The translations under genes and the position numbers were made by a program. From UHGV virus genome UHGV-0289908: 64,000 bases of DNA, one strand, 5' to 3'. The stretch comes from a virus. This document shows, piece after piece, positions 1 to 64,000 of this stretch. How positions within the stretch are numbered: the first letter of the stretch is position 1; every line of letters starts with the position of its first letter. The notes beneath the pieces were generated by a model. The model saw only the letters and a list, made by a program, of their open reading frames with translations. It searched no databases and was not told where the DNA came from.

Positions 1-1306
1 AATCGCAGGCGATGAGAAGAGTCGTTTACAAACATTGTCAATCGGTGTTATTGTTCCCGACAAGTTTATTGAGCTTGCTCGTGAAGGAAAAGACATGTAT
101 GTTTTCGCCCCTCACACGGTGTACTGTGAGTATGGTGAACATTTAGATGACTTAGACATTGATAAAGTATATGATGATTTAGTCGCAAATCCTAATGTAC
201 GTAAGAAGAAGTTAGACCCACGTGCCTTATTAACAAATATTGCTCGTACTCAATTTGAATCGGGTTACCCATATATTATGTACAAGTCAAATGCAAACAA
301 TGCACACGCATTAAAAAACATTGGACAAATTAAGCAGTCAAACTTATGTCAAGAGATTATGCAGTTACAAGAGACTTCTACAATTAATGACTATGGAGTA
401 GAAGATGAAATCCGACGTGACATTAACTGTAACTTAGGGTCATTAAACATTACAAATGTTATGGATAACAATAGCATCGCTTCTGCAACTCGCTTAGGAA
501 TGCGTGCATTAACGTCAGTATCTGACTTAAGCAACATTGCGAATGCTCCATCAGTTGCAAAAGCAAACCGTGAATTACATGCTGTAGGATTAGGAGCTAT
601 GAACTTACACGGATACTTAGCAAAGAACAAGATTTCATATGAGAGCAAAGAAGCTAAAGACTTCGTTCGCACATTCTTCATGATGGTGAACTACTACTCA
701 ATTATGGAAAGTTGTCAAATTGCAATGGATAAAGATGAAGTGTTCAAAGGATTTGAAGAATCAGATTATGCAACTGGAGAATACTTCAAGAAATACATAA
801 CAACCGACTATGCTCCTCAGACTAAAAAGGTTCAAAAACTGTTTGAAGGCATTGAGATTCCATCTCCAAAAGACTGGGAAGAATTATCAGAGCGTGTTAA
901 AGCAGAAGGAATGTACCATGCGTATCGTATGGCAATCGCTCCAACACAGTCTATTGGTTATGTTCAGAATGCGACCCCTTCGATTGCTCCAATCGTAGAT
1001 ATTGTAGAGCGTCGTACTTATGGGGATTCGACAACTTACTACCCTATGCCATACTTAAGTAAACAAAACTTCTTCTTCTATAAATCAGCGTATGAAATGG
1101 ACATGATGAAGTTAATTGACTTAGTGGCAGAAGCTCAAGAGCATATCGACCAAGGAGTTAGTACAATACTATATGTCACGAGCGAGACAACTACAAGAGA
1201 ATTGGTTCGTTACTACCTATATGCTCATCATAAAGGTTTAAAATCACTGTACTACTCACGTACCAAAAACATTTCGATTTCAGAATGCAACTCATGTAGC
1301 GTTTAA
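1..1306 (+). CDS. nrdE: Class Ib ribonucleotide reductase alpha subunit (NrdE), C-terminal part; the frame is open to the window edge, so the gene is 5'-truncated
   Basis: Frame containing ORF 35..1306 stays open back to nt 2. C-terminal RNR-alpha-like sequence. Followed by a redoxin and nrdF. Confidence 0.8.
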   Translation, partial: IAGDEKSRLQTLSIGVIVPDKFIELAREGKDMYVFAPHTVYCEYGEHLDDLDIDKVYDDLVANPNVRKKKLDPRALLTNIARTQFESGYPYIMYKSNANNAHALKNIGQIKQSNLCQEIMQLQETSTINDYGVEDEIRRDINCNLGSLNITNVMDNNSIASATRLGMRALTSVSDLSNIANAPSVAKANRELHAVGLGAMNLHGYLAKNKISYESKEAKDFVRTFFMMVNYYSIMESCQIAMDKDEVFKGFEESDYATGEYFKKYITTDYAPQTKKVQKLFEGIEIPSPKDWEELSERVKAEGMYHAYRMAIAPTQSIGYVQNATPSIAPIVDIVERRTYGDSTTYYPMPYLSKQNFFFYKSAYEMDMMKLIDLVAEAQEHIDQGVSTILYVTSETTTRELVRYYLYAHHKGLKSLYYSRTKNISISECNSCSV

Positions 1307-1330
1307 TAAAAATAACTAGGAGGAAATGAT

Positions 1331-1651
1331 ATGATTAACATTGTAGATATGACAAACTATTTAGATAACGATTTAGAGGAAGTTTTAGCACACGGAGTGT
1401 CAGTGTTAAAGTTTTATAAAGATGGATGTGCTCCATGTAGCGACGTTTCAAATCAAGTAAATCAATTATTCTTTGATGACCGAGCAAACGCAACGATTTA
1501 CAACGTAAAGGTAAGCGACTGCCCCGAGGTTGCAGGAGAGTTCTCAATCTTCTCTGTGCCTACATTAGTGTTCTTAAAAGACGGAGAGGAATATCACCGT
1601 CATAATGGGCTAATTACTAAGGATAAGGTTTTAGAGCTAATCCAAAAATAG
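1331..1651 (+). CDS. Thioredoxin-fold redoxin (NrdH/glutaredoxin-like), CAPC active site
   Basis: 'KDGCAPCSDV' CxxC motif. 106 aa. RBS 'AGGAGGAAATGAT' just upstream of the ATG at 1331. Sits between nrdE and nrdF. Confidence 0.5.
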   Translation: MINIVDMTNYLDNDLEEVLAHGVSVLKFYKDGCAPCSDVSNQVNQLFFDDRANATIYNVKVSDCPEVAGEFSIFSVPTLVFLKDGEEYHRHNGLITKDKVLELIQK

Positions 1652-1766
1652 CGAAAACTTCGGCATAAATTTTTTTAAAAAAGACGATAAAACTGACATT
1701 TTACAGACATTTAGAGGTAGGGTTTAGCCCTATCTCTCACTATATTGACCAAACAGGAGGACTAAC

Positions 1767-2726
1767 ATGACAACAGAATTATTAAAAGCAGTAAATTGGA
1801 ACTCACCAGACCACAAGTTTTATGATGAATTATATAAGAAACAGACAGAGCAATTTTGGTTACCCGAAGAAATCCCAGTGTCAGAAGATAAGTCTTTATG
1901 GGATATATTAGACCCTAAAGTGAAAACGGCTTATGAGCGTATCTTGGCAGGATTGACTTTATTAGATACAAACCAAACAACAGGTATTGCAAAGATTGGT
2001 GATAAGACAGACAACTTATTCATTCAAAGTATCTTCGCTTTATTTGCAGGATTTGAAAGTATTCATGCTCGTTCATACTCAACAATCTTCCAAACATTAT
2101 GTACTACTGAACACATTGACGAGTTGTTTGCATGGGCAGAGACAACTAAAGAGCTTCAAGATAAAGTAAAACGTATCATGAAGGAATATAATCAAGATGA
2201 TTCATTATTCATGTCATATGTTGGGTCATTATGTTTAGAGGGAGTATGTTTCTATAGCGGATTCTATCTGCCATTATGGTTAGCAGGTCAAGGACAAATG
2301 GTCAACAGTGGAGAGGTAATCAACTTAATTTTACGTGATGAGAAGTTGCATACCGTTGGTGTAGGATTCTTTGCTCAAGAGGTATTCAATAAGATGACTC
2401 CAGAGCAACAAGAAGACGCACGCACTCAAGCGTATCAAATGATTGAAGAGATTTATCAATCAGAGTTAACATACTCTCATTTATTATATGACGAGTTAGG
2501 GATGTTTGAAGATGTAAAAACATACATTGAATTCAATGTCAACTATGCTTTAAAATGCTTAGGATTCGAACCTATGTTTGCTGTAACAGAGAATGATGTT
2601 AACCCTGTGGTAATGAACGGTTATTCAATCGAAACAAAGCAGCATGATTTCTTCTCAACCCGAGGGAATGGTTACATTATAAATACAAATGTAGAACCTC
2701 TACAAGATGAAGACTTTGTATTTTAA
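1767..2726 (+). CDS. nrdF: Class Ib ribonucleotide reductase beta subunit (NrdF)
   Basis: Two E..H iron-ligand motifs ('FESIHARSY', 'DEKLHTVG'). About 320 aa. RBS 'CAGGAGGACTAAC'. Adjacent to nrdE. Confidence 0.85.
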   Translation: MTTELLKAVNWNSPDHKFYDELYKKQTEQFWLPEEIPVSEDKSLWDILDPKVKTAYERILAGLTLLDTNQTTGIAKIGDKTDNLFIQSIFALFAGFESIHARSYSTIFQTLCTTEHIDELFAWAETTKELQDKVKRIMKEYNQDDSLFMSYVGSLCLEGVCFYSGFYLPLWLAGQGQMVNSGEVINLILRDEKLHTVGVGFFAQEVFNKMTPEQQEDARTQAYQMIEEIYQSELTYSHLLYDELGMFEDVKTYIEFNVNYALKCLGFEPMFAVTENDVNPVVMNGYSIETKQHDFFSTRGNGYIINTNVEPLQDEDFVF

Positions 2727-2741
2727 TAAGGGGATGAGAGA

Positions 2742-3479
2742 ATGACTAAAGTGGACAAAGACGAGCTCACCTCTCTCGTTGAAGAAGGATTGACTCAAAA
2801 AGAGATAGCGGAACGACTCGGAGTTTCCCCCATGACAGTTTTAAGGACATGCAAGAAATTGGGATTAAAAACACAAGGAAACAAGAAAAAGATAAAGGAT
2901 TATACTGGGATTCGTTCGGGACGATTGGTCTATCTGCAACCAAGTGGAGTGACACAAGATAGAAGAACATTATGGAAGTGCCAATGCGACTGCGGGAATA
3001 TTGTTTACAAAACAGGGGCAGGGATTGGCTACCATCAATCATGCGGTGAATGTGTTGTTCCTCGAAACAGTCAACCTCTTTATAAAATATGGAGAGGAAT
3101 GCACGCAAGATGTAAATATAGCGGAGTAAAAAGCTACCATAGATATGGAGGGAGAGGAATAAAGGTTTGTTCAGAATGGGAGGATTACGAGACTTTCAAA
3201 ACATGGGCTCTAACAAACGGATATGAAGAAGGGTTAAGCATAGACCGAATTGACAATGGCAAAGGATACCAAGCAGATAACTGTCGTTGGGTGTCACAAA
3301 AACAACAAATGCGGAACACAGATAGCAATAGAAACATTACATACAATGACCAAACAAAATGTTTGATAGAATGGGCAGAAGTGAAAGGAATATCGCCAGA
3401 CACTTTGGCTAAAAGGTTGGATAAATATAATTGGAGCATTGAAAAAGCTCTCAATACTCCAGTAAGAGGAAAGAGGTAG
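2742..3479 (+). CDS. Freestanding HNH-type homing endonuclease with an N-terminal HTH
   Basis: 'YKIWRGMHARC...GGRGIKVCSEWE...GLSIDRIDNGKGYQADNCRWVSQKQQ' resembles the phage HNH family. Lies between nrdF and gmk. Confidence 0.55.
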   Translation: MTKVDKDELTSLVEEGLTQKEIAERLGVSPMTVLRTCKKLGLKTQGNKKKIKDYTGIRSGRLVYLQPSGVTQDRRTLWKCQCDCGNIVYKTGAGIGYHQSCGECVVPRNSQPLYKIWRGMHARCKYSGVKSYHRYGGRGIKVCSEWEDYETFKTWALTNGYEEGLSIDRIDNGKGYQADNCRWVSQKQQMRNTDSNRNITYNDQTKCLIEWAEVKGISPDTLAKRLDKYNWSIEKALNTPVRGKR

Positions 3480-3484
3480 AGGGA

Positions 3485-3661
3485 ATGGTTAGATGTCATT
3501 TTTGTAATTCGAAACTTGTGTGGTCAAATGACTTTGATTTTGAAGACTATGGAATCTTTGATAAAGAGGGGATAGTTGCAGTCCTCTCTTGTTCCAATGA
3601 AGATTGTGGGACTCATGCTGAATTTTACCAAGGATTAAACAAAGAGGATGAGATGATATGA
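3485..3661 (+). CDS. Small zinc-ribbon protein (CxxC...CxxC), 58 aa
   Basis: Read by hand: 'MVRCHFCNSKLVW...SCSNEDCGTH'. RBS 'AGAGG' upstream. Not in the ORF track because it is under 60 aa. Confidence 0.3.
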   Translation: MVRCHFCNSKLVWSNDFDFEDYGIFDKEGIVAVLSCSNEDCGTHAEFYQGLNKEDEMI

Positions 3662-3824
3662 TGAACGTCTTAATAGAGACGGTTATACTAGCCCTCTTTG
3701 GGGGAGCAGTCCTAGTATTGGGGGCTGTGATTTGTCGGAACGATAAAAGTGCGGACATTGAGGACAAGCTAGAAGCAGGTTTTCAAGCAATGGGCATTGT
3801 CTTTTATTTAGTAGCCATCGCTTA
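3657..3824 (+). CDS. Small hydrophobic membrane protein, about 55 aa
   Basis: Hand-translated 'MMNVLIETVILALFGGAVLVLGAVICRND...'. Overlaps the previous stop in an ATGA arrangement. Confidence 0.25.
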
Positions 3825-3865
3825 GTTGTTTGGAACTATTGCCACCGCATTATTTTAATTATTCG

Positions 3866-3916
3866 CTAAAATATTATAAAATGAGTTGACAATGCTGTCG
3901 ATACATGATATTATAA
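3866..3916 (+). promoter_or_regulatory. Sigma-A-type promoter module (UP 'CTAAAATATTATAAAATG', TTGACA 3886-3891, 17-bp spacer, TGaTATTAT)
   Basis: Matches the reiterated consensus seen about 18 times in this window. Upstream of gmk. Confidence 0.6.
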
Positions 3917-3966
3917 AGGAGTGGTAAGCAACCACTCCTATTTTATTAGACAAGAGGAGAGATATT

Positions 3967-4512
3967 ATGACAAACAAATTCGTAGCTTTAGTAGGAGCAA
4001 GTGCAACAGGAAAGAGCACTGTAGAACGTATCTTACAGGAGGAGTTTGGTTATAAGCGTTGTATTAGTATGACAACTCGTCCGAAACGAGATTATGAGGT
4101 GGATGGGGTAGACTATTACTTTGTTACGATTGAAGACCTTGACCAACTAGCTCAAGAGGGGTTATTAGCTGAACGTACATGTTTTAACGGATGGCACTAT
4201 TCTTTAACTGTAGCAGAAGTTGAAGATGGAGGAGTTGTGGTTATCGAGCCCAATGGACTGCGACAAATCATTGAGCGTGTTGGACGTGAGAATGTTTTTG
4301 TGGTCTACTTAACATTGCCCGACAAAGTCCGTCTTGTTCGCTCATTAGTAGCCCGAGATGATAATGATGTTGATGAGGTAATTCGTCGATTTCTAGCGGA
4401 TAGAAAGGATATGCAGGGGATGGTAGATATTGCAGATATCACAATCCGCAACGAAGACTCACATAAAACAGCATGTATGATAAATGCTATTTTAAAATCG
4501 CAGTTAAACTAG
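3967..4512 (+). CDS. gmk: Guanylate kinase
   Basis: P-loop 'GASATGKST'. 'SMTTRPKRDYEVDGVDYYFVT' matches the Gmk TTR...E.DG.DY.FV signature. 181 aa. Confidence 0.75.
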   Translation: MTNKFVALVGASATGKSTVERILQEEFGYKRCISMTTRPKRDYEVDGVDYYFVTIEDLDQLAQEGLLAERTCFNGWHYSLTVAEVEDGGVVVIEPNGLRQIIERVGRENVFVVYLTLPDKVRLVRSLVARDDNDVDEVIRRFLADRKDMQGMVDIADITIRNEDSHKTACMINAILKSQLN

Positions 4513-4525
4513 GGGGGATGATGGG

Positions 4526-5137
4526 ATGAAGTGGTATGAAGCATACTATATTATTGAATGTGGAGGAATGGTTCGTCGTAAAGGATGGGAAGAAGGTGTG
4601 TTCATTCGAATGGCAGATGACCTAGACAATGATGATGACCAATACTTAATTAACGAAAAGCAAGAATACATAGAGCTCACGGAAGAGGAGTTACGGGCAA
4701 CAGATTGGGTCGAATACGACCCCTATGTTCGCTCAGATGAAGAGTTAAACGACAAGGAATATTTAAACCTTGTCAAAGAAAGATGTAGAGCCAAATTAAA
4801 CTATCAACAGAGAATCTTAAAGAATTGTCTTCAAATGTTCGCAGAGAAGCAGAAGGCTCTCCCTGTGTGGGAACTAGGTGCTCAGCAAAAGTACTTCATT
4901 GTTTATTCATACTTAAATGGGCAATATCGAGTAGAAGCAACATGCAAGGAGTATTATCCAAACATTGTTTATTTCTCAAATAAGCAGGCATGCGAGGTGG
5001 CAATTCGTACATATCGCCCCATGCTTGATATTGCTCGCATGTTGGATTGTCAGTTCAACTTACTATGTATACAAGAGTACGACCGAGAAACATTAGTTAA
5101 AATCAATAAAATGATAAGTCGTGTTAAAATATTATAA
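4526..5137 (+). CDS. Hypothetical protein
   Basis: ORF with RBS 'AGGGGGGATGATGGG'. No recognisable motif. Confidence 0.4.
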   Translation: MKWYEAYYIIECGGMVRRKGWEEGVFIRMADDLDNDDDQYLINEKQEYIELTEEELRATDWVEYDPYVRSDEELNDKEYLNLVKERCRAKLNYQQRILKNCLQMFAEKQKALPVWELGAQQKYFIVYSYLNGQYRVEATCKEYYPNIVYFSNKQACEVAIRTYRPMLDIARMLDCQFNLLCIQEYDRETLVKINKMISRVKIL

Positions 5138-5173
5138 AACATATTGACAAGATATGACGGAACATGATATAAT
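5126..5173 (+). promoter_or_regulatory. Promoter module (UP element, TTGACA 5144-5149, 18-bp spacer, TGaTATAAT 5165-5173). The UP element overlaps the 3' end of the upstream ORF.
   Basis: Consensus match. Confidence 0.55.
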
Positions 5174-5204
5174 TCTGTCATGCTAATAAGAGAGGAAGAT
5201 AGAA

Positions 5205-5423
5205 ATGAGAAAACAATACACAGACAAACCACACTTTGTGGCAAAATCATTATACTTATGTCGATTCTTACAGCAACGAGGATTTGAGTTGCAAAAGACA
5301 CGAGTCAACAAGTTCAATCCATTGCATAATGTATACTTATTTAAGGATACGAAAGGGTTGTGTAAAGCGGTTAGCGACTACCGAGCAATGAAGCGAACAA
5401 AACGTGAACAACAGGAGGGGTAA
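5205..5423 (+). CDS. Hypothetical small basic protein (72 aa)
   Basis: Follows the promoter. RBS 'AGAGGAAGATAGAAATG'. Confidence 0.35.
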   Translation: MRKQYTDKPHFVAKSLYLCRFLQQRGFELQKTRVNKFNPLHNVYLFKDTKGLCKAVSDYRAMKRTKREQQEG

Positions 5424-5424
5424 C

Positions 5425-6120
5425 ATGGCAGGGAAATTACGCTACTACTATGGTTGTATGAACAGTCTTAAAAGTGGAACATTACTCACCAAGGCTCATC
5501 AATTCAAAGAAGCAGGGTGTGAGGTAATTTGCCTAAAACCATCATTCGATACCCGAGAAAAAGGGGTTATACATAGTCGTGCTATTTCAAGTAGTCAACC
5601 ATGTTATGTATTCGACAAGAACAAAGACCTGTTCAAGTTTATATACTCAATCATGAGGCAACTATTGCGAGAAGGCAAAGACATCTATCGAGTCGTAGTG
5701 TTTGTGGATGAAGTGTCATTCATCACAAAAGAACAAGTTCAGCAGTTGTGGAAGCTGACAAGATGTCCATATAACGTTAACGTGTTTACTTATGGCTTGA
5801 AGAATACTTATCAGAACACTTTATTTGAATCAGCAGAAGAACTCTTAATAGTAGCGGATACTGTCGAGGAAATCAAAAGTATGTGCAGTGCTTGTACAAA
5901 CAAAGCAACAACTCATTTACGATATGTAAATGACAAGCCTGTGTTTACAGGAGAAGATTGTATCGTTGGAGATGTTGCAGGAGAAGAGCGTTATGTATCT
6001 GTATGTCAAGAATGTTGGCATAGAGTCCATAATGAGTCACATAATGTCGGAATTGATGTCAGTGATGTTGAGTCAAAAACAATAAATGAACCAATTAGTT
6101 CCGCACAAGGAGGAGAATAA
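5425..6120 (+). CDS. tdk: Thymidine kinase with a divergent P-loop and a C-terminal zinc ribbon
   Basis: N-terminal 'YYYGCMNSLKSGTLL' at the P-loop position. The TK fold runs through 'VVFVDEVSF'. C-terminal CxxC...CxxC ('MCSACTNK...VCQECWH'). Start moved to the ATG at 5425 behind 'AGGAGGGG'. Confidence 0.55.
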   Translation: MAGKLRYYYGCMNSLKSGTLLTKAHQFKEAGCEVICLKPSFDTREKGVIHSRAISSSQPCYVFDKNKDLFKFIYSIMRQLLREGKDIYRVVVFVDEVSFITKEQVQQLWKLTRCPYNVNVFTYGLKNTYQNTLFESAEELLIVADTVEEIKSMCSACTNKATTHLRYVNDKPVFTGEDCIVGDVAGEERYVSVCQECWHRVHNESHNVGIDVSDVESKTINEPISSAQGGE

Positions 6121-6121
6121 G

Positions 6122-6379
6122 ATGATATATTTTATTGTTGGATTCGCTTTAATCCTGTTGATTGCTGTTCTTGGTATAGGAGTCATGTGTTTTATTGATT
6201 ATATAGACTATTGTTTATGTTTTCTTCATTCCCACAAAGAGCGAAGTAAACAATGGTATAAAACCCCTACTATGATTAAGGTTTTTATTGTGATAGGAGG
6301 AGTGACCATTTCTGGTATTATTCTGTTGTTTATTCTTTTCTTTTCGTTTTTACTGGGATTTGTGGTATTAGGAGGGTAA
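6122..6379 (+). CDS. Small integral membrane protein (2 TM)
   Basis: Highly hydrophobic. RBS 'AAGGAGGAGAATAAGATG'. Confidence 0.4.
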   Translation: MIYFIVGFALILLIAVLGIGVMCFIDYIDYCLCFLHSHKERSKQWYKTPTMIKVFIVIGGVTISGIILLFILFFSFLLGFVVLGG

Positions 6380-6406
6380 CTAACATTAGCAAGATGTATA
6401 TTAAGT

Positions 6407-6436
6407 AGACTGGATTCGTCCAGTCTTTTCTTTTTC
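6407..6436 (+). terminator. Rho-independent terminator: AGACTGGA-ttcg-TCCAGTCT followed by TTTCTTTTT
   Basis: Perfect 8-bp stem with a tetraloop and a T-run. Confidence 0.75.
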
Positions 6437-6446
6437 CTACAAAATA

Positions 6447-6502
6447 TTCGCTAAAATATTATAAAATGTATTGACTATTGTGTCGAAGCATGATATCATT
6501 AG
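6447..6502 (+). promoter_or_regulatory. Promoter module, copy A of a perfect 56-bp direct repeat (TTGACT 6471-6476, TGaTATCAT 6491-6499)
   Basis: Identical to 8282..8337. Confidence 0.65.
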
Positions 6503-6531
6503 TATGTACTTAAGATAACGGAGGTAATCGA

Positions 6532-6645
6532 ATGAAAACATTAATTAAACTTGCAAAAGAATTACGTAAAGGATTAAAAGGATTAAAAGAGTTTAGCAAA
6601 CTTGACGTTACGGTTGGTTATGTTACAGGGTCTAAACATTTATAG
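6532..6645 (+). CDS. Small basic peptide (37 aa) leading the paralogue array
   Basis: 'MKTLIKLAKELRKGLKGLKEF...'. RBS 'GGAGGTAATCGAATG'. Confidence 0.3.
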   Translation: MKTLIKLAKELRKGLKGLKEFSKLDVTVGYVTGSKHL

Positions 6646-6656
6646 GAGGTGAAGTT

Positions 6657-6956
6657 ATGAGATATGAAACTGGAACGAGATTGAGACGAGTAGTAAGAGG
6701 ACAGGAATTTCATCTTGAAGGACTTGATACCTATGTTGTTGTAGGTCAATTAGACAATGGTTTTATTGTGCAAAGACCGCAAAGAGAAGAAGGGAGGGGT
6801 TGGATACTTCTGTCAAAAGAGCCCACAATAGCCGAAGAAGCAATCGCTATAGGGTTGATAACCAAGGAAGAAGCTCGTGAACGAAGATTTTGGTACTATC
6901 CAAACGACGCAGACGGATTTGAATTGGCAGGCAGTGTGATTCAGTGGATAAAATAG
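6657..6956 (+). CDS. Tandem paralogue 1 of 5 (about 100 aa, C-terminal IQWIK), function unknown
   Basis: Shares 'RFW(Y/W)YP' with paralogue 3 and a C-terminal (Q/E)WI(E/K/D) with all five. RBS 'TAGGAGGTGAAGTTATG'. Confidence 0.6.
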   Translation: MRYETGTRLRRVVRGQEFHLEGLDTYVVVGQLDNGFIVQRPQREEGRGWILLSKEPTIAEEAIAIGLITKEEARERRFWYYPNDADGFELAGSVIQWIK

Positions 6957-6969
6957 GAGGAGATAGAAG

Positions 6970-7281
6970 ATGTATTCGATTGGAACTAGAGTAGAAATTG
7001 TGGACGTAAATGACAACTATCGTATGAGAGGATTGGAGATAGGAGACCGAGGATGGGTAATACTCGAACCACGTGAACATGAAGTGGCGGTTATGTTTGA
7101 CAAAGAACTCTCATATGGATTAAGTTTTTCTCCTCATCGAAGCGACAATGCCCAAATTGCACAGATGATTGATAATGGAATTATGATGGATGGAGAACTT
7201 ATTCTGAACAGAAGCATTCATGTAGACTTTAATTGTATTAAGCCATGTAGGTTAGCACAGGCAATTCAATGGATAGAATAG
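6970..7281 (+). CDS. Tandem paralogue 2 of 5 (C-terminal IQWIE)
   Basis: Shares 'HEVAVMFDKE' with paralogue 4. The stop is embedded in 'TGGATAAAATAGGAGG'. Confidence 0.6.
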   Translation: MYSIGTRVEIVDVNDNYRMRGLEIGDRGWVILEPREHEVAVMFDKELSYGLSFSPHRSDNAQIAQMIDNGIMMDGELILNRSIHVDFNCIKPCRLAQAIQWIE

Positions 7282-7291
7282 GAGGAATAAT

Positions 7292-7606
7292 ATGAATGAA
7301 TCAATGGAGTTGAAAGTTGGAGACATTGTTGAATTCGTGAGTCGAGCAGATGATTCATGTGGAGAATGTGGAGGAGATAGAGGTAAGGTTGTCCGTGTTA
7401 GATATGATGGAATATGGGTATATCATCTAACAATGCCATGCGACACCGCATGGTCAATATATGACAGAGATGACTTTATAGCGGAGTGTCTTATCTCAGA
7501 AGGGGTCATTACAAATCACGAAGCACGTCAAAATCGTTTTTGGTGGTATCCTTTTAGTGCAGTAACAAAAGTGGCAAATGCTTCAAAAATTGAATGGATA
7601 GAATAG
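7292..7606 (+). CDS. Tandem paralogue 3 of 5 (C-terminal IEWIE), Cys-rich
   Basis: 'CGECGG', 'RFWWYP'. Confidence 0.6.
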   Translation: MNESMELKVGDIVEFVSRADDSCGECGGDRGKVVRVRYDGIWVYHLTMPCDTAWSIYDRDDFIAECLISEGVITNHEARQNRFWWYPFSAVTKVANASKIEWIE

Positions 7607-7616
7607 GAGGGGTAAC

Positions 7617-7928
7617 ATGTCATTTTCTAGCTTTAATCGAGGAGAACGAGTAAGAATAATCGCCCCCCAAAGAACGAAAGCCTTAGCCGTGGGGGATAAG
7701 GGATATATCATCAGAAATTCCAGTTTTGGACACTACGATGAAGTGGCGGTTATGTTTGACAAAGAATTCAGAGAGGGATTAAATTTCGTTGCGGGAGAAA
7801 ACAGTGATGAAGAGATAATCCGTCGTGGACTTGTGTATGCAGGTGAACATGTACAGAATCGTTCAGCATGGGTTCGAGTAGAAGACCTTGAACTCTGCTC
7901 AGACCACGAGATTCAGTGGATAGAATAG
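7617..7928 (+). CDS. Tandem paralogue 4 of 5 (C-terminal IQWIE)
   Basis: 'DEVAVMFDKEF'. Confidence 0.6.
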   Translation: MSFSSFNRGERVRIIAPQRTKALAVGDKGYIIRNSSFGHYDEVAVMFDKEFREGLNFVAGENSDEEIIRRGLVYAGEHVQNRSAWVRVEDLELCSDHEIQWIE

Positions 7929-7938
7929 GAGGTGCTAT

Positions 7939-8271
7939 ATGGTTGACAGTATGAATGGATTGTGCATAGGTGATAGAGTTATCATTTCTGGCAGTGGAGG
8001 AGATTTTGGAACTCCTTGTTCATGGATGGGGGAACGTGGAAGAATAATCTTTTTCGACACCGATGACGACTCTGCGGTGGTATTTTTTGACTCAAATATT
8101 GGACGCTGGGGATTGGTTGAATTAGATGAACCATACACCAGAGTCGAGCGTATTCAAGGTGGGCTAACAATGGGATGGTTTACTGAAAACGAACTAAAAA
8201 AAGAAAGATGTTCTTGGATAAGTGTTGAAAACCTATCACTGTTCTGCACACCAATTGAATGGATTGACTAA
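7939..8271 (+). CDS. Tandem paralogue 5 of 5 (C-terminal IEWID)
   Basis: N-terminal 'GDRVIISGSGG' beta-strand-like motif shared with the others. Confidence 0.55.
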   Translation: MVDSMNGLCIGDRVIISGSGGDFGTPCSWMGERGRIIFFDTDDDSAVVFFDSNIGRWGLVELDEPYTRVERIQGGLTMGWFTENELKKERCSWISVENLSLFCTPIEWID

Positions 8272-8281
8272 TTTTCACTCT

Positions 8282-8337
8282 TTCGCTAAAATATTATAAA
8301 ATGTATTGACTATTGTGTCGAAGCATGATATCATTAG
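8282..8337 (+). promoter_or_regulatory. Promoter module, copy B of the perfect 56-bp direct repeat
   Basis: Identical to 6447..6502. Confidence 0.65.
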
Positions 8338-8435
8338 GGTGTCAGAAAGAGGTGGAGAATGATTTCGAAGGTTGATTCAAAACAATGACAAAAGACCTAG
8401 CAAAATGAAATGATTTTAAAGAGGAGAGATGAATA

Positions 8436-8771
8436 ATGATTAAAATTTTATACGCTATTAACAATGCAAATGATGATGAACGAGCATTAATTAACTTGGA
8501 TACCAAGGAAATCATTTTTAAGGGAAGCAATCGACGAGACAACATGTTTCATCAAATCAAAACACATGTTGAGTCAATGCAATATTTTGGATTACCATTT
8601 GATTTACAACAAATGCGTATGAATCCAGACCATGAATTATATGAGGTAATTGGTTTTTGTCCTAAAAAGGAATTCAATAACGACGAATTAGTTTTTACAG
8701 CAGGTGCTTGGGGAGTTCCCGTAAATTCTTACACGAAAGTTCAAATGGGACAATTAGCAAGAGCTTGTTAA
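8436..8771 (+). CDS. Hypothetical protein
   Basis: ORF with RBS 'AGAGGAGAGATGAATAATG'. Confidence 0.45.
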   Translation: MIKILYAINNANDDERALINLDTKEIIFKGSNRRDNMFHQIKTHVESMQYFGLPFDLQQMRMNPDHELYEVIGFCPKKEFNNDELVFTAGAWGVPVNSYTKVQMGQLARAC

Positions 8772-8807
8772 AATACATAATGCTTTACTAATATACTTAC
8801 AACAAAA

Positions 8808-8830
8808 AGACACTGGGGTTGCCAGTGTCT
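8808..8830. other. Perfect 9-bp hairpin AGACACTGG-ggttg-CCAGTGTCT. The U-tract is only on the minus-strand side.
   Basis: Seen in sequence. Would terminate antisense transcription. Confidence 0.35.
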
Positions 8831-8974
8831 AATATATGAGATTAAAACTATGGAGCAAGGCGTAGGTAAAAGGAGCTTAAACCTACCAAGGGCTTACCCT
8901 GCTCTAGTATTATATACAGTTTTAAAATAAATATTCATTAAAAAGTAAACAAAAGTAAACAAAGGAGAATTAAC

Positions 8975-9172
8975 ATGAATAAACACACTTGCAAAGATTG
9001 CACAGAACGTAAGGTAGGGTGTCACTCAACCTGTGCAAAATACGTGGTCAAACGAGTTATTCAAACTTATAAGAATCAAAAGAAATGCAATGAATATCAA
9101 TACAGCTTTGACCCAAATGGATATGAAAGAAACTCTCGAAAGTTAAGAAAGCAGTTGAGTGGACATTGTTAA
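8975..9172 (+). CDS. Small Cys-rich protein (CxxC, HSTC)
   Basis: 'CKDCTERKVGCHSTCAKY'. RBS 'AAAGGAGAATTAACATG'. Confidence 0.4.
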   Translation: MNKHTCKDCTERKVGCHSTCAKYVVKRVIQTYKNQKKCNEYQYSFDPNGYERNSRKLRKQLSGHC

Positions 9173-9282
9173 GCCGATTTACAACCTAAAAGGTTAAAAC
9201 TTTTGGGGAGTACGGTGCTATGATGTGTCCTGCTCCCAACCAATGTGACGCAATATTATCATGAATCGACAATAACGTTTGT

Positions 9283-9318
9283 AAAGGACTAGCTTGAGTT
9301 AGTCCTTTTATTTTTTCG
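9283..9318 (+). terminator. Rho-independent terminator (AAGGACTA / TAGTCCTT stem followed by TTTATTTTTT)
   Basis: Stem and T-run. Confidence 0.65.
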
Positions 9319-9332
9319 ACGTTTTTTAGCAA

Positions 9333-9379
9333 AAAGATTATAAAATGTATTGACTATATATGTAAAAACATGCTATAAT
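9333..9379 (+). promoter_or_regulatory. Promoter module (TTGACT 9350-9355, 18-bp spacer, TGcTATAAT)
   Basis: Consensus. Confidence 0.6.
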
Positions 9380-9406
9380 TAGGTCAAGTTAAAGGAGGAT
9401 TGAAAA

Positions 9407-9670
9407 ATGAAATATCGAATCAAAACCATGAGTAAACGAAAGCCTATTGAAGCCGTTCAGTACAACATGGAGAACCTTAATGCCATTATAAAACTGATTG
9501 GTAGTTCAAAGGTGCAATGGCAACCACGGGCAGAGGAGCTGAGCGTCATCTCTTTAGGGAGAGTTATGAAAGTAGACCAAGGAAGCTATGTAGTTAGGCG
9601 ACACGATGGAGAGGTGTTCGTAATTGGCAAACAGGCTTTCGAGAAAGCCTACGAAAGAGTAGAACGATAG
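9407..9670 (+). CDS. Hypothetical protein (87 aa)
   Basis: RBS 'AAAGGAGGATTGAAAAATG'. Confidence 0.45.
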   Translation: MKYRIKTMSKRKPIEAVQYNMENLNAIIKLIGSSKVQWQPRAEELSVISLGRVMKVDQGSYVVRRHDGEVFVIGKQAFEKAYERVER

Positions 9671-9756
9671 GAGAGGTTAATAACGAGTGCAACTTTGTTG
9701 GTATCGACCGTCGACACACCCATTGTTTTAATCATTAGGAATTGGAGGAGCTGAAT

Positions 9757-10188
9757 ATGGGAATTGTAATACCGTTGATAGGGTTGTTGTTTATCTTGTG
9801 TTTCTCGTGTGCTTATGTGGGATATGACGTAGCAGATAAGAGAGCAAAACAAGCAGAACAACGAGCCTTGGAGTACAGCTACAAGCTAGTAGAGTATCAG
9901 AGTAAACTTGCAACAGAAAGAATGCGTTACGAAGCGGAACGAAAGCAACGAACACAAGATATCGAAGACTATAATAAGCTAGTGAACGAATACAATAAGC
10001 TAACTCGTTTATATCGCAATATGAACAATAAACAAGGAGGAGACGCAAATGTGCAATCCCCTGTTATTAAGGAAATGTTGCGTTTTGCAATGACACAGGC
10101 TCATCCAGACGCAGGAAAGGAGAAGACTCCAGACCGCTTTATTAAGTACCGAGAAGAGTATGAAAGACTTTACAAAGGGAGACGATAA
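9757..10188 (+). CDS. Membrane-anchored J-domain-like protein (N-terminal TM, coiled coil, C-terminal HPD motif)
   Basis: 'GIVIPLIGLLFILCF' TM segment. Central KR/E-rich coiled coil. 'AMTQAHPDAGKEKTPDRFIKYREEYERLY' resembles DnaJ helix II-III including HPD. Confidence 0.4.
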   Translation: MGIVIPLIGLLFILCFSCAYVGYDVADKRAKQAEQRALEYSYKLVEYQSKLATERMRYEAERKQRTQDIEDYNKLVNEYNKLTRLYRNMNNKQGGDANVQSPVIKEMLRFAMTQAHPDAGKEKTPDRFIKYREEYERLYKGRR

Positions 10189-10349
10189 CATGAGAAAGAA
10201 TACGGTTTTACAATGCAATGATTGCAAGTTTGGTAAGTAGAATGAATTCCGACGAATTAATTTATGCACCAAATCCTCTGCATTTGTGCTAAGAATATTT
10301 GATAAAGATGGCAACTGTACAATGAAAGTGTCAAGAGAGGAGAAATAAA

Positions 10350-10556
10350 ATGGGAGTATTTTCATTAATACATAAAGACACAAGAGAATGTCTTATCACG
10401 TCTACTCGTTTAGAAGACATAGACGCATACTTAACGAAACAACAAAAAGAACAAGGGAAGTATTATATTGAGGTTCGAGACACCCGAGGGCACTTATGTA
10501 ATGCAACCTACAAAAGCAGCAAAGGAACTTGGATTCTTGTTCCTTTATCTGAATAG
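10350..10556 (+). CDS. Hypothetical protein (68 aa)
   Basis: RBS 'AGAGAGGAGAAATAAAATG'. Confidence 0.4.
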   Translation: MGVFSLIHKDTRECLITSTRLEDIDAYLTKQQKEQGKYYIEVRDTRGHLCNATYKSSKGTWILVPLSE

Positions 10557-10560
10557 TCGT

Positions 10561-10609
10561 CTAAATATTATAAAATGTGTTGACAAAAGGTGACAAACTA
10601 TGATATAAT
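10561..10609 (+). promoter_or_regulatory. Promoter module (TTGACA 10580-10585, TGaTATAAT 10601-10609)
   Basis: Consensus. Confidence 0.6.
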
Positions 10610-10639
10610 TAGCGTATGTTAAAGAGAGGGAGGTAAAAC

Positions 10640-11248
10640 ATGACAAACGAAGAATTGGTAGCAAGATTTCAAAATGGAGAAGATGTATTCGAAGAGTTAT
10701 ATCAAAATAATAAAGGTTTTATTCACAAAAAGGCATTTGAATATAGTCGGAAGTCTTTTCTGGAGAAAGAGGACTTGATAAACTGTTTCATGTTTGTTCT
10801 GTATAAGTGTGCTCATGCTTATGACATTAATGCTGATAACAAGTTTGTCACATTTTTTGGGACATCAATGCTACGTTACTACATGAAGGCGAAAGATAGA
10901 AGTGAATACAAAAACGTATTTATTAAAACTGACTCGTTAAACAAGCAGGTTCAGTCATCTAACATGGGGTCTTACATGGAAAGGATTGATATAATTCCAT
11001 CTCATCACGAGGAGTTTTCATATCTCCGTGAGGTGGAGAATGCTTGTGTGAAAACTTTATCCAACATCATGGGGAAGAATCAAGTTAACATGGTCATGCA
11101 CTATCTTTGTGGGAATTATTCTCAAAGAGAATTAAGTAAAATGTATAATGTTTCTCCACAAGCTGTATCGGGGAATGTTAACCGTGCAAGAGTTATTTTG
11201 AAACGAGAATTGCCCAAACAGGGATTTGAATTAGATTTTAGGAGGTAA
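10640..11248 (+). CDS. Phage sigma-70-family sigma factor (regions 2 and 4)
   Basis: Region 4 HTH 'YSQRELSKMYNVSPQAVSGNVNRARVILKREL'. Region-2-like N-terminus. 202 aa. Confidence 0.6.
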   Translation: MTNEELVARFQNGEDVFEELYQNNKGFIHKKAFEYSRKSFLEKEDLINCFMFVLYKCAHAYDINADNKFVTFFGTSMLRYYMKAKDRSEYKNVFIKTDSLNKQVQSSNMGSYMERIDIIPSHHEEFSYLREVENACVKTLSNIMGKNQVNMVMHYLCGNYSQRELSKMYNVSPQAVSGNVNRARVILKRELPKQGFELDFRR

Positions 11249-11252
11249 TGAT

Positions 11253-11723
11253 ATGATTAAAGTAGTATATGGAGATTTAATGCAAGCAACAGAGGATATT
11301 ATTGTTCATCAAGTAAACTGTAAAGGGGTTATGGGCTCTGGAGTAGCGAAACAAATCAAGGCTAATTTCCCCGAAGTTTTTAATGAGTACCGAGGACATG
11401 CTCAATCTCATGATAGTGATGAGCTATTGGGGACTGCCCAGTTCGTGTTCTCACCAAGTAAGAACAAGATTGTTGCTAACGTATTTGGACAAGACTCTTT
11501 TGGAGCAAGTCGTCGTCGCACATTTGAATCTGCTCTAATTTGGGGATTAATCAAGGTAAAAGAGTTTGCAGAGGACAATAATATGTCGGTTGCCATGCCG
11601 TACAATATTGGCTGTGCATTAGGTGGAGGAGATTGGGATACTGTATACGAAGGTATTCAAGCGGTATTCAGCGACTTTGACCGAGATGTTGTACTTTATC
11701 AATTTGAAGAACCTTCTTGCTAA
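11253..11723 (+). CDS. Macro-domain (ADP-ribose-binding / ADP-ribosyl-hydrolase-like) protein
   Basis: 'IIVHQVNCKGVMGSGVAKQI' matches the macro-domain N..N....G.G(V/I)A motif. 'GCALGGGDW' is the distal glycine loop. Start overlaps the sigma-factor stop. Confidence 0.65.
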   Translation: MIKVVYGDLMQATEDIIVHQVNCKGVMGSGVAKQIKANFPEVFNEYRGHAQSHDSDELLGTAQFVFSPSKNKIVANVFGQDSFGASRRRTFESALIWGLIKVKEFAEDNNMSVAMPYNIGCALGGGDWDTVYEGIQAVFSDFDRDVVLYQFEEPSC

Positions 11724-11768
11724 AATATTATAAAATATGTTGACAAATATTGTCGATAATGGTATAAT
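11720..11768 (+). promoter_or_regulatory. Promoter module (TTGACA 11740-11745, 17-bp spacer, TGgTATAAT). Overlaps the macro-gene stop.
   Basis: First 31 bp identical to the module at 27281. Confidence 0.6.
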
Positions 11769-11804
11769 AAAGGAGTACTGGAAATACGAGAGGAGAAATG
11801 AAGA

Positions 11805-12146
11805 ATGACAAAAGTAGTACAATTACCAATTATTGTAACACATAATGTTAAAGTAGTAGAATACGAGAACATTTCTTATGTTCGTACACGAGACATTGCA
11901 GACGCATTGGGAATTAAACAACCGTTTGAGTTCACAAGCGACATTCGTAAGGTATTAGGAGGACATACGGTACTGAGTGGAGAAGACACAAAAGAGTTTC
12001 GAGGAGGAGCTGACAATTCACGCACCCCATATGTAAAAGTGTCGGATATGATTGAGTTCTTAGAACGAGGTGTCCTAAACCATAAGACCAATGGAACTCG
12101 CAAAAACGTTATTACTGTATTACAGGCTTACATGAATACATATTAG
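11805..12146 (+). CDS. Hypothetical protein
   Basis: RBS 'GAGGAGAAATGAAGAATG'. Confidence 0.4.
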   Translation: MTKVVQLPIIVTHNVKVVEYENISYVRTRDIADALGIKQPFEFTSDIRKVLGGHTVLSGEDTKEFRGGADNSRTPYVKVSDMIEFLERGVLNHKTNGTRKNVITVLQAYMNTY

Positions 12147-12154
12147 TTAGGATT

Positions 12155-12367
12155 TTGATACTTATGAAACAACTTTACGCATTGACTGTAAATGGTCATA
12201 GATATGGTCGAGGGAATATGTCCTACATGTTGGAGCTGATTCAAGAATGGACAGAGACAAGAGACATGTATGGAGCAGAAGAGGTTGTGTTTAAAATTGA
12301 AAAGACCCATCCAAAAGAACCTGCTCCTTTGGAATGTTCTTATCGAGGATTTTTAAATAATAGATAA
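12155..12367 (+). CDS. Hypothetical protein (70 aa)
   Basis: ORF only. Confidence 0.3.
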   Translation: MILMKQLYALTVNGHRYGRGNMSYMLELIQEWTETRDMYGAEEVVFKIEKTHPKEPAPLECSYRGFLNNR

Positions 12368-12737
12368 GGAGGTTGATTATTTTGATATGGGGACTGATTG
12401 ATGGATTGATTAGTGCCTTTATCCTCTCGCTATTTGGATTCGATGATATTGTTGTCGGATGTCTATATGAGTGGTTTGGAGTAACGGTGTCGTCCAATAG
12501 TTACTATATGCTGTTTGCTATTTTAGGAGCATTATCAACATTGGACTAGGAAGAGACTTAATATATGAAGAGCGAGCAATTAAACGCATTGAGATTTTTA
12601 AATATCGACAAGGCTAAGATTGATATATTAGGAGGGCAGGATATGGACTTAAAAAACGTGAGGTATCAATCGAAAAACTGTTTGTATTTAAACAATAAAA
12701 TTAATATTTTATAGTGCTATTTAAAAGGAGGAATTAC

Positions 12738-14036
12738 ATGAAACAAGTTGCAACAATTATTAAACAATTACAAAATACAAGTGGGACAAACGACAAGATT
12801 GCCATTGTCAAAGCTAATGCAGACAATGAAATACTTAAGAAGGTTCTATATTATACATACAACCCACTTATGACTTATAAGATTACAGAGTCGGTATTTA
12901 AAGAATACAAAGCAGGTAAGCACAGAGATGGTGACGTATTTGCAATGTTAGACGAATTAGCCAATAGCAACATCAATGACCAACTACGTGAACAGGTTGT
13001 AGCCTTTGTTGAGGCACAGGATGAGGATATCCAATGGTTAATCAAAGGAATGTTATTCAAGGACTTGCGTATCAATATGGGAGTTAAGAATATCAATAAA
13101 GCTATTCCTAAGTTAATTCCTGCTTGGGAGGTTCAGCAAGGTCACCCTGTGGATAAGGTTAAGAAGTTCAAACCTAATGAATGGTATTGCCTTGCATTAA
13201 AGTTAAACGGTATCCGAAGCACGTTCTATGATGGAGGATTCCGTAGTCGTCAGAATCAACCAATGACAGGGTATCAACATATCGTTGATGATTTAACAGC
13301 TATGTGTAATCACTTTGGTCAAGACGTATTAAACTGGGTATTTGATGGAGAGCTAGTTCACAAGAACCGAGACTATGCAATCCTAGACAACGAGAACTTC
13401 CGCTTAACATGTTCGATTGTTAACTCAGACGCTTTAGAGAAGCCACAAATTGAGCTTGTTTTATTCGATATGCTACCCATTGCTGAATTCAATAAAGGAG
13501 AGAGTAAGTTGGGATACAAAATGCGTTTAGAACGTCTTAAACGTATCCAGAATGCCATCGACTCTTTAGGGTTAGAACACATTCGTATTGCCCCAGTATT
13601 CTATGAAGGTAATGGGGTAGACCAAGCCGTCATTGACCATTACTTGGACTGGACTACTGAAATGAAGCTAGAAGGATTAATGTTAATCCGAGACTTTAAA
13701 TATCAGCGTAAGCGACATAATGGCATCTTGAAGGTTAAGCGATTCCTATTTTCAGATGTTCGTATCATTGGATACGAAGAAGGAGAAGGGAAACATGCAG
13801 GCAAATTAGGGTCTTTCATTATCGACTTCAAAGGAACACCAGTAGGTGTCGGTAGCGGCTATACAGACGCAGAACGTGAAGAATTCTGGGCTAATAGAGA
13901 CTTCTATATTGGCAAGATTTTAGAGGTTAAATATAAAGAAGAGACAAAGAATAAAAAGGATGATAGCATTAGCTTACAATTCCCTACTTTTAGTCGCATG
14001 CGATTAGATAAGGATGAAGTAAGCTACGAATCATAG
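12738..14036 (+). CDS. ATP-dependent DNA ligase (or nucleotidyltransferase-family RNA ligase)
   Basis: Motif I 'LKLNGIR' (KxDG-like). OB-fold-like C-terminus. RBS 'AAAAGGAGGAATTACATG'. Replication neighbourhood. Confidence 0.55.
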   Translation: MKQVATIIKQLQNTSGTNDKIAIVKANADNEILKKVLYYTYNPLMTYKITESVFKEYKAGKHRDGDVFAMLDELANSNINDQLREQVVAFVEAQDEDIQWLIKGMLFKDLRINMGVKNINKAIPKLIPAWEVQQGHPVDKVKKFKPNEWYCLALKLNGIRSTFYDGGFRSRQNQPMTGYQHIVDDLTAMCNHFGQDVLNWVFDGELVHKNRDYAILDNENFRLTCSIVNSDALEKPQIELVLFDMLPIAEFNKGESKLGYKMRLERLKRIQNAIDSLGLEHIRIAPVFYEGNGVDQAVIDHYLDWTTEMKLEGLMLIRDFKYQRKRHNGILKVKRFLFSDVRIIGYEEGEGKHAGKLGSFIIDFKGTPVGVGSGYTDAEREEFWANRDFYIGKILEVKYKEETKNKKDDSISLQFPTFSRMRLDKDEVSYES

Positions 14037-14047
14037 GAGGAAACCGC

Positions 14048-14194
14048 ATGTTGGAGTTGATTAACTTTATTTCCATGATGGCAGTTCTTGTAGGGCTAGG
14101 GATGATTGCGTCCACAGACCGCATTGACGGGAGACATAGAGCAGGAATTGTTGTGTACTTTGTTGGTATGGCACTATTTTTACTAACAGCTTAA
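14048..14194 (+). CDS. Small membrane protein (about 48 aa)
   Basis: Hand-translated hydrophobic peptide. RBS 'GGAGGAAACCGCATG'. Confidence 0.3.
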   Translation: MLELINFISMMAVLVGLGMIASTDRIDGRHRAGIVVYFVGMALFLLTA

Positions 14195-14202
14195 ATATTC
14201 GT

Positions 14203-14251
14203 CAAAATATTATAAAATGTGTTGACAAGCAATTACAAAGTTTGATATAAT
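14203..14251 (+). promoter_or_regulatory. Promoter module (TTGACA 14222-14227, TGaTATAAT 14243-14251)
   Basis: Consensus. Confidence 0.6.
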
Positions 14252-14326
14252 CAAGATGTCGAAAACGACAATGAATACATAGGGAGACGGTAGGTCTCCT
14301 ACCTCTCCCATAGGGAGGACATACTT

Positions 14327-14941
14327 ATGAACATTAAAACATTAGCAGTTGCAGGGATTGAGCAGTCCATGAAAGGGATGCGTAATCCGATGGATTCTTG
14401 GCACTTGCAGGATACCACAGGAGACATAATTGGAGAAAAGGATTTGAACCTCGCTCAACGTTTATTAAAAGCAGGAGCAGAGCACGCAAAATTCATGAGA
14501 CAAATTCATGTGTGGGTTGACATGGACATGCCACGTTATTGGTGGAGTGAGTTTGATACATACCACTATAATACGAAAAACAGTTGTTCAACAATGCACA
14601 AACTGTTAAACAAGAAAACACCAATTCGTTTAGAGCAGTTTTATTATGAACCACAAGATGAAGAATTCATGATGATTATTGTTGATAAGTTAAATGAAAT
14701 TCGAGAAGAATGGAATAACGCTCAAGGAACAAGCGATAAAAACTTGTGTCTTAAAAGAGCAAAACAGTTGTTACCAGAAGGGTTTTTACAGTTGCGAACG
14801 GTATCAACCAATTATGCTGAAATTCGCAATATTTACTTCCAACGTAAAAACCACCGTTTAAAAGAAGAATGGCAAGATACTTTTGTGGAATGGGTTAAGA
14901 CCTTACCATATGCGGAAGAGTTGATTATGTATGAAGGATAA
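14327..14941 (+). CDS. Hypothetical protein, possibly nucleotide-metabolism related given its position beside folD. Not assignable by eye.
   Basis: 204 aa. Preceded by a GGAGA/TCTCC-type hairpin in the leader. Confidence 0.4.
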   Translation: MNIKTLAVAGIEQSMKGMRNPMDSWHLQDTTGDIIGEKDLNLAQRLLKAGAEHAKFMRQIHVWVDMDMPRYWWSEFDTYHYNTKNSCSTMHKLLNKKTPIRLEQFYYEPQDEEFMMIIVDKLNEIREEWNNAQGTSDKNLCLKRAKQLLPEGFLQLRTVSTNYAEIRNIYFQRKNHRLKEEWQDTFVEWVKTLPYAEELIMYEG

Positions 14942-15572
14942 TCCGAGAAAGTGTTCTGTAGAAGGATGTGAAACACAGGCAAAACATAATTGCTTTGATG
15001 GCAAGCCATACTGTGGAAAACACCTTCATCACATGTATAGACATGGAGAAATAAGAACAATACATCGAAGAAGTCCAAATAACTATACAACTAATGGCAA
15101 CATTACTACAGTTGATTTATATGGGAATCGTGGGGAATTAAAAGGGCAAGCCATCATCGACACAGAAGACAAAGAAATTGTATCAAAACATAAATGGGGC
15201 TACACTCCCGATGGATATGTGAAAAGTTCAGCACAAAGACTACTATTGCACCGATTAGTGATGAATTGCACGGACAAGTATTTACAGGTAGACCATATTA
15301 ACGGAAATCCATTAGACAATCGCAAGGCGAATTTGCGATTAGTCACAAATCAACAAAATCAGTTTAATTCAAAAAACACTGGTTCGGGAGACAACTCTCG
15401 AAAAGGAGTTTCATTTCGCAAAGACCGAAACAAATGGAGAGCTTATATCACGCTAAACGGAAAACAAATAGCCCTCGGTTCGTTTGACACAGAAGCGGAA
15501 GCAATAGAGGCTAGAATCCAAGCAGAAGAAAAGTACTATCGAGAATACAGGAGAGGGGAATATTATGAGTAA
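14931..15572 (+). CDS. HNH homing endonuclease with a C-terminal AP2-like DNA-binding domain
   Basis: N-terminal Zn knuckle 'CSVEGCETQAKHNCFDGKPYCGKH'. 'VDHINGNPLDNRKANLRLVTNQQN' HNH core. 'GVSFRKDRNKWRAYITLNGKQIALGSFDTEAEAIEAR' AP2. Confidence 0.7.
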   Translation: MKDNPRKCSVEGCETQAKHNCFDGKPYCGKHLHHMYRHGEIRTIHRRSPNNYTTNGNITTVDLYGNRGELKGQAIIDTEDKEIVSKHKWGYTPDGYVKSSAQRLLLHRLVMNCTDKYLQVDHINGNPLDNRKANLRLVTNQQNQFNSKNTGSGDNSRKGVSFRKDRNKWRAYITLNGKQIALGSFDTEAEAIEARIQAEEKYYREYRRGEYYE

Positions 15573-16413
15573 GATTATTGATTGTGTGTCTATTGCACAG
15601 AAAGTAAAAGAAGAGGTAAAACAAGAAGTTTCAACAATGGAGCATGCACCTTGTTTAACAGTTGTGATTGTGGGGGACGACCCTGCGTCACAGGTGTATG
15701 TGCGAAACAAAGAGAAAGTATGCGAAGAGGTTGGAATTAAATCTGTAGTGCATAGACTTCCTAGTGATTCAACGCAAACGATGGTAGAAGGGGTCGTAAA
15801 GGCATTAAATCATGACCATAATATTCATGGCATTTTGGTTCAGTTGCCATTGCCAAAGCACTTGGATGAACAGCGTATAATTGACTGTATTGACCCACGT
15901 AAGGACGTAGACGGTTTGACAGTCCACAACCAAGGATTATTAGCTTTAGGACGACTTAGCGAAGCAGTATTACCATGTACTCCAAGCGGAGTCATCCGTA
16001 TCTTTGATGAAATCGGGTATGACCTTGCAGGGAAAGATGTGGTCATTGTAGGACGCTCTAACCTGTTTGGAAAGCCAATGGCTCAATTATGTTTAAATCG
16101 TAATGCTACGGTTACCATGTGTCATAGCAAGACACAAGCGTTAAAACATGTCACAGCCTTATCAGATGTAGCAATTTGTGCAATCGGAGCACCTAAATTC
16201 TTTGATGAGAACTTCTTCCGTAACAATGATGTAGTTATTGATGTAGGAATTAACCGAGACGAGAACGGGAAGTTATGTGGAGACGTAGACCTTCACGCAG
16301 TATTAGAAGAGGTAGGAGCTATCACCCCTGTTCCACGTGGAGTTGGTGTGCTCACTACCGCTATGTTATTAAAGAATGTATTAAAGTGCTCAAAACTATT
16401 GGGCAATAAATAG
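15565..16413 (+). CDS. folD: Bifunctional methylene-THF dehydrogenase / methenyl-THF cyclohydrolase (FolD)
   Basis: 'VGDDPASQVYVRNKEK', 'VQLPLPKHLDE', 'DVDGL', 'PCTPSGV', 'VVIVGRSNLFGKPMAQL' all match FolD signatures. Confidence 0.8.
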   Translation: MSKIIDCVSIAQKVKEEVKQEVSTMEHAPCLTVVIVGDDPASQVYVRNKEKVCEEVGIKSVVHRLPSDSTQTMVEGVVKALNHDHNIHGILVQLPLPKHLDEQRIIDCIDPRKDVDGLTVHNQGLLALGRLSEAVLPCTPSGVIRIFDEIGYDLAGKDVVIVGRSNLFGKPMAQLCLNRNATVTMCHSKTQALKHVTALSDVAICAIGAPKFFDENFFRNNDVVIDVGINRDENGKLCGDVDLHAVLEEVGAITPVPRGVGVLTTAMLLKNVLKCSKLLGNK

Positions 16414-16426
16414 GAGGATATTATAG

Positions 16427-16690
16427 ATGGAAAGACCAAGTTACCCACAAGACTTCTTCTCTTTCGAGCACGGAGTCGATATTAACGATGAAAAGATTAA
16501 CGGATTTATTGATGAAGCACTAACATACCTTGCACAAAACCCTCATGAGTCGTTCTATGAAATTGCATTTGGACGAGTCTTAATTGTCGCTACACGCACA
16601 GAGGATGGAATGGTAGATATTACCGTTACGAAACGATACACACAGGCTTCAATCATTGATGGAGAGGTTGTGCGCTTTGACCCGCAATAA
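16427..16690 (+). CDS. Hypothetical protein (87 aa)
   Basis: RBS 'AATAGGAGGATATTATAGATG'. Confidence 0.4.
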   Translation: MERPSYPQDFFSFEHGVDINDEKINGFIDEALTYLAQNPHESFYEIAFGRVLIVATRTEDGMVDITVTKRYTQASIIDGEVVRFDPQ

Positions 16691-16741
16691 TGTAAAAAAA
16701 TGTTAAAAAGGATTGACATGTCGAAATAGACATGATATAAT
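16690..16741 (+). promoter_or_regulatory. Promoter (A-rich upstream, TTGACA 16713-16718, 17-bp spacer, TGaTATAAT)
   Basis: Consensus hexamers. Lacks the exact ATATTATAAAAT element. Confidence 0.5.
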
Positions 16742-16892
16742 CTAAACATATCGCAAATGAACAAAATATGTCGAGGAGGTATTAACCTCCTTGTCAAAGA
16801 ATATCAAAACATGGTGTTCTTTGACAAGGACTGAACAGAAGAGTTGAAGTTCTTGGTTAATACATACTATATTAAATACTAGGAGAGATAAT

Positions 16893-17492
16893 ATGAAAAC
16901 ATTACTTACTAACTTAACATTACAAGAAGCAACAGAAGCGATTCAAGGAACTACAAATACTATGTACCGTGGGGCTTGGACAGCAGAGTATTCACCTGCG
17001 GAAGTAGCAATCGGGTTCGATGAATATGGGGAACTATACGACGTAGCAGATGATGTGGAAGCAACATTATCATTAGAAGACATCATGGCTAAAGATTGGT
17101 GTGTATTAGCTGACACAGACGCAGATATCGAGAAATGGGAGGAAGGCATGCGTCATGTATTAGAAGGTTTCCGATTAATGGATGGGACACAGGTAGATGA
17201 ATTCCGATTCATGTTCTGGAAGCAGTTGACAATGTTATTGTCGACCTATTTCGGAGAAGCTACATCAGCACACTACATTAAGACAGGGGAACTTGTTCAC
17301 AATAGAAAATGTGATTGTCCAGATTGTCGTATTGGGCGATTCCAAAAGAATCCAGAGGAAGAATTAAAGAAAACATTAGACCGTTTAGCTAACATGGTTG
17401 GAACGGTGAATCCAGAAGACAACTTTATTGAGTTTCCAGACGGTGGGAAAGAAATGAATGATTTCTTAAAGTTCTTATTCGGAGACAAGTAA
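16893..17492 (+). CDS. Hypothetical acidic protein
   Basis: ORF. RBS 'TAGGAGAGATAATATG'. Confidence 0.4.
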   Translation: MKTLLTNLTLQEATEAIQGTTNTMYRGAWTAEYSPAEVAIGFDEYGELYDVADDVEATLSLEDIMAKDWCVLADTDADIEKWEEGMRHVLEGFRLMDGTQVDEFRFMFWKQLTMLLSTYFGEATSAHYIKTGELVHNRKCDCPDCRIGRFQKNPEEELKKTLDRLANMVGTVNPEDNFIEFPDGGKEMNDFLKFLFGDK

Positions 17493-17500
17493 TTGAGTAT

Positions 17501-17522
17501 GCACGAGCCTTCGGGTTCGTGC
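17501..17522 (+). other. Stable hairpin GCACGAGCC-ttcg-GGTTCGTGC with no U-tract
   Basis: UUCG-type tetraloop. Possible terminator or RNA stability element. Confidence 0.3.
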
Positions 17523-17537
17523 TAAAAATAAAAACTG

Positions 17538-17587
17538 CTAAAATATTATAAAATGCTATTGACAATATCTTACAGATATGTTAATAT
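17538..17587 (+). promoter_or_regulatory. Promoter module (TTGACA 17559-17564, 17-bp spacer, TGtTAATAT)
   Basis: Consensus with a slightly degenerate -10. Confidence 0.5.
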
Positions 17588-17631
17588 ACAGGAGTCGAAT
17601 ACGACAGAAATTTGTCAAAGGAGAGATGAAC

Positions 17632-18321
17632 ATGGCAACACAAAAGAACAAACGCAAGTCTTGGACTGCAACAATCAAACGTTGGTTTGGGATGAAAGCA
17701 GAAGCAGCTAATGACGCAATGGACGGAATGGTGGATTTAGAAGTCCAATTAAAACGCAAGAAACGTGAATTATTAGAACGACGAGATGAAATCCGCAACG
17801 GAGATAACATGAGTCAAATCTTAGGTTTAAAAGCTCAGTTAGAGAACGACCTAATCGCAGAGCGTCGCAAGTTCGAACAGTCGAAGTACATTGAAACAAT
17901 TCGTCGCTTACGTGACACTGGTCAAACAGAACAGGCTAAACGATTATTAATCGAGAAGAACCAAAAAGAGCAAAAGATTGAAACTCTTGTTCAACAGTTG
18001 GCAGAAGCAACAAATGCAGAAACTGAAATCTTACGTCAGTTAGACATCTTAGACCGCAACATTGCTCAAGCTACGGCAGAGTTAGACGAGTTCCAACGAC
18101 GCAATCAAATGGCACAACAAACAGAAGCTATCTACGACGTATTAAACAGTGTTACTGACATCAACACAGGATATGACGCAGACGGAATTCATGAAGCTAT
18201 TGCAGAGCGTGAAAGAGCAGCGGCAGGACGACGCACGTTATATAATAATGCTAATGTTGCAAACAATGCTCGCTATGACGCAGAGATGTCTTCTCTTGAT
18301 GACGAATTAGCAAACTTATAA
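17632..18321 (+). CDS. Coiled-coil protein, function unknown
   Basis: Long heptad-like charged helices. RBS 'CAAAGGAGAGATGAACATG'. Confidence 0.4.
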   Translation: MATQKNKRKSWTATIKRWFGMKAEAANDAMDGMVDLEVQLKRKKRELLERRDEIRNGDNMSQILGLKAQLENDLIAERRKFEQSKYIETIRRLRDTGQTEQAKRLLIEKNQKEQKIETLVQQLAEATNAETEILRQLDILDRNIAQATAELDEFQRRNQMAQQTEAIYDVLNSVTDINTGYDADGIHEAIAERERAAAGRRTLYNNANVANNARYDAEMSSLDDELANL

Positions 18322-18366
18322 TACTTAACATACTATTAAGAATACATACTCAAGGAGAGATTAACT

Positions 18367-18909
18367 ATGGCAATTAACTTAGAAAAAGGAAATGGAATTT
18401 GTTTAGATAAAGGATTATCACGTGTAGCATTCACAGTAAGTTGGGATACAAATGAAGATGTGGACATCTCAGCCATGTTATTAGAAAATGGTCGTGGAAA
18501 ACGAGATACAGACTTTGTATTCTTCAACAACTTACAACATGAAAGTGGAGCAGTAAAGCACAGTGGAGACATTCGTAACGGAGCTCATGCACTTGGTGTA
18601 GATGATGAAGTAATTGACATCGACTTAAACAAAGTGCCTGCAAACTTCACCGAGATTGTCTTAGTAGCAGATATCTACAATGGAGCTTCTAAAGGATTGC
18701 ACTTCGGTAAGATTGCAAACTCAACAGCTAAGATTGTTGACTTAGACACTAATCGAGTATTGGCTTCATTTAAGTTGGACAAAGACTTAATCGGTCAAAC
18801 AACTTGTGAGTTAGCCCGTGTGGTTCGTGACAATGGAGCATGGAAGTTTGAGAACTTATCTCATCCAGTAATGTCTCTAACAGGAGCATTGACTTCAAGA
18901 GGTTTTTAG
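18367..18909 (+). CDS. TerD-domain protein (tellurium-resistance / Ca2+-binding stress protein family)
   Basis: 'MAINLEKG...ISLDKGL...' start, 'DVDISAMLL', 'GDIRNGA..GVDDEVIDIDL', 'GASKGLHFGKI'. About 180 aa is typical for TerD. Confidence 0.7.
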   Translation: MAINLEKGNGICLDKGLSRVAFTVSWDTNEDVDISAMLLENGRGKRDTDFVFFNNLQHESGAVKHSGDIRNGAHALGVDDEVIDIDLNKVPANFTEIVLVADIYNGASKGLHFGKIANSTAKIVDLDTNRVLASFKLDKDLIGQTTCELARVVRDNGAWKFENLSHPVMSLTGALTSRGF

Positions 18910-19002
18910 TTGAGTAAAGGGCACTAATGCCACAGCACTTTACTGAGACAGAGTGGCAGTAAGGGGTCGTAATTGACCCCCTCTCTTAAAAGGAGGATGG
19001 AT

Positions 19003-19266
19003 ATGTTCTTTAAGAAGAAAAGCTACATTGACAAGGTTCGAGAGAAAACCCGACAAGGAAAGTTAAGAAGTGCAAGAACCGCAATATATGAGGTGCAGTG
19101 TTCAATAGAAAGAGCTTGTGAAGAAGGTAAAAGCAGTACAAAGGTGACCTATTACGGGGGCGACCAAGAGAGGGTTGAGTTTATCTCGCAATATCTAAGC
19201 GAACAAGGGTTTAAAACCTCCATTGACAAGGGAAGTACTTATGCAACCCTAAAAATTAGTTGGTAA
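19003..19266 (+). CDS. Hypothetical protein
   Basis: RBS 'AAAAGGAGGATGGATATG'. Confidence 0.35.
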   Translation: MFFKKKSYIDKVREKTRQGKLRSARTAIYEVQCSIERACEEGKSSTKVTYYGGDQERVEFISQYLSEQGFKTSIDKGSTYATLKISW

Positions 19267-19278
19267 ACTTATACTTTT

Positions 19279-19806
19279 ATGCACATTGAAAGGAAGATGA
19301 AGATGAAAGAAACAACAATTATTAGCGGATTCCCTGGGGTTGGGAAAACAGAATTTTTTAAAGACCAAAAGTATCATGGGAGAGTATGTTTGGATAGTGA
19401 TAGTAGTGAGTTTAGTTGGGTAAAAGATGAAAATGGAAATAATACAAAAGAAAGAAACCCAGAGTTTCCAAATAATTATATAAAACATATTAAAGAGAAC
19501 ATCGGTAAAGTTGATATTATATTTGTGAGTAGTCATGACGTTGTTAGAAAAGCGTTAGAAGAAGCTGATGTTAGATATGTATTGGTTTACCCAGAATTAA
19601 CAGCAAAAGATGAATATGTTAGAAGATACCGACAACGAGGTAACAATGATGGTTTTATTAAATTTATTAGTGATAATTGGGATAGTTTTATAAACGATAT
19701 GAAGAATGAAACTTTTCCATACAAAAAGGAATTGAAAGAATGGCAATATCTATCATCAATGGGAGTTGTTTTTAGTTGTGAGGTTGCAGGGTATTGTGAA
19801 TGTTAA
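19279..19806 (+). CDS. P-loop NTPase / putative nucleotide or polynucleotide kinase
   Basis: Walker A 'GFPGVGKT'. About 170 aa. Noticeably AT-rich, with AGA/AGG arginine codons. Confidence 0.45.
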   Translation: MHIERKMKMKETTIISGFPGVGKTEFFKDQKYHGRVCLDSDSSEFSWVKDENGNNTKERNPEFPNNYIKHIKENIGKVDIIFVSSHDVVRKALEEADVRYVLVYPELTAKDEYVRRYRQRGNNDGFIKFISDNWDSFINDMKNETFPYKKELKEWQYLSSMGVVFSCEVAGYCEC

Positions 19807-19852
19807 AAGTGAATAAAATTTAATTTTTAAATACATTTTGAGGAGATGATTT

Positions 19853-19996
19853 ATGAGATACTTGAAAAACTTCTTGGTTAATTTGTTTACGATAATCGGT
19901 GTTTGGATAATTCTAATCAACTGGTTTGGTTTTAAAGTCCTATTAACCATCCCAGAGTTTTGGTGGGATAAGTTTAAAAATAAATTTATGAGGTGA
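19853..19996 (+). CDS. Small membrane protein
   Basis: Hand-translated 'MRYLKNFLVNLFTIIGVWIILINWFGF...'. Confidence 0.25.
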   Translation: MRYLKNFLVNLFTIIGVWIILINWFGFKVLLTIPEFWWDKFKNKFMR

Positions 19997-20001
19997 TAAA
20001 A

Positions 20002-20151
20002 GTGGAAGAATTTGATTTAGTTACTTGCGAACTTTGTTTTTGGAATGATGTTGACTCTGACGTTCAGTGCGAGAAGTGTGGAAGATATTTTTGTGAGGAC
20101 TGCGGTTCTTATGGTGAGTGCATTTGCAACAATTGTAAAGATGGTAAATAA
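20002..20151 (+). CDS. Small double-CxxC zinc-ribbon protein (paralogue a)
   Basis: 'CELCFW...CEKCGRYFCEDCGSYGECICNNC'. Confidence 0.3.
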   Translation: MEEFDLVTCELCFWNDVDSDVQCEKCGRYFCEDCGSYGECICNNCKDGK

Positions 20152-20184
20152 AATTAAATTTTTATACAGAAATGAGGTTAAAGA

Positions 20185-20364
20185 ATGAACGAACGTATAT
20201 ATAGTGGTGAAGTTTGTGACTTTTGTGCGAATTGTTTAACAATACTTAATGAGGGTGATGAGTATATAAGATGTGAAGTTTGTGGGGACTTATATTGTGC
20301 AGACTGTATTAGAAAAAACGAGATTGGCGAGTATGTTTGTATTCGCTGTGTTGAAGAAGAATAA
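20185..20364 (+). CDS. Small double-CxxC zinc-ribbon protein (paralogue b)
   Basis: 'CDFCANC...CEVCGDLYCADC...CIRC', same arrangement as the previous ORF. Confidence 0.3.
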   Translation: MNERIYSGEVCDFCANCLTILNEGDEYIRCEVCGDLYCADCIRKNEIGEYVCIRCVEEE

Positions 20365-20585
20365 GTAAATAAAATCAGAAGTTAACAGACATTTAAGGAG
20401 TGGTAAAATGGATTTTAATAAGTGTCATATTGAACTACTTGTAAGAGCATTAGACCATTATAAGTGGTATCAAGTGATTTCAGATGAAGAAAAAGAAGAG
20501 TGTGTCAGAATAAAACGCATTCTTCAAAAGTTATATAAACAAATTGATGGCAAACAAAATTAGAATTTTAAAGGAGACGATATTA

Positions 20586-21287
20586 ATGGCTATTAACTTA
20601 ACTAAAAATCAAGGAATTAACTTAACAAAAGATGTTGAAGGGGTTGAAGAAGCATTAAAGACTATTAAATTAGGATGTGGATGGCAAGCGTCTGATTCGG
20701 GCTATGTAACTATTACACGAACAGTAACGAAAACTCGTCGCACTGGAGGATTCCTTGGATTTGGTGGAACGATTGAAACTTACGAAGAGCCAGCAACTGA
20801 GGAAGTGTATGTAGGAAACATTGATGTAGACGCTTCGGTATTTGCCTTCAAGAATGGAACATTAGTTGGAGAGTGTACATTCCGCAATCAAACAATGAAG
20901 AATCGAGTAGGTAAAACTGTTGCTAAATCAAGCGGAGATGACACAGTGGGGTCTCGTGGTAAGAACAAGAGCGACAATGAAACAGTTACCATTAACCTTG
21001 AGAATGCTGTTGGATTTGCAGATACATTATACTTAGCATTAAACATCTTCCAAGCGAAGAGCAAGGGTCAGCACTTCAACATGATTAATAATTCTTATGT
21101 GCGAGTGTATGATGACAAAGGTATTGAGTTGGCATACTTCAACTTAGCAGAAGACTATGACAAGAAAACAGGAATTGTGGTCGGTAAATTAGTTGAACGA
21201 AATGGGAAGTTTGAGTTTGTTGCATTAGGTGACGGAGTGATTGTTAGCGACTTACGTGACTTAGCTTCAAAATCAAAACGATACTAA
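20586..21287 (+). CDS. TerD-domain protein, second copy
   Basis: Starts 'MAINLTKNQGINLTK' like the first TerD. RBS 'AAAGGAGACGATATTAATG'. The ORF-track start at 20544 is probably too far upstream. Confidence 0.6.
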   Translation: MAINLTKNQGINLTKDVEGVEEALKTIKLGCGWQASDSGYVTITRTVTKTRRTGGFLGFGGTIETYEEPATEEVYVGNIDVDASVFAFKNGTLVGECTFRNQTMKNRVGKTVAKSSGDDTVGSRGKNKSDNETVTINLENAVGFADTLYLALNIFQAKSKGQHFNMINNSYVRVYDDKGIELAYFNLAEDYDKKTGIVVGKLVERNGKFEFVALGDGVIVSDLRDLASKSKRY

Positions 21288-21373
21288 TACATATGAGGGG
21301 ATGACCCCCTCAACCTACTAAATGAGATACTTAGAATAAATACTATACTTAGAACAAAGGAGCAACTATACTT

Positions 21374-23944
21374 ATGAAGAATATTAATGGATTAACAAAC
21401 GCAGAAGTGGAATCGCAACGCATGCTATTTGGAGATAATAAGATTGCAGAAGCAGAACCAAAGAAGTTTTGGACAGAATGGTTGGCAAACTTTGAAGACC
21501 CAATGTTAAAATTATTAGTGGGAATTACAGTGTTAATGGCGGTAATCGCTGCCTTTGGATTCACAGAATGGTTTGAAGTCATTGGTATCTTAATCTCTGT
21601 GACAATCGTAACACTTATTTCAACAAAGACTGCAATGGTTTCAGATGGAGAATACCGCAAGTTAAAAGAAGAGAACTCTCATGAGACTTGTAAGGTATGC
21701 CGTAATGGACAAATTGAAATCATTGACACTAACGACTTGGTGGTTGGAGACTTTGTTTTAGTTCAATCGGGAGAGAAGATTCATGCAGATGGATTCTTAT
21801 ATGATGGGAACATTAAGGTAGACAACTCAGCGTTAAACGGTGAGTCAGATGAAGTTAAAAAGATTCCAACAGACTTCTATGACTTTGCAAATGGTGAAAT
21901 GACAGACTCTCACATGATGTTACGTGGAGCTTTAGTTGCTGACGGGGAAGGTGTTATGAAAGTAGCCAAGGTTGGAGCAAACACTATGATGGGACGTATG
22001 GCAGAAGAGATGACAGAAGAAGAGGTTGACTCTCCATTAAAAGTTAAGTTAACACACTTAGCAGAGCAAATCTCTAAATTCGGTTATATCGGAGCAGTAG
22101 TTATTGGATTAGCTATCTTAGGTAACTCAATCTTAAGTAACGGGCTACAGTCTTGGTTGGCACAACCATTCGCATTAATGGCTAAAGACGTGTTAAATGC
22201 CTTATTAGTATCAGTAACAATCGTAGTTATGGCAGTACCAGAGGGATTACCTTTAATGATTGCAATTGTATTAATGCAAAACACTTCAAAGATGTTGCAA
22301 CACAATGTATTAGTGCGTAAGGCAGTAGGTATTGAAACAGCGGGGTCATTAAACATCTTATTCTCAGATAAAACAGGAACTATCACTAAAGGTCAGTTAG
22401 AAGTAGTAAACTTCATTGACAAGGACGGAAACCAGTTTGATTCAATCACTGGATTAGACGAAGGTATGCAGAAGTTAGTTGCCACATCATTAAAGATTAA
22501 CAACTCGGCTATGATTGTAGACGGTGAAATCACAGGTGGGAACATGACAGACCGCGCTTTATTACAATATGTTAAAGATATTGAGCATGAAGATTTAAAG
22601 GTAGTAAAAGTGGAAACATTCAACTCTGCTAAGAAGTTCATGGCAACTCAATGTGAGACAGCAATGGGTCGTACATTAACGCTATACAAAGGTGCAGTTG
22701 AACGAGTATTAGACAAATGTATCAATATTACAGATGAAGAACGCAACAAAATCAACACTATTGTTGACGAAATGGCTAACAATGCAATCCGTGTACTTGC
22801 TATCAGTTATGCTCATGGAGAGTTAGTAGCAGGTGAATTATCACCAGAGATGAGCTTATTAGGGGTAATTGGTATCCGTGACGATGTTCGTCCAGAAGCT
22901 AAAACAGCCATTGCAGAAGTACAAAATGCAGGTGTTCAAGTAGTCATGATTACTGGAGACCGCAAAGAAACAGCAGTAGCAATCGCAAAAGACGCAGGAT
23001 TAATTACCAAAGACACAGATGTGGTATTAACATCAAGTGAATTACAGGACTTATCAGATGAAGAAGTAAAAGCAATCATTCCAAACTTAAAGGTAGTTGC
23101 TCGTGCATTGCCAACAGACAAGTCACGTATGGTTCGTTTATCACAGGAGCTAGGACTTGTAGCAGGGATGACAGGTGACGGAACTAACGACAGTCCTGCC
23201 TTAAAACGAGCAGACGTAGGGTTTGCCATGGGGTCTGGAACAGATGTAGCGAAAGAAGCAGGAGACATCATCATCTTAGATGACAACTTCAAGTCAATCG
23301 CAGACTCGGTGTTATATGGTCGTACTATCTATAACAATATCTTAAAGTTTATCAAGTTCCAATTAACAATCAACGTAGTAGCAGTATTTATTTGTGCAGT
23401 GTGCCCATTCTTCGGTATCCAAGAGCCATTAAACATTATCCAGTTGCTAATCCTCAATTTAGTAATGGACAGCTTAGGGGCTATGGCATTAGGTGGAGAA
23501 CCTGCATTAAAAGAGTACATGAATGAGAAGCCAAAGTCTCGTACACAATCAATCGTAGATAAAGCTATGATGATTCAAGTAGGTGCTATGGGAGCATTCA
23601 TGGCAGTATTAAGTTTATTATTCTTATTTGTTCCTATGTTCAAAGACATGTTTGGTCAAGCACATTTAACAGGATACTTCGCACTATTCATGTTGATGTC
23701 TGTATTCAATGGATTCAATGTGCGTAGCATGGATTCAAATGTATTCAAGGGATTAGATGAAAACAAAACATTCGCTAAGGTTATGGTTGCTATCGTTGCC
23801 ATCTTAGTAGTGTTAACACTCATTGGAGGAGAATTCTTATCAGTAACCCCAATGAACTTAGTGCAATGGGTTGTGGTGTCAGTAATGGCAGTAACAGTAA
23901 TTCCATTCGGAAGTTTCTTAAAAGGATTAATTTCGTCAAAATAA
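21374..23944 (+). CDS. P-type cation-transporting ATPase (type IIA, Ca2+-ATPase-like)
   Basis: 'DKTGTIT' phosphorylation site, 'MITGDRKETA', 'GDGTNDSPALKRADVGFAMG', an N-terminal cation-ATPase-N segment and about 8-10 TM helices. Confidence 0.85.
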   Translation: MKNINGLTNAEVESQRMLFGDNKIAEAEPKKFWTEWLANFEDPMLKLLVGITVLMAVIAAFGFTEWFEVIGILISVTIVTLISTKTAMVSDGEYRKLKEENSHETCKVCRNGQIEIIDTNDLVVGDFVLVQSGEKIHADGFLYDGNIKVDNSALNGESDEVKKIPTDFYDFANGEMTDSHMMLRGALVADGEGVMKVAKVGANTMMGRMAEEMTEEEVDSPLKVKLTHLAEQISKFGYIGAVVIGLAILGNSILSNGLQSWLAQPFALMAKDVLNALLVSVTIVVMAVPEGLPLMIAIVLMQNTSKMLQHNVLVRKAVGIETAGSLNILFSDKTGTITKGQLEVVNFIDKDGNQFDSITGLDEGMQKLVATSLKINNSAMIVDGEITGGNMTDRALLQYVKDIEHEDLKVVKVETFNSAKKFMATQCETAMGRTLTLYKGAVERVLDKCINITDEERNKINTIVDEMANNAIRVLAISYAHGELVAGELSPEMSLLGVIGIRDDVRPEAKTAIAEVQNAGVQVVMITGDRKETAVAIAKDAGLITKDTDVVLTSSELQDLSDEEVKAIIPNLKVVARALPTDKSRMVRLSQELGLVAGMTGDGTNDSPALKRADVGFAMGSGTDVAKEAGDIIILDDNFKSIADSVLYGRTIYNNILKFIKFQLTINVVAVFICAVCPFFGIQEPLNIIQLLILNLVMDSLGAMALGGEPALKEYMNEKPKSRTQSIVDKAMMIQVGAMGAFMAVLSLLFLFVPMFKDMFGQAHLTGYFALFMLMSVFNGFNVRSMDSNVFKGLDENKTFAKVMVAIVAILVVLTLIGGEFLSVTPMNLVQWVVVSVMAVTVIPFGSFLKGLISSK

Positions 23945-23985
23945 TATAAAATAGATTGACAACATATGACAATCTATGATATAGT
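23941..23985 (+). promoter_or_regulatory. Promoter module (TTGACA 23956-23961, 18-bp spacer, TGaTATAGT)
   Basis: Consensus. Confidence 0.55.
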
Positions 23986-24097
23986 TTAAATGCACCTAGG
24001 AAATAGTTTTTGACAGTCAGTACCTACCATGGTAGGTATTGGCAATCAAGAACTGATTCAAAAAGAGAGAGTGAGTTCTTAATACTTGTTAGGAGAG

Positions 24098-25543
24098 ATG
24101 AACATGAATTATAACCACAGAAGTTTTATTTGGGATTGTGACGCTTACAAGCTAGGACATATGTGCCAGTACCCAAGCGACACAGAATATGTTTACTCAG
24201 TATTACAATTACGCAGTGACCGATACTTCACTGAGACACCGATTGTTGGGTTACAATACCTAATTAAAGAGTACTTAATGCAACCAATTTTAAAAGGTGA
24301 TGTCGAAGGGCTAATTGCAGAAGCAAAAGCAATGGGAATCTATCACCCAGATACTGAAACAAAGTTGATGGCTTTAGTAGACTTAGGATACTTACCATTA
24401 GAGATTAAGGCATTACCAGAGGGTAGTGTTGTGGGAATGCCAAATGCAGTGTGTACAATTCAAAATACCGTTGCAGGATTCCACTGGGTAGTAGGGTTCG
24501 TAGAAACATTATTGTTAAAATGGTGGTCAGCCTTAGCAACAGGAGCTTGTAGCTTAAAGTATCGTCGCATTGTTGATAAGTACTTTGCAGAAACATCAGA
24601 CAACGACTTCTTACGACCATTCGCTGTTCATGATTTTGGTTCACGTGGGGCAATGACTCCAGAGGGAGCAGCTTTTACAGGAATGGCTCACGCATTAAAC
24701 TTCGATGGTTCTGACACAATCGTATCAGCTCCATTAATTCGCAAGTTCTACAATGCAGAAGGAATGGTAATCTGCTCAGTGCCTGCTAGCGAACACTCTG
24801 TAATGTGTTCATTTGGACGAGAAGATGAAATTAAAGCATTTGAGAACATGTTAGATATTTACCCTACAGGGATTGTTTCAATCGTTTCAGATACATATAA
24901 TTGGTACAATGTTATGGATAACATGACGCTACAACTAAAAGACCGCATTATGGCTCGTGATGGTAAAGTGGTATTTCGACCAGACAGTGGTAATCCATAT
25001 CACATCATTTGTGGCGAGTACACTGATAAGACATTGAGAAAGTATTGTGAAGAAAGCTGTCAAACTCATGGCGGAATCCATATGTTAGATAAAATATTTG
25101 GTCACACAGTCAACTCAAAAGGATACAAAGTATTGGATTCACATGTAGGACTAATCTACGGGGATGGAATGTATTTAGAACGTTTCGAGAAGACGTTAGA
25201 AACATTAAAAGACCTAGGATATAGTGCGGAAAACTTAGTAATTGGGGTAGGTGGAATCTTACGCAATCACACTCGAGATACTTTAGGAGCGGCATTCAAA
25301 GCGACTTGCGTGTGTCGTGATGGCAAATGGATTCCTATTATGAAAGACCCTATCACTGACCAAGGGAAGAAATCATATCAAGGCTTTGTATCCGTCATCA
25401 AAGAAGATGGACAATATAAAACGGTCGAAGGTGGACATCCACAAGACTTATTACAAACAGTGTTTAAGGATGGACAATTAGTAAAAGACTTCACTTGGCA
25501 GGAAGTTAAAGACCGATACAATTCAGAGTTAGGAGACCGATAA
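24098..25543 (+). CDS. nadV: Nicotinamide phosphoribosyltransferase family protein (NAMPT/NadV-like; candidate Namat of the phage NAD+ reconstitution pathway 1)
   Basis: Blocks 'LPLEIKALPEG', 'HDFGSRG', 'NFDGSDT', 'PASEHSV', 'VSDTYN', 'RPDSGNP', 'NSKGYKVL', 'IYGDG', 'DLLQTVFKDGQL' align one-for-one with NAMPT signature blocks. Confidence 0.85.
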   Translation: MNMNYNHRSFIWDCDAYKLGHMCQYPSDTEYVYSVLQLRSDRYFTETPIVGLQYLIKEYLMQPILKGDVEGLIAEAKAMGIYHPDTETKLMALVDLGYLPLEIKALPEGSVVGMPNAVCTIQNTVAGFHWVVGFVETLLLKWWSALATGACSLKYRRIVDKYFAETSDNDFLRPFAVHDFGSRGAMTPEGAAFTGMAHALNFDGSDTIVSAPLIRKFYNAEGMVICSVPASEHSVMCSFGREDEIKAFENMLDIYPTGIVSIVSDTYNWYNVMDNMTLQLKDRIMARDGKVVFRPDSGNPYHIICGEYTDKTLRKYCEESCQTHGGIHMLDKIFGHTVNSKGYKVLDSHVGLIYGDGMYLERFEKTLETLKDLGYSAENLVIGVGGILRNHTRDTLGAAFKATCVCRDGKWIPIMKDPITDQGKKSYQGFVSVIKEDGQYKTVEGGHPQDLLQTVFKDGQLVKDFTWQEVKDRYNSELGDR

Positions 25544-25544
25544 G

Positions 25545-26390
25545 ATGAACCGACAGGATGTAAAACGATTAACAGATGATTTTCGTAGTAATATTTATGT
25601 CAAAACTGTCCATGGCATGACAGTGGTTGATTTAGACCAGTGGGGAGCAGGAGAGTATCGAGTGACCTATGATATTTGTGAAAAGTATGGGAAATACATT
25701 CATTTGTATATTCCATACGCTACAATGAGCACCCTAGAGAAAGCCATTGTGTTTACACGCTTTGCTTATAAGCAAGGGGCAAAACTGCGTACAACAATAG
25801 GGTATGTGGCATATGGACGACAAGAGCGAGAAACTGGATTAGAACCAGAGCTATTCTCTGTAGTCAAAGACATGATTGCACACCTTCACAACGTGCACAT
25901 CATTGACCCTCATAACATTCCTTCTGCCCTTGAGTATAACACAGAGTGGTTTTCTCCTAAAATCAACGATATGTTGCCAAGGGGGTTCTTAATTGTAGCC
26001 CCAGACAAGGGAGCTGACACTCGCAACAAGAAATTAAATCTGCACTCTGACTATGTAATTGAAAAGGTTCGTACAGTAGACGGAGTAAAATCTCGCATTA
26101 TAGAAGATGACACATTCACTGGAGAAGTGGTTAACGACCCTATAGATTTTATTATCTATGACGACATTTGTGATGGAGGTCGCACTTTTGTGAACGTAGC
26201 AGACATTATGAGAGCCAAGTATCCAAACTGCACCATCACGCTATGTGTTGCACATGCTATCCTGCCTTTTGGGACAGACCATTTAAAAGGTAAGATTAAT
26301 AAGATTATCACGTCAAACACATGTTTCCCTGCGGGAACCTATGATGATGGATTCTTAGATGTTTTAAATGCGTTAAATATCTTCTATTAA
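25545..26390 (+). CDS. Ribose-phosphate pyrophosphokinase (PRPP synthetase) homologue; candidate Adps (ADP-ribose pyrophosphate synthetase)
   Basis: 'LIVAPDKGADTR', 'IIYDDICDGGRT' (PRTase-type nucleotide loop), 'CVAHAILPFG'. Starts 1 nt after the NAMPT-like stop, so likely an operon. Confidence 0.75.
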   Translation: MNRQDVKRLTDDFRSNIYVKTVHGMTVVDLDQWGAGEYRVTYDICEKYGKYIHLYIPYATMSTLEKAIVFTRFAYKQGAKLRTTIGYVAYGRQERETGLEPELFSVVKDMIAHLHNVHIIDPHNIPSALEYNTEWFSPKINDMLPRGFLIVAPDKGADTRNKKLNLHSDYVIEKVRTVDGVKSRIIEDDTFTGEVVNDPIDFIIYDDICDGGRTFVNVADIMRAKYPNCTITLCVAHAILPFGTDHLKGKINKIITSNTCFPAGTYDDGFLDVLNALNIFY

Positions 26391-26397
26391 AAATAGT

Positions 26398-26447
26398 TAA
26401 AATATTATAAAATAATGCTTGACGAATCAAGTCGAGTAATGTAAAAT
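26398..26447 (+). promoter_or_regulatory. Promoter module (TTGACG 26419-26424, 17-bp spacer, TGtAAAAT)
   Basis: Consensus. Drives the structured leader that follows. Confidence 0.5.
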
Positions 26448-26455
26448 AAAAGAGT

Positions 26456-26719
26456 ACCAAGGCGGTTCACTTCGAACCAGTCTTGGGGAAGAGTATCACT
26501 CTCCTCCAATTACCCAATACAAAAACCCTCGTGATACTCTTCCCCAAGACTCTAACCCCCTACTAAGGGTCTTGGCGAACAACATTGATAGTTGTAAATA
26601 AAAATCTAAAAATGAATCTTTCCCCTCTATCAGTGTTGTTCTCCAAGAGTCTTAATAAGATTCTTGATGAGAGATTGAAAAATGAAAGGAGCGATACAAT
26701 GTATACACGGAGTGATTAA
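26456..26719 (+). ncRNA. Roughly 260-nt highly structured leader / candidate ncRNA with nested alternative hairpins built on GTCTTGG / CCAAGAC
   Basis: Perfect 20-bp inverted repeat 26480-26499 / 26531-26550. Overlapping 7-bp pair 26545-26551 / 26569-26575. Further 'CCAAGAGTCTT...GATTCTTG' at about 26643. No ORF over 30 aa. Confidence 0.4.
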
Positions 26720-27283
26720 ATGAGCACTGAGCTAATGAATGAGTATCGAAACAGTCATAAGACTGTAATTACACTGAATGCGGAAACACTTGAATTGTAT
26801 GACAAATATCATGCAAAGCAACATCCATTCAGAAAGAATCAAAGCCTATCATGGCTAGGGAAGACACGAACTGGAGTGTTACCGATGTTAAACAACTTCC
26901 TTAATGTTCGCACTGCAATTCAACGCAGTCAACGTAAGGCAGATGTTGGTGATTATGTTAAATACACACTACAGTCACAGGGTGTTAAACAAACAATGAT
27001 TGAACATTGTATGGTAGTTGTCAAACACTATAATCCAACTAAACGAGAGTTCGACTTAGATGGTGTGAGCGTAAAAAGTTGTTTTGATGCAATGACTGCT
27101 CACGGATTTTGGGTGGATGACAATTACAAAGTAGTAAAACCACTAATCTTCACTGGAGGTTACGACAAAACCAATCCACGAAGTGAGATATGTGTTTACG
27201 AGATTACTGACGAATATCCATACGAATTTGTATTGCAAGTGGTTATGGATGAGTTACAGCAAGAAAGCGACAAAACTTGCTAA
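26720..27283 (+). CDS. Hypothetical protein
   Basis: ORF, 187 aa. Confidence 0.45.
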   Translation: MSTELMNEYRNSHKTVITLNAETLELYDKYHAKQHPFRKNQSLSWLGKTRTGVLPMLNNFLNVRTAIQRSQRKADVGDYVKYTLQSQGVKQTMIEHCMVVVKHYNPTKREFDLDGVSVKSCFDAMTAHGFWVDDNYKVVKPLIFTGGYDKTNPRSEICVYEITDEYPYEFVLQVVMDELQQESDKTC

Positions 27284-27328
27284 AATATTATAAAATATGT
27301 TGACAAAGTTCAACAAAAATGGTATAAT
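27281..27328 (+). promoter_or_regulatory. Promoter module (TTGACA 27300-27305, 17-bp spacer, TGgTATAAT). Overlaps the upstream stop codon.
   Basis: 31 bp identical to the module at 11720. Confidence 0.6.
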
Positions 27329-27400
27329 AAAGAAGGGCATTGATGATAACTCATGTAAGACCACAAATATTAAAATTCATATTAAGAGGAGACGATTTAC

Positions 27401-28474
27401 ATGACAACAGAATTACGACAAGCAATTAACAAAATTTCAGTAGCAGGTGCAGTTAAAGAAGCAGATTTCAAAGTGAACTCTGGAGCAAACGAAAATGGAG
27501 AATATACATACATTAGTGGTAAATTAGTAGTAAAAGCAGGGGAAACTCGTGAAATCACAGTTAAAGCTCGTGCTAACCAATTAACTAAAAAAGGTGAACC
27601 AAACCACATGTTCGAAACATTAAGCAAATTCATGGATGGAACTTACCCAACTATGGCAACACCAGATGTAACAGAAGAGTTAGCAACTAAAGTATCTATT
27701 TGGGGTAGCAAAGACTTCCAACCTCGTTTATCGGATAACATTTACTGCCAAGATGGACAATTACGTGAAAACATCTCATTCGAATTAGGATTCGGTAAGT
27801 TAACAATTAAGGACAACTTAACTCCAGACCAATACAAAGCTGAGTTTGAAGTTGAAATGTTCGTAAATGACGTTGTTCAAGAAATCAAAAATGATATGCC
27901 AACTGGTCGTACTGTAATTGAAGGATATGTGCCTGTATACGGTGGGTCAGCAATGCCAATCAAGATGATTGCAGAAGATATTGTGACAGAAGATGGAACA
28001 GTAATCCCATTCGCAGATGATGTATTAGGTGGAGTATATCCAGAACAAACATATGTATTCTGGGGAGATATCCGCTACGAATTCATTGAAACACAAATTT
28101 CAAAAGGTGGTACATTAGGAATTGCTAAGATTGAAACTAAGAAAGAATCAGTTCGTGAGTTTGTAACAACTGGAGGAGACATCGTAACTGACCCAGACAA
28201 AATGTACACTCGTGAGCAAATCCAAGCCGCTTTAGTTGAACGTGAAAACCGCAAACAGCAAGAAATTGAAAAAGACGAACAACGTTCTCAAACTAACTCT
28301 CGTGGAGTAGGATTAGGAGGAGGAACTAAACCAAGCCCAGTTGCACGTCCAACAGCACCTGCAATGACCAAGCCTGTTGCACCGACTGCTCCAGTTGCAG
28401 GACGACCTGTAGCTCCTGCAAAACCAACAATGCCAACTGCACCTAAACGTCCAGAAGGAGTGCCAGCGTTCTAA
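27401..28474 (+). CDS. Abundant-looking protein with a C-terminal Pro/Ala-rich repeat tail. Possibly a DNA-binding protein (for example SSB-like) given the replication context. Unassigned.
   Basis: C-terminus 'PVARPTAPAMTKPVAPTAPVAGRPVAPAKPTMPTAPKRP'. Strong RBS 'AAGAGGAGACGATTTACATG'. Confidence 0.4.
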   Translation: MTTELRQAINKISVAGAVKEADFKVNSGANENGEYTYISGKLVVKAGETREITVKARANQLTKKGEPNHMFETLSKFMDGTYPTMATPDVTEELATKVSIWGSKDFQPRLSDNIYCQDGQLRENISFELGFGKLTIKDNLTPDQYKAEFEVEMFVNDVVQEIKNDMPTGRTVIEGYVPVYGGSAMPIKMIAEDIVTEDGTVIPFADDVLGGVYPEQTYVFWGDIRYEFIETQISKGGTLGIAKIETKKESVREFVTTGGDIVTDPDKMYTREQIQAALVERENRKQQEIEKDEQRSQTNSRGVGLGGGTKPSPVARPTAPAMTKPVAPTAPVAGRPVAPAKPTMPTAPKRPEGVPAF

Positions 28475-28518
28475 TCTAAATCATACTTAGGGCAGTGCCA
28501 ATATACATAACATGGTGG

Positions 28519-28541
28519 AGAGAGATTTCTTCTCTCTCCCA
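28519..28541 (+). other. Perfect 9-bp polypurine/polypyrimidine hairpin GGAGAGAGA-tttct-TCTCTCTCC in the 5' UTR of the HNH gene
   Basis: Seen in sequence. Confidence 0.4.
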
Positions 28542-28557
28542 ATAATGGAGGACGACA

Positions 28558-29196
28558 ATGAGCAAAACAGGAAAGACCTGTTGTGTGTCAGAATGTGACA
28601 AAAAGCACTATGCAAACGGCTATTGTGAAAAACATTATTGGCAAGTCAGAAGACATGGAAAAGTGGTCTTATGTACACGTAGCAAATTTGACAATAATGA
28701 AATCATCTTAAATGGAGATGAAACAGCAACCATTATAACCTATGATAATCATGGGGTTGCCAATGGTAAAACAATAATTTCTGATTCCTGTGTAGAACAG
28801 GTCAGAGACAAAAAGATTGGGAAACATACTTCGAAAGATTATTATTACATCCTAATTGACGGCAACCGCTATGCACTTCACCGCTATCTAATGAATGCTC
28901 ACCTTTCTAGGCATAAAGTGGTGGTTGACCACATTAACCGAAACCCGAGTGATAACCGACTATCAAATTTAAGAATAACAAACCATTCTGGCAACAACTG
29001 TAACAGAGGTTTAATGTCAAATAATTCACTAGGTATTAAAAATATTGGATTAACCAAGTACGGAACATATCGAGTGCAGATTTCTTTGAAAGAGAAGAAG
29101 CACAGTAAAACATTTAAGACACTTGAAGAAGCAATTAAATGGAGAAATGAAACTTTGGTTGCTCTACAAGGAGATTTTGCAAACATACAAGATTAA
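28558..29196 (+). CDS. HNH homing endonuclease with an AP2-like domain (paralogue of 14931..15572)
   Basis: 'CCVSECDKKHYANGYCEKH' Zn knuckle, 'VVDHINRNPSDNRLSNLRITNHSGN', 'GTYRVQISLKEKKHSKTFKTLEEAIKWR'. Confidence 0.7.
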   Translation: MSKTGKTCCVSECDKKHYANGYCEKHYWQVRRHGKVVLCTRSKFDNNEIILNGDETATIITYDNHGVANGKTIISDSCVEQVRDKKIGKHTSKDYYYILIDGNRYALHRYLMNAHLSRHKVVVDHINRNPSDNRLSNLRITNHSGNNCNRGLMSNNSLGIKNIGLTKYGTYRVQISLKEKKHSKTFKTLEEAIKWRNETLVALQGDFANIQD

Positions 29197-29217
29197 ATAT
29201 TAAGGAGAGATATACTT

Positions 29218-30243
29218 ATGGCTATTAGTTCATTATTAGCAGGATTAGCAGAAACAACAATGAAAGGACGTGCAACAGTGTCTAAATTAGACCCTTCTAT
29301 CCGTGGTAAAATTGTGTTCACTTACGGAGGAAATAATCTTGGTAAGACTAAGAATGCAGTTAAGTTCCCCAACCCAGTTGTAATTCCTTTAGAAAAAGGT
29401 ATGAACGGGACACAAGGAGCATTAGTATTAAAAACTGCAACTTACACAGATGTTAAAATGCACGTGCGAACATTAACTACTAACCCACAATGGTTAAAAG
29501 CATTGGAACAAGAACCAATTACAATCGTAATCGACGGAGCTGAGAAGTTAGGACTTATGTGCCAACGTTGGTTATGTCAAAAGTATGACGTAGCTGATAT
29601 CTCAGAAGGTAAAGGTGGATATGGTTTATGGGGTTACTACGAGAAAGAAATCGCAGGATTAGTAATGGACTTAACTTCTCAAGGATACACTATCTTATTC
29701 ATCGGACACCGTCAAGTAGACCATAAGACAGGATTCATTACTCCTAAAGGAGATAAACGTAATATCGACCCAATCATTGACGTATGCGACGTTGTTGCTT
29801 ACTTAACACCAAACGGAGTAGACGAAAACAACCAAGTAATCCCTTCATCGGCTTGGTTAGCAGAAACAGACCAATTCTTCGCTCGCTCTCGTTTCGACTA
29901 CATGGACACATACCTAGAAACATTCTCGGCAGGGAACTTAATCGAAGCAATTCGTGAAGGTATTCAACGTGAGATTGACGCAACAAGCGGAGAGGTAACA
30001 GACTTCGCAGGACAACAAGAAATGTATCAATCTTCTATTCAAATGAACCATGAAGAAACAATCAGTGCTTTAGCAGGACAGTATGACCAGTTAGCAAACA
30101 TTGACCGCTTAGATGTGTGGGAAGATGTGGTAGCTCGTCACTTAGATGGTATCCCAGTATCAGAAGCCAAGCCATCTCAATTAGAGAACTTACATGCTAT
30201 TTACAACGATTTAGCTGAGTTCTTAGAAACAGCAGGTGCATAA
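29218..30243 (+). CDS. P-loop ATPase (RecA/Sak4-like or helicase-loader-like)
   Basis: Walker A 'GGNNLGKT'. 341 aa. Immediately upstream of the helicase/primase block. Confidence 0.4.
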   Translation: MAISSLLAGLAETTMKGRATVSKLDPSIRGKIVFTYGGNNLGKTKNAVKFPNPVVIPLEKGMNGTQGALVLKTATYTDVKMHVRTLTTNPQWLKALEQEPITIVIDGAEKLGLMCQRWLCQKYDVADISEGKGGYGLWGYYEKEIAGLVMDLTSQGYTILFIGHRQVDHKTGFITPKGDKRNIDPIIDVCDVVAYLTPNGVDENNQVIPSSAWLAETDQFFARSRFDYMDTYLETFSAGNLIEAIREGIQREIDATSGEVTDFAGQQEMYQSSIQMNHEETISALAGQYDQLANIDRLDVWEDVVARHLDGIPVSEAKPSQLENLHAIYNDLAEFLETAGA

Positions 30244-30300
30244 AATTCCCGAATAATTCGGACATAAATTTTCGTAAAAAGACGATAAAATCCGTATTTT

Positions 30301-30330
30301 ATAGCAATTAGAGGGGGAACTTCCCCCTCT
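30301..30330 (+). terminator. Rho-independent terminator AGAGGGGGAA-ct-TTCCCCCTCT followed by CTTTTTTT
   Basis: 10-bp GC-rich stem and a T-run. Confidence 0.8.
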
Positions 30331-30358
30331 CTTTTTTTAAAGAAAATGAGGTGAACAT

Positions 30359-30856
30359 ATGGCTCGGAAAGTTAAATGTCCAGTTTGTGACAAGATGAAC
30401 CCAAAAGACGAAACCGTCAAATTGGGGAATCGCTACTACTGCCCTGCATGTGCAGAGGAGCGAAATCACCAACAACTATCAGATTGGGACATACTGTTCC
30501 AATACATCTGTTGGCTGTATCGTATCCCCAACTTAACTGGGCAAATGTATAAACAGTTAAAGGATTATCGAGACAACTGGGAATATACAGACATTGGAAT
30601 GTATCACACCCTAAGATATTACCATGAGATTCTTGGGAAGCCTGTCAAAGATGACGCAGGATTGGGGATTATCCCATATTACTACGATAGAGCAAAGGCA
30701 TTTATATACAAACAGTATTCACTTAAACAACAGTATGACCAATATAACCAAGAAGAGAAAGAGGTTTATGTGCAACGCACTCAGCCAGAACGATGGAAGA
30801 AACGAGAACCGTTAAATTTTGACACAGTAGATTGGGGAGATACTAATGAAGATTAA
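30359..30856 (+). CDS. Zinc-ribbon protein (N-terminal CPVC...CPAC)
   Basis: 'CPVCDKMNPKDETVKLGNRYYCPACAEE'. Confidence 0.45.
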   Translation: MARKVKCPVCDKMNPKDETVKLGNRYYCPACAEERNHQQLSDWDILFQYICWLYRIPNLTGQMYKQLKDYRDNWEYTDIGMYHTLRYYHEILGKPVKDDAGLGIIPYYYDRAKAFIYKQYSLKQQYDQYNQEEKEVYVQRTQPERWKKREPLNFDTVDWGDTNED

Positions 30857-32879
30857 AAAGGAAACCATTGAGAAATACTATGACACCAGAGCTTGTTGCC
30901 AAGTCCTAGGATGTCTAATGCTTGAACCACAACGTCTAAGCTCACGAGAAATGCAGGTAGCAGAGTTTGACTTTGTCTCACCAATTCACAAGACATTGTT
31001 TATTTCTATCTACAACTTAGGTTTACAAGGTCTTAAGGCTATCAGCTTGGGAGATGTAGAAACATACTTGGCGAACAACAATCCAGTTGGACATAAGAAG
31101 ATGTTTGAAGAGTGGAACGGAGCTGAATGGATTACAAGTATCCTAGAAGACGCTAATGTACACAACTACGACTATTACTATTGGATTGTTCGTAAGTTCT
31201 CGTTCCTACGTATTAAAATGCAGAATGGTCAAGATGTATCAGCTCTATTAGATATGACTGAGCTAGACTGTGAAGCGTTACGTATTCAACGTGAGAACTT
31301 CGATTTGCTAACTATTGATGATATTATTCGATACTTCGATTCAGTCAACCTATCTGCTAAACGACCATTCGTAACACGAGCAGAAGAAGCTCGTCGTAAA
31401 GCAGGAGACAACGCATTTGAGTTATTAAAGCAATTAGCCTTAGCTCCTTCATTTGGATTTGCTACTGAGTCTGCATATCTAAACACTATCATGCGTGGAC
31501 TACGACGAGGAACATTCATGCTCGAAACCCGTGATTCTGGTTGCGGAAAAACGAGGGTGGCGATTAAACGCCTATTATTAACTTCTGCTCCTTATCTATG
31601 GGACTTTAAGAAGAGAGCATTTGTTCGCAACCCACACACTCCTGTGGCAAGTTTATACATAGGTACAGAGATGGATTTATACACTGAGTTAGAGCCAATG
31701 ATGTGGGCTTTCTTATCGGGTGTGGACGAAGATAAAATCCATGCAAATACTCTGACACCAGATGAGCGTCAACGTGTAGAACGAGCGATTAAGATTCTAC
31801 AAGACACTCCATTATACTTAGAAGATGAAGAGAACTATGACATCTCTTTCTTATCTCACACTATTGAACACTACAAGACAGAATACAATATCGGAGTAGT
31901 TGCTATTGACTACTTAGAGTTAACATCTGCATTAACAACTGAGTTCACTCATACAACACGTGGAATGGGTGTACGTGAAGACCAAGTGTTATTAAACTTA
32001 TCTACTAATGTTAAGAACATGGCTAAACGCTTTGACATTGCCATGATTGGATTTACTCAAACTACTGACTTAGCACGTGCAGAGGGGGTTCGTGACCAAC
32101 GTGCCGTAAAAGGTGCTCGTTCACTTCCTAATAAATGTGACTTAGGGATGACTTCGTTTGCTCCTACCAAACAAGAGATTGAGTTATTAGAGCCATTAAT
32201 TGAGAAGTGTGGATTGAACAATGGTCGTTGTGTTCCTAACATTGGATACAACATCTACAAGAATCGTGGCGGTAAATTCAAGAACATTAAGATTTGGGGA
32301 TATCAAGATTTAGGAACAATGGAATATGTAGATTTATTCTGTACAGATGAATCATATGCTCCTATCAATGTTGATAAAACATACTTAATGCCTAATATCG
32401 TAGCCTTAACAGAAGAAGAGTATGACGAGAAGTATGGTAGCTTAGAAGAACAAGAAGCTCCAGAAGGGTATTCATTAGACGCTGAAACAGGAGAACTTGT
32501 TGAGATTGTTGAAGATGAGGACATTGACGCACCGTTAACAGATGAAGACATTAGTGGTTTCCATAAAGAAGAGGAAGAAGATGAATTAACAGAAGAAGAA
32601 ATTGCCCTAAAAGAATACGAGGAGCAAGTAAAAGCCTACAATGACGCTATGATGGCTCAATATGAAGGCGATGAAAGCCATGTATTGCAATACGATGAAA
32701 ATGGATTGCTACAAGCTATTCCAGTTGAATTTGAACCACAAGAAGAAGTAGAAGAAGCAATAGAAGAGTTAGAAGACCCATTTGCTGAACTTCCTATAAT
32801 TGATGATACGGAGTTAGACTTCTTAAATGAAGAAGAACCTGCTCCAACTTTAGGTACAAGAAAACGTATTGGATTCTAG
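30846..32879 (+). CDS. dnaB: DnaB-like replicative DNA helicase with a long acidic C-terminal tail
   Basis: Walker A 'RDSGCGKTR'. RecA-like core. About 150-aa Glu/Asp-rich C-terminus. Confidence 0.55.
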   Translation: MKIKKETIEKYYDTRACCQVLGCLMLEPQRLSSREMQVAEFDFVSPIHKTLFISIYNLGLQGLKAISLGDVETYLANNNPVGHKKMFEEWNGAEWITSILEDANVHNYDYYYWIVRKFSFLRIKMQNGQDVSALLDMTELDCEALRIQRENFDLLTIDDIIRYFDSVNLSAKRPFVTRAEEARRKAGDNAFELLKQLALAPSFGFATESAYLNTIMRGLRRGTFMLETRDSGCGKTRVAIKRLLLTSAPYLWDFKKRAFVRNPHTPVASLYIGTEMDLYTELEPMMWAFLSGVDEDKIHANTLTPDERQRVERAIKILQDTPLYLEDEENYDISFLSHTIEHYKTEYNIGVVAIDYLELTSALTTEFTHTTRGMGVREDQVLLNLSTNVKNMAKRFDIAMIGFTQTTDLARAEGVRDQRAVKGARSLPNKCDLGMTSFAPTKQEIELLEPLIEKCGLNNGRCVPNIGYNIYKNRGGKFKNIKIWGYQDLGTMEYVDLFCTDESYAPINVDKTYLMPNIVALTEEEYDEKYGSLEEQEAPEGYSLDAETGELVEIVEDEDIDAPLTDEDISGFHKEEEEDELTEEEIALKEYEEQVKAYNDAMMAQYEGDESHVLQYDENGLLQAIPVEFEPQEEVEEAIEELEDPFAELPIIDDTELDFLNEEEPAPTLGTRKRIGF

Positions 32880-32888
32880 GAGGGGCAT

Positions 32889-33662
32889 ATGACAAATAGA
32901 AGTAAAAAACATGAATACATGAACCAGACCTTCACTACAAATGAGGGGTACAATATCAAGATTGTAGATTATGTTAATAGTCGCAATGTGACAGTTGAAT
33001 TTGACAATGGATATAGAACCAATGCTCAACTTGGCTCAATTTTAAAGGGGAGAGTCTCATTCCCCTTTCACCCCTCTGTATATGGGGTAGGTTGCTTGGG
33101 GGTTGGAGAGTATCTGGCAAGTCATAAAAGAAAACACACAAAGACCTACAAAGTATGGCATAGCATGATGGCACGCTGTTATAGCAACTCTTGCTTGGCG
33201 AGCAGGAGCACTTATATGGATTGCTCTGTATACGAGGGATGGCACAATTTCCAAAACTTTGCCAAATGGTATGAAGACAACTATTATGAGATAGAGGGGG
33301 AGCAAATGCACTTGGACAAGGATATTCTTGTAAAGGGCAATAAGGTTTATTCCCCCGACACCTGTGTATTTGTTCCAGAAACCATTAACGGACTGTTTGT
33401 CAAAAGCAATGCCATTAGAGGGGCATTGCCAATAGGTGTCAGCTATCATAAAAAAGACAGGATGTATTACTCTCGATGTAATAATCAGCTATTGGGGAAG
33501 ACTATCACCATTGGGACTTTTACCACCCCCGAGGGTGCGTTCGAAGCCTATAAAGAATACAAAGAGAAGTATATTAAAGAAGTGGCAGAGAAATATAGGG
33601 GCAATATTCCTTCTCATCTGTATGACGCACTAATCCAGTATGAAGTCGAAGTTACTGATTAA
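32889..33662 (+). CDS. Freestanding HNH-family homing endonuclease (paralogue of 2742..3479)
   Basis: 'YKVWHSMMARC...YEGWHNFQNF..W' conserved with the 2742 protein. Lies between the helicase and the primase. Confidence 0.5.
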   Translation: MTNRSKKHEYMNQTFTTNEGYNIKIVDYVNSRNVTVEFDNGYRTNAQLGSILKGRVSFPFHPSVYGVGCLGVGEYLASHKRKHTKTYKVWHSMMARCYSNSCLASRSTYMDCSVYEGWHNFQNFAKWYEDNYYEIEGEQMHLDKDILVKGNKVYSPDTCVFVPETINGLFVKSNAIRGALPIGVSYHKKDRMYYSRCNNQLLGKTITIGTFTTPEGAFEAYKEYKEKYIKEVAEKYRGNIPSHLYDALIQYEVEVTD

Positions 33663-33677
33663 GAGAGGAGGAAGGAC

Positions 33678-33827
33678 ATGGATAGAGATGAATTATTAGA
33701 GTTGTATTCAACGGAAGATGTGATTAACTTAATGATGGACTTAGGGTCAACTTACCCAACTCCAGACCATCAAGGGAACTTATACTTTAACACAGTCTGC
33801 CATGGCAGGAGACTCTAAGAAGTTGCT
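33678..33827 (+). CDS. Primase N-terminal fragment (in the 0 frame), ends '...YFNTVCHGRRL*'
   Basis: Hand-translated. Supplies the C/H part of a C-H...C-x2-C zinc-finger motif that continues in the +1 frame of the 33802 ORF. Confidence 0.35.
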
Positions 33828-34803
33828 ATATTATCCCGAATCACGATTAATGATGTGTTTCAGTTGCTGTGGCTCTCTGAGTCTTTTTGACGTAGTTAGT
33901 GGAGCATTAAATATGGACTTTGGAGAATCCTTCAAATATCTTGCCAAACGCAAAGGTGTTGCACTTGGCAAGAGAAAGTTGGGTCTCCAAACCCTAAAAA
34001 TTGAAAATGAAGATTTAGAATTCTTAAGTATACATTTATACAAACCTAAGAAACAAAGCATTGAACTTCCTGCTTTTTCAGAAACAATTCTTAATGTATT
34101 CATGCCTGTATATCCATTAGATTGGTATAAAGAGGGGATTGGAGAAGAAGCCGCTAAATTATTTGAAATCGGGTACTACCCGTCTCAGAATCGAGCAACT
34201 ATCCCTCATAGAGACATCAATGGTAATCTGGTTGGAATTCGAGCTAGAAGTTATAATGATTATGAAGTTAACAACGGAAGAAAGTACATGCCCATTACTG
34301 TGCAAGGATTAACGTATCGGTATCCTATGTCTCACAATTTATATGGGATATATCAGAATCAAGACAACATCAGAAGACATAAGCGAGCTATTATCTTTGA
34401 ATCAGAGAAGAGTTGTTTACTTTATGAAACATTGTACGGCAGAGACAAAAACATCACTGTTGCACTATGTAGCATGAACATGTCTTTGTATCAAAGAGAC
34501 CTCTTGCTTAACCTTGGGGTCAATGAGGTCATCTTTTGCCTTGATAAACAATACACCCTAGAATGCTTAGAGACCAAAAAAGGTAAGGAATATCTTGGCT
34601 TCGTGTCATATGTTAAAAAGCTCAAAAGATTATCGGCAATGTTTATGAATTACTGTCAAGTATCTGTCGTATTGTGTTGGGATGATAGAATCGGTTATAA
34701 AGATGCACCTATCGACAGAGGGATTGCCACTTTTGAAGAACTACTGAATGAGAAATACTTAATTAGTGATACGTCACAATTTGATGAACTAATTGACGAA
34801 TAA
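33802..34803 (+). CDS. dnaG: DnaG-like DNA primase (zinc-binding plus TOPRIM region); N-terminus apparently frameshifted
   Basis: 'MMCFSCCGSL' Zn-motif half. Downstream acidic TOPRIM-like 'IFESEKS...LDKQ'. Position between the helicase and RecJ. Confidence 0.55.
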   Translation: MAGDSKKLLYYPESRLMMCFSCCGSLSLFDVVSGALNMDFGESFKYLAKRKGVALGKRKLGLQTLKIENEDLEFLSIHLYKPKKQSIELPAFSETILNVFMPVYPLDWYKEGIGEEAAKLFEIGYYPSQNRATIPHRDINGNLVGIRARSYNDYEVNNGRKYMPITVQGLTYRYPMSHNLYGIYQNQDNIRRHKRAIIFESEKSCLLYETLYGRDKNITVALCSMNMSLYQRDLLLNLGVNEVIFCLDKQYTLECLETKKGKEYLGFVSYVKKLKRLSAMFMNYCQVSVVLCWDDRIGYKDAPIDRGIATFEELLNEKYLISDTSQFDELIDE

Positions 34804-34812
34804 CGGGAGGAT

Positions 34813-36600
34813 TTGAATATGAAGTATATTGTTAAGAATAAAGATTATAGTTATGTAGCAGACACGGAATTATTAGAGCTGTTATTACAACAGCGTGGGG
34901 TAGCAAATCCTCAAGGATTATTAAACTTAGACCCGTCATGTATTCATGATGGGATGTTATTTAACAACATGAAGTGGGGGCTTGAGTTGCTAGCATGGCA
35001 CATTAACAATGGTAGCCGTATCCACATTATTATTGACTCAGACGTTGATGGCTTTACCTCTGCCGCCTTTATGTTCCAATACTTAACCGACTTAGGAGTA
35101 GAAGCAACTTACTCTACACACGTTGGTAAGGAACACGGTATTACCGAGAAGGCTATTGCGGGCTTTGATTTTGATTTATTAATTGTGCCAGACGCAGGAA
35201 CTAATGATGTTGAAATGAGCAAATACTTAGCAGACCAAGGTAAGGATATTATTATCCTTGACCACCATAAATTTGAAGGAGAATACAACACTCATGCCTG
35301 TGTTATCAACTGCCACGACGGACACTATCCCAACAACACCTTATCGGGGGTAGGAGTGGTTTACAAATTCTGTCGTGAATTTGACAAGATGTATGGTTTT
35401 GATTTTGCAAATTATTATTTAGACTTGGTTGCAGTAGGTCTTGTTGCAGATAGTATGGACTTACGCAACTTTGAAACTCGATTCCTTGCATTAGAAGGAA
35501 TTAAGCTGATTGGACAATGTAATGAGTTCTTAAAAGAGATTGCCATTGAACAAGAGTTCAGCTTAGGAGACGAAATCACCTTACACGGTATCAGTTGGTA
35601 TATTGCCCCATTAATCAACGGTGCTATTCGTGGTGGGTCTCAAGAAGAGAAGATTCGTGTGTGGGAAGCTCTTGCGGGATTCCGAGCAGAAGTTGAGTAT
35701 AAGCCACGCAAGTCAGCCAAGAATCCTAATCCACAGATTGAGATTCAAACCTTACAGAAAGCAATGGTGCGAGTATGTAAGAGTATTAAAGGGAAGCAAG
35801 ACCGTGAAATCAAAAAATCTGTTGCCACCATGCTAGACCACATTGAAGCAGAGGGGTTAGCAGAAGAGAAAATCATTATGATGGACGTGACAGATGTACT
35901 GGCTCAGTCTCATACAGGACTTGTTGCCAACAAACTTGCTTCTCAATTCAAACGTCCAGTTATCTTGTTGCGAGACAAAAAGAATGATGATTCGTCGTAT
36001 GGTGGCTCTGGTCGTAACTATTCACGATTTGCCGTTGACAATCTACGATTATTCCTATTGGAAACTGGACAATTTGAATCGGTGTCGGGACATGATTCTG
36101 CATTTGGATTTTCACTGCCTAAAGCCAATGTAGAAACACTACGCACACAGGTCAATGAACAGTTAAAAGACGTGGTAATTGAAGACGTGTATCATGTTGA
36201 TTATGAAATTGCTGTGGGTCGCTTAAAAGAGAAACATGTGAAGCAGGTTGGACAATGGAAGAACATGTGGGCAAATACGCTACCAGAACCAACGTTTGCC
36301 ATCACAGATGTTTATATTTCATCTGAGGAAATCAAGCTCTTGGGTGAGAAGAAGAATATCATTAGGTTTGACATTGTTCGTGGAGACGAAAAGATTGCCT
36401 TCATCAAACGATTTGCGTCAGAATCGTTGTATAATGAAATCATTCACCGTTCTGCTCATGGGTTGTCAAGTGGGAATAAACGACTCAAACTGACAGTTAT
36501 TGGGAAGTTCTCCATTAATAAGTTTAATGGAAATGAATACCCACAAGTGGAAATCGTTGATGTACTGAGTGAGGTACAAGCTCGCAAAGTAATGTTCTAA
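34813..36600 (+). CDS. RecJ-like DHH-family single-strand exonuclease
   Basis: 'IHIIIDSDVDGFTSAA' (DxD motif I), 'VPDAG', 'IILDHHK' (DHH), DHHA1-like 'GGSGRN...GHDSAFGF'. Confidence 0.7.
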   Translation: MNMKYIVKNKDYSYVADTELLELLLQQRGVANPQGLLNLDPSCIHDGMLFNNMKWGLELLAWHINNGSRIHIIIDSDVDGFTSAAFMFQYLTDLGVEATYSTHVGKEHGITEKAIAGFDFDLLIVPDAGTNDVEMSKYLADQGKDIIILDHHKFEGEYNTHACVINCHDGHYPNNTLSGVGVVYKFCREFDKMYGFDFANYYLDLVAVGLVADSMDLRNFETRFLALEGIKLIGQCNEFLKEIAIEQEFSLGDEITLHGISWYIAPLINGAIRGGSQEEKIRVWEALAGFRAEVEYKPRKSAKNPNPQIEIQTLQKAMVRVCKSIKGKQDREIKKSVATMLDHIEAEGLAEEKIIMMDVTDVLAQSHTGLVANKLASQFKRPVILLRDKKNDDSSYGGSGRNYSRFAVDNLRLFLLETGQFESVSGHDSAFGFSLPKANVETLRTQVNEQLKDVVIEDVYHVDYEIAVGRLKEKHVKQVGQWKNMWANTLPEPTFAITDVYISSEEIKLLGEKKNIIRFDIVRGDEKIAFIKRFASESLYNEIIHRSAHGLSSGNKRLKLTVIGKFSINKFNGNEYPQVEIVDVLSEVQARKVMF

Positions 36601-36611
36601 AAATATTTCCG

Positions 36612-36661
36612 CTAAAATATTATAAAACACCCTTGACTCGGGGTGTTTTTTGTTATATAAT
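36612..36661 (+). promoter_or_regulatory. Promoter module (TTGACT 36633-36638, 17-bp spacer, TGtTATATAAT) with an embedded hairpin
   Basis: Consensus. The ACACCC/GGGTGT hairpin sits between the -35 and the -10. Confidence 0.5.
36627..36652 (+). terminator. Hairpin ACACCC-ttgactcg-GGGTGT followed by TTTTTT, embedded in the promoter
   Basis: Stem and T-run immediately after the RecJ-like gene. Confidence 0.5.
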
Positions 36662-36693
36662 GTCGTTGTAAACAAAAGAAGGGAGGAGTCGAA

Positions 36694-37317
36694 ATGACAC
36701 CACAGGAAGAATACGAAAAGATATTAAAGATACGTAACAAGGAAATAAGTTTTGACGAAGCAGTCAAGAGTTACAAAGGAATGCTAGTTAAAAAGTCAAA
36801 ATCCTACCATATAGCAGGGCAAGATAAAGACGACCTTTATTCTTGCTCAATGTACTCCTTATACAAGGCGGTCAACACCTTTGATGGTAGCGGTAGTTTT
36901 ATAAAATACTTGGGATATATTATCGACAACGATTTTAAAAGCATGATTCGAAAGTCTTGGGGAGAAAGAAATGGTGATATTCACTATACTAATTGTGCTC
37001 GTCTAAACAAGCCTGTTGCAGCACATGTTGATGGGAACTTTGTTGAAATGGGGGAGCTGCTCCCAACCAATCTTTCATTAGATTGTTTGGATTACAACCT
37101 GCTAATTCCAATTGTTAAAGAAGCGATGATTGCCCTACCCCCAGAGGTTCAGAAATTACTCCAACTACATCTTTTTGAAGAATGCAATCAACAAGAAATT
37201 GCTAAAGAGTTTGGAGTGTTGCAGAGTACAATTTCAAGACGCATTCAACGGTCTCTTCTCTTACTACAAAAAGAGCTAGAGAAGCTAGACATCACCAACC
37301 CATATCCAAAACAATAA
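36694..37317 (+). CDS. Second phage sigma-70-family sigma factor
   Basis: Region-4 HTH 'NQQEIAKEFGVLQSTISRRIQRSLLLLQKEL'. Region-2-like 'DDLYSCSMYSLYKAVNTFD'. Confidence 0.6.
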   Translation: MTPQEEYEKILKIRNKEISFDEAVKSYKGMLVKKSKSYHIAGQDKDDLYSCSMYSLYKAVNTFDGSGSFIKYLGYIIDNDFKSMIRKSWGERNGDIHYTNCARLNKPVAAHVDGNFVEMGELLPTNLSLDCLDYNLLIPIVKEAMIALPPEVQKLLQLHLFEECNQQEIAKEFGVLQSTISRRIQRSLLLLQKELEKLDITNPYPKQ

Positions 37318-37331
37318 AATGGAGGTTTTAT

Positions 37332-40300
37332 ATGGATAAATTTATTAACTTACACACGCATGACGAATATTCAAACATTCGATTAAAAGACTCTACAAAT
37401 AGAATTCCAGTTATGGTGGACTATGTTGCCAATCAACTAGGACAGAAAGGATTCGCCATTACAAACCACGACTGTTTAAGCAACCATGTTAAATATATCA
37501 ATACAGTCAAAGACATGAAGAAAGAGGGTAAAATCCCACAAGACTTTAAATACATACTCGGTAACGAGATTTACTTATTGAGTGAAGAAGAAATGAACCA
37601 TCAATTAGAAAACAAATTGTACGTTCCTTTCTACCACTTTATACTTATTGCAAAAGACGAGATTGGACATTCGCAATTAAGAGAGTTAAGCTCTAGGGCA
37701 TGGAAACGAGGATTTAGCTATCGTGGTATGGATAGAGTTCCAACCTTTTACTCAGATATTGAGGAGGTTGTTGGTGGCAACCGAGGACATTTAGTTGCTT
37801 CAACAGCCTGCCTTGGGAGTAGATTTGCTCGTCTAGCATTGCAGTTCGCTCGTATGGAATTGTGCTTGGAGCAAGGGTACTACAATGACTCGTTTAAAAA
37901 AGAGCAGGTTCATGTAGGAGAGCAAGAAGCAAAACAAGCCATTGACGAGTTAAGAGGTCAAATTCATGATTTCCTTACTTGGTGTACATGGGCTTTTGAG
38001 GGCGATTTCTACATTGAAATGCAACCAAGTGAACAGGAAGACCAACTTTTATACAATAAAGTCGCTCAAAGGATAGCCATGGCATATAACATCCCAGTTA
38101 TCATTACAACAGACGCACATTACCTCAATGTAGAGGATAAGGCTATTCACAAGGCATTCCTTAAATCAGACGAAGATGACGAAACATTTGCTTCTGGAGG
38201 ACGTGAAACTGACGACTTCTATGACTCTACTTATTTCATGAGTAGTGAAGAGATACATACAAGACTTTCATATCTTGACCCCGAGTTTGTTGAAGAATGT
38301 ATTAGTAACACATATGCTATTTATAAATCGGTGGAGCAATACGACCTTCACATTAATCAAGAAGTTCCAGAGATACCTTTACCACCTGTTGTTTCATGGT
38401 TCTACAACGAAGAAATTGTTTCTTTAATCACAAAAGAGTTATTCCCTAATATTATAGCCATGAGAGAGTCGGACAATGAATACGATAGATATTTATATAC
38501 ACTTATCATAAAGGGGATGAAGGAACGAATTGCTCCAGAAGAATACTTAATGACATTGGTAAGGGTAGACCTAGAATGTAAAGAGGTAATAGGGATTTCT
38601 AAGGCGAAACAAACAACCATGAGTAGTTATTTCATCACCTTACAGAAGTTCGTAGACATTATTTGGGATGAAGCTGAATCTTTTGTCGGTGTTTCTCGTG
38701 GTTCGGCAGCAGGGTTTGAGATTAACTATCTGTTACAGATTGTTCAAATCAACCCGTTAAAACAACCAGTCGAAATGCCACATTGGAGGTTCATTAGTGC
38801 AGAGCGTCCAGACTTCCCCGATGTGGATTTAGATATTAGCTCCCATAAGCGAGACATTGCCTTCCGTAAGGTGCAAGAATACTACCAATCATTTGGTGGA
38901 GAAGTTGTCCGAGTTGGAACATTTAAAACAGAATCTTCTAAGAGTGCTATTCAAACAGCTTGTCGAGGAATTGGAGTATCGAGCGATATTGGAACTTATT
39001 TATCGTCACTCATCCCTATCACTCGTGGGTCTGTACACAGTTTGAAAGATACATACTATGGCAATCCAGACAAAGACTTAAAGCCAGTAACGGAATTTGT
39101 TAACCAAGTAAATCAATATGAAGGATTACTTGAATTAGCCATTGGTATTGAAGATATTATCTCTGGTCGAGGGGTTCACCCATGTGGAGTATGCTGTTTC
39201 ACAGACATTAACAAACATACTGCAATCATGAAAGCTCCTAATGGGGAATTAATCACCCAATACGACTTAGGAGATAACGAATATACAGGAAGTATCAAGA
39301 TGGACTTCTTAAACACTAAAACCATGAGTATGTTGCAAATTGCGTCAGAATTACTTATTGAAGCAGGGCACATGGAGTGGCAGGGTACTTTACGAGAAAC
39401 ATATAATAAGTATCTTCATCCAGACGTTCGTGATTATGACAACCCACACTATTATGAAGCATTAAATAAGGGAGAGTTAATAAGTGCGTTCCAATTCGAT
39501 TCGCAGGTTGGTAGTGTTGCATTGTCTTCTATTCGACCAACATCTCTATTAGAGGTTGCCAATGCCAACTCGTTAATGCGACTTATGAGCGACCATGAGG
39601 AACAACCTATGGATAAATATATCCGCTATAAAAACGACATTAACGAATGGTACAAAGACATGGAAGACTATGGATTAACAGAAGATGAGATTATGTTAGT
39701 TCGTAAACACCTTGACAAAGACAACGGAGTATGCTCTTCACAAGAGGGTATGATGCTTTTAACTATGGATGAGAAGGTAGCAAACTTTGACGTAGTTCAG
39801 TCAAATAAACTTCGAAAAGGTTGTGCGAAGAAAGTTCCTAAGTTAATTCAACAAGCCAAAGAGATGGTATTTGAACAAGGCATTGCCAACGGAGCGAGCG
39901 ACAAACTTTTACACTACATTTGGGACGAACAGATTAGCATGCAGTTAGGGTACAGTTTCTCGATTCTGCATACCATTGGATACTCACACATCTTATTACA
40001 ACAGTTAGAGTTAATTACTAACTACCCTCCTATCTATTGGAATACCGCAGTGCTACTCCTTGAATCTGGAGCTATCACTCAAGATACTGAGTCAGAGGAA
40101 GATAACAAGAAAGAGAAGACGACAAACTATGGGGTTGTAGCTTCTGCGATTTCAGATTTACAATTCCACGGGGTAACTATTGACCTACCTCACATTAATA
40201 AAGCAGAGGTGGGGTTCACGCCTCACGAAGAATCGAACTCAATCATGTTTGGTTTCAAAGGAGTCTCTACAATCAACAATGACGTAGCGGCTACTATTAT

Positions 40301-41447
40301 TGCAAACCGTCCATATGCGAGCTTACAAGACTTCCATGAGCGAATGGTAGAGGTTAAGCGAGAAGTAACATTATCAACAGGTAAGAAACAGATGAAGTCT
40401 TTAGTGTCATCTACGCAGACCATCAACTTAATCAAAGCAGGGGCATTCGATGACCTAGAGCAACGACCTCGTGCTGAGATTTTAGAAGATTACCTACGTC
40501 TGTTAAACCCACCTAAGAAGACCATGACGACAGCCAACATTAATGCTGTCATGGAAATGGGAATCATCCCTTCTGAATACCAACCTATGTTGTCAATGTT
40601 CAACTTCAAGAAATACATTCAAACACTTCCAAAGTATCAAGATGAATCATCTAAGTCAATCGTATGGCATGTCATTAACTGTGGTGACCATGAAATGACT
40701 GAATACTCAAACAATTTCTTCTTCAATAACTTTGGTGAATTACAAGAAGGTCGTGACTACTTCTATGATGAAGAGGGATATGTAAACGTAGCCTTAAAAA
40801 CAACTCGTAAAGGGTCGTTTGAGGATGTATTAAAACAGAAGACTAAGCCATTTACACAGTGGTTAAACAGTCCTGCTTGTATTGATACATACAATTACAT
40901 TGTCTTTGAGGATATCAAGCGTAACCTCATGGACGGCAATCAATCAAGATGGGAAATGGAATCAATGAACTACTACTATTCTGAGCATGAATTAGCAGGC
41001 ATTGATAAAGAACGCTATGGAATTGTGGACTTCAATGAACTTCCAGAAGAGCCAGTTATTACAGGATTCTCTCAATGGAGAGGTCAAGAGATTCCTCGTT
41101 TCGAATTGTCTCGTATCTGTGGTACAGTGCTCGACCGTGACAAAAACAAACACACGGTGTCTCTATTAACAGAATATGGGGTAGTTACACTTAAATTCCA
41201 TAGTGGACAATTCAGTTTCTATGATAAGACATTGTCTATGAATGACGCTGAAACAGGTAAGAAAGTAACCGTGGAGGAGTCTTGGTTCAAACGAGGACAG
41301 CTTTTGGTGTGTGTGGGCTATCGCAGAGGAAACCAATTCAGACCGAAACGCTACTCTAACTCAATCTATCAACACGCATTATGCAAGATTACACAATTAC
41401 ATGAAGATGGAACAGTATCTTACCAAGACGAACGTGCACAAATTTAA
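37332..41447 (+). CDS. dnaE: DnaE-type (Pol III alpha-like) replicative DNA polymerase with an N-terminal PHP domain
   Basis: 'INLHTHDEYSN' PHP motif. 1371 aa. 'GVHPCGV' and finger/palm-like regions. Single uninterrupted ORF. Confidence 0.7.
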   Translation: MDKFINLHTHDEYSNIRLKDSTNRIPVMVDYVANQLGQKGFAITNHDCLSNHVKYINTVKDMKKEGKIPQDFKYILGNEIYLLSEEEMNHQLENKLYVPFYHFILIAKDEIGHSQLRELSSRAWKRGFSYRGMDRVPTFYSDIEEVVGGNRGHLVASTACLGSRFARLALQFARMELCLEQGYYNDSFKKEQVHVGEQEAKQAIDELRGQIHDFLTWCTWAFEGDFYIEMQPSEQEDQLLYNKVAQRIAMAYNIPVIITTDAHYLNVEDKAIHKAFLKSDEDDETFASGGRETDDFYDSTYFMSSEEIHTRLSYLDPEFVEECISNTYAIYKSVEQYDLHINQEVPEIPLPPVVSWFYNEEIVSLITKELFPNIIAMRESDNEYDRYLYTLIIKGMKERIAPEEYLMTLVRVDLECKEVIGISKAKQTTMSSYFITLQKFVDIIWDEAESFVGVSRGSAAGFEINYLLQIVQINPLKQPVEMPHWRFISAERPDFPDVDLDISSHKRDIAFRKVQEYYQSFGGEVVRVGTFKTESSKSAIQTACRGIGVSSDIGTYLSSLIPITRGSVHSLKDTYYGNPDKDLKPVTEFVNQVNQYEGLLELAIGIEDIISGRGVHPCGVCCFTDINKHTAIMKAPNGELITQYDLGDNEYTGSIKMDFLNTKTMSMLQIASELLIEAGHMEWQGTLRETYNKYLHPDVRDYDNPHYYEALNKGELISAFQFDSQVGSVALSSIRPTSLLEVANANSLMRLMSDHEEQPMDKYIRYKNDINEWYKDMEDYGLTEDEIMLVRKHLDKDNGVCSSQEGMMLLTMDEKVANFDVVQSNKLRKGCAKKVPKLIQQAKEMVFEQGIANGASDKLLHYIWDEQISMQLGYSFSILHTIGYSHILLQQLELITNYPPIYWNTAVLLLESGAITQDTESEEDNKKEKTTNYGVVASAISDLQFHGVTIDLPHINKAEVGFTPHEESNSIMFGFKGVSTINNDVAATIIANRPYASLQDFHERMVEVKREVTLSTGKKQMKSLVSSTQTINLIKAGAFDDLEQRPRAEILEDYLRLLNPPKKTMTTANINAVMEMGIIPSEYQPMLSMFNFKKYIQTLPKYQDESSKSIVWHVINCGDHEMTEYSNNFFFNNFGELQEGRDYFYDEEGYVNVALKTTRKGSFEDVLKQKTKPFTQWLNSPACIDTYNYIVFEDIKRNLMDGNQSRWEMESMNYYYSEHELAGIDKERYGIVDFNELPEEPVITGFSQWRGQEIPRFELSRICGTVLDRDKNKHTVSLLTEYGVVTLKFHSGQFSFYDKTLSMNDAETGKKVTVEESWFKRGQLLVCVGYRRGNQFRPKRYSNSIYQHALCKITQLHEDGTVSYQDERAQI

Positions 41448-41450
41448 TGC

Positions 41451-41500
41451 TAAAATATTATAAAACCTATTGACAGTGTTCGACACTGCATGATATAATT
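41451..41500 (+). promoter_or_regulatory. Promoter module (TTGACA 41471-41476, 18-bp spacer, TGaTATAAT)
   Basis: Consensus. Confidence 0.6.
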
Positions 41501-41501
41501 A

Positions 41502-41535
41502 CCCTGTGATTAAACGTCACAGGGTTTTTATTTTA
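41502..41535 (+). terminator. Hairpin CCCTGTGA-ttaaacg-TCACAGGG followed by TTTTTATTTT, immediately downstream of the promoter -10
   Basis: Perfect 8-bp stem and a T-run. Likely terminates the polymerase transcript; it sits at about +1 of the next transcript. Confidence 0.6.
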
Positions 41536-41552
41536 CTACAAGGAGCGATTGT

Positions 41553-41972
41553 ATGTTAAGAGATGTAGCTTATGAAGAACATTCAATACTGAAGCACATT
41601 CGTGCAGACAAGATTGTTACAGACAATGTTAGAGTGCGTGGAACAGTCGAGCTAATAAAGACAGAGTATGACGGATATTCTAAAAAGAAAATGGTCTACG
41701 TTACAGACTTGAGTCTATGTAGTTGGGACAATACTCCAAAGTGCGATTTACCAGACATTAAGCTAAGAGTGAGTTATTCCGACAACTTTAAAAAGAATCG
41801 TGTAGAAAGCGGAGACCATATCGCTTTCACATGTAGAATTCAAATTGAACATCCTCAACAAACGTGTTACGATGGGCTAAGACCTAATCATTGCAACAAT
41901 ATTACAAAACTTATTGTTGCATATTATGAGCAATATCAGAATCTAAAGGAGGATGTAGATAATGAACAATAG
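41553..41972 (+). CDS. Hypothetical protein
   Basis: ORF. RBS 'CAAGGAGCGATTGTATG'. Confidence 0.45.
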   Translation: MLRDVAYEEHSILKHIRADKIVTDNVRVRGTVELIKTEYDGYSKKKMVYVTDLSLCSWDNTPKCDLPDIKLRVSYSDNFKKNRVESGDHIAFTCRIQIEHPQQTCYDGLRPNHCNNITKLIVAYYEQYQNLKEDVDNEQ

Positions 41973-44349
41973 AGAGTTTACCTGCATGGTGGAATTCAAT
42001 CGACAATTCTATCCTAAAGACAACAAAAAGATTATGGATGGAGATTGGGGGATTGTTACTGTAAAAGTTCACGAGATTGAGGTTGATGGTGAAATGCTCG
42101 ACTATAATAAACTGGACTTTAACAACAAGCATAAAGATTATGCTTTGCATATTGACTCTCGATTTGGCACTATCACTATCAAGGGAAACATGTGCGAAAT
42201 GCACAAGGATACGAGATACAAGGTTTGTCTTAAAGAGGTCTACGACAGTAAAAACGAGCGTTGGGGATATGACATCAAGTTTATTCAAGAGCGATATTCA
42301 TTTGATACAGTAGAGAAACAAAGAAAGTTCCTATTGCGTATCCTAACCGAGCGTCAAGTGGACAACATCTTCGCCACATTCGAGAGCCCTATGGAGATTC
42401 TTGAGAATAACGACGTAGAAGCATTAACGAATGTCAAAGGAATTGGTGGAAAGACGGCTCAAGACATCCTGTCTAAATTCATGGCTACCAAAGATTTTGG
42501 AAAAGCGTTCGTAGAGCTTAGTGGGTATGGATTAACAAATGCTATGATTTACAAACTTGTTGACCGCTACGGTAGTCCAGACATTGTGGTAAGTAAGGTG
42601 AAGAACAATCCATACATTCTCGCACACGAGGTTGATGGTATCGGATTCTTAAAAGCCGACGCTATTGCGTTGTCAGTGGGATATGACCCAAATTCGCCTA
42701 AACGTTGTTCGGCATATTTACAGTACTTCTTCGATAATATGGTTCAAGAGGGTCATTCATATGTAACAGGAGAGCATATGATGGATGCCATCTACGACGC
42801 TCTAGGGAACACATTTAATCATGGAAGTATTGGTTTGGCACTACGTTGGCTAACTGATAAAGGCAAGCTATGGTTCAATGAAGACCGCACCGTATTTGCT
42901 TCACGCAAGCATTACGAAACCGAGCGTCTTGTTGCCTTAAATATCATTCGACTGGTCAATGCCGAAAACAACTTCTACTTTGATAATTGGGAGGAGAAGA
43001 TAGCACAGGTTGAAGCAGAACAGGGATGGCAGTTCACAGACGAACAATATACTTCTATCCAATCAACCCTTGAGCACAATGTAGTAGTTACCGCAGGATA
43101 TGGAGGAACAGGGAAATCAAGTTCTGTTTCTGGAATGTTGAGAGTCCTTGAGGGATATACTTTTGCTCAGTGTGCTCTTTCGGGGAAAGCGTCTGTAAAC
43201 ATGATGCACATTACGGGAGCAGATGGGTACACAATCCACCGATTGCTTGGATACAATCCTCAGACTGGGTGGAAGCACAGTGAGAGCAATCCATTAGAGT
43301 ATGACATCATTATCCTAGACGAGTTCTCAATGGTTGACGCTGAACTGTTTGCTCGATTGCTATGTGCCATCAAAGACGGGGCAAAGTTAATTATGTTAGG
43401 CGATACAGGACAGTTAACCAACATTGGAATTGGAAATGTCATGCACGACCTAATTGAGTCTGGATATGTTTGGACTAACCAACTTACACAGATTCACCGA
43501 CAGGCAGCCAAGTCCGCTATCATCACAGAGTCAATCAAACTTCGTAATTCAGAACATATTGTTAAGGCAGGATTTGAAGGACGAGTGATACTTGGTGAAT
43601 TGCAAGACCTTGAGATTATTGGATATAAGGAACATGAGAACCGCAAGACTGGCGAGAATGGCAAGGGTGTTCAACTCATTATGGACGAATACTTACGCAT
43701 TCGACCTAATGTAAGCAACATCATGGACATCTCAGTAATTCTCCCAACAAACTATCGAGGGACATGCACTTACAAGTTGAACCTGCTGATTCAAGCTGTG
43801 GAGATTAATCACAAGAAAGGCTTAAACGTTCGAGGTCTTGAGATTGGTGGAGACCACCCATACACATTATACATAGGTGACAAGGTCATCAATACAAAGA
43901 ACAACTATCAGTCGTTCTACAGAGAATACTTAGGGGAAGACGAATTTGGTAACCCAATGTATGACAAAGTTAAACGTGAGATTTATAATGGAAACATGGG
44001 AATTGTAACAGCGATTGACCATCAAAACCGAGAAATCGAAGTTGACTTTGAGCGTATAGGAAAGGTTACAATTACAGCGGACGATTTGAGCAATATCCAC
44101 CTTGGGTATGCGATTAGTGTCCATAAGTCGCAGGGGGCAACAATTCCTTATGTTATTGTAGGGGTGGATTACACTCACTTTAAAATGCTGTCTCGTGAGT
44201 TAGTATACACAGCAATTACCCGAGCCAAAAAACATTGTGTCTTGGTAGCAGAAACACGAGCATTGCGTCGAGCAACCACTACAACAAACATTATCTCAAA
44301 ACAGACTTTCCTTCCATTCTTCTTGGATGGGTCATTGCCAATTTTGTGA
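41962..44349 (+). CDS. RecD-like (RecD2-type) ATP-dependent DNA helicase with an N-terminal HhH
   Basis: 'KGIGGKTAQDIL' HhH. Walker A 'TAGYGGTGKSS'. 'IILDEFSMVD' Walker B. C-terminal 'AISVHKSQG...VTRAK' motifs. Confidence 0.75.
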   Translation: MNNREFTCMVEFNRQFYPKDNKKIMDGDWGIVTVKVHEIEVDGEMLDYNKLDFNNKHKDYALHIDSRFGTITIKGNMCEMHKDTRYKVCLKEVYDSKNERWGYDIKFIQERYSFDTVEKQRKFLLRILTERQVDNIFATFESPMEILENNDVEALTNVKGIGGKTAQDILSKFMATKDFGKAFVELSGYGLTNAMIYKLVDRYGSPDIVVSKVKNNPYILAHEVDGIGFLKADAIALSVGYDPNSPKRCSAYLQYFFDNMVQEGHSYVTGEHMMDAIYDALGNTFNHGSIGLALRWLTDKGKLWFNEDRTVFASRKHYETERLVALNIIRLVNAENNFYFDNWEEKIAQVEAEQGWQFTDEQYTSIQSTLEHNVVVTAGYGGTGKSSSVSGMLRVLEGYTFAQCALSGKASVNMMHITGADGYTIHRLLGYNPQTGWKHSESNPLEYDIIILDEFSMVDAELFARLLCAIKDGAKLIMLGDTGQLTNIGIGNVMHDLIESGYVWTNQLTQIHRQAAKSAIITESIKLRNSEHIVKAGFEGRVILGELQDLEIIGYKEHENRKTGENGKGVQLIMDEYLRIRPNVSNIMDISVILPTNYRGTCTYKLNLLIQAVEINHKKGLNVRGLEIGGDHPYTLYIGDKVINTKNNYQSFYREYLGEDEFGNPMYDKVKREIYNGNMGIVTAIDHQNREIEVDFERIGKVTITADDLSNIHLGYAISVHKSQGATIPYVIVGVDYTHFKMLSRELVYTAITRAKKHCVLVAETRALRRATTTTNIISKQTFLPFFLDGSLPIL

Positions 44350-44397
44350 TAAAATATTATAAAATGGATTGACATTTTGCGACATTTTTGATATAAT
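44350..44397 (+). promoter_or_regulatory. Promoter module (TTGACA 44369-44374, 17-bp spacer, TGaTATAAT)
   Basis: Consensus. Confidence 0.6.
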
Positions 44398-44424
44398 ATA
44401 GGTATGTTGAAAGGAGGTGACAAC

Positions 44425-44604
44425 ATGTCACAGAAGAGAGAGAAAAAGAAACATGAATATGACTTTCTATGCTTTTGTGGAGAGGTGTCAACACACCAAC
44501 TCCCTATAGAGCATGGGCTTAGCGGGACAAAGGCAAAGGGATTCGTTAGGTGTCCGCATTGCGACCGTGAGACATACTTGAAGATATACTTAGACTTAAA
44601 ATAG
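44425..44604 (+). CDS. Small zinc-ribbon protein
   Basis: 'CFCGE...CPHCDRETY'. RBS 'AAAGGAGGTGACAACATG'. Confidence 0.35.
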   Translation: MSQKREKKKHEYDFLCFCGEVSTHQLPIEHGLSGTKAKGFVRCPHCDRETYLKIYLDLK

Positions 44605-44615
44605 GGGGAAACAAT

Positions 44616-44798
44616 ATGGTAAAATTTATTACATATGCACTACAACTGGTTATCATTCTTATTTTACTTAAGGTGTGTTTCAATCTTGTGGTGATGGTAA
44701 TGGTGGGATTTATTAAAGCCATACCTGCTCTTGTTCTTGCGGTGCTTGCCTTGGTACTTTTAGATAAGATTTTTGACAACGAAGAAGAAGAAGAATAG
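44616..44798 (+). CDS. Small membrane protein with an acidic tail
   Basis: Two hydrophobic helices followed by 'DNEEEEE'. Confidence 0.35.
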   Translation: MVKFITYALQLVIILILLKVCFNLVVMVMVGFIKAIPALVLAVLALVLLDKIFDNEEEEE

Positions 44799-44810
44799 GA
44801 GACGATTTAC

Positions 44811-45980
44811 ATGGCATTAGTTATTAAACGAGATGGAAATTTAACAGGGTTTAACAAGAATAAGATTAAGGTGGCAATTTTAAAAGCAATGGAGTATGGT
44901 AGCGGCATTGTCAATAAAGAGATTGCCGAAACTGTTGCTCAAGAAGCTGAAAATACATACAATGTTGATGGAAAGATGACAGTAAGCATTGCAGAGATTG
45001 AAGCATTCGTGTTTCAACAATTAGTCCAACACGGACATGAATTAACCGCACGTGCCTATGAAGGATACCGTTCTGTTCAAGCCTTCAAACGTGAGACAAA
45101 CACAACGGATGAATCAATCTTGGGGCTAATTCGTGGAACAAATGAAGAAGCTATCAATGAGAACTCAAACAAAAATGCTTACATTGCTTCTACTCAACGA
45201 GACCTTGTAGCAGGAGAGGTTTCAAAAGACCTTGCACGTAGACACTTAATTCCTGCTCATATTGTGCAAGCTCATGATGAAGGTGTCATTCACTATCACG
45301 ACCTTGATTATGCGTTACAACAAATTCCAAACTGTAACTTAGTTAACTTAAAAGATATGTTGGATAATGGCACTGTGATTAATGGAAAACGTGTTGACTC
45401 TCCAAATTCATTCTTAACTGCTTGTACTATTGCTACTCAAATTATGGCACAGGTTGCAAGTGGACAATTCGGAGGACAAACAAGCTCATTATCGCACTTA
45501 GCTCCTTACGTTCGTAAATCAAGAGAGCGTTACTATGACTTATTAAAGGACACAATCAACTCTATTGACGAGTTAAATAACACAGTTGATAAGTTAGTTA
45601 AGAAGGAGATTGCTTCTGGAGTACAGACAATCCAATATCAAATACAGACGCTCGCAACATCTAATGGTCAGTCACCTTTCGTTTCTTTATTCATGTATTT
45701 AAACGAAGATGAAGAGTATATCGAAGAGATGGCTTTAATCATTGAAGAAGTATTAAAGCAACGCATCTTAGGGGTGAAGAATGAGCAAGGAGTATACATT
45801 AGTCCTGCATTCCCTAAATTGCTTTACGTTCTTGATGAGAACAATACATACGAAGGTAGCGAATACTACTACTTAACTAAATTAGCAGTTGAATGTGTGT
45901 CTAAACGCATTGTTCCAGACTTCATCAGTGCTAAAAAGATGAAAGAACATTATGAAGGACAAGTGTTCCCTTGTATGGGT
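44811..45980 (+). CDS. nrdD: Anaerobic ribonucleotide reductase NrdD, exon 1 (ATP-cone plus N-terminal catalytic region)
   Basis: 'MALVIKRDGNLTGFNKNKIKVAILKA' ATP-cone. The ORF runs into intron sequence after '...VFPCMG'. Confidence 0.8.
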
Positions 45981-46948
45981 AAGTAAAACTGCCCATGTAA
46001 AACTCGGTGAACCTAGAAATCTAGGGTGTATAATCAGCGATTAGTAGCATTAGGAAATGAGTGCTAATGATTATGCTAACAGGGGAAGTCGCATAGATTA
46101 TCCTGTGCTAAGTCTCAACATGCAGTATAGGAGGAGATGTCATGTATACTGTATATAAAGCCACCAATGTAAATAATCATAAAATCTATATTGGGGCAAC
46201 TAACAATTTAAAACGAAGAATAAATGAACACAAAAACCACGCACGCAAAGATAAGAGTAGATTCCACGGTGCAATTTTAAGGTATGGAATTGAAAGTTTT
46301 GTTTTTGAAATACTTTTACAATGTGAAAACAAAGAAGAAATGTTTGAAAAAGAAAAAGAGATGATTGCCCTTTTTGACTCTACGAACCCAGAGATTGGCT
46401 ATAACGAGACCGAGGGAGGTAGAGGAGGTCAAACTCACGACATACACGGAGAGAGAAATCCTATGCACGGCAAACTTTACACCGAAGAGGAGAGGAAAGC
46501 TCTATCGGACAAATTAAAAGGTCGAAAGATAACTGCCGAACATAGGCACAAAATAAGCTCAAGTCTCAAAGGAAAAGAAAAGAGTGAGCAACACAGGTTG
46601 AATTTATCAAAGGCTCTTAAAGGGAATCTTCCATCCAACTCCCGCAAAATCTCTGTGATACATACGATAACTGGAGAAATATTAACCTTTAACTCAGAAG
46701 CGGAAATGGAACGAGCGTTAAAATGTGGTCGTGCAACGGTTAAAAGTGGGCGAATTACCAAGAATGGATATAAATTGTATGTTGAGAAAAGTCAAGAGAC
46801 TATCGAAAGCATAGCATAAGAGAAAAACTTATGTGAAGAAGCGAGTAGAGTACATTTGAGGTGGAATTCCTCATTTGGAAGTGCCGAGGTCTTGTGTGTT
46901 GGTAATAGACATGCAAGACATGATATAGTCCAACCTCGCAAGAGGTTG
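45981..46948 (+). mobile_element. Group I self-splicing intron in nrdD carrying a GIY-YIG homing endonuclease
   Basis: The exon-1 end 'ATGGGT' pairs with intron 'GCCCAT' at 45991-45996 (P1 helix with the U.G wobble at the splice site). CAACCTC-GCAA-GAGGTTG GNRA hairpin ends at G46948 directly before exon 2. Joining gives '...PCMG|CRSFLSPW...'. Confidence 0.75.
46142..46819 (+). CDS. GIY-YIG homing endonuclease (intron-encoded)
   Basis: 'MYTVYKATNVNNHKIYIGATNNLKRRINEHKN' GIY-YIG motif. C-terminal repeated 'KLKG / SLKG / ALKG' NUMOD-like DNA-binding repeats. Confidence 0.8.
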   Translation: MYTVYKATNVNNHKIYIGATNNLKRRINEHKNHARKDKSRFHGAILRYGIESFVFEILLQCENKEEMFEKEKEMIALFDSTNPEIGYNETEGGRGGQTHDIHGERNPMHGKLYTEEERKALSDKLKGRKITAEHRHKISSSLKGKEKSEQHRLNLSKALKGNLPSNSRKISVIHTITGEILTFNSEAEMERALKCGRATVKSGRITKNGYKLYVEKSQETIESIA

Positions 46949-47908
46949 TGTAGAAGTTTTTTATCTCCATGGAAAGATGAGAACGGAAACTACAAGTGGT
47001 ATGGTCGTCAGAATTTAGGAGTGGTCACTTTAAACCTACCAGATGTAGCATTAACTGCAAAAGGTGACTTAGACATGTTCTGGAACATTCTTGACCGCAG
47101 ATTAGAATTATGTAAAGAAGCATTAATGGTGCGAGTAGACTTATTGCGTGGAACACCATCTGATATTAGTCCAATCCACTGGCAATATGGAGCTGTAGCA
47201 CGACTTAAAAAAGGTGAAACTATTGACTCTATTATTGATAGTGGAGCTTGTTCTATTAGTTTAGGATACATTGGTCTTTGCGAAACTGTACGTGCTTTAA
47301 TTGGACAGTCACATACTACTCCAGAGGGTGAGAAGTTGGCAGTTGCAATTATGAAACGATTACGAGAATCAACAGACCGATGGAAACAAGAAACTGGCTT
47401 AGGATTTGGGCTTTACGGGACACCATCTGAATCTTTAACTTACCGTTTTGCTACTAAACTTCAACAACGTCATGGTATCATTGATGGAATCACTGACAAG
47501 TTATACTTAACAAACAGCTACCATGTTCACGTTTGCGAAGAGATTGACGCTTTCTCTAAAATGGCATTCGAGTCACAATTCCAAAAGATTTCATCTGGTG
47601 GAACTATTTCATATATTGAAGTGCCTAACATGAAGCACAATTTAGAAGCTCTACACCGAACAGTAGAATTCATGTATGAGAACATGCAATACTGTGAAAT
47701 CAATACTAAATCAGACTATTGCCAAGAGTGTGGATACGATGGAGAGATTTTAATTGATGACGAACTTGAATGGTATTGTCCAAACTGCGGTAACAGAGAC
47801 AAGAGCAAGATGAACGTTGTCCGCAGGACTTGTGGCTATTTAGGGGAGAACTTCTTCAACAAAGGTCGCACTCAAGAAATCAAAGAGCGAGTGTTACACT
47901 TAAACTAA
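46949..47908 (+). CDS. nrdD: NrdD exon 2 (glycyl-radical domain and C-terminal Zn ribbon)
   Basis: 'RRTCGYLGE' glycyl-radical motif. 'CQECGYDGE...CPNCGN' Zn ribbon. The in-frame upstream part of ORF 46856 is intron. Confidence 0.8.
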   Translation, partial: CRSFLSPWKDENGNYKWYGRQNLGVVTLNLPDVALTAKGDLDMFWNILDRRLELCKEALMVRVDLLRGTPSDISPIHWQYGAVARLKKGETIDSIIDSGACSISLGYIGLCETVRALIGQSHTTPEGEKLAVAIMKRLRESTDRWKQETGLGFGLYGTPSESLTYRFATKLQQRHGIIDGITDKLYLTNSYHVHVCEEIDAFSKMAFESQFQKISSGGTISYIEVPNMKHNLEALHRTVEFMYENMQYCEINTKSDYCQECGYDGEILIDDELEWYCPNCGNRDKSKMNVVRRTCGYLGENFFNKGRTQEIKERVLHLN

Positions 47909-47927
47909 TAATAAAGGGAGATATGAA

Positions 47928-48290
47928 ATGGCAGTTTACGAGTTAAAAGATTTTAAATATGAGGTGAAGGGGTCTGGCAATAGCTTTAAGCCCCATGCCC
48001 CTGTGCTAAATTGGTTTTTTATTCATGGTAATAAAGGGATAGAAACTTTTAATGGAATACCATCTGGGGTTTATAGCAAACTTGTTGACTTCATGAATAA
48101 TTGCGAACAATTCTCTCTGTCGCTTCATCAATGCGAGGGGACAACCACAGACTTTATTATTGTCAAAGGACGTGCATTCAATGGCATTCGTGAAATGAAG
48201 CAATGGATTAAAACTTGTGAGAACAAGTATCCTACTTACAAATATCTAATTGCGGATTACGAAACAGGACAGATTGAGCGTTTTATGTAA
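47928..48290 (+). CDS. Hypothetical protein
   Basis: ORF between nrdD and nrdG. Confidence 0.4.
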   Translation: MAVYELKDFKYEVKGSGNSFKPHAPVLNWFFIHGNKGIETFNGIPSGVYSKLVDFMNNCEQFSLSLHQCEGTTTDFIIVKGRAFNGIREMKQWIKTCENKYPTYKYLIADYETGQIERFM

Positions 48291-48341
48291 TTTACAACTG
48301 GGGCTATGTGCCCCTTTTGCCATATCTATAGGAGGAATACT

Positions 48342-48845
48342 ATGAATTATCAGTTAGTGAAGTACAACAATATCGGCAATGGAATCGGCATCAGAACAAG
48401 TTTGTTCGTGACAGGATGTTCACATGGTTGTAAAGGATGTTTCAATCAGTCTATTGCTAACAAAAACGCAGGAGAGCCATTCACAGATGACGTTAAAACA
48501 GCAATTTTACAGTCATTAGAGCCTTCTTATATTGCAGGGTTATCTTTATTAGGAGGTGAGCCCATGGTGTCATACAACGCTCCAGAGTTAGCCAAACTAT
48601 GCCGTGAAGTGCGAGAGCTACATCCCACAAAGAATATATGGGTATATAGTGGCTTTACCTATGAGCAGATTATTGCAGACCCAATCAAACTAGAGTTACT
48701 GGAACAGTGCGATGTTCTAGTTGATGGGAAGTTTGAACAAAACCTATACTCTCCTCTGCTACGATTTAGAGGGAGTAGCAATCAGAGAATCATTGACATA
48801 AAGAAATCCCTAGAATCTGGTGCTGTGACACTATTCTTGGAATAA
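48342..48845 (+). CDS. nrdG: Anaerobic RNR activating enzyme NrdG (radical SAM)
   Basis: 'TGCSHGCKGCFN' C-x3-C-x2-C cluster. About 165 aa. RBS 'TATAGGAGGAATACTATG'. Confidence 0.8.
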   Translation: MNYQLVKYNNIGNGIGIRTSLFVTGCSHGCKGCFNQSIANKNAGEPFTDDVKTAILQSLEPSYIAGLSLLGGEPMVSYNAPELAKLCREVRELHPTKNIWVYSGFTYEQIIADPIKLELLEQCDVLVDGKFEQNLYSPLLRFRGSSNQRIIDIKKSLESGAVTLFLE

Positions 48846-48849
48846 TTGT

Positions 48850-48898
48850 TAAAATATTATAAAACACTGTTGACTTTATTGTCGAACGGTGATATAAT
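48850..48898 (+). promoter_or_regulatory. Promoter module (TTGACT 48870-48875, 17-bp spacer, TGaTATAAT)
   Basis: Consensus. Confidence 0.6.
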
Positions 48899-48951
48899 TC
48901 AAATGTACCAGACGAGAGGTACAATACTTAATGATAGAGAGGTAGATACAT

Positions 48952-49425
48952 ATGACAACTAAATTATACTTACGTGGATTTGAGGAAGTTCCAACTCAAT
49001 TTAAACAAGTAGAGAATGAAACAACCATCCTCCCAGTTCGAGGAGACGCACGCAGTGCAGGATACGATTTCTATTCCAAAGAGACCGTAACAATTCCTCC
49101 ACATCAATCTCATTTATTCTGGACAGATGTGTGTGCATACATGCAAGACAATGAGGTATTGTTAATTCATGTACGCTCATCCATTGGTGTAAAGAAAGGG
49201 TTAATGCTTAAAAACACAACAGGGGTGATTGACTCTTCATACTATGCAAATCCAAGCAACTATGGAAACATTGGAATCTGCTTATACAACAATTCTGACA
49301 AACCAGTTGTGATTGAAGCACAAGAACGCATTGCTCAAGGGGTATTCCAAAACTATTTAGTGACAGACGAAGACTCTACATTACACATGGAACGTTCTGG
49401 AGGATTCGGTTCATCTAACCGATAA
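48952..49425 (+). CDS. dut: dUTPase (dUTPase / dCTP-deaminase fold)
   Basis: 'RGDARSAGYDFYS' (motif I/II) and 'NTTGVIDSSYYAN' (motif III) resemble trimeric dUTPase motifs. Confidence 0.65.
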   Translation: MTTKLYLRGFEEVPTQFKQVENETTILPVRGDARSAGYDFYSKETVTIPPHQSHLFWTDVCAYMQDNEVLLIHVRSSIGVKKGLMLKNTTGVIDSSYYANPSNYGNIGICLYNNSDKPVVIEAQERIAQGVFQNYLVTDEDSTLHMERSGGFGSSNR

Positions 49426-49470
49426 GCAATATTGACAACTAAATAATTTTCCAAACAATCGAAAGGAGAT

Positions 49471-50211
49471 ATGGAAATGGTTAGCGTAACGACATTATGT
49501 GGCACACTACTTACTGTGTGTGCTACCATGAATAGTGTGCCTACAGAAGAAGTGGTTGCACAAAGTACATATGATACTGTAGATTCCCAACAGATTACCG
49601 AGTGGTTGGAGCAGGAGACTAATAAGTCTGTTTACTCCGACACTCGAAGTGTACTAAAGCCAGAGGTGGTAGAATACCTTGTTGGCTATCAAGCTCATGT
49701 TGAAGAAAAGGAGCGTCTTCGATTAGAAGAAATTGAACGTCAACAACAAGAGGAACTAGAGAGACAACGACTGGCAGAAGAAGCCCGACAACGAGAATTA
49801 GCGTCTTATACCAATACAGGGTATCGTCAGACGTATTACTCAGTTGCCGAGGGAGAAACAAACTTAGGAGCAGGCTATAATTATCAAAGTAAAGAAATCA
49901 CTGTTATTGACAATGTAATGAATTTTTACGACAAAGATTTCGGTTATCTCCCAATTTATGCCATTAATATTAATGAAGTGATGGAAAGCGGATTAAACGC
50001 AAAAGGAACACCCAATCTTTATGGAAGCGTTATTCAAATCAAGGACGAGAATGGGAATATTAGTCAAGGTATCGTCCTAGACGCATGTGGAGCTTGCTCC
50101 CGAGCCAATAAGATTGACCTCTGGGTTTATAATAACAATCAAGTCCATGACGTGTCAAATCTGGATTTTAAATATGTCCGTAAGGGATGGGATGATTATG
50201 TCGTTTATTAA
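49471..50211 (+). CDS. Secreted 3D-domain (MltA / YuiC-like) cell-wall-binding protein with a coiled-coil linker
   Basis: N-terminal hydrophobic signal. ELERQ-rich coil. C-terminal 'GYLPIYAINI...IVLDACGAC...IDLWV' matches the 3D-domain D..D..D pattern. Confidence 0.5.
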   Translation: MEMVSVTTLCGTLLTVCATMNSVPTEEVVAQSTYDTVDSQQITEWLEQETNKSVYSDTRSVLKPEVVEYLVGYQAHVEEKERLRLEEIERQQQEELERQRLAEEARQRELASYTNTGYRQTYYSVAEGETNLGAGYNYQSKEITVIDNVMNFYDKDFGYLPIYAININEVMESGLNAKGTPNLYGSVIQIKDENGNISQGIVLDACGACSRANKIDLWVYNNNQVHDVSNLDFKYVRKGWDDYVVY

Positions 50212-50224
50212 AATTTATAGTAAA

Positions 50225-50270
50225 TAATTGTCAAATAGAGATTGTACTATCATACGTAATGTGATATAAT
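50225..50270 (+). promoter_or_regulatory. Promoter (TTGTAC 50242-50247, 17-bp spacer, TGaTATAAT)
   Basis: Good extended -10, weaker -35. Confidence 0.4.
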
Positions 50271-50315
50271 GAGCAAGAAACAGAGGATTTATATGAAAAG
50301 GAAGGGACAAAATTC

Positions 50316-50708
50316 ATGGTTACAAATATGGCACTTACACAACATTACAAACACAAGCATAGGGAATGTTTATGTTTTCACTGCAATGAGCTTAAAGACG
50401 TTGGGGAGTTAATCAAGCGAACAATTAGTGGACGAGATTATCCGTCTGAATTCGATTCAATGACATTCGAGGTGCAATTATGCAAAGAATGTTACGAAGC
50501 ATTAGAGGTAGAAGACAAATGGTTTGACAATCAAATGTCACACGATAACACAACAGGGCAGTGGAAATATGAATCATATTTACACAACTTATTCGAGCTG
50601 TTCCCAATATGCAATCAAGAATATGTTTATAATTGTAAGAATAGCCTTTGCCCCCCAGACCAAGAGATGTCTAGGGAGGCGTGGATACGCTTGCAAGAAG
50701 AAGCGTAA
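50316..50708 (+). CDS. Cys-rich hypothetical protein
   Basis: 'CLCFHCNEL', 'CKECYE', 'CNQEYVYNCKNSLC'. Confidence 0.4.
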   Translation: MVTNMALTQHYKHKHRECLCFHCNELKDVGELIKRTISGRDYPSEFDSMTFEVQLCKECYEALEVEDKWFDNQMSHDNTTGQWKYESYLHNLFELFPICNQEYVYNCKNSLCPPDQEMSREAWIRLQEEA

Positions 50709-50752
50709 AAAAAAGAGTAGACGAGGGTTTTATCCCTTATCTACTCTTTTTC
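50704..50752. terminator. Bidirectional rho-independent terminator between convergent + and - gene blocks
   Basis: A-run, then AAAGAGTAGA...TCTACTCTTT hairpin with an inner AGGG/CCCT, then a T-run. Confidence 0.75.
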
Positions 50753-51063
50753 TATTGCTTTAAATCACGAATGTCATTGCGAATTTCTTTGACATCATGT
50801 TCTAGGTTCGTCATCTTATGAGACAGTGAACTAAATTCTCTAACAGAATTTTCAAATGAAGCTACCGCAGAAGCAAACATAGCCTTGTCCTGTTTGTTTT
50901 CTTCTCGCAGTTCTTTAATTTCATCCTTCATCTCTTGATGTCTCTCGTTTTGATATGCGTCCCTTTTGTCAAGTTCTATATTGAGCTTCCATATTGCCCC
51001 AATTAAAATTGCCCCTAATAAACCAACTTGACCTACTACCTCTAACATTGCTGTTACGTCCAA
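50752..51063 (-). CDS. Lysis-associated membrane protein (holin-like: one N-terminal TM plus a coiled coil)
   Basis: 'VVGQVGLLGAILIGAIW' TM segment. Charged coiled-coil tail. Immediately downstream of the endolysin. Confidence 0.35.
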   Translation of the reverse strand: MDVTAMLEVVGQVGLLGAILIGAIWKLNIELDKRDAYQNERHQEMKDEIKELREENKQDKAMFASAVASFENSVREFSSLSHKMTNLEHDVKEIRNDIRDLKQ

Positions 51064-51105
51064 CCCCGTTCACCTCCAACCATTACAAATTACTTACGTT
51101 GAAGG

Positions 51106-52107
51106 CTAAACTTTTTGAACGTATTTACTGTTCATTGAAATCCACCCTGCACCAGACTTTAATTGTCCCAGTCCATTAGATTCCTTAACGATTGTATATA
51201 CATCGTTTTTATAAACAGTTCCCACAGCTTTAGAATCGAAGCTGTCTGATTGACGAATTGTTAAAGCGTCTGTTGTGATTTTGACCTTAAATGAGGTTGG
51301 TGTTGCTTCCACTTTTTCAAGGTCAAAATCCCATAACCATGAAACAATATCAGACACTAAAATCTTGTTTCCATTGATTTTAGCTACTTCATAAGTTGAC
51401 CCATTCACCCAAGATGGGATAGCCTTACCTTGTGTACTTCCGTCTGTTGGAGCGTAGTGAGTTGCTTGAGCCTTAACTTTCACCTTATCTCCCACCTTGA
51501 AGCTAGATGTGTTCGGTTGGCTTGGGGCAGGTTGTGATACCACAACTTTTGTTAACCCTAAGTATTCGATGATTGACTCTGCAACAGCTTCTGCATATTG
51601 TTGTTGCCCTTTGTCAGAAGTGATGATTTCATAGTCCGATACAGTATCCATGAATCCACCCTCTACTAAGATTGCAGTTGCGTTACATCCTAATACTGCG
51701 AACTGTGCTTGCTTAACCCCACGATTTCGCAGACCTGTTTTTGATGCTAATTTTGGTGCTACAATGCTTGCTATCTTTTTATCTTCAGCAGTGCCATATG
51801 TATGCCAGTAAACCTCTGTACCTGTACCGCCACCCGCATTTTCATGGATGCTGACAAATAAATCTGGTTTATAGCTATTGCAACGTCGTACTCGTTCTGC
51901 TAATGAAATGTCTGTTTTCCCACTTGGGTCATCAGTACGATGGATAGTTACATTGTATGCAGAAAGAATTGAAGTAATTTTGCGTACAACAGAGTCATTC
52001 ATAGTCCACTCTTTCACAATCCCTCTTGAACCGTTCATTGTTTGTTTCCCCGCAGTATTGAATCCATGCCCTGCATCTAACACTAAAATTTTGTTTGCCA
52101 TGAACAT
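51106..52107 (-). CDS. Endolysin: N-acetylmuramoyl-L-alanine amidase (Amidase_3-like) with a C-terminal SH3-like cell-wall-binding domain
   Basis: 'KILVLDAGHGFNTAGK', 'SIHENAGGG' Zn-amidase motifs. C-terminal 'GxW' SH3b-like repeats. Confidence 0.7.
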   Translation of the reverse strand: MFMANKILVLDAGHGFNTAGKQTMNGSRGIVKEWTMNDSVVRKITSILSAYNVTIHRTDDPSGKTDISLAERVRRCNSYKPDLFVSIHENAGGGTGTEVYWHTYGTAEDKKIASIVAPKLASKTGLRNRGVKQAQFAVLGCNATAILVEGGFMDTVSDYEIITSDKGQQQYAEAVAESIIEYLGLTKVVVSQPAPSQPNTSSFKVGDKVKVKAQATHYAPTDGSTQGKAIPSWVNGSTYEVAKINGNKILVSDIVSWLWDFDLEKVEATPTSFKVKITTDALTIRQSDSFDSKAVGTVYKNDVYTIVKESNGLGQLKSGAGWISMNSKYVQKV

Positions 52108-52166
52108 TTCCCCTTTGTGATATTATTTTTATTTATGTCATGGTGCTAGTTCTTGATGTCGTTATT

Positions 52167-53207
52167 TTACAGGTCTTTTAGACCTTTTTGTTCTACCTGT
52201 TTTATTCCCTCGTCAGAGAAGAATTGTCCTAATACTTCGTCTTTAGGACGGTCGTCATAGGTGCTGACTAAATCTATTGAAGCCCAACCGACAATCTCTT
52301 TAACCACTTCCGCAGGAATCCCCGCTCGCAATAGTTCGGTAGTAAAGTTATGTCTCAGACAGTGGAAATAAAAATCAACGTTAAGCATTTTCCCAAATGT
52401 CTTTGCGTATGAATCTAATGTTGTTTCTTGCATAGGAACGAACTCTCCGTTTCTACGAACCACAAACATCTCATCCACGTCTTCTGGAATACCTAACGCT
52501 TTACGCTCTTCTGCCCATAAGTCAAAATACTTTTTAAACTTATTTGCTAAGACATAACGCTCCAATAACTTCCCTTGTTGTCCTCTTCCTTTAGTTTTCA
52601 TTTTCTCGGGAGTCATATATAAAGCCCCACCAAAGCGTAAGTTTTCATCTTTGATGTAAGACATTTTAAATCTTAACAACTCCGCCTTGCGTGCCCCACT
52701 AGCCCAAGCAAGAGCCAATACACAGGCTTTCTGATACTGCTGTTTAGACACTAAAAAGTCTAGTAGTTTTTCAACCTGCTCGTCCTCTAGCACTGTCTTC
52801 TCTCGCACTGGTGCTAAAACAGGATTCGGAACTTTATTCACAATATTCTTGAAGTTCTCCCACTTCTCTTCTTCATCCAACATATCCTCGATATATTTAG
52901 ACAGACTACTTAACGAAGATTTTAATGCTCGAATGCGAGCAGGAGATAAACCTTCCTTCATTAAGTGTCCTTGAAATCCCAAAATGTCTTTTTTCTTAAT
53001 GTCACAAAAGTCTTTATTCTTACGATGGTTCATTAACCATACAAAAAAGATGTTAAGGTTTGAGCGAGTAACCTTTGCAGATTTCTCACTATGGTCTACT
53101 GTTAGGTAGTAATCCATAAACTCATCAATTAACTCTAGGTTGTCTGGATTGATTTTCGCAATATCCTCTGCTGTGGTAGAAAATGTTTTCTTTGTCTTTC
53201 GTGCCAC
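52167..53207 (-). CDS. Tyrosine recombinase / phage integrase family protein
   Basis: C-terminal 'HCLRHNFTTELLRAGI...VGWASIDLVSTYDD' (HxxR...Y). SAM-like N-terminal core-binding domain. Probable GTG start at 53207 behind 'GAAAGGGGAAACAAAGTG'. Confidence 0.7.
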   Translation of the reverse strand: MARKTKKTFSTTAEDIAKINPDNLELIDEFMDYYLTVDHSEKSAKVTRSNLNIFFVWLMNHRKNKDFCDIKKKDILGFQGHLMKEGLSPARIRALKSSLSSLSKYIEDMLDEEEKWENFKNIVNKVPNPVLAPVREKTVLEDEQVEKLLDFLVSKQQYQKACVLALAWASGARKAELLRFKMSYIKDENLRFGGALYMTPEKMKTKGRGQQGKLLERYVLANKFKKYFDLWAEERKALGIPEDVDEMFVVRRNGEFVPMQETTLDSYAKTFGKMLNVDFYFHCLRHNFTTELLRAGIPAEVVKEIVGWASIDLVSTYDDRPKDEVLGQFFSDEGIKQVEQKGLKDL

Positions 53208-53228
53208 TTTGTTTCCCCTTTCAAATTG

Positions 53229-53247
53229 GCAAGAGGTGTATAACACC
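53229..53247. other. Perfect inverted repeat AGAGGTGT-ata-ACACCTCT immediately upstream of the recombinase start
   Basis: Seen in sequence. No adjacent U-tract. Confidence 0.4.
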
Positions 53248-53248
53248 T

Positions 53249-53566
53249 CTATGCTTCAATAAATTTAACTGTTGTTGTATCATACTCGGTTAGACGGTTA
53301 TCAAATTCTTGAACTAGAACACTGTTTTGTTCTGTTTGCTGTTTTAATTTTTCAACATTTGTTAACATAGTTTCAGTCCTTTGAATAACAGCATTTACTT
53401 GGTCTACTATCTCATCTATACCTTCAGTATTTTCAACTACCGTAGTTTTCAAGTCTGTTATACGCTCTTCTAAACCTGTAATGGATTGTTTTAAGGCATT
53501 TAAGTCTCCCTTAGAAACACCTCCACCTTTTCTACAAAGTGCATATGTTACTACATCAAAACCCAT
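53249..53566 (-). CDS. Coiled-coil protein
   Basis: ORF. Heptad-like pattern. Confidence 0.4.
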   Translation of the reverse strand: MGFDVVTYALCRKGGGVSKGDLNALKQSITGLEERITDLKTTVVENTEGIDEIVDQVNAVIQRTETMLTNVEKLKQQTEQNSVLVQEFDNRLTEYDTTTVKFIEA

Positions 53567-53593
53567 AAGACACCTCCTGTTTTATTGTTTATA

Positions 53594-55105
53594 TTAATCC
53601 CAATCTGCACAATCAAATGTAATAGTATTTTCACCTTGTTCCAAATCAACCACATAGTAAACTGCTCCCCATTCCCCTGTATATTTAGTAGCAATTTTTA
53701 GCACACCATCTAAATAACTGTGCGATTCAATTTTGTCACTGTCTACACTAGGAATAACGTTGGTTAAATCTAAAGGTTGACCATTTAACTGAATATTACT
53801 ATATTGCTTTTTATAAAATCCTTCTGTAGAAGAGTTCCCAAAAAATGCCATACTCACCTTACTAGCCGTTTCTAGGTTGAAGGTACAATCTCCACTTCCT
53901 TCTGCATAAGTAGTTACCCAATCTTCGCTTGCTATCGTCAAGTAACCATCAAAAGCAACAGTTTCTTCAACTGTGATTGTGGTAGTTAATGTTGTAGTAG
54001 TTGTAACCAAATCGCTTTCTTCAACCTTTTTGGCTTTCACTGTTGAAACTCCACTTCCACTAAAGATAATTTCATTGGTTTGAAGGACTCTACTACCAAC
54101 GCCATTCACTGATACAAAGTTATATCCCACTGGAATAGTGTACTTTTGGTTGGCTTTAACTGTTGCAGTTTGGTTTTCTTCTTTGGTGATTTGTTGTTTA
54201 TCAACCGTGATAGTTACAGTTTTTGTGATGATACCTTTTTGGTTTTCTTCTTCGTAAGGTTTAGTAACTTTTACAACACATTGCCCAACTGCATTGAACA
54301 CTACTTGCCCATTTTGGTGCGTACCCACACCACTAACACTAGAGAATGTCCATCCTTGCGGAATAGTGTAGGTTTGATTTGCAGTTTTGGTTAATGATTC
54401 ACTCTCTTCTTTATTGACTGTTTTTTTACCAACCGTAAATGTTAAAGTGGCAGCTTCTGACCATAGGTTGCGATTATCCTTAACTTTTAATTGTATAGAT
54501 TGTTCCCCTGCTAAATCATATTGAGTTTTCTTATTGCTTGAAAACCATTCATCACGTTTTGTAATACGTTCATTTTCAAACTCAACGTCATATAGATATG
54601 AGATAGTTTGGTCTACCACTGGTTCAGCAGGTTCAATACGGAAATTGGAAATTACAGGTTTCTTAGGTTCGGCAATCTTAAACTCAATATATTTAATATC
54701 CGACCATTTACCTCTTTGGTCTTTAACTTGGACACCCACTTTGTTTTTACCAACAGGATAGCTATTACGCTTGTTGTACCATTTTTCCTCTGCCTTGCTT
54801 GAGCTATCATAGGTAGCTTCATAATTGAATGTCACTGCCTCCCCCCAAGCTAGGTCAATAGGGGTCATGGTTAAACTTGTGATTTCTGGCTTATTGTATG
54901 CACCATCTGGTTTAACCACTATGCTGTTATCTACTAACGAGTGCCAACTTGAATTTTCTTCATTGAACATATAGACATTTCCCGTAGCAACTACAATACA
55001 GGTACTTCCTTGTCCAACTAAATGGGGTAATTGAGTGACTTCTTCCTCAGTTGAAATGGCATATTCAACTACCCCATATGAATTTGCACCAATTTTCTTA
55101 ATCAT
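53594..55105 (-). CDS. Tail / adhesin-like structural protein with tandem Ig-like (BIG-type) repeats
   Basis: Internal repeats 'QTYTIPQGWTFSSVSGVG' and 'QKYTIPVGYNFVSVNGVG'. Repeated 'KDNRNLWSE' and 'KDQRGKWSD' beta-sandwich-like modules. Confidence 0.5.
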   Translation of the reverse strand: MIKKIGANSYGVVEYAISTEEEVTQLPHLVGQGSTCIVVATGNVYMFNEENSSWHSLVDNSIVVKPDGAYNKPEITSLTMTPIDLAWGEAVTFNYEATYDSSSKAEEKWYNKRNSYPVGKNKVGVQVKDQRGKWSDIKYIEFKIAEPKKPVISNFRIEPAEPVVDQTISYLYDVEFENERITKRDEWFSSNKKTQYDLAGEQSIQLKVKDNRNLWSEAATLTFTVGKKTVNKEESESLTKTANQTYTIPQGWTFSSVSGVGTHQNGQVVFNAVGQCVVKVTKPYEEENQKGIITKTVTITVDKQQITKEENQTATVKANQKYTIPVGYNFVSVNGVGSRVLQTNEIIFSGSGVSTVKAKKVEESDLVTTTTTLTTTITVEETVAFDGYLTIASEDWVTTYAEGSGDCTFNLETASKVSMAFFGNSSTEGFYKKQYSNIQLNGQPLDLTNVIPSVDSDKIESHSYLDGVLKIATKYTGEWGAVYYVVDLEQGENTITFDCADWD

Positions 55106-55710
55106 AACTTCACCTCGTCTTGTTTATAATTCATGAATGCATGAAAGTTTGAATGTGATTTTATCCCATTCCATTTATCATCTTCTACTGTGATAACTTC
55201 CCCCACATGCTTAAAATAGCTTAATGGCATTCTCACCATAATTCTATTTAAAATGTCTCTTTTAGTAATGTAGTGGTATACATTCTCTGGATATTTAGGA
55301 GTGCAAATGTGTTTAATTCCTGCCCCATTGAATGTTATGGCAATAAAATTTACATTACTAATACTAGATACACAATACTCTGTTATTGCCCCACCCAACG
55401 AATGTCCACACACTATTGTTTTCTTTTGAGGGTTGTATACTTCTAAGCAAAATTCTAAAGCGTCTGTAAATTGACGTGGTTTTATACCAAACGCCATTTG
55501 AATATTTGTAAACCAATCACGTAAAGAGGTAAAATCTGTTCCACTAAATACAATGTAATCTACATTGTCGTAGCTAAAGACCTCTGCCTTCATACCACTT
55601 AACTTTCTAACAGATTTCTTAATCTTCATGTTGTCTGGATAGGCTAGTCCTTTGTAAACACAATTACAAAGAAATACTGCCATTTGATACTCTTCTTTAG
55701 TTAGATTCAT
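55102..55710 (-). CDS. Alpha/beta-hydrolase, class-3 lipase-like (GHSLGG nucleophile elbow)
   Basis: 'IVCGHSLGGAIT' with the upstream 'DYIVFSGT' strand. Sits in the tail-fibre module. Confidence 0.55.
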   Translation of the reverse strand: MNLTKEEYQMAVFLCNCVYKGLAYPDNMKIKKSVRKLSGMKAEVFSYDNVDYIVFSGTDFTSLRDWFTNIQMAFGIKPRQFTDALEFCLEVYNPQKKTIVCGHSLGGAITEYCVSSISNVNFIAITFNGAGIKHICTPKYPENVYHYITKRDILNRIMVRMPLSYFKHVGEVITVEDDKWNGIKSHSNFHAFMNYKQDEVKL

Positions 55711-55731
55711 ATAACCCCTCCTAATTGAGAA

Positions 55732-55881
55732 TTATTCTGCTCCTAATACCATTTCTAATAGTTCCATATATTGAGCTTGTGTAATACGACCATTTGCGAA
55801 GAATGTGTCCAACTTGGTTAACATATCATCTTTGTCATATCCACCTTTATTGATTAACTTGTATAACATTGTAAATGTCAT
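55732..55881 (-). CDS. XkdX-like small protein (49 aa), paralogue 1
   Basis: Hand-translated 'MTFTMLYKLINKGGYDKDDMLTKLDTFFANGRITQAQYMELLEM'. The Y..G.Y..DDM..KLD.F...GRIT..EY pattern resembles the XkdX family found next to fibre genes. Confidence 0.45.
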   Translation of the reverse strand: MTFTMLYKLINKGGYDKDDMLTKLDTFFANGRITQAQYMELLEMVLGAE

Positions 55882-55884
55882 TGA

Positions 55885-56217
55885 CTATTCCCCCTTAATA
55901 ATTGGTTCTTGCCCCACTTCTGGAGCTACTGGAGTTTCCTCTGGTAGAACATCTTCAACCACTTCGTCTTCCACTGGTGTGTCCACTTCTGGAATTTCCA
56001 CCTCTGGATGTTCTACTCCCATGTCTGGGTCAATCTCTTCGATTTCTTCCTCCACTACTTCATCTTGTACTGGTGGACAAATCATGTCATAAAGAGTGTT
56101 ATACTCTTGGTCTGTTAATGTTCCCACCAGATAAAAGACATCCAGTTTTTGTAACATATCATCTTGTGTGTATAATCCACGCTCAATGATTTTGTGTAGC
56201 ATGTAATATAATTGCAT
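55885..56217 (-). CDS. XkdX-like N-terminus fused to an acidic Pro/Glu/Val repeat tail
   Basis: 'MQLYYMLHKIIERGLYTQDDMLQKLDVFYLVGTLTDQEYNTLYDMI' followed by 'PEVEIPEVDTPVEDEVVEDVLPEETPVAPEV'. Confidence 0.45.
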   Translation of the reverse strand: MQLYYMLHKIIERGLYTQDDMLQKLDVFYLVGTLTDQEYNTLYDMICPPVQDEVVEEEIEEIDPDMGVEHPEVEIPEVDTPVEDEVVEDVLPEETPVAPEVGQEPIIKGE

Positions 56218-56255
56218 AGAATACCTCCTTGCATAATAAAAAGGCTAGAAGATTT

Positions 56256-58019
56256 CTAGCCTAACATCATCATTTGTAATTCATAATCAAATTGTAATAA
56301 AGTACGTTCATACTCCATTTGTACAACTTGTGTTAATAATAGTTCTTCAAGACCAATGATTTGTTGCTCTTGTTTGCGAAGAACTTTAGTGTTTTGTGTT
56401 ACCTGTCCTGTACGACCTGTGACCACACTGTATTTTAAGTGTGGGGATAATGATTGTCCGCTTGACCCACTTTCTAAAACCATATGTCCATTAGCGTATG
56501 CAAACGGAATAGTTGATGGTTTAATAATGGCAGTGGTTGGCTCAGCAACTGCATATTGAATTGTGATTGGATTTGCTTGAAGATAACGTCTCAATTCACC
56601 CACATTGTTGGAAGCCAAGGTCGAAGGAGACAGTGCTATTCTCAACTCAAAATGTGAATCATGATTATATGTTGTAATTTGCTCCTGTTTTGGTTCTTGT
56701 GCTACATCTCCCACCTTCAATCTGTCGCAAATTAAAGCGGTTTTATCTGCACTTTTATTACCAAAAATTGGGAGGTTTATACCAAACCTGTAATTATCGC
56801 CCTTCATCTCTGCAAAATTCCACGCTTCGCTCTCACTACCATTGAACACATATTCCACAATACGTTGCACATATTCGCCAGTTAAGGCATTATAAGAATC
56901 CTTAGTATCTCCAACACTTCTTAAAATAACCTCTTCTGACGTGCGTAAAATATTTGTTTTATGGTCTTCGTAGGTTGTTGCAGTTGGGGATTCTTCAACT
57001 TGGATATTGGAGAACTCCGCTTCCCCTACTTCTCCTGCCCCAGAATAGAACAAAATAGAAATATCGTTGAAATCTTTAGGTGTCGTAAATGTGATTGCAT
57101 CACCGCCACCACCTGTTACCCATTGACTAGTTCTATTATAGTATATGTTCCACTTAACCGTTGTTCCCGATATTCCTTTGACATTCATCTTCACTGTATA
57201 TTCGGTATTGGGCTTTAAGGGTAGTATTTGCCTTACATACCATTCTCCTTTAACTCTTAAAGTGCCATTGCTTATATTATAAGTGTTGGTAGTATAAGGA
57301 ATTATCTCACCATTAATATCAAATAGGTTCTTCCCCACATTGCGTAAAATGGGCATTTTACAACTTCCCAGTCCTTCAAAGTAGGGAGGTAATTCTGCAT
57401 TAGTCCAATCTCCTTCTAAAACCATTAAGTTTGAAAGGGTGACTCTATCGCTATTGGACGTAACCGCCCTGTGAGCAGTTAAGGCATTAGACGTAGATTC
57501 AGCAGAGGTAGAGATTAATACTGCAAATCGACCTCTTGAACCAATGCTTCGATTGACCTCCCAAGACTTGTCGCCTTCTCGGAAACCAATTACAATCCCA
57601 TCTACATCAAAATCCAATTCTCCAACAACTGTATATGTTGTGTTTGGTTTGAGCAGTGCAGCGTAATTTAAAAAAAGTACTCCACTGGCATTAAGTGTAA
57701 ACGAACTTCCGTTTCTCACCCAAGCGGAATCTGTGTCGGGGCGAAGACTGGTAAGAAGATTAACCAAGCTCTTCCCCTTAAACACAAGACTCTCATATGC
57801 TCCATCTTTAACGTTAGCACTGTAATCTACATCAACTCCAGTACCAACTTTGAACATACTCTTATCCTGTGCAATAGTCGGAGTAAACATCTGACTCTTT
57901 GACATCAAAGTGTCAAGGTTCTCTCCATTGCTCATAGTAACACACTCACCTAAAGTTAATGGGTGAAGCACATTACCATTTGCATCTTGTAATTGAATCT
58001 TTTTAGCCATCTTACTCAC
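56256..58019 (-). CDS. Tail fibre / receptor-binding protein (587 aa), paralogous family member
   Basis: Shares 'PYFEG..SCKMPILR..GKNLFD', the 'LTGEYVQRI' module and the C-terminal '...LQFDYELQMMMLG' with the other fibres. Confidence 0.6.
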   Translation of the reverse strand: MSKMAKKIQLQDANGNVLHPLTLGECVTMSNGENLDTLMSKSQMFTPTIAQDKSMFKVGTGVDVDYSANVKDGAYESLVFKGKSLVNLLTSLRPDTDSAWVRNGSSFTLNASGVLFLNYAALLKPNTTYTVVGELDFDVDGIVIGFREGDKSWEVNRSIGSRGRFAVLISTSAESTSNALTAHRAVTSNSDRVTLSNLMVLEGDWTNAELPPYFEGLGSCKMPILRNVGKNLFDINGEIIPYTTNTYNISNGTLRVKGEWYVRQILPLKPNTEYTVKMNVKGISGTTVKWNIYYNRTSQWVTGGGGDAITFTTPKDFNDISILFYSGAGEVGEAEFSNIQVEESPTATTYEDHKTNILRTSEEVILRSVGDTKDSYNALTGEYVQRIVEYVFNGSESEAWNFAEMKGDNYRFGINLPIFGNKSADKTALICDRLKVGDVAQEPKQEQITTYNHDSHFELRIALSPSTLASNNVGELRRYLQANPITIQYAVAEPTTAIIKPSTIPFAYANGHMVLESGSSGQSLSPHLKYSVVTGRTGQVTQNTKVLRKQEQQIIGLEELLLTQVVQMEYERTLLQFDYELQMMMLG

Positions 58020-61000
58020 CTCCTAATGACATCATTTGCATTTCATAATCGAATTGTAAAATAGCTTTATCATAAGCAGACTGAACCATGCTTGTTAACA
58101 TCATAGCTTCAAAATCATCTAACTGTTTTTGATGTGCAGACACACGTTTTGTGTTCGAGTTGATTTGACCCGATTTATTAGCAACCAATGAGTATTCAAC
58201 CTTAGGTGTTAATGATTGTTCAATAGAACCAGATGATAATTGCACATGACCGTCTTTATAGGCATATGGGAATCCTTGTACGTCAATAGTTGATACGATT
58301 GGTGTCTCTAGTTCGTATTGAACTGTAATTGGATTTTGTGAAACCCATTGTCTAAATCCAGTTACGTTCAATTCTGTTAGTTTTGTTTTCTTAATAGAAA
58401 TGTACATAACACTTGAACCTGCTTCTCCCCAAATTCCTTCTCTTGTTACGATTCCCCCAGTATTAACAATAGAAGACGTTACAGTAGGGAAGCTATCACA
58501 AACCATGTTTTGTGCTCCTGTCTTTTTGTTTGGTAGACCCATAGCATTTACATTCCAATAACAAGCTACATAATCACCATTTGCCCAATTACTGTTGTAC
58601 CACATTTCCTCATCACTTGAACCATCAAAAACAACCTCACCAATTCTCTGTACATACTCACCAGTCTCCACATTCAAAGTATCACATACTCCATTTTGCA
58701 ATGAACGTAAAACAATCGTTTTATCAACTTCTGAAAGTGTTATAATATTACTGTTTAACACACCTACTGAAATTGATGAGTTATTAGTGTAACGGATTGA
58801 AATAACTGCATATTGTTCACTACTTGTTGTAGTAAACATTATATCATTACTCCATACAAGTCTATTAGATGTGCTAAGTTTTTCTTTATTGTAAGTTTGC
58901 ACATATCCTTGATAGTTGTCTGATAATTTTAAACGGTATGTGGTATTAGGCTTCACTTTGACAATATCTTTTAATCGTAAACGAGCATTATTTGACTCTT
59001 TATTGTTTTGATATAAAACACCAACAGTTGTGATTGTTCCACCTTGTTCAAACATATCTTCCGTTAATTCAATCTTGTCACCATTTGCCGATAAAATGTT
59101 GGATTTATATGATTCATAGGGGGAAGGATACGAGCCTTGTTCAATTATGGCAAATCTCTCTTTGTCAACTTTACTATTAAACCACTTTACATAATGGCAA
59201 TTAGTCTTTGTTGTAAATGGTTTATTTCCAATCCAATTACGCTCGATTATGTTTTTATTGAAGTCATATTCTATTATGTTAAATCCATCAATAGCTGACG
59301 CATCACTAATTTTATATGTTGTATTCGGTGAGACACGAGTGAAGTTCATACTTCTTTGTAGTATGTCACTATCATAAGGTATCCCATTACTTCCAATTCC
59401 ACCCAATTCAATTTTTCCATCAAATAAATTCTTCCCACAATTCGATAAAATAGGAGATTTAACGTCACAGATACCCTCAAAGTAAGGTTCATCACCTGCC
59501 ACATCTCCCTCAATAACCATCACGTTGTTTAACTTATTACCTCGTCCACTCATAGTTAATAACTCATTGCTTAGTGTAGATGGAGTTGTAATGGTGGTTA
59601 CACGATTACCTACCGTTGTTGAAGCAGTAGCTCCACCTAAGTTAAAGTTGATAGCAGAGTTCGTATGGTCATTGCTATATGAGTTTGTAACAATCGAATA
59701 TTTAGTTGATGGTTTTAAGATGACTGGATAAGTTGGGTTTGAATGTGATAAGATTGGATATAATGAATTTTCTGGAATTTCAGAATAGATGTGAGTTGTT
59801 GTATTCCATGATTTAAGAGTTGGAATTACATTACCATTTTGGTCTACTACTTTTAAGTCAACTGTTTTATGGACTGGTTCGGCACATATTGTTTGGAATG
59901 TAATGGGATTGTCAGTGATGTATGTTTTGAATGAATTAGCAGTACCTTGAAGTTTGTTTTTTGAGATAAAGAAATAAAATTTTGCCCCCCAATAATAAGA
60001 ATGTTCATAATCACCAGTGTAATTTGTGTCTACACTGAATTTATCACACATAGATTTCATAACATAGTCATTACTTAAATTATTACTAATATGGTCTGCA
60101 TTAACACCAAAACGATATACGTTTTCAAATTCGTCTACTGTTACATTTCTGTCTTTAAAAGATTCATCGAATACAATCTTATAGACACGTTTAGTCAAGT
60201 CACCAGTTAGCAAATCAAACGTATCTTGTACATCACCAACGCTACCTAATTCAACAGGCTCTAAAGTAGATAAAATACTTGATTTATAGGGTTCGTAAGG
60301 TGTAGGTGCTGTGCCTTGTTCAAGTTGAATGTGAGATATATTATCAATATCCATTTGAAAGACGGTTCTCAAAAAAGTTGATTTTTCATTTGGTGAAGTT
60401 CCGATAAATTTTTTTTCACTATCATAGTATCTTATTAAGTCTGATGATGTAGTTCCATCAACTCCATATGAGGTGGCAATATACTTAGTATTTTGAACGA
60501 TAGGAATATAATCCTTACTTCTTGTTTGAGTTGTGTATTGATTTAAATTGTCCCCACTTAAATGATTAATACTTCCACGCTCTAGTGTATAATTATTCCA
60601 TAAGTTCTTACCAATAGTTCGTAAAATAGGCATTTTACATGAAGCCATACCTTCAAAGTAAGGAATGTCCCACTCTTCCATACCTTCTTGGTATTCAATA
60701 ATCATAATATCTCTGATTTTAATTGCTCCTCTTGCAAACGCATTTTGACAACGTAGAGCCATAAATATTTCATCAGTTAATTCACTTTTTGTTGTTGAAA
60801 GCCATTGATAACGTCCAACACCATTGACTATCATAGAATCTCCAAAAATAGATTCCACACTTGGGTTATTAAGACGATAACCTTCATTATTAACAACTTC
60901 AAAAGTTTCAACATAACAACTTATATAATATTTCGTGTTTGGTTTTAAATCTTGTAATGCTCTCCATTGGTCGAATGATTGTTTTGAATTTTGGACTAAT

Positions 61001-61464
61001 TGATGATAACCATCCCAATCACTAGAAGCGGTATAATCAATAATTTTTTTCGGCACTAAATTAACCAACGTCTGTCCTTTAAGTTCAACCCCTAAAGCAC
61101 CACTCTCTTTAGTGTCATTAATCGTCACATATTGTCCATCTTCGAACTCGTAAGGTAAAACAACGTCTTGTGAACTAGGTTCTTGGATACAGTTAACCAT
61201 TGTCTTTCCTTTTAAAACACATGAGTTGTAAGCCCCATCAATAGCACTCTCGCTTAAATCAACACTGTCTCCTTCTCCGACTTTAAACATCGCTTTTGAG
61301 CTTTCAATAACAGGGGAATATTTACTACTGTCGCTATTTGTTAACGCTTCTTCAATAGTTGTACCATCGTCCATAGTGACATACTTGGCTTCTGTTAACG
61401 GATACAGAGTAGTCTCACTGCCATCTAAGTTTGTACGATACATTTGAATAGTTTTTGTTGTCAC
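58012..61464 (-). CDS. Large tail fibre / receptor-binding protein (1150 aa) with repeated modules
   Basis: Two copies of the 'EPYKS...(V/L)..G(D/E)...R' module. C-terminal 'ILQFDYEMQMMSLGGE' conserved with the paralogues. Confidence 0.6.
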   Translation of the reverse strand: MTTKTIQMYRTNLDGSETTLYPLTEAKYVTMDDGTTIEEALTNSDSSKYSPVIESSKAMFKVGEGDSVDLSESAIDGAYNSCVLKGKTMVNCIQEPSSQDVVLPYEFEDGQYVTINDTKESGALGVELKGQTLVNLVPKKIIDYTASSDWDGYHQLVQNSKQSFDQWRALQDLKPNTKYYISCYVETFEVVNNEGYRLNNPSVESIFGDSMIVNGVGRYQWLSTTKSELTDEIFMALRCQNAFARGAIKIRDIMIIEYQEGMEEWDIPYFEGMASCKMPILRTIGKNLWNNYTLERGSINHLSGDNLNQYTTQTRSKDYIPIVQNTKYIATSYGVDGTTSSDLIRYYDSEKKFIGTSPNEKSTFLRTVFQMDIDNISHIQLEQGTAPTPYEPYKSSILSTLEPVELGSVGDVQDTFDLLTGDLTKRVYKIVFDESFKDRNVTVDEFENVYRFGVNADHISNNLSNDYVMKSMCDKFSVDTNYTGDYEHSYYWGAKFYFFISKNKLQGTANSFKTYITDNPITFQTICAEPVHKTVDLKVVDQNGNVIPTLKSWNTTTHIYSEIPENSLYPILSHSNPTYPVILKPSTKYSIVTNSYSNDHTNSAINFNLGGATASTTVGNRVTTITTPSTLSNELLTMSGRGNKLNNVMVIEGDVAGDEPYFEGICDVKSPILSNCGKNLFDGKIELGGIGSNGIPYDSDILQRSMNFTRVSPNTTYKISDASAIDGFNIIEYDFNKNIIERNWIGNKPFTTKTNCHYVKWFNSKVDKERFAIIEQGSYPSPYESYKSNILSANGDKIELTEDMFEQGGTITTVGVLYQNNKESNNARLRLKDIVKVKPNTTYRLKLSDNYQGYVQTYNKEKLSTSNRLVWSNDIMFTTTSSEQYAVISIRYTNNSSISVGVLNSNIITLSEVDKTIVLRSLQNGVCDTLNVETGEYVQRIGEVVFDGSSDEEMWYNSNWANGDYVACYWNVNAMGLPNKKTGAQNMVCDSFPTVTSSIVNTGGIVTREGIWGEAGSSVMYISIKKTKLTELNVTGFRQWVSQNPITVQYELETPIVSTIDVQGFPYAYKDGHVQLSSGSIEQSLTPKVEYSLVANKSGQINSNTKRVSAHQKQLDDFEAMMLTSMVQSAYDKAILQFDYEMQMMSLGGE

Positions 61465-61538
61465 TGTATCACTTCCTTTTTAGCATAATATAAAAGAGGG
61501 TAATTACACCCTCTTGCAATAAAACTTTGATTTTACTG

Positions 61539-61718
61539 TTAGTCTAATTCTGGAATCACAACAGGTTGATAGTGTCGTAAATCTAATAACGACAATAATT
61601 CTTCAACCTCTGCTTCCGTTAAACGACCATTGTTTTTGAATGTCTCAATCTTATGACGAATTTCATCATAGTTGTAAGAGTCTGCATTAATCATTTTTAG
61701 AATCATATTATAAATCAT
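61539..61718 (-). CDS. XkdX-like small protein (59 aa), paralogue 3
   Basis: Hand-translated 'MIYNMILKMINADSYNYDEIRHKIETFKNNGRLTEAEVEELLSL...'. Confidence 0.45.
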   Translation of the reverse strand: MIYNMILKMINADSYNYDEIRHKIETFKNNGRLTEAEVEELLSLLDLRHYQPVVIPELD

Positions 61719-61728
61719 GATATTCCTC

Positions 61729-64000
61729 CTATTCGGCTAATGCCATCATTGATAGTTCCATATCAAATTTTAATAAACGTAGATTGTATTCTGCGTTTAC
61801 AAATGATACGATTAGGTTATCTAAATCTAAGATGTCTAATTCGTGACGTTGAAGTGTTTCATTGTTAGCTTGAATCTGTTGCGTTTGGTTCACGTTGTAA
61901 GCAATTTCAACCACTGGAGCAATCTCGCTATTTAAGAAGATGTGTCCGTCTTTATAGATATATGGGAATCCTTCTAGGTCTACTTCTGTGACTACTGGGG
62001 TTTCGAGTTGATAATAAACAGTGGTTGGATTTTTAGATAGCCAACTTCTAAAAGAACTTTCGTCTTTAGTACATCTTAATTGTATGTTTTTATTTTCGTT
62101 CAATGCTATTCCAGATTCGTATTTGTTGTTCCAGTTGCTGTTTGCAGTGCGAACCAAGATATTCTTACAAAGCAGGTGTTCAGAAGCGTCATTGCTATTT
62201 GCTTTTGCATCACGTACATAACATTGGTACAAATATGAGGTAGTGTCGGACGGTGAATCCATGAAGCCCCATATTTCGTTATCAGAGCCATCAAACATAG
62301 CTTTTCCAACCCTTTGAATTAAAGTGGCTTTCTTCTTCATTCGGTCAATGATTAACTCATCACACGCTCCATTAGGAAGACTTCTTAATGGCGATAAAAG
62401 TGGGATTTTAGTGCTATTTGACTTGTAAGGTTCGTAGGTAGTTACTGTGCCACCTTCTTCTAATTGAACATTGTAAATCTTAAATGTTTCATTTAAGATA
62501 GTTCCGTTAGAGAATCTAATTGTAATTTTGTTGGATAATGTGACAAATGAAATGTTGTTTTTGTTAGCCCCCATATTACTTATGCTATTCATATTGGAAG
62601 TGACAAATCCATCGTAGATGGTTGTACAATTCCTCTGCATTATATTTCTTTCTAGTGATAAGGTGTAACTGGTGTTTGGTTTCACATAAAAATGATAATA
62701 CGCTGCTCCCTTATATGTGCTTGAAGCATTCCATTCAATGAAGTTATCTCCAATAATCACTTCGTTTTTGTCATAATTTCCTAAGTAGTCGTATTCCGAT
62801 AGTTTTCTGTCAAACAAGTTCTTCCCAGTCGATAAAACTTCAATTTTACTTTCATCTTCAAACGCAGACTTAATACCTTTGAAATAAGGTAGTGCTTTTG
62901 AAGTTAAATCTCCTTCAAGAATCATTAAATCATTAACCCAACCTGTTGTATAAAATAAATTATTTACTGGAAGTTGTCCACTATTAAACGGTCTACTTAT
63001 CATATATCCAATTTCTTGACCATTATGTGCAACAAAAGCACCGTTCCCTGCACTTAATTTCATAGTGTATACGCTATTGGCTTTCATCAAGTCCATATGA
63101 TATGAGTTGCTTGTAGGAACTTCATAATTAAGACTAGGAATTAATGAACCTTCTTCACTTGAAAGTTGAATATGACCATTAGAGAATGATAACACCTCAG
63201 TGATTGAGTTTTCTTTTGAAGTAGTAGTTTGATACCATACTGTAATAGGGTTTTGAGATAAGTATTGTTTTAAGCCATTCACATCTTGAGTCGGTAGATT
63301 GTTATTTAGCACCCTAACATGGATTGAATTTAATGTACTATTGATTATGATACCCTGTACATTATCAATGTTCCACACACTCTTGTTCTCCATACCATTT
63401 ACAATGCAATTTTGAGTTGAAGCAATTGGGGATAAAGGTATTGTAAAATACTTTGAATTTTGTTGTGTTTGACTATCTACAATAGTCCAACCAGTTTCAC
63501 TTCCATCTAATACAACTTTTTCCCAATTGCCATAACTAGATAAATCAACTGTTTTATGAACTGGTTCTGCTAGTCGATAGTATATTTTAGTCCCTATAAC
63601 TTTAGCCTTAAATGCTTCTAAATCATCACCTGTCTCATATATAACAAAGTTTCCTAGGTTTTGATAGATACCAAAATCAGTATTAGCAGGAGCACCATGT
63701 GAAACTTTATCAGCTAGGAAGTTATCTGAAGAGTAACTTGATATTTTATCTGTTAGATTTCCCACAATACAAGTACATTTTCCATCAAGTAAAGTTGTTG
63801 AAAATGAATCTTCTTCAGTTACAATACGTTCTCCATAATAGTTAGTCAATTCACCAGTTAGTAAGTTCAATTCATCTTGTACGTCACCAACTCCACGTAA
63901 TTCTAAATCACTTGGAGTAGATAAAATGTTTGATTTATAGGGTTCATAGGTTGTAGCAACAGCACCTTCTTCTACCTGTAATTCTTTGAAGTATACAACA
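61729..64000 (-). CDS. Tail fibre / receptor-binding protein; the 5' end lies beyond the window (the frame stays open to nt 64000)
   Basis: The ORF-track start at 63870 is a TTG inside a repeated 'LTGEL' module. The upstream in-frame translation ('...TTYEPYKSNILSTPSDLELRGVGDVQDELNLLTGEL') has no stop and matches modules of the 1150-aa fibre. C-terminal 'LLKFDMELSMMALAE'. Confidence 0.6.
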   Translation of the reverse strand, partial: VVYFKELQVEEGAVATTYEPYKSNILSTPSDLELRGVGDVQDELNLLTGELTNYYGERIVTEEDSFSTTLLDGKCTCIVGNLTDKISSYSSDNFLADKVSHGAPANTDFGIYQNLGNFVIYETGDDLEAFKAKVIGTKIYYRLAEPVHKTVDLSSYGNWEKVVLDGSETGWTIVDSQTQQNSKYFTIPLSPIASTQNCIVNGMENKSVWNIDNVQGIIINSTLNSIHVRVLNNNLPTQDVNGLKQYLSQNPITVWYQTTTSKENSITEVLSFSNGHIQLSSEEGSLIPSLNYEVPTSNSYHMDLMKANSVYTMKLSAGNGAFVAHNGQEIGYMISRPFNSGQLPVNNLFYTTGWVNDLMILEGDLTSKALPYFKGIKSAFEDESKIEVLSTGKNLFDRKLSEYDYLGNYDKNEVIIGDNFIEWNASSTYKGAAYYHFYVKPNTSYTLSLERNIMQRNCTTIYDGFVTSNMNSISNMGANKNNISFVTLSNKITIRFSNGTILNETFKIYNVQLEEGGTVTTYEPYKSNSTKIPLLSPLRSLPNGACDELIIDRMKKKATLIQRVGKAMFDGSDNEIWGFMDSPSDTTSYLYQCYVRDAKANSNDASEHLLCKNILVRTANSNWNNKYESGIALNENKNIQLRCTKDESSFRSWLSKNPTTVYYQLETPVVTEVDLEGFPYIYKDGHIFLNSEIAPVVEIAYNVNQTQQIQANNETLQRHELDILDLDNLIVSFVNAEYNLRLLKFDMELSMMALAE

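Follow-up and report, generated by a model that had tools for sequence, protein, structure and literature searches.

The window analysed here, a 64,000-nucleotide stretch of virus genome UHGV-0289908, comes from a large SPbeta-like phage of gut Bacillota with relatives on ~150-160 kb contigs, and carries an accessory module of four rightward-transcribed genes that encode a PspA/IM30-like protein, two TerD proteins and a PMCA-type P-type ATPase (Table 1). Judged by its relatives, the pump belongs to a distinct subfamily whose members nearly always have TerD genes as neighbours. The reading frames of TerD1, TerD2 and the pump were confirmed at the coordinates in Table 1, and profile matches together with complete motifs bear out an earlier sequence-only reading of two TerD proteins with a full-length Ca2+-type P-type ATPase. 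That reading had the TerD genes flanking the pump, but both lie upstream of it; it also overlooked the PspA/IM30-like gene that opens the module, and the left edge of the feature should be set at ~17560 so that this gene falls inside.

Table 1. Features of the module and its surroundings (window coordinates).
Feature	Position	Strand	Evidence
Sigma-70-like promoter, extended -10 (TTGACA-17-TGtTAATAT)	17559..17587	+	Consensus scan, 10/12 + TG
PspA/IM30 (ESCRT-III superfamily)-like protein, 229 aa	17632..18321	+	PF04012 in orthologues, AF2 model, Foldseek
TerD1, 180 aa (MAINLEK...), TerD domain, remodelled Ca2+ loop	18367..18909	+	PF02342 E 1.6e-41
AT-rich islet, strain-specific insertion, outside conserved module	18979..20563	+	blastn breaks, GC
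Islet ORF, 97 aa	18973-19266		
Islet ORF, P-loop	19279-19806		phrog_4182 (E 7.5e-56)
Islet ORFs, CxxC mini-proteins	19993-20151 and 20185-20364		
Islet ORF, 51 aa	20408-20563		
TerD2, 233 aa (MAINLTK...), YceC/SCP2-like TerD	20586..21287	+	PF02342 E 2e-26
GC-rich hairpin (TGAGGGG-ATGAC-CCCCTCA)	21294..21312	+	In 86-bp TerD2-pump spacer
PMCA-type (P2B-like) P-type ATPase, 856 aa	21374..23944	+	Pfam domains, TIGR01517, PDB matches, motifs
Near-consensus promoter (TTGACA-18-TGaTATAGT)	23956..23985	+	Consensus scan, 11/12 + TG
NAMPT/PRPS-like cassette, strain-specific insertion	24064-26389		

The pump had been called typical of type IIA Ca2+ pumps; the IIA models failed, and the only NCBIfam model for which it passes the trusted cut-off is TIGR01517 (PMCA-type IIB; 573 against 507). 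The rejected assignments were IIA, for which the SERCA and PMR1 models scored below cut-off (354 against 703 and 420 against 798, respectively), and P1B, for which TIGR01525 reached 227 against a cut-off of 346 and TM4 reads PEGL where P1B pumps have CPx. Among solved structures, the closest in sequence are eukaryotic P2B pumps (ACA8, 372 bits; PMCA1, 365; PMCA2, 364), followed by LMCA1 (346), SPCA1 (341) and SERCA (278), and the protein also matches phrog_12316 (E 1e-136). Its motifs are complete (PEGL289, D332 in DKTGT, TGD527, GDGTND601, FQLTIN667 and N695LVMD699), and the TM4, TM5 and TM6 ion-site strings (PEGLP, FQLTINVVAV and NLVMD) line up with those of PMCA and ACA residue by residue, which implies one Ca2+ site. 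In the A domain the motif reads NGES in place of the TGES of eukaryotic P2B pumps, a clade trait since cellular homologues have NGES too. In contrast to PMCA and ACA, the phage protein lacks an autoinhibitory calmodulin-binding extension at either terminus; alignment sets in at residue 143 of ACA8 and stops at residue 1058 of 1274 in PMCA1. We therefore predict that this PMCA-type (IIB-like) pump exports Ca2+ and has one ion site. Pumps of this clade generally are without the autoinhibitory domain to which calmodulin binds in eukaryotic P2B pumps. Orthologues in relatives are 854-871 aa long and 63-98% identical with dN/dS values of 0.12-0.17, so the gene is not a truncated pseudogene in related phages.

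Both TerD assignments hold, with Pfam TerD (PF02342) scores of 142 bits for TerD1 and 93 bits for TerD2 against a curated cut-off of 25.3; neither reading frame fails the TerD profile. TerD1 matches PDB entries 2kxt (E 5e-22) and 3ibz (E 6e-21), and its dN/dS is 0.07-0.26. The longest reading frame at TerD2 begins at TTG 20544. The AF2 model of TerD2 (pLDDT 88.6, pTM 0.83) is matched by Foldseek to 9a6r_B (SCP2; 9e-15), 3ibz (2e-12) and 2kxt (8e-10) and contains a 40-aa insertion that forms a long beta-hairpin (strands 40-53 and 62-75) with the tip GGFLGFGG. The TerD2 subfamily is sharply bounded, with 46-99% identity inside and at most 32% beyond. TerD has been reported to bind Ca2+ and to affect Ca2+ homeostasis (PMC8123226, citing Pan 2011 and Daigle 2015). 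The canonical GDNxTGxGxGDDE loop, which is kept in 63 of 121 viral TerDs versus 18 of 20 cellular ones, is lost in both proteins, being remodelled to GDIRNGAHALGVDDE in TerD1 and to the basic GDDTVGSRGKNKSDNE in TerD2. The description of TerD as a Ca2+-binding fold is thus not simply transferable to these two proteins, for which Ca2+ sensing appears uncertain from their loop residues.

The reading frame of the PspA-like protein is open from 17578; a Shine-Dalgarno sequence (AAAGGAGAG) and orthologue lengths favour ATG 17632 (MATQKNKRKSW...) as the start. All five PspA-like orthologues examined match PF04012 (best E 1.7e-11, ~180 of 220 profile positions covered), and precomputed matches to it exist for orthologues; the window's own copy scores 23.5 bits, under the gathering score of 33.9. 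Its AF2 model is all-helical (pLDDT 74), and the top ten Foldseek matches in the PDB are all Vipp1/PspA, aligned over the full length (E 3e-3 to 7e-2). The phage protein shares the all-helical hairpin architecture of PspA/Vipp1 (IM30)/ESCRT-III but is highly divergent from PspA/Vipp1 (15-18% identity), belongs to a narrow family (nine clusters found) and is linked to TerD and the pump instead of to PspB, PspC and PspF.

The four-gene unit is kept in related ~150-160 kb phage contigs. The order PspA-TerD-TerD-pump is present in relatives with 95% and 71% pump identity, and a relative with 65% identity has PspA-(TerD1 fragments)-TerD2-pump. Comparison with relatives indicates purifying selection on all four genes (dN/dS 0-0.26), and relative to contig L170 the PspA-like protein has zero amino-acid changes despite dS = 0.34. 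The module lies between ligase/FolD genes and YorF/AAA_24/YorH/DnaB/polymerase genes on the same strand. We found no + strand terminators within it, and the hairpin in the TerD2-pump spacer, which has no T-tract, is not a canonical + strand terminator. The promoter-like site at 17559..17587, directly 5′ of the PspA-like gene, is a consensus match only; in the consensus scan the total of such sites in the region did not exceed shuffled expectation. The site at 23956..23985 closes the module on the right and opens the separate NAMPT/PRPS-like (NAD) cassette, a probable NARP1 counter-defence cassette that is absent from L170 and L171.

An AT-rich islet had been noted between the TerD genes, and GC is indeed 0.325 for 19001-20000 versus ~0.38-0.40 nearby; that it is an insertion had been overlooked. 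Alignment by blastn to L170 and L171, among the closest relatives, breaks at 18978/19059 and resumes at 20564, and L170 holds ~19 bp at this site. One islet reading frame matches phrog_4182 (Table 1), and homologues occur in SP-10, AR9, PBS1 and c-st. This 1.6-kb islet is inserted cargo unrelated to the module.

Pump, TerD and PspA-like genes are also linked across the viral contigs sampled. Relatives of the pump occur on at least 263 IMG/VR stretches. Of the 80 best-scoring loci, 79 have TerD on the pump's strand and no more than 3 kb away, in at least six different gene orders; these loci are not a random sample, include many near-duplicates from one dataset (3300045988) and contain five that are perhaps not viral (L120, L126, L128, L134 and L093). 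The corresponding count for GTDB genome loci is only 7 of 79, and all seven are among the ten closest relatives of the pump. At 70 of the 80 viral loci but none of the 79 cellular ones, the pump has a PspA-like gene no more than 5 kb away, and a vWA-TerF-like gene is found at 42 viral loci. A quickly built neighbour-joining tree, which carries no support values, groups all 94 TerD-linked pumps in one clade of 101 tips, and the 64 pumps outside that clade are all unlinked. TerD-like genes do co-occur with P-type ATPases in related phages, and the pairing is a genuine module that recurs in related phages, in the IMG/VR loci and in the Ter clusters of the nearest cellular homologues. Describing such a pump as rare phage cargo is apt for GenBank phage records, which contain no near-identical DNA and whose protein matches are mostly unannotated fragments, bacterial contigs or distant Mg2+-type pumps, but not for metagenomic viral contigs.

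The nearest cellular pump (58% identity) closes a chromosomal Ter cluster of Clostridium celatum, PRTase-StiP-HAD-YceG-TelA-TerDx3-pump. B. subtilis has a parallel arrangement, in which the three TerD genes yceCDE precede the gene for MeeF/TerC, a cation exporter (PMC10550928). The Clostridium cluster, B. subtilis yceCDE-meeF-yceGH and the phage module thus all place a divalent-cation exporter after tandem TerD paralogues, the exporter being of the TerC family in Bacillus and a P-type pump in the phage. The module is a phage-adapted derivative of a bacterial Ter stress cluster that lacks the PRTase/StiP/HAD biosynthetic genes, has the PspA-like protein in place of TelA and YceG and often adds a copine-like vWA (TerF-type) protein. 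Phage TerDs, with their remodelled Ca2+ loops, are only 30-36% identical to those of Clostridium, so capture was not recent. TerD-family proteins are likewise shared with the IncHI2/IncHI-type tellurite/phage/colicin resistance operon terZABCDEF, which is linked to membrane-related stress and phage-inhibition phenotypes (PMC8123226); TerB, TerC, TerA and TerZ were not seen in the phage module, which has no known tellurite link and carries a P-type pump and a PspA-like protein instead.

Highly transcribed Ca2+ P-type ATPases of gut phages have been reported (Sci Adv 2026, PMC12880540; preprint August 2025). The pumps of the Jug and other gut phages have the same four Pfam domains as ours and apparently were likewise acquired from host lineages, and terD genes and a pspA-like gene were noted in Jug genomes too. 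Jug phages, at 360-402 kb, infect Bacteroides or Phocaeicola, whereas our SPbeta-like phage, of ~150-160 kb, has a pump closest to that of Clostridium; the same study describes four smaller phages (159-197 kb) with pumps resembling those of Bacillota. It places the TerD/PspA genes and the pump in separate operons, with a small upstream gene (77-91 aa) co-transcribed with the pump, whereas in the window TerD2 ends 86 bp 5′ of the pump with no small gene in the gap. The Ca2+-transporting P-type ATPase of a Chlorella virus (Bonza et al., ref. 38 of PMC12880540) is another functional pump encoded by a virus and expressed during infection, albeit from a eukaryotic giant virus rather than a phage.

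With moderate confidence, we propose that the pump, the TerD proteins and the PspA-like protein of this Ter-derived module work jointly in the infected cell, where their likely role would be Ca2+ extrusion and membrane stabilisation. Because the module is co-oriented inside the early replication/nucleotide-metabolism block, expression during lytic development is probable. The pump would then spend ATP on driving out the Ca2+ let in by a perturbed envelope, TerD proteins at the membrane may act as its cytosolic partners or regulators (we infer, tentatively, a calmodulin-like role), and the PspA-like protein would stabilise or reseal the stressed membrane. Low cytosolic Ca2+ and an energised membrane would allow the cell to go on supporting phage replication. 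The earlier suggestion of a calcium or metal-homeostasis or envelope-stress module therefore stands as to a real, conserved module, with its Ca2+ extrusion and membrane role as a prediction.

The module might instead be lysogenic-conversion cargo, expressed from the prophage and giving the lysogen tolerance to Ca2+ or other metals or to envelope stress (bile, bacteriocins, antimicrobial peptides), as Ter clusters on plasmids and islands do. A tyrosine integrase in the window and SPbeta-like replication genes, among them a polymerase 41% identical to that of temperate SPbeta, make lysogen expression possible. A promoter-like site precedes the PspA-like gene, Ter operons are reported to be multi-stress determinants (PMC8123226) and yceCDE-meeF is induced by stress sigma factors (PMC10550928). 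Set against these points are the pump of Jug phages, highly transcribed in gut samples (PMC12880540), and the pump-TerD-PspA combination on many large viral contigs. The module also sits amid a replication/nucleotide-metabolism block on one strand. Morons are typically insulated, and the absence of flanking + strand terminators accordingly counts against cargo status, which we regard as doubtful. Cargo status and our proposal are compatible. PspA-family proteins respond to membrane damage, and the module could exclude superinfecting phages or, through leak repair with Ca2+ export, counter membrane-permeabilising effectors of host abortive infection. Ter operons have been implicated in phage inhibition and pore-forming colicin resistance (PMC8123226), and the probable NARP1 cassette adjoins the module in the window and in L003. 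This adjacency is not conserved in L170 and L171, no module or islet protein matches a PADLOC defence model and the module contains no toxin-like or effector-like gene, and we judge a conflict device unlikely.

The pump might also export Mn2+ or another divalent cation in place of a TerC/MeeF exporter, for metal detoxification or metalation of secreted proteins: the slot after TerD that it holds in Clostridium and the phage belongs in B. subtilis to MeeF, a TerC protein active in Mn efflux, the C. celatum locus has no recorded TerC for 8 kb in either direction, and PMC10550928 cites a streptococcal Mn2+/Ca2+ P-type ATPase. Its pass on the curated PMCA-type Ca2+ equivalog, the PMCA/ACA-like TM4, TM5 and TM6 residues and the lack of a Mn riboswitch or any other Rfam element upstream make this substrate quite improbable. 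Least credible is passenger host DNA, a recently captured and decaying Ter fragment without function in the phage. TerD1 is apparently frameshifted (split in two reading frames) in L009, where TerD2 is retained, the Ca2+ loops have diverged and insertions accumulate between genes, but full-length pumps across the clade, low dN/dS in all four genes with an unchanged PspA-like protein, intact catalytic and ion-site motifs and the distance of the TerDs from those of Clostridium largely refute it.

Because publications from 2025-26 already describe phage Ca2+ pumps, the pump as such is not new. The near-constant linkage of pump, TerD and PspA, or of these with vWA, is not mentioned in PMC12880540 and appears to be unreported in the literature open to search. 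With the pump-TerD linkage, the long-unknown function of TerD proteins becomes testable.

The PspA-like gene, TerD1, TerD2 and the pump gene of the window are intact, conserved as a unit, linked across phages and derived from Ter clusters. Relatives with pumps at 95% and 71% identity to that of the window keep the same gene order, and dN/dS values of 0.00-0.26 in all four genes indicate purifying selection, with zero amino-acid changes in the PspA-like protein at a dS of 0.34. The earlier sequence-only reading was right in treating the TerD-pump pairing as a module and had also located the three ORFs correctly, but its description of the TerDs as flanking the pump is wrong, since both TerD genes lie upstream of it. 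In a further relative, L009 (GCA_028748525.1; pump 65% identical), the TerD1 orthologue (6541-7280) is broken into two ORFs that overlap, lie out of frame and both match TerD, as a frameshift pseudogene or an error in the assembly would produce. The TerD2 orthologue and the pump are intact there. A megablast search of the module against GenBank phages returned no match.

The 1.6-kb AT-rich islet between the two TerD genes was considered as part of the Ter module and rejected, because it is absent from the closest relatives, where its flanks lie ~19 bp apart, and because the longest of its ORFs codes for a P-loop protein that is widespread among large phages of Bacillota. The islet is inserted cargo with no relation to the module. 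A conserved acidic ORF upstream was likewise rejected as a fifth member, having homologues in the closest relatives alone and no match in Pfam, PHROG or PADLOC. Consensus matching places a promoter-like site, its -10 extended, ahead of the PspA-like gene and a near-consensus promoter past the pump stop codon, the latter belonging to the NAD cassette (NAMPT-like and PRPS-like genes). The TerD2-pump spacer of 86 bp contains a hairpin without a T-tract and no ORF. Rfam searches at the gathering threshold and at E ≤1 gave no riboswitch or other element, a tRNA scan gave no tRNA, and PADLOC-DB v2 at E ≤1e-3 matched none of the proteins queried, namely the four of the module, the five of the islet and the product of the upstream ORF.

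Module genes and other features of the window, by position
Feature	Position	Strand	Remarks
Five tandem paralogous ORFs, 99-110 aa	6657-8271	+	20-39% mutual identity; C-terminal I(Q/E)WIE; no Pfam match
Nucleotide-metabolism block	12714-16413	+	ATP-dependent DNA ligase, 204-aa ORF, HNH-like ORF, FolD
HNH-like ORF	14931-15572		resembles HNH endonuclease, by eye only
Acidic ORF	16893-17492		rejected as module member
PspA-like gene	17632-18321	+	229 aa; directly upstream of TerD1; probable start 17632
TerD1	18367-18909	+	180 aa
AT-rich islet	~18979-20563		unrelated inserted cargo
Islet mini-protein	19993-20151	+	52 aa; paired CxxC, zinc-ribbon-like
Islet mini-protein	20185-20364	+	59 aa; paired CxxC, zinc-ribbon-like
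TerD2	20586-21287	+	233 aa
Pump	21374-23944	+	856 aa
Near-consensus promoter	23956-23985		consensus match; past pump stop codon
NAD cassette (NAMPT-like and PRPS-like genes)	24086-26390	+	clean indel: L003, a further relative, has it; the closest relatives, L170 and L171, lack 24064-26389
Endolysin	51106-52107	-	on one side of tyrosine integrase
Tyrosine integrase	52167-53246	-	PF00589, E 7e-18
Three paralogous tail-fibre genes	56256-63870	-	all phrog_6782; other side of tyrosine integrase

One of the two CxxC mini-proteins of the islet has a weak B-box match (PF22586, E 8e-5, under the cut-off). The ribosome-binding site and first ~15 codons are alike in TerD1 (18340-18420) and TerD2 (20560-20640), reading AAGGAGA...ATGGC(A/T)ATTAACTTA, and a 70-nt stretch at the TerD2 start shares 82% identity with the start of TerD1 in L003. 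The short repeat so formed lies on both sides of the insertion-prone interval.

The pump is a PMCA-type (IIB-like) P-type ATPase, predicted from its sequence to transport Ca2+. Motif reading finds the catalytic residues intact (D332 in SDKTGTIT, TGD527, GDGTND601), and D332/DKTGT, TGD and GDGTND are invariant among the phage and Clostridium homologues. Among NCBIfam models the PMCA-type IIB equivalog TIGR01517 is the sole subtype-specific model passed (573.4 bits against a trusted cut-off of 507.05), alongside the generic P-type subfamily model TIGR01494 (259.9 versus 62.3), and close homologues carry the NCBI name 'calcium-translocating P-type ATPase, PMCA-type'. The IIA models failed (SERCA, TIGR01116, 354 versus 703.4; PMR1, TIGR01522, 420 versus 798.3), and the pump fell far under every cut-off for H+, Mg2+, Na/K and heavy-metal models, including those for P1B pumps (TIGR01525, 227 versus 346; TIGR01511, 187 versus 397; TIGR01512, 167 versus 313.5). 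Bit scores against solved structures were highest for ACA and PMCA pumps (ACA8 372, PMCA1 365, PMCA2 364, LMCA1 346, SPCA1 341, SERCA 278). The ion-site strings VPE290GLP (TM4), FQLTIN667VVA670V (TM5) and N695LVMD699 (TM6) align with ACA8 and PMCA1, and the ion-translocating helix carries PEGL where P1B pumps have CPC/CPH (CPx). In TM5, Ala670 stands where SERCA has the Glu of its site I, implying that there is one Ca2+ site. The description of the pump as Ca2+-type in the sequence-only reading is supported, and the heavy-metal P1B assignment that it had named as a refutation is excluded; its placement in type IIA is not supported.

In the A-domain the pump reads LN155GES rather than TGES, retaining the Glu with Thr replaced by Asn. 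NGE[S/A/T] is found in every phage and Clostridium homologue examined and, being present also in chromosomal Clostridium proteins, is a clade trait and not a sign of decay. Calmodulin-binding autoinhibitory extensions are N-terminal in ACA pumps and C-terminal in PMCAs. The window pump aligns to ACA8 residues 143-1014 and to PMCA1 residues 148-1058 of 1274, alignments that omit the N-terminal region of the former and the C-terminal tail of the latter, so the autoinhibitory domain is absent and the pump represents a bacterial-type core related to P2B rather than a full eukaryotic-style PMCA.

Both TerD proteins start with MAINLxK and, as previously proposed, belong to the TerD family: Pfam TerD (PF02342; cut-off 25.3) is matched at 142 bits (E 1.6e-41) by TerD1 and at 93 bits (E 2e-26) by TerD2, phrog_5698 is matched by both, and their PDB sequence matches are 2kxt and 3ibz. 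They share 31% identity with each other and 30-36% with Clostridium TerDs. A TerD2 model (pLDDT 88.6) has a TerD core, matching TerD structures with Foldseek E-values of 9e-15 to 1.5e-7 (9e-15 for YceC/SCP2, 2e-12 for 3ibz, 8e-10 for 2kxt), from which extends a long β-hairpin arm tipped by a nearly invariant GGFLGFGG; the TerD2 subfamily is sharply bounded. Foldseek also gave the hairpin weak resemblances to β-pore-forming toxin stems and C2 domains, which fell short of significance (probability <0.15) and were set aside. Neither window TerD has the canonical acidic Ca2+ loop GDN(R/L)TGxGxGDDE. The region reads GDIRNGAHALGVDDE in TerD1 and GDDTVGSRGKNKSDNE, now basic, in TerD2, and both loops retain a DxD segment and a terminal D(D/N)E. 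The canonical loop is kept by 18/20 cellular pump-linked TerDs versus 63/121 viral ones. Short Gly/aromatic strings recur across different module proteins, as GGFLGFGG (TerD2 residues 54-61), IKRWFGMK (PspA-like residues 15-22, close to the N-terminus) and an N-terminal MGFFxKLFGK in the vWA-TerF-like proteins of phages (loci L136, L095 and L118), and might represent one common motif for binding membranes or partners.

The PspA-like protein is assigned, from sequence and model together, as a putative divergent PspA/IM30 homologue (ESCRT-III superfamily). The window protein itself scores 23.5 bits with PF04012 (E 4.7e-5), under the gathering score of 33.9, and PF04012 is matched by all five orthologues (best E 1.7e-11), for which precomputed PF04012 matches also exist. 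Its AF2 model, built from an eight-sequence alignment, is all-helical (pLDDT 74), and the best 10 PDB matches to it are all Vipp1/PspA, over 212-223 columns (E 3e-3 to 7e-2; TM 0.31-0.50). A family profile searched against PDB sequences gave marginal Vipp1 matches alone (E 0.15-0.9).

The pump clade at ≥63% identity has no member in GenBank phages, IMG/VR or GTDB representative genomes; it is present in ENA and Logan gut assemblies, pig gut included, and relatives of the phage are found in gut metagenomes such as ERZ978717 and ERZ11466715. The next relatives, at 58%, are chromosomal Clostridium celatum proteins, whose pump gene ends a Ter cluster in the order PRTase_2/TRSP, StiP, HAD, YceG, TelA, three TerD genes and pump. 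The generality of this linkage was assessed at 80 IMG/VR and 79 GTDB genome loci with pump relatives, located by alignment-based scans and searched with profiles built from sequences in hand. In this sample, which comprises best-scoring rather than random loci, many of them near-duplicates from one dataset, a TerD gene lay within 3 kb of the pump on the same strand at 79 of the 80 viral loci, where six or more gene orders occur, and at seven of the 79 genome loci; those seven all rank among the ten pumps of highest similarity, and five are part of YceG-TelA-TerD clusters. All 94 TerD-linked pumps fell in one clade of 101 tips, with none of the 64 outside it linked, in a quick neighbour-joining tree without support values. 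With a broader profile, a PspA-like gene was found within 5 kb of the pump at 70/80 viral versus 0/79 cellular loci; a vWA-TerF-like gene was present at 42/80 viral loci and at no cellular locus, and other viral lineages show pump, vWA-TerF-like (PF10138, E ~1e-60), TerD and PspA-like genes in order. Genes flanking representative PspA-type loci strongly match PHROG, and a few 'cellular-type' IMG/VR loci are ambiguous as to viral origin. Two GenBank entries from human faeces labelled 'UNVERIFIED Bacteriophage sp.' have tandem TerD genes, directly after a 47%-identical pump in MT840059.1 and inside a cellular-type StiP-YceG-TelA-TerDx3 cluster in MT836648.1; both may be bacterial rather than phage DNA, their translated ORFs suggesting high GC.

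Home-made profiles for TelA, YceG, StiP and HAD of the cellular Ter cluster match the Clostridium loci and nothing in the window, and Pfam scans of the module ORFs gave no TerB or TerC. High transcription has been reported for Ca2+ P-type ATPases of gut phages, described there as 'not detected previously in phages' (PMC12880540), so a phage pump of this kind is not in itself new; that report describes terD and pspA-like genes separately from the pump and makes no mention of vWA/TerF or pump-TerD linkage. What appears to be new, in the literature searched, is the SPbeta-like Bacillota phage setting, the four-gene PspA-TerD-TerD-pump unit and the near-constant association of the pump with TerD (and PspA/vWA) in phages as against TelA/YceG in cells. 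A bacterial TerD-P-type-ATPase neighbourhood may have been noticed in earlier literature. The Jug-phage pump operon has a co-transcribed 77-91 aa gene directly upstream of the pump, unlike the ORF-free spacer of the window; L003, also unlike the window, has a 67-aa ORF there. In B. subtilis, yceCDE (three TerD genes) shares an operon with the gene for MeeF, a member of the TerC family that has Mn efflux activity (PMC10550928). Set beside the C. celatum and phage arrangements, this suggests that 'TerD paralogues then divalent-cation exporter' is conserved, with the exporter swapped for a non-homologous one.

Its other ORFs mark the window as phage DNA: besides the integrase and tail-fibre genes, it encodes a DnaB-like helicase, a RecJ-like exonuclease, an exonuclease V/Dda-like helicase, an endolysin and a DNA polymerase that shares 41% identity with SPbeta YorL along its entire length; relatives, on contigs of up to 160.6 kb, carry YorF, AAA_24 and YorH genes. 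Orthologues of the phage FolD (methylene-THF dehydrogenase/cyclohydrolase) carry PF00763/PF02882. In the NAD cassette, the NAMPT-like gene matches PF04095/PF18127 and phrog_448, and the PRPS-like gene is divergent (TIGR01251, E 6e-11, under the cut-off); the pair is probably a NARP1 cassette, a phage NAD+-reconstitution pathway of Namat and Adps (bioRxiv 10.1101/2024.02.11.579819, PMC12774641). The tyrosine integrase may serve integration or, possibly, tail-fibre switching.

We propose that the pump would export Ca2+, with the TerDs acting as its membrane-proximal partners or regulators and the PspA-like protein stabilising a stressed membrane; expressed with the surrounding early genes, the module would keep Ca2+ in the infected cell low and the membrane energised. 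TerD is described in PMC8123226 as binding Ca2+ and as tied to Ca2+ homeostasis. The same source implicates Ter operons in phage inhibition and colicin resistance, and such Ter phenotypes, with the probable NARP1 cassette next door, lend something to a role in inter-phage or phage-defence conflict; that role is quite unlikely given the variable adjacency of the cassette and the empty PADLOC search. Export of Mn2+ instead of Ca2+ is suggested by the position of the pump, which would stand in for TerC, and is made quite unlikely by the PMCA family model, the ion-site residues and the lack of a riboswitch. An integrase and SPbeta ancestry would suit lysogenic-conversion cargo, an unlikely reading for a module embedded among early genes. 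Decaying passenger DNA is refuted, as the pump homologues, intact motifs and low dN/dS contradict it.

A broader analogy can be drawn with wound repair in eukaryotes, where an influx of Ca2+ brings in C2, copine, annexin or ALG-2 proteins, which in turn recruit ESCRT-III, after which PMCA restores Ca2+. By this likeness, which we regard as doubtful, the TerDs would be Ca2+-responsive, membrane-directed regulators of an exporter dedicated to divalent cations, acting much as calmodulin or C2/copine proteins do, and with PspA and the copine-like vWA protein would make up a Ca2+-triggered prokaryotic and viral membrane-repair kit. Many large phages would then carry a streamlined version that keeps the infected cell sealed and energised or, alternatively, defeats membrane-permeabilising abortive-infection effectors.

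TerD proteins are widespread and have for decades been linked to tellurite, colicin and phage resistance, and we know of no established molecular function for them. In cells, and in nearly every viral homologue sampled, a single pump subfamily has TerD next to it almost without exception; this near-constant adjacency, with the systematic PspA-like addition in phages, suggests a joint action of TerD and a cation exporter at the membrane. The unit carried by phages would be pump, TerD and PspA (with or without vWA) rather than a lone transporter, a refinement of what was recently reported on Ca2+ pumps in phages, and the range of the module is extended to SPbeta-like phages of Clostridia-type hosts. 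Its main value is as a testable handle on TerD function.

Follow-up and report, generated by a model that had tools for sequence, protein, structure and literature searches.

Depletion of NAD+ is among the commonest bacterial strategies against phages, and the principal counter-strategy known in phages is NARP1. The NARP1 system (Adps plus Namat) has been found in Bacillus phage SPbetaL1, Escherichia phage Bas63 and Vibrio phage ICP1 (bioRxiv 10.1101/2024.02.11.579819), and structures of its enzymes are available (PMC12774641, PMC13586617); the trick itself is therefore already known, with the pathway described in 2024 and structurally dissected in 2026. Operationally, NARP1 is defined by a Nampt homologue that adjoins a Prs-like gene, and 97% of Adps-clade genes have an adjacent Namat homologue; in contrast, 94% of the phages with a KVP40-type Nampt, which belongs to a clade without Adps, encode an Nmnat, and none carries both pathways (bioRxiv 10.1101/2024.02.11.579819). 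Two related systems are NARP2 (Nampt plus Nmnat), found in Vibrio phage KVP40 and T4-like phages, and NARP1-AP, found in Vibrio phage Gary and its relatives, which combines Adps and Namat with the macro phosphatase Adpp (bioRxiv 10.64898/2026.01.28.702374).

A Nampt-like and a Prs-like gene side by side

The window analysed here is the whole 64,000-nt stretch, and all coordinates refer to it. The locus contains the following features:

23956..23985, + strand: sigma-70-type promoter-like site (TTGACA, 18 nt, TG-TATAGT; 11/12 consensus positions)
24004..24055, + strand: long hairpin in the ORF A 5′ leader, centred on the perfect 18-nt palindrome TACCTACCATGGTAGGTA (24021-24038)
24098..25543, + strand: ORF A, 481 aa from ATG; predicted Nampt-fold nicotinamide transferase, Namat-like, clade II
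25545..26390, + strand: ORF B, 281 aa; predicted divergent Adps-type Prs-like diphosphokinase

Both genes lie where an earlier sequence-only reading had placed them, on the same strand and separated by a single nucleotide (base 25544), and the five motifs that it quoted are present in the translations (RPDSGNP, HDFGSRG and NSKGYKVL in ORF A; VAPDKGA and DDICDGGRT in ORF B). ORF A has two further possible starts, TTG (24086) and ATG (24104), and an AGGAGA 9 nt 5′ of the ORF B start places its ribosome binding site inside the end of ORF A. As in NARP1, the two genes are adjacent and co-oriented and encode one Prs-fold and one Nampt-fold enzyme; unlike in every characterised NARP1, the Nampt-like gene comes first.

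The pairing is not due to chance, because relatives from one Romboutsia and one Bacilli MAG carry both genes in this order, and because two metagenomic proteins (P0154 and P0155) are fusions of Nampt-like and Prs-like parts. Further, a 161-kb plasmid of Clostridium perfringens carries the pair under consecutive accessions; this plasmid relative has no entry in the plasmid collection searched. No near-identical DNA was found in the phage collection, and the best match among the 50,697 sequenced phage records searched had 41% identity, so that the lineage is absent there. Most likely, the pair resides on a phage or phage-plasmid of SPbeta-like type from gut Firmicutes, with relatives in Romboutsia and Clostridium, and this carrier would share its SPbeta-like character with that of the SPbetaL1 NARP1.

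Overall, the pair is probably a divergent NARP1-type NAD+ reconstitution module. A host NADase defence would split NAD+ into ADP-ribose and nicotinamide, ORF B would form ADPR-PP by attaching the beta,gamma-diphosphate from ATP at the ADP-ribose 1″ hydroxyl, and ORF A would replace the diphosphate of ADPR-PP with nicotinamide, forming NAD+ directly and therefore making an NMN adenylyltransferase (NMNAT) unnecessary. The two genes would be expressed from their own promoter with translational coupling. Both proteins have the right folds, and no catalytic residue defined in the Adps and Namat structures is missing from them; we infer that the substrates are ADPR and ADPR-PP rather than ribose-5-phosphate and PRPP, and the pair would have an anti-defence role. 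The main rival, which we consider unlikely, is ordinary nicotinamide salvage, where ORF B is a dedicated PRPP synthetase, ORF A is a true Nampt that forms NMN from PRPP and nicotinamide, and NMN is converted to NAD+ either by an NMNAT encoded elsewhere in the genome, as in NARP2, or by host enzymes (PncC/NadD/NadE, NadR or NadM).

The Prs-like protein

Within the Prs family, ORF B belongs on the side of Adps according to its tree position and HMM search as well as its PP loop, its catalytic residues and the truncation of its C-terminus; it groups with the verified Adps, not with canonical Prs, though it is only 27-32% identical to known Adps. Its family matches are weak (TIGR01251, 41.8 bits against a cut-off of 113; PRK01259, 34.4 bits against a cut-off of 297; Pfam Pribosyltran, E 0.005), falling short of the curated scores for canonical class I Prs, and it has DGGRT in place of the canonical DTGGT ribose-5-phosphate loop; both the low TIGR01251 score and the missing loop argue against salvage. 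ORF B also matches phrog_619 (1.6e-30), which was rejected as a discriminator because it is matched by E. coli Prs as well as by ORF B and verified Adps. No PDB sequence matched ORF B at E 0.01, the Adps entries cited in PMC13586617 being evidently outside the PDB copy compared.

The PP loop of ORF B (D206-F215) is DDICDGGRTF, identical to that of the Bas63-like Felixounavirus Adps. The corresponding loops are DDICDGAASF in ICP1 Adps, DDLSSFGGTF in SpbetaL1 Adps, DDLTSYGGTF in Staphylococcus and Listeria phage homologues and DDMIDTGGTL in E. coli Prs; E. coli and four actinobacterial Prs follow DD[ML]IDT[GA][GR]T[IL], and one divergent paralogue has DDEIATGGSV. An exact DDICDGG was rejected as an absolute Adps marker, as the verified SpbetaL1 Adps has a different loop; the feature common to Adps-type loops is G-x-[TS]-F, replacing the canonical T-G-G-T-[LI]. 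In ICP1 Adps, the remodelled PP loop comprises Cys215-Ser220 followed by Phe221, as compared to the canonical D-T-G-G-T (PMC13586617).

The ICP1 residues named in PMC13586617 have the following counterparts in ORF B (ICP1/ORF B): F18/W33, R87/R92, H121/H123, D161/D154, K185/K174, D212-D216/D206-D210 and F221/F215. The ICP1 Adps sequence used here agrees with the published numbering at 19 of 19 positions. In an alignment of the 27-member ORF B family, the catalytic Lys174, which corresponds to ICP1 Lys185, and the acceptor-groove residues W33, R92, H123, D154, D206 and D207 are invariant, while ICP1 Phe92 has no counterpart in ORF B or in the other Adps-like proteins compared. By alignment, ORF B also ends about 20-25 residues short of the E. 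coli Prs C-terminus and is missing the canonical C-terminal alpha11-alpha12 region, whose loss is a property of Adps (PMC13586617). The loop, the Lys185 counterpart, the acceptor residues and the truncated C-terminus are all shared with NARP1.

In a neighbour-joining tree (254 columns; five canonical Prs; SpbetaL1, ICP1 and Bas63-like Adps with the ORF B family), all of the Nampt-linked Prs-like proteins, ORF B among them, were separated from canonical Prs in 100 of 100 bootstraps, which again counts against salvage. When a profile of the ORF B family was compared to 1.84 billion representatives by index-free HMMER, 126 of the 134 new top matches carried an Adps-type loop (median length of these proteins, 276 aa) and none carried the canonical loop; the top 150 comprised Adps-type proteins only. 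The same profile gave 43-95 bits for Adps-like proteins, 52-86 bits for verified or Bas63-like Adps (n = 3) and 8-43 bits for canonical Prs. Profiles built from other sequences scored ORF B no better than E. coli Prs (128 versus 139 bits with an Adps-like profile built without the ORF B family; 107 versus 193 bits with phrog_619). ORF B is a long branch, and its placement therefore relies on shared derived characters together with a distance tree that has only five canonical sequences.

Further, the only Adps examined in this way, that of SpbetaL1, gave no measurable product without ADPR, where the control was ribose-5-phosphate plus ATP according to the legend (2D) and PRPP plus ATP according to the running text (bioRxiv 10.1101/2024.02.11.579819); with the control as given in the legend, this result also disfavours salvage.

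The Nampt-like protein

ORF A is a clear member of the Nampt-like proteins (Pfam NAPRTase, 1.4e-37, and NAMPT_N, 6.6e-10; NCBIfam PRK09198, 494.8 bits against a cut-off of 405; phrog_448, 1.6e-151). Two comparisons were rejected as discriminators: every Nampt-like protein matches phrog_448, and the PDB ranking gave similar scores to Namat (299 bits), H. ducreyi NadV (295 bits) and Xcc Nampt (282 bits). The Nampt/Namat catalytic core is intact, including the activating histidine, with D15, Y17, F180, R183, D206, A230, H233, R294, D296, G355, D356, G385, R393 and D394 aligned to the residues of SpbetaL1 Namat. Its SCL loop is two residues shorter than in SpbetaL1 Namat and one residue longer than in Xcc Nampt, and at the third SCL position, where 109 of 115 clade members have K or R, its Arg42 is aligned to the Arg40 that stacks on adenine in SpbetaL1 Namat. 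The full core and the SCL arginine are likenesses to NARP1.

The SCH segment differs. The published Namat signature is GSX-phi-X-phi-X-phi-TRD, with aromatics required at positions 3 and 7 (PMC12774641). Compared to the published clamp GS[FY]TYQY.TRD, ORF A has GVGGILRNHTRD at residues 383-394, with G385-D394 reading G-G-I-L-R-N-H-T-R-D; in SpbetaL1 numbering, Phe392 is deleted, Tyr394 is replaced by Leu388 and Tyr396 is replaced by Asn390. ORF A is therefore one residue shorter here and does not match the aromatic SCH clamp, which is the only published sequence signature of Namat. Moreover, the GVGG start of its SCH resembles that of canonical Nampt (human, GSGGGLLQKLTRD; Xcc, GMGGALLQKVDRD). 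In the tree, the ORF A family and a bacterial prs-linked clade split from the SpbetaL1, ICP1, Bas63-like and Manatee Namats and H. ducreyi NadV at 98-99% bootstrap, so that ORF A is not part of the verified Namat clade, although by the operational definition it counts as Adps-associated; its identity is 38-41% to verified Namats and 50-52% to bacterial nadV-type genes. The T4-like phage Miller Nampt, a NARP2 protein, has the canonical GMGGGLLQEVTRD segment and branches apart from ORF A, though both systems share a phage Nampt-fold enzyme that restores, or here would restore, NAD+.

These characteristics are points in favour of salvage: in the solved Namat, the aromatic clamp is needed for ADPR-PP-driven but not PRPP-driven catalysis, and the canonical look of the GVGG start and the position outside the verified clade point the same way. 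In particular, the F392G/Y396K substitution in SpbetaL1 Namat lowered NAD+ synthesis by about 4-fold and R40A/F392G by about 17-fold, while NMN synthesis was kept, as was part of the in vivo protection (PMC12774641). On the other side, earlier work that 'verified' NadV enzymes as Nampt does not tell the readings apart, since a Namat deprived of ADPR-PP likewise forms NMN from PRPP.

The same observations bear on a relaxed dual-substrate module, where ORF B makes ADPR-PP and a clamp-less ORF A uses PRPP and ADPR-PP comparably, so that the phage both recycles ADPR to NAD+ and raises NMN from the host PRPP pool. It is consistent with the partial clamp of ORF A (Arg42 kept, Phe392 and Tyr396 lost), with the properties of the SpbetaL1 clamp mutants and with the KVP40 Nampt, which also makes some NAD+ from ADPR-PP (bioRxiv 10.1101/2024.02.11.579819). 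However, 121 clade members show almost no variation in the SCH segment RN[HYWF]; this speaks for a specific function, not a relaxed one, and we regard this alternative as improbable.

If the pair is a divergent NARP1-type module, the adenine of ADPR-PP would be read by Arg42, the invariant Arg389 and His391 (H, Y, W or F in the relatives), in place of the Phe392/Tyr396 clamp. The residue before [ST]RD is H, Y, W or F in 117 of 121 ORF A relatives and may, as a conjecture, substitute for the clamp aromatics. No ADPR-PP assay of any ORF A-clade member was found in the literature searched.

The proposal of a NARP1-type anti-defence operon thus stands in part: the Adps-side Prs half, the adjacent Nampt homologue and the lack of an NMNAT in 72 kb bear it out, whereas the Nampt half has no aromatic SCH clamp and lies outside the verified clade. 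The sequence-only reading had also stated that Adps/Namat and Prs/NadV were inseparable from sequence. For the Prs half they were separated by loop, residues, C-terminus, tree and HMM; the Nampt half fails the Namat signature.

Bacterial nrtR-prs-nadV operons

The sister group of ORF A is the Nampt-like (nadV) gene of nrtR-prs-nadV operons, for example in Pedobacter and Mucilaginibacter. Such operons were described in Shewanella, Acinetobacter and Cytophaga and read in 2008 as a PRPP synthetase plus a Nampt, with the dedicated 'Prs' called unexplained and with NrtR as a repressor that is released by ADP-ribose (Rodionov et al. 2008, PMC2330246). That the closest non-phage relatives of ORF A were so read is a further point for salvage.

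The bacterial operons and the phage pair share distinctive features. The SCH of the bacterial nadV products, GVGGILRNH[ST]RD, is almost letter-for-letter that of the ORF A family, and the prs paralogues are short (about 279 aa) with the Adps-type loop DDICDGG[AG]TF. Across 37 sister-clade bacterial loci with upstream DNA, the Nampt-like gene adjoins an Adps-type Prs-like gene in 35, and 27 loci also have NrtR. The differences are that the bacterial order is prs then nadV, the reverse of the phage pair; that most bacterial operons carry the ADPR-responsive NrtR, whereas no NrtR homologue was found in the window, in L014 or in L015; and that the bacterial Prs partners have diverged far less than the ORF B family. 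No test of ADPR-PP or NAD+ formation by nrtR-prs-nadV enzymes was found in the literature searched.

Tentatively, Adps-type enzymes may partner two structurally distinct Nampt-fold lineages, the second of which (SCH GVGGILRN[H/Y/W/F][S/T]RD) would comprise the ORF A family and the nadV products of nrtR-prs-nadV operons and would read the ADPR-PP adenine without the Phe/Tyr clamp, with Arg42, Arg389 and His391 as one possible set of contacts. If this second lineage makes NAD+ directly from ADPR-PP, Namat annotation by the 'selectivity clamp' rule is too restrictive, a widespread bacterial operon annotated as PRPP synthetase plus Nampt is a housekeeping ADP-ribose recycling pathway, and phages have exchanged genes from, or into, that pathway. 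At stake are the need for the clamp in ADPR-PP use and the role of nrtR-prs-nadV operons in ADP-ribose recycling. The locus exposes a gap in the annotation rules: its Adps half shows every published sequence feature of Adps, its Namat half fails the clamp signature, and yet dozens of bacteria couple this clamp-less Nampt type to Adps-type partners. It also extends NARP1-like pairs to large SPbeta-like phages or phage-plasmids of gut Clostridia.

NMNAT search and other genes of the window

Pfam and PHROG scans and motif searches found no NMNAT, NadR, NadM or Nudix gene in the 64-kb window plus 8.2 kb upstream, so the earlier statement that the 64 kb contain no NMNAT holds at the sensitivity of these methods. 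This scope, 72 kb of the ~154-kb genome, leaves room for the NMNAT that salvage could use; within it, the result is a likeness to NARP1 and argues against salvage, as does the mutual exclusion of Adps association and Nmnat association in the published phage statistics. Together with the adjacent Adps-type gene, it also sets the locus apart from NARP2 phages, which encode an NMNAT and no Adps-type gene.

The other genes named by the earlier reading, a macro domain, TerD and ATPase genes, are also present:

11253..11723, + strand: macro-domain protein, 156 aa (Pfam Macro, 3.4e-08; phrog_335 'phosphatase', 1.6e-40)
18367-18909: TerD gene
20547-21287: TerD gene
21374-23944: P-type ATPase gene

The macro protein has weak PDB matches to Poa1p (6LFQ/6LFT, ~2e-5) and is 32% identical over its full length (E 3e-17) to River4 gp177, the macro gene product within a Thalassavirus Adps-macro-Namat operon, making it a candidate ADPR-1″-phosphate phosphatase (Adpp-like). 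A homologous macro protein is thus shared with NARP1-AP. Unlike in NARP1-AP, the gene lies outside the operon, 12.4 kb upstream of the pair, and is therefore only a possible accessory of the pathway; since such macro genes are present in more than 1,300 phage records, its link to NARP1 is circumstantial. Separately, the ORF at 4526-5137 gave a weak Tad2-like Pfam match (E 3.5e-4) that is below the cut-off; PHROG gave no support, and it was not counted as evidence.

The pair sits within a replication and nucleotide-metabolism region (RNR/TK/Gmk/FolD/NrdD/dUTPase genes around it), as would suit an accessory that feeds phage DNA synthesis with PRPP or pyridine nucleotides and has no link to defence. 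This reading is very improbable given that ORF B is not a canonical Prs, that both the fusions and the tight coupling to a nicotinamide transferase suggest a pathway specific to pyridines, and that the pair is preceded by a promoter-like site of its own instead of being read through from its neighbours.

Promoter-like site and 5′ leader

The promoter-like site, the best-scoring one in the region, lies directly 3′ of the P-type ATPase gene stop and upstream of ORF A; its putative promoter function is judged from the consensus match only. The ORF A leader has a minimum free energy of -36 kcal/mol (z = -4.8), and none of 200 shuffled sequences folds equally well. Rfam scans of the whole window and of two structured spacers gave nothing credible, with no family matching the leader hairpin. 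The palindrome at its centre is unique in the window, where none is expected by chance, and the relative L015 has a different palindrome at the same place in its leader; the hairpin is possibly an operator or an RNA processing or attenuation element.

Prediction of a divergent NAD+-forming gene pair

Judging from their sequences, ORF A (Nampt-like) and ORF B (Prs-like) probably constitute a divergent NARP1-type pathway, in which ORF B would convert ADPR to ADPR-PP and ORF A would form NAD+ from ADPR-PP and nicotinamide. The system is known in kind; the sequence-only reading had described phage NARP1 as a Prs homologue (Adps) paired with a Nampt homologue (Namat), which is what Osterman et al. 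describe (bioRxiv 10.1101/2024.02.11.579819). New are the gene order, which reverses that of NARP1 by placing the Nampt-like gene first, the extreme divergence of ORF B from other Adps, the Namat-then-Adps fusion proteins of two metagenomic relatives and, above all, a clamp-less Adps partner that links phage NARP1 to bacterial nrtR-prs-nadV operons.

Both genes exist where they had been placed, 1 nt apart, and all five quoted peptide blocks (three in ORF A, two in ORF B) were found in the translations. The pair and its promoter-like site are:

23956-23985: promoter-like site (TTGACA, 18 nt, TG-TATAGT), strong match, just 3′ of the P-type ATPase gene
24098-25543, + strand: ORF A, 481 aa, NAMPT family
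25544: the single base between the genes
25545-26390, + strand: ORF B, 281 aa, Prs-like

By its profile matches, ORF A is unambiguously assigned to the NAMPT family, as had been read (Pfam NAPRTase, 1.4e-37, plus NAMPT_N; NCBIfam PRK09198, 494.8 bits with a cut-off of 405; phrog_448, 1.6e-151). ORF B can be recognised as Prs-like, as claimed, yet falls far under every curated threshold (TIGR01251, 41.8 bits with a cut-off of 113; Pfam Pribosyltran, E 0.005; phrog_619, 1.6e-30), and a PDB sequence search with it returned no match at E 0.01. An AGGAGA lies 9 nt 5′ of the ORF B start, within the end of ORF A; together with the upstream promoter-like site, it makes the pair look like a self-contained, translationally coupled bicistron.

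The ORF A leader (24004-24055) forms a long hairpin enclosing a perfect 18-nt palindrome, TACCTACCATGGTAGGTA (24021-24038), which occurs once in the window. A distant relative's locus (L015) carries a different palindrome at the equivalent position of its leader, which suggests a conserved regulatory device, either an operator or an RNA hairpin. Downstream, the 330-nt spacer between ORF B and a RusA-like resolvase gene (26391-26719 and 26720-27283) is very strongly structured, with a minimum free energy of -96.9 kcal/mol (z = -6.8); it contains a 21-bp stem near 26479-26551 and another long hairpin near 26570-26650, and a promoter-like site lies at 26419-26447. It matched no Rfam family; a small RNA not yet annotated, a processing site or a terminator complex are all conceivable.

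ORF B compared with Adps and canonical Prs

According to Osterman et al., Adps is a Prs homologue that forms ADPR-PP from ADPR and ATP; in an ADPR-free control of the purified SpbetaL1 enzyme (ribose-5-phosphate and ATP per the legend of figure 2D, PRPP and ATP per the running text), no product could be measured. Namat, a Nampt homologue, has a preference for ADPR-PP, from which it makes NAD+. The working definition of Adps is a clade apart from canonical Prs, in which 97% of members have an adjacent Namat homologue. Structurally, Namat has a conserved Nampt core and a ‘selectivity clamp’ (PMC12774641), while the ICP1 Adps is marked by conserved acceptor residues and the catalytic Lys185, by a PP loop remodelled at Cys215-Ser220 and the following Phe221, and by loss of the C-terminal alpha11-alpha12 (PMC13586617).

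The sequence-only reading could not tell Adps/Namat from canonical Prs/NadV; comparison with characterised proteins of these kinds places ORF B with Adps, whereas ORF A has lost the clamp and falls outside the verified Namat clade. ORF B is assigned as an Adps-type protein because of its PP loop, catalytic and acceptor residues, C-terminus, tree position and an unbiased search. The references were the Adps of ICP1, a Bas63-like Felixounavirus and SpbetaL1 (Table S1 of Osterman et al.), and five canonical Prs, from E. coli and four actinobacteria of the same table; the ICP1 sequence agrees with the numbering of PMC13586617 at 19/19 named residues. In particular, the PP loop of ORF B, DDICDGGRTF, is letter for letter that of Bas63-type Adps, while the canonical Prs of the comparison set read DD[ML]IDT[GA][GR]T[IL]. 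Residues W33, R92, H123, D154 and K174 align with ICP1 F18, R87, H121, D161 and K185, and D206, D207, I208, C209, D210 and F215 with D212-D216 and F221; these catalytic, acceptor and loop residues are invariant in a 27-member family alignment. Moreover, ORF B ends ahead of the canonical C-terminal helices. In a neighbour-joining (NJ) tree (254 columns, 100 bootstraps), a 100% split separates the five canonical Prs from all Nampt-linked Prs-like proteins, a group that includes the ORF B family and the three Adps that are verified or Bas63-like. Further, 1.84 billion cluster representatives were searched with the ORF B family profile (HMMER, index-free), and 8,136 relatives emerged; among the best 150, 134 proteins were new (median length 276 aa), of which 126 carry an Adps-type loop and none a canonical one. 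As a caveat, ORF B sits on a long branch, with no more than 27-32% identity to other Adps-like proteins, and when its family is left out, an Adps-like profile scores it about equally with E. coli Prs (128 and 139 bits).

ORF A and the question of ordinary salvage

Judged by its residues, ORF A is Nampt-fold and CATALYTICALLY complete, though no typical Namat. All core residues of SpbetaL1 Namat are conserved, including the activating histidine H233, and Arg42 aligns with its adenine-stacking Arg40. The SCH segment, one of two holding clamp residues, reads GVGGILRNHTRD in ORF A and GIGSFTYQYNTRD in SpbetaL1 Namat, so that Phe392 is missing and Tyr394 and Tyr396 are replaced by Leu and Asn; the verified Namats of ICP1, a Bas63-like phage and the Manatee Spring podovirus share GS[FY]TYQY.TRD. 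In an NJ tree of 463 columns, the verified Namats cluster with Haemophilus ducreyi NadV (99%), and across a 98% split from them the ORF A family (100%) groups with a bacterial clade (100%); one T4-like Nampt, whose segment is a canonical GMGGGLLQEVTRD, lies apart from both.

Loss of Phe392 and Tyr396 lowers ADPR-PP use (about 4-fold for F392G/Y396K) and leaves PRPP use unaffected (PMC12774641). By analogy, ADPR-PP use should be weakened in ORF A and PRPP use should not. This is the chief objection to a NARP1 reading and favours ordinary salvage, in which ORF A would convert PRPP to NMN and an NMNAT elsewhere or in the host would complete NAD+. Such salvage is possible, though unlikely. The claim that the 64 kb hold no NMNAT stood up: Pfam and PHROG scans of the window's ORFs and the contigs' precomputed Pfam annotation showed no NMNAT, NadR, NadM, PnuC or Nudix, and six-frame searches for HxGH and Nudix signatures found no NMNAT or Nudix in the window plus 8.2 kb upstream (about 72 of a genome of about 154 kb). 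Among phages whose Nampt belongs to the KVP40-type clade, which is without Adps, 94% encode Nmnat (NARP2), and no phage has both NARP1 and NARP2 (bioRxiv 10.1101/2024.02.11.579819).

The classical ‘Nampt’ of H. ducreyi, NadV of plasmid pNAD1 (PDB 9KE8), is 56% identical to SpbetaL1 Namat, has the SCH segment GVGAQTYQRNTRD and falls within the clade of verified Namats; on this evidence, the Namat/Nampt boundary is taken to be shallow, resting on very few residues. That ORF A is a relaxed dual-donor enzyme, with core residues intact and clamp residues lost, is doubtful. A role in nucleotide metabolism unrelated to defence is highly improbable.

Bacterial relatives of the clamp-less lineage

Returning to the NARP1-type reading, chromosomal genes from Pedobacter, Mucilaginibacter, Sericytochromatia and others show 50-52% identity to ORF A and match its SCH segment nearly exactly. 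Scanning a single genome per species yielded 42 loci; where upstream DNA was available, the Nampt-like gene adjoins a short Prs-like gene in 35 of 37, immediately downstream of it in 34 and 3.2 kb downstream in one. Intact copies of the Prs-like gene nearly always have an Adps-type loop, mostly DDICDGGATF. An NrtR homologue is adjacent in 27 loci, and only one has an HxGH NMNAT-like ORF within 10 kb. These loci are identified here as the nrtR-prs-nadV operons of Rodionov et al. 2008, whose repressor is released by ADP-ribose and whose dedicated ‘Prs’ was then called functionally unexplained (PMC2330246). Osterman et al. (bioRxiv 10.1101/2024.02.11.579819) note NARP1 outside prophages in some bacteria, citing ADPR-dependent regulation, and their Table S1 lists Namat linkage in Frondihabitans as ‘No’ for canonical Prs and ‘Yes’ for a DDICDGGGTF paralogue. 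Together with the adjoining Adps-type genes, these observations indicate that both Nampt-like lineages are Adps-associated. In the literature that could be searched, no paper was found assaying the clamp-less lineage with ADPR-PP. The lineage shows three strikingly constrained positions: [ST]RD is preceded by H, Y, W or F (117/121), an Arg three positions earlier is invariant (121/121), and the third SCL residue is K or R (109/115). We conjecture that these constrained positions are compatible with an alternative adenine-stacking arrangement.

A macro-domain gene and other features of the window

The macro-domain gene noted at 11253 is present:

11253-11723: macro-domain gene, 12.4 kb from the pair, homologue of the River4 macro gene

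The match to River4, a Vibrio phage, is full-length (32% identity, E 3e-17), and the River4 gene is embedded in an Adps-macro-Namat operon. In the Vibrio phage Gary, the macro protein of this same three-gene operon is the verified ADPR-1′′-P phosphatase Adpp of NARP1-AP (bioRxiv 10.64898/2026.01.28.702374); River4 is classed as a Thalassavirus and was obtained on the same Vibrio harveyi host. Other matches of the window's macro protein are to phrog_335 (‘phosphatase’) and, weakly, to yeast Poa1p. Because the gene lies 12.4 kb away and such genes are common in phages (1,322 records), its support for the pathway would be only circumstantial.

A 203-aa ORF at 4526-5137 has no PHROG match, and its first 62 residues show a sub-threshold similarity to Pfam Tad2-like (Thoeris anti-defence 2; E 3.5e-4, 21.5 bits, cut-off 25); a true match would make this ORF another counter-measure, beside the pair, to an NAD+-linked defence. 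At 6657-8271, five tandem paralogous ORFs (99-110 aa, about 10 nt apart, 35-40% identical in pairs) all end in (I/E)QWI(E/K/D) and match no Pfam family. Directly upstream of the pair, the TerD and ATPase genes mentioned earlier were located:

17578-18321: PspA/IM30-like protein, weak match
18367-18909 and 20547-21287: TerD-domain proteins
21374-23944: P-type cation-transporting ATPase, 856 aa

This block (16893-23944), unusual for a phage, looks like an ion or envelope-stress module.

Carrier of the pair

Human-gut metagenome contigs, the longest of 154,609 bp, encode a protein identical to ORF A. Neighbouring genes include Pfam YorF and Phage_SPbeta_YorH and a replication set (PolIII-alpha, DnaB-like, RecJ-like), and relatives occur in two MAGs, one of Romboutsia and one of Bacilli, and on a 161-kb Clostridium perfringens ‘plasmid’ that carries XZN14522/XZN14523; from these neighbour families and hosts, the carrier is classified as an SPbeta-like phage or phage-plasmid of gut Firmicutes. 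In the 8 kb just upstream of the window (L012) lie:

L012 1142-5784 (ERZ919609 k127_72480): two tyrosine recombinases, a ParM/ALP-type actin-like segregation protein and a PemK toxin, before the ribonucleotide reductase genes

These genes and the C. perfringens relative suggest a phage-plasmid lifestyle of an SPbeta-like element. Comparison with 50,697 phage records turned up nothing closely related to the element: megablast gave no match, and the best protein identity to ORF A was 41%. The fused relatives, P0154 (790 aa) and P0155 (779 aa), are single polypeptides with a Nampt-like N-terminus and an Adps-type C-terminus (DD[IM]CDGGRTF), the reverse of the Adps-then-Namat fusion of phrog_12872 and Shigella phage Ag3 (Table S1 of Osterman et al.).

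Homing-type genes are also present. NrdD, the anaerobic ribonucleotide reductase, is split into N-terminal (44811-45986) and C-terminal (47075-47908) parts around a GIY-YIG endonuclease ORF (46142-46819), as expected of an intron or other homing-element insertion, and HNH/AP2 endonuclease ORFs lie in the replication module at 14931-15572, 28558-29196 and 32889-33662.

Follow-up and report, generated by a model that had tools for sequence, protein, structure and literature searches.

A conserved structured RNA leader with exchangeable helices upstream of a RusA-like resolvase gene in a clade of distantly SPbeta-like phages

Results

Genomic context and promoter

The sequence analysed, hereafter called the window, is a stretch of 64,000 nucleotides from virus genome UHGV-0289908, which belongs to an uncultivated phage that is distantly SPbeta-like and of the low-GC Gram-positive type. 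At the head of its replication module lies a 330-bp non-coding gap, preceded by a NAMPT-like/Prs-like gene pair (the NAD cassette) and followed on the + strand by a gene for a RusA-like Holliday-junction resolvase of 187 aa (26720..27283). The RusA identity of this gene is supported by a match to PHROG 34 (E = 3e-13) and by the match of the family profile to the PDB RusA entry 1q8r (E = 8.4e-5), over the catalytic D-x-D...K...D-A...DD segment.

The gap is served by a + strand promoter at 26399..26447, identified by a consensus scan, by comparison with near-identical copies in the window and by the homologous loci, at all of which it is kept. It is a family-type sigma-70 promoter, made up of a AAAATATTATAAAAT box (26399-26413), a -35 element TTGACG (26419-26424) and a -10 element TAAAAT (26442-26447), with a 17-nt spacer in which a conserved TCGA is found. 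About 19 near-identical promoters are present on the + strand of the window, each with the AAAATATTATAAAAT box upstream. The promoter postulated by an earlier note, which had been made from the letters of the window, is thus real, with its -35 and -10 elements placed at 26419-26447 by the consensus scan. Transcription probably starts around 26453-26456.

Architecture of the leader

All features described here lie on the + strand. In 5' to 3' order, the leader contains a small hairpin (P0), two long hairpins (HP1 and HP2), a third hairpin (HP3), an unstructured purine-rich tract and a mini-ORF, directly followed by the RusA-like gene. Folding of the 269-nt leader RNA yielded -86.3 kcal/mol, against -51.5 +/- 4.8 kcal/mol for 200 dinucleotide shuffles (z = -7.32), none of which folded as well; the fold is therefore far beyond chance. 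The leader features listed in the earlier note were all recovered, displaced by 1 nt at most, and its picture of a promoter-driven, non-coding and highly structured leader is supported; exchange segment 1, P0 and HP2, described below, had been missed.

The conserved 5' end, AAAGAGUACCAAGG (26449..26463), is nearly invariant in the alignment and includes exchange segment 1, CCAAGG (26457-26462). It is followed by P0, GGUUC-ACUUC-GAACC (26464..26478), revealed by the folds, in place of which relatives of the L054 type carry another hairpin, ACUC-GAAA-GAGU. Small hairpins also start other transcripts of the same phage. In the window the P0 loop is also predicted to pair, over a long range, with the Shine-Dalgarno sequence (SD) of the resolvase gene; this pairing was discarded on inspection of L019 and L023, where it is lost.

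HP1 was detected by an inverted-repeat search. Its arms, 26479-26499 and 26531-26551, form a perfect stem of 21 bp, one more than the 20 bp originally attributed to it, and enclose a G-free loop of 31 nt. Eight inverted repeats with arms of at least 16 nt lying within 150 nt are found in the 64-kb window, and HP1 is the only perfect one. Its base is formed by exchange segments 2, AGUCUUGG (26479-26486), and 3, CCAAGACU (26544-26551). The linker CUAACCCCCUACUAAG (26552..26566) becomes, in constrained folds, the loop of an alternative hairpin in which segment 3 pairs with segment 4.

HP2 spans 26561..26657, with 31-nt arms (26561-26591 and 26627-26657) which are 84% complementary, 5 of the 31 positions being non-complementary, and a G-poor loop of 35 nt. 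It contains segments 4, GGGUCUUGG (26567-26575), and 5, CCAAGAG (26643-26649). A possible pseudoknot between its loop (AAUCUUUC) and the GAGAGAUU tract was seen only by eye, the available sequences being few; HP2 itself is dispensable. In HP3, CCAAGAGUCUU-AAU-AAGAUUCUUG (26643..26666), segment 5 pairs with segment 6 through 10 contiguous pairs. HP3 corresponds to the third element that had been suspected near 26643, which is real and reads CCAAGAGTCTT-AAT-AAGATTCTTG at 26643-26666 in the DNA. HP3 and the base of HP2 are competing pairings; HP3 is part of the minimum-free-energy fold of every two-hairpin variant, and one-sided changes within it in L030 still leave the segments paired.

Ribosome site and mini-ORF

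The purine-rich tract AUGAGAGAUUGAAAAAUGAAAGGAGCGAUACA (26667..26698) is unstructured, as judged by RNAalifold and by unpaired probabilities. It carries a strong, STAB-SD-like SD (SD1), AAAGGAG (26685-26691), within GAAAGGAG. No variant departs from GAAAGGA, and GAAAGGAG is complete in all of them but L054 and L057, where GAAAGGAC is found. SD1 lies inside the 5' UTR, 28-35 nt 5' of the resolvase start, and the mean unpaired probability of its region ranges from 0.5 to 0.97. Between segment 6 and codon 13, no consensus structure was found by RNAalifold. SD sequestration was consequently rejected, as SD1, SD2 and the start codons stay largely single-stranded and no structure is conserved in the 3' part of the leader; the sequences suggest a ribosome site that is open by design.

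SD1 precedes a mini-ORF of 6 codons, MYTRSD* (26699..26719), identified by conservation of its position and length and located 3' of all leader helices. Its UAA stop adjoins the resolvase AUG, and its 3' half forms the resolvase gene's own SD, GGAGUG (26709-26714). Of 11 variants, 10 share its length and position, but codons 2-3 are free to vary: the mini-ORF is conserved in position and not in peptide sequence. The claim that about 260 nt downstream of the promoter are free of ORFs stands as far as conserved ORFs are concerned, although this mini-ORF and its strong SD had been overlooked. A 44-aa ORF starting with TTG (26585-26719), called mechanically, was dismissed as coding sequence, since it spans a region deleted in L019, L054 and L064.

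Conservation and covariation

Relatives were collected as loci from public assemblies (metagenomes and SRA runs, at least one of them labelled as gut). In HP1, both sides have changed in 14 of 21 pairs and 98.8% of the alignment cells are paired, against at most 51% when partners are slid; in HP2, both sides have changed in 7 of 25 pairs, with 93.3% of the cells paired. The two stems together contain 22 G.U cells and no A.C cell, which shows that the + strand is the one that folds; it is also the strand transcribed from the conserved promoter. The pairing pattern is therefore kept in related phages, as the reading in the earlier note requires, through compensatory changes in the leader helices.

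The contiguous HP1 stem measures 20-26 bp in ten close variants (in L030, 20 pairs flank a single mismatch), and the long stem of L066 is of 20 bp. Overall, a stem of at least 20 bp is found in 12 of 12 variants, with loops of 5 to 110 nt. The HP1 loop is hypervariable, ranging from 31 to 110 nt across close variants, and is replaced by A/U-rich TATACA repeats in L019 and L064; the HP2 loop is more conserved. HP2 as a whole is missing in the single-hairpin relatives L019-21, L054-63 and L064. These comparisons show that the loops are free in sequence and length and that the stems are held by compensatory mutation.

Database searches returned no described counterpart. BLASTN comparison of the leader region with 50,697 phage records gave no match. 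A degenerate pattern of the hairpin base gave 18 matches in IMG/VR, which were taken for chance and not read, and a pattern for the 5' motif gave either none or chance matches in IMG/VR, JGI metagenomes and GTDB genomes; on reading, two of its matches, L033 and L034, proved non-homologous. Over the whole window, no Rfam family, EAR and known phage motifs included, was matched at gathering thresholds; with the limit relaxed to E = 10, the only matches were to generic models of long hairpins (miRNA), which scored far under their cut-offs, while ARAGORN found no tRNA or tmRNA gene. The leader is an undescribed structured RNA without an Rfam match and with strong covariation, found in a clade of distantly SPbeta-like phages.

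Exchange segments and alternative pairings

The exchange segments consist of the base 5-8 bp of each long hairpin and of short flanking segments, with CAAG and CUUG types in strict alternation in every variant. Any CAAG segment can pair with any CUUG segment, in almost all combinations over at least 5 bp, only 4 bp being reached by a few extra copies outside the six segments; segment 1 may thus pair with segment 2, 4 or 6, over 5-7 bp. The 3' arm of HP1 does have the second partner proposed for it, 26540-26553 being 86% complementary to 26566-26579 over 14 nt. The nested GTCTTGG/CCAAGAC alternatives, noticed initially in the window, are present in every variant and are near-isoenergetic: in constrained folds, the nested arrangement (1:4 or 1:6 with 2:3) and the serial one (1:2 with 3:4 or 3:6) differ by 1-9.5 kcal/mol, for totals between -47 and -89.

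The sequences of the exchange segments are almost invariant, and the adjoining stem pairs vary freely. Where change is seen, four corresponding positions have changed together, from C,G,C,G to A,U,A,U and to G,U,A,U. Part of this concerted change could be due to template switching or gene conversion between nearby repeats, and not to selection. To our knowledge, alternating CAAG/CUUG segments which change the length of a stem have no known counterpart.

Neither the folds nor a terminator scan assigned a terminator or SD-masking role to the alternative pairings. A classical attenuator was rejected, since none of the competing helices is followed by a U tract and the mini-ORF lies 3' of all of them.

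Association with the resolvase gene

In leader-bearing relatives the element is always found directly 5' of the RusA-like gene. Upstream, four contexts were observed: the NAD cassette, a P-type ATPase gene, a DUF5659 gene and, in L066, a TnpB-like (IS605 OrfB) gene. The element persists without the NAMPT/Prs cassette in L029, where an ATPase 90% identical lies directly 5' of it, and in L064, L054-L063 and L066; the link to the NAD pathway that had been proposed from the position of the leader in the window is for this reason unsupported.

A RusA-like homologue with 37% identity is preceded by a shorter leader with the same exchange logic, based on different segments (AGAGG/CCUCU and CUUG/CAAGG). 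In the distant relative L066, whose segments differ in sequence, the exchange logic is kept, and a pairing of the SD with the final segment of the CUUG type is predicted. The 46%-identical homologue of L031 has no such leader, which indicates that the resolvase can do without it. By TBLASTN, the RusA-like protein matched only mycobacteriophage RusA, at about 32% identity, and a profile search of IMG/VR for the RusA family detected only relatives of about 30% identity, with no upstream hairpin of 15 bp or more. In SPbeta, YorE is not RusA-like and no such leader is found.

Discussion

Proposed control of resolvase dose or timing by the leader

We tentatively favour the explanation that the element is a cis-acting mRNA leader, in which RNase III-type hairpins, a STAB-SD-like stabiliser and a coupled mini-ORF may jointly control the dose or timing of the resolvase at the post-transcriptional level. 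Most likely, what the leader governs is the amount of nuclease made, and not NAD sensing. The stems of at least 20 bp would act as processing sites for the double-strand-specific RNase III of the host. Partner exchange at the stem bases would set the substrate, offering either the full-length stem of 20-26 bp or a stub of about 13-14 bp, and after cleavage the 3' half could form a new 5'-terminal hairpin with the next CUUG segment. A ribosome engaged at the STAB-SD-like site and on the mini-ORF would then stop 5'-to-3' decay, and ribosomes leaving the mini-ORF would reach the resolvase start by termination-reinitiation, in a limited flow. In this way a potentially toxic nuclease would be kept in dose or timing. 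That the host possesses RNase III, RNase J or RNase Y is an assumption based on the promoters and SD sequences, both of Gram-positive type. Partner exchange is the step whose output is the weakest link, because neither predicted conformer alters the accessibility of the ribosome site.

The two-helical-turn stem (at least 20 bp) expected of a leader processed by RNase III is present in all 12 variants, and a polypurine complementary to the 3' end of 16S rRNA is found in the 5' UTR, before the main start, as expected of a STAB-SD. RNase III is known to regulate genes via leader cleavage and to cut early RNA of phage SP82, but the B. subtilis enzyme is of narrow specificity, so that a 21-bp stem is no proof of cleavage (PMC4838370). 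Further precedents from Firmicutes are the cry3A mRNA of Bacillus thuringiensis, whose STAB-SD stops RNase J1 (PMC4113751), and the B. subtilis hbs mRNA, which is cleaved in its structured 5' UTR and protected by a ribosome at the strong SD (PMC5737220).

As in cry3A and hbs, a strong SD-like polypurine lies in a long 5' UTR, before the real start and 3' of a structured region expected to be removed, a likeness from which stabilisation is predicted. Unlike in these systems, the SD drives a conserved mini-ORF, putatively coupled to the main gene, and the upstream structure is strongly conserved, with exchangeable helices. The STAB-SD of cry3A reads GAAAGGAGG. The leader also resembles the SP82 sites in B. 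subtilis, the T7 R sites and the lambda N leader in having stems of at least 20 bp just after early-type promoters, and phage RNase III hairpins in the conservation of the stem and freedom of the loop; cleavage is predicted from this resemblance. It is not known to share sequence with the SP82, T7 and lambda sites, and differs from them in its alternating CAAG/CUUG segments, by which the substrate can be made shorter or longer. A polypurine 5' stabiliser located downstream of the SP82 RNase III site was reportedly described by Hue et al. in 1995 (listed as reference 179 in PMC3997798).

Alternative explanations

The near-invariance of the exchange segments next to freely varying stem pairs might also mean that the repeated CCAAG/CUUGG duplex, present in two or three copies under any pairing scheme, is the site of a phage or host dsRNA-binding regulator, alternative pairings being a by-product; the concerted change of all copies fits co-evolution with one binding protein. 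This is rather unlikely, however, as no candidate RNA-binding protein was found in the gene neighbourhood, the exchange logic survives in L066 although the segment sequence differs, and 5 bp of duplex would be very little for specific recognition.

Because the element precedes a junction resolvase, a more specific and testable idea can be formulated: that the RusA-like protein limits its own production by binding, in the leader of its mRNA, a mobile, Holliday-like four-way RNA junction built from four (or six) alternating complementary segments. As CAAG is shared by segments 1 and 3, and CUUG by segments 2 and 4/6, a junction of P0, HP1, 3:4(6) and 1:4(6) would branch-migrate without net loss of pairs. 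The change in concert of all four corresponding positions, the strict tie of the element to the RusA-like gene, even at 37% protein identity, and the PHROG 34 and PDB 1q8r matches are in keeping with this idea. T4 gp43 and gp32 repress their own synthesis via mRNA mimics of their DNA substrates, and the likeness to the leader is in the idea only, that is, a substrate-like RNA before the gene of a nucleic-acid enzyme. On the other side, RusA acts on B-form DNA and RNA junctions differ in geometry; in the single-hairpin variants the fourth arm is a mere loop of 7-9 nt; structured leaders are lacking in front of more distant RusA-like genes, at about 30% identity; literature searches gave no report of RNA-junction binding or self-regulation by a resolvase; and a plain RNA switch or repeated protein sites would explain the pattern equally well. 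We consider such substrate mimicry unlikely; if true, no earlier case would exist of an enzyme of DNA junctions regulating itself through an RNA that imitates its substrate.

A further reading assigns the leader to processive antitermination, as in HK022 put and Bacillus EAR, which are likewise cis-acting stem-loop RNAs located after a promoter, a conserved terminator following later in the operon. A strong intrinsic terminator, kept in relatives, lies between the AAA_24 and YorH genes (30310-30330), and no family-type promoter is found between it and 36633, so that the genes at 30359-36600 need read-through; a polymerase modified by the leader could pass this terminator and express the helicase-primase block. 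We hold this improbable, since a consensus promoter at 27300, which has no such leader, also leads into this terminator, and in SPbeta a stem-loop is annotated at the corresponding yorG/yorH position although the leader is absent. In addition, no similarity to Rfam models was detected, and the leader is much larger than put or EAR; put has conserved bulges and loops, to which hypervariable loops on long perfect stems bear no likeness.

It is quite improbable that the excised hairpins work as a stand-alone small RNA, either in trans on SD sequences of target mRNAs or as a decoy. C-rich loops of Gram-positive sRNAs are known to pair with such sequences, and the loops of the two-hairpin variants are G-poor and pyrimidine-rich, with C/U-rich, G-free stretches (CUCCUCC, UUUCCCCUCU) able to do so; the long stems could give a stable processed product. 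The HP1 loop, however, is unconserved, being taken over by the TATACA repeats in L019 and L064, which argues against a conserved target in trans; no terminator defines a 3' end, and the element is strictly linked to the resolvase gene.

The position of the long inverted repeats in the non-coding gap at the replication-module head, together with the 3-5 tandem TTATACA(A/C) boxes of the L019 and L064 loops, loosely similar to DnaA boxes and to the phage promoter box, would suit an element acting as DNA, namely a replication origin, a cruciform substrate of the resolvase, a single-strand priming hairpin or a miniature transposable element. Taken as a whole, this is very improbable. The cruciform was rejected because Watson-Crick symmetry of both strands is not observed: with 22 G.U and no A.C cells, the opposite-strand hairpin would carry A.C mismatches, 5 of 31 positions of HP2 are non-complementary, and loops of 31-110 nt disfavour extrusion. 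The origin was rejected since there is no GC-skew inflection at the leader site and the loop repeats are not conserved, and the transposable element because one copy is present in the 64 kb, with no target-site duplication seen on reading the flanks, and its arms differ among relatives in a compensatory way. A hairpin of + strand single-stranded DNA is formally possible.

Least probable of all is the metabolite-sensing riboswitch or attenuator originally proposed, with NAD+, ADP-ribose or nicotinamide as ligand, which is largely refuted on context: the leader shares with attenuators and riboswitch platforms a chain of mutually exclusive, near-isoenergetic helices conserved across relatives, and in the window it does follow the NAMPT-like/Prs-like pair, but the window-type leader has no terminator-like hairpin with a U tract and no SD-masking helix over its open ribosome site, it shows neither a recognisable aptamer nor a leader peptide that overlaps its helices, few conserved unpaired nucleotides were seen apart from those of the exchange segments and the SD tract (in about 10 distinct sequences), no Rfam riboswitch, NAD+-I and NAD+-II included, is matched even at E up to 10, the NAD cassette is missing in several relatives bearing the element, and the gene controlled is a resolvase.

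Significance

Separating the leader from the adjoining NAD-salvage cassette, of an anti-defence type, corrects a tempting but wrong association. The alternating segments, changing in concert and supporting isoenergetic folds, make the leader a clean example, found in nature, of an RNA with several states. Control of the resolvase by processing, stabilisation and coupled translation, as favoured here, would represent a possible way for a phage to hold a dangerous nuclease low, or properly timed, without a protein repressor.

Organization of the leader

A non-coding gap of 329 nt (26391-26719) separates a Prs-like gene (25545-26390) from a gene for 187 aa (26720-27283), encoding a RusA-like resolvase. 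A consensus scan located within it, on the + strand, a sigma-70-type promoter with TTGACG at 26419, a 17-nt spacer and TAAAAT ending at 26447. About 19 near-identical + strand promoters, each with a AAAATATTATAAAAT box upstream, occur in the window, and the leader promoter, being one of them, is very probably real. The promoter is followed, on the same strand, by a conserved leader start (AAAGAGUACCAAGG), a small 5' hairpin (26464-26478), a perfect 21-bp hairpin with a 31-nt loop (HP1; arms 26479-26499 and 26531-26551), a second long hairpin whose 31-nt arms are 84% complementary (HP2; 26561-26591 and 26627-26657), a third hairpin of 10 bp (26643-26666) and a purine-rich tract with the Shine-Dalgarno sequence AAAGGAG (SD1; 26685-26691). 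The last element is a 6-codon mini-ORF (26699-26719), which includes the GGAGUG of the resolvase gene (SD2) and whose UAA stop abuts the resolvase AUG. When re-read in the sequence, the coordinates and pairings that an earlier note had given for this leader were all right to within 1 nt; the parts it listed are present, while HP2, the 5' segment and the mini-ORF had been overlooked.

The start of the resolvase gene is crossed by a tandem 19-nt repeat (CACGGAGTGATTAAATGAG / CACTGAGCTAATGAATGAG, 74% identity, 26706-26743). It features two in-frame AUGs, 15 nt apart, and the true start codon is uncertain, because the invariant LMNEY protein sequence begins at the second.

Members of the promoter family, all on the + strand, are found for example at 3886, 5144, 6471, 8306, 9350, 10580, 11740, 14222, 17559 and 23956, and further at 26419, 27300, 36633, 41470, 44369 and 48870, with one ahead of nearly every gene or small operon in the + strand block. 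Their consensus is (gc)TAAAATATTATAAAAT, 3-4 nt, TTGAC(A/T), 17 nt, TATAAT; the box conserved upstream of them could act as an UP element or bind a factor of the phage or host. A small hairpin opens many of the transcripts. The consensus promoter at 41470-41499 is immediately followed by a 10-bp hairpin and U run (41501-41525), which resemble a terminator or attenuator close to the promoter, ahead of 41553-41972. At 6657-8271, five successive ORFs of 99-110 aa are spaced by about 320 nt; promoter-like strings recur there at 7097 and 7756 with near-identical upstream context, a pattern suggestive of small paralogous genes arrayed in tandem.

Genomic context

Upstream of the leader lie genes for a P-type ATPase, a NAMPT-like and a Prs-like (ribose-phosphate pyrophosphokinase-like) protein, the latter two looking like a phage NAD-salvage or NAD-reconstitution pair. 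Downstream, RusA-like, YorF, HNH endonuclease, AAA_24/Sak4, YorH and DnaB genes follow in the order of the SPbeta replication genes. The RusA-like product matches PHROG 34 (E = 3e-13), and its family profile matches PDB RusA 1q8r (E = 8.4e-5) across the catalytic segment. Among cultured phages, the Bacillus SPbeta-like ones are nearest, with a YorF identity of 27-30%; the DNA of the region had no match in 50,697 phage records. Since the next family promoter, at 27300, directly follows the RusA-like gene, the leader is primarily the 5' UTR of that gene.

The ATPase (21374-23944) is a full-length, 856-aa cation transporter with E1-E2 ATPase and Cation_ATPase_N/C domains, kept in relatives, and is an unusual phage cargo. 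The NAD cassette occupies 24086-26390, between the ATPase gene and the resolvase leader. Its presence varies among relatives otherwise 86-90% identical (compare contigs L029 and L064), and in some the NAMPT-like and Prs-like genes have an additional 84-aa gene between them. The leader that runs from promoter 23956 to the NAMPT-like gene contains an imperfect palindrome of 31 nt, 77% complementary (24000-24059). L029, which lacks the NAD genes, has this palindrome as well; it may represent an operator or a further leader hairpin.

Between the genes for AAA_24/Sak4 and YorH, 15-20 nt ahead of the YorH SD, sits a strong intrinsic terminator (AGAGGGGGAACUUCCCCCUCU plus U run, 30310-30330), which is kept in most of the relatives checked (L023, L028, L054, L064, L065, L066); for SPbeta, a stem-loop is annotated at the equivalent position (101995-102029). 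The helicase-primase block depends on read-through, because no family promoter occurs from this terminator until 36633. Free-standing HNH endonuclease genes (28558-29196 and 32889-33662) are placed among the replication genes; relatives do not have them there, and show a GIY-YIG gene elsewhere (L024-L026, 10-855). The product called in the DnaB slot of L024, L025, L028, L054 and L065 is short (235-241 aa), with a weak DnaB N-terminal match in some and none in others. Insertions and short products together look like homing-endonuclease traffic.

Conservation among relatives

Homologues of both the RusA-like and YorF proteins were found only in Logan and ENA assemblies; the element itself was not found in any other searched collection. 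In the contigs of these relatives the gap takes about 10 distinct forms. All of them keep the promoter, the AAAGAGUACCAAG start, a 5' hairpin, a long hairpin and the UUCUUGA-GAGAG...UGAAAGGA(G/C) tract, and all except L064 keep the mini-ORF. Two long hairpins are present in the window, L023, L027, L028, L029 and L030, and one in L019-21, L054-63 and L064; judged by its flanks, the single-hairpin form looks like a deletion between the fourth and sixth of the pairing segments discussed below. The upstream neighbour varies, being the NAD cassette, the ATPase directly (L029, where it is 90% identical to that of the window, and L064) or a DUF5659 gene (L054-63), while the RusA-like gene is the invariable downstream neighbour.

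A shorter leader of about 105 nt with the same plan precedes a 37%-identical RusA homologue in L066: it combines a 5' hairpin with one of 20 bp, whose base is CUCUUG/CAAGGG, and CAAGG/CCUUG forms a competing hairpin. The element is absent at L031 (46%-identical homologue), from IMG/VR RusA relatives of about 30% identity and from SPbeta.

The hypervariable hairpin loop contains, in L019 (about 2995-3105) and L064 (about 1640-1705), 3-5 tandem copies of AAAGT(A/T)TTATACA(A/C), resembling the phage promoter box and the DnaA box (TTATNCACA); an inverted repeat of 10 nt (TTGTGCAAAA / TTTTGCACAA) lies inside the L019 loop as well. In L066, about 560 nt separate the end of a TnpB-like (IS605 OrfB / Cas12f-like) gene (1-255) from the resolvase gene downstream, and the interval at 256-700 may hold the guide RNA of the TnpB-like gene.

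Structure and covariation

The leader fold exceeds chance: its RNA reaches -86.3 kcal/mol against -51.5 +/- 4.8 in shuffles (z = -7.3). HP1 alone is perfect among the eight inverted repeats that the 64-kb window shows at a minimum of 16 nt within 150 nt, and the motif GTCTTGGSGAA is over-represented at the leader only. Covariation was evaluated on arms from native sequences, with a fixed spacer replacing the variable loops, so that identical stems collapse. HP1 shows both-sided changes in 14 of 21 pairs and 98.8% of cells paired, a level that none of 500 shuffles attained, and with slid partners pairing was 51% at most; for HP2 the values are 7 of 25 pairs and 93.3%. The non-Watson-Crick cells of both hairpins comprise 22 G.U, 0 A.C and 12 true mismatches; the excess of G.U over A.C therefore indicates that it is the + strand that folds, which agrees with the direction of the promoter. 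Every variant retains a long stem of 20-26 bp (in L030, 20 pairs flanking one mismatch), around loops of 5 to 110 nt without sequence relationship. That the element is a real, cis-acting structured RNA leader is highly likely.

Alternative pairings

CAAG-type and CUUG-type segments alternate strictly in every variant, in the order 1-2-3-4-5-6, or 1-2-3-6 in single-hairpin forms. Each CAAG can pair with each CUUG, nearly always through 5 or more contiguous pairs, a few extra copies of the motif giving 4. Constrained folding yielded a nested family, where 1:4 or 1:6 closes a junction enclosing the 5' hairpin and full-length HP1, and a serial one, with 1:2, a shortened HP1 and 3:4 or 3:6. The two lie 1.0-9.5 kcal/mol apart, of totals of -47 to -89, and the four-segment alignment supports them about equally (pairing of 79% and 98.6% for nested, 80.6% and 87.5% for serial). 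In topology, the four segments amount to a four-way junction with a migrating branch point.

Four corresponding positions change jointly (C,G,C,G to A,U,A,U to G,U,A,U). This is expected from selection for both schemes, and also from homogenisation of the repeat or co-evolution of a repeated protein site; that the repeated duplex is such a protein site is, on the whole, unlikely.

Possible function

Hue et al. (1995; listed as reference 179 in PMC3997798) reportedly described a polypurine stabiliser following an RNase III site of phage SP82. RNase III regulates genes by leader cleavage and cuts SP82 early RNA (PMC4838370). In low-GC Gram-positives, structured 5' UTRs are cut by endonucleases, and RNase J1 then degrades the RNA 5'-to-3' until it meets a ribosome sitting at a strong SD, as in hbs (PMC5737220) and the cry3A STAB-SD (PMC4113751). 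A mechanism of RNase III-type processing, ribosome protection and reinitiation is tentatively proposed as the most likely one, because the leader holds all parts of such a device: stems of at least 20 bp kept as helices whatever the loop, an open polypurine tract with GAAAGGAG, and a mini-ORF conserved in length and position, not in peptide sequence, whose stop abuts the resolvase start or is at most 8 nt from it. Processing would occur at the hairpins, a ribosome at SD1 and the mini-ORF would protect the RNA, and reinitiation would bring ribosomes to the resolvase start at low level. Partner exchange would set both whether a full-length RNase III substrate exists and which structure caps the processed 5' end. 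Such control would fit a junction-cutting nuclease wanted late and in small amounts.

The resolvase might instead regulate itself by recognising an RNA four-way junction in its own leader, a reading made attractive by junction topology and strict gene linkage; no precedent was found in the literature searched, and it is considered improbable. Equally low is the probability of put-like antitermination. The conserved terminator at 30310-30330 and the lack of a family promoter before 36633 would suit it, but this terminator is also fed from 27300, by a promoter without the leader, and in SPbeta a stem-loop is kept at that position though the leader is absent. A processed trans-acting RNA is slightly more doubtful. 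A DNA-level element is very unlikely: the 22 G.U and 0 A.C cells argue against a symmetrical cruciform, while a single-stranded DNA hairpin of the + strand is possible.

The attenuator or riboswitch-like leader suggested in the earlier note was not borne out. No hairpin of the leader has a U tract behind it, segment 6 to codon 13 lacks a consensus structure, and the predicted ensemble of every variant leaves SD1 and SD2, as well as the AUG of the mini-ORF and the resolvase start, mostly unpaired; for these reasons a classical attenuator and an SD-masking switch were both rejected for the window-type leader, which also matches no Rfam model. In the predicted optimum, pairing of the SD with the last CUUG-type segment is confined to L066. 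A NAD-type riboswitch is the least probable reading of all, and the NAD interpretation should be dropped.

As a structured phage or Firmicute mRNA leader, the element is of a kind already known; its design, a chain of exchangeable helices evolving in concert, is unusual and merits experimental study.
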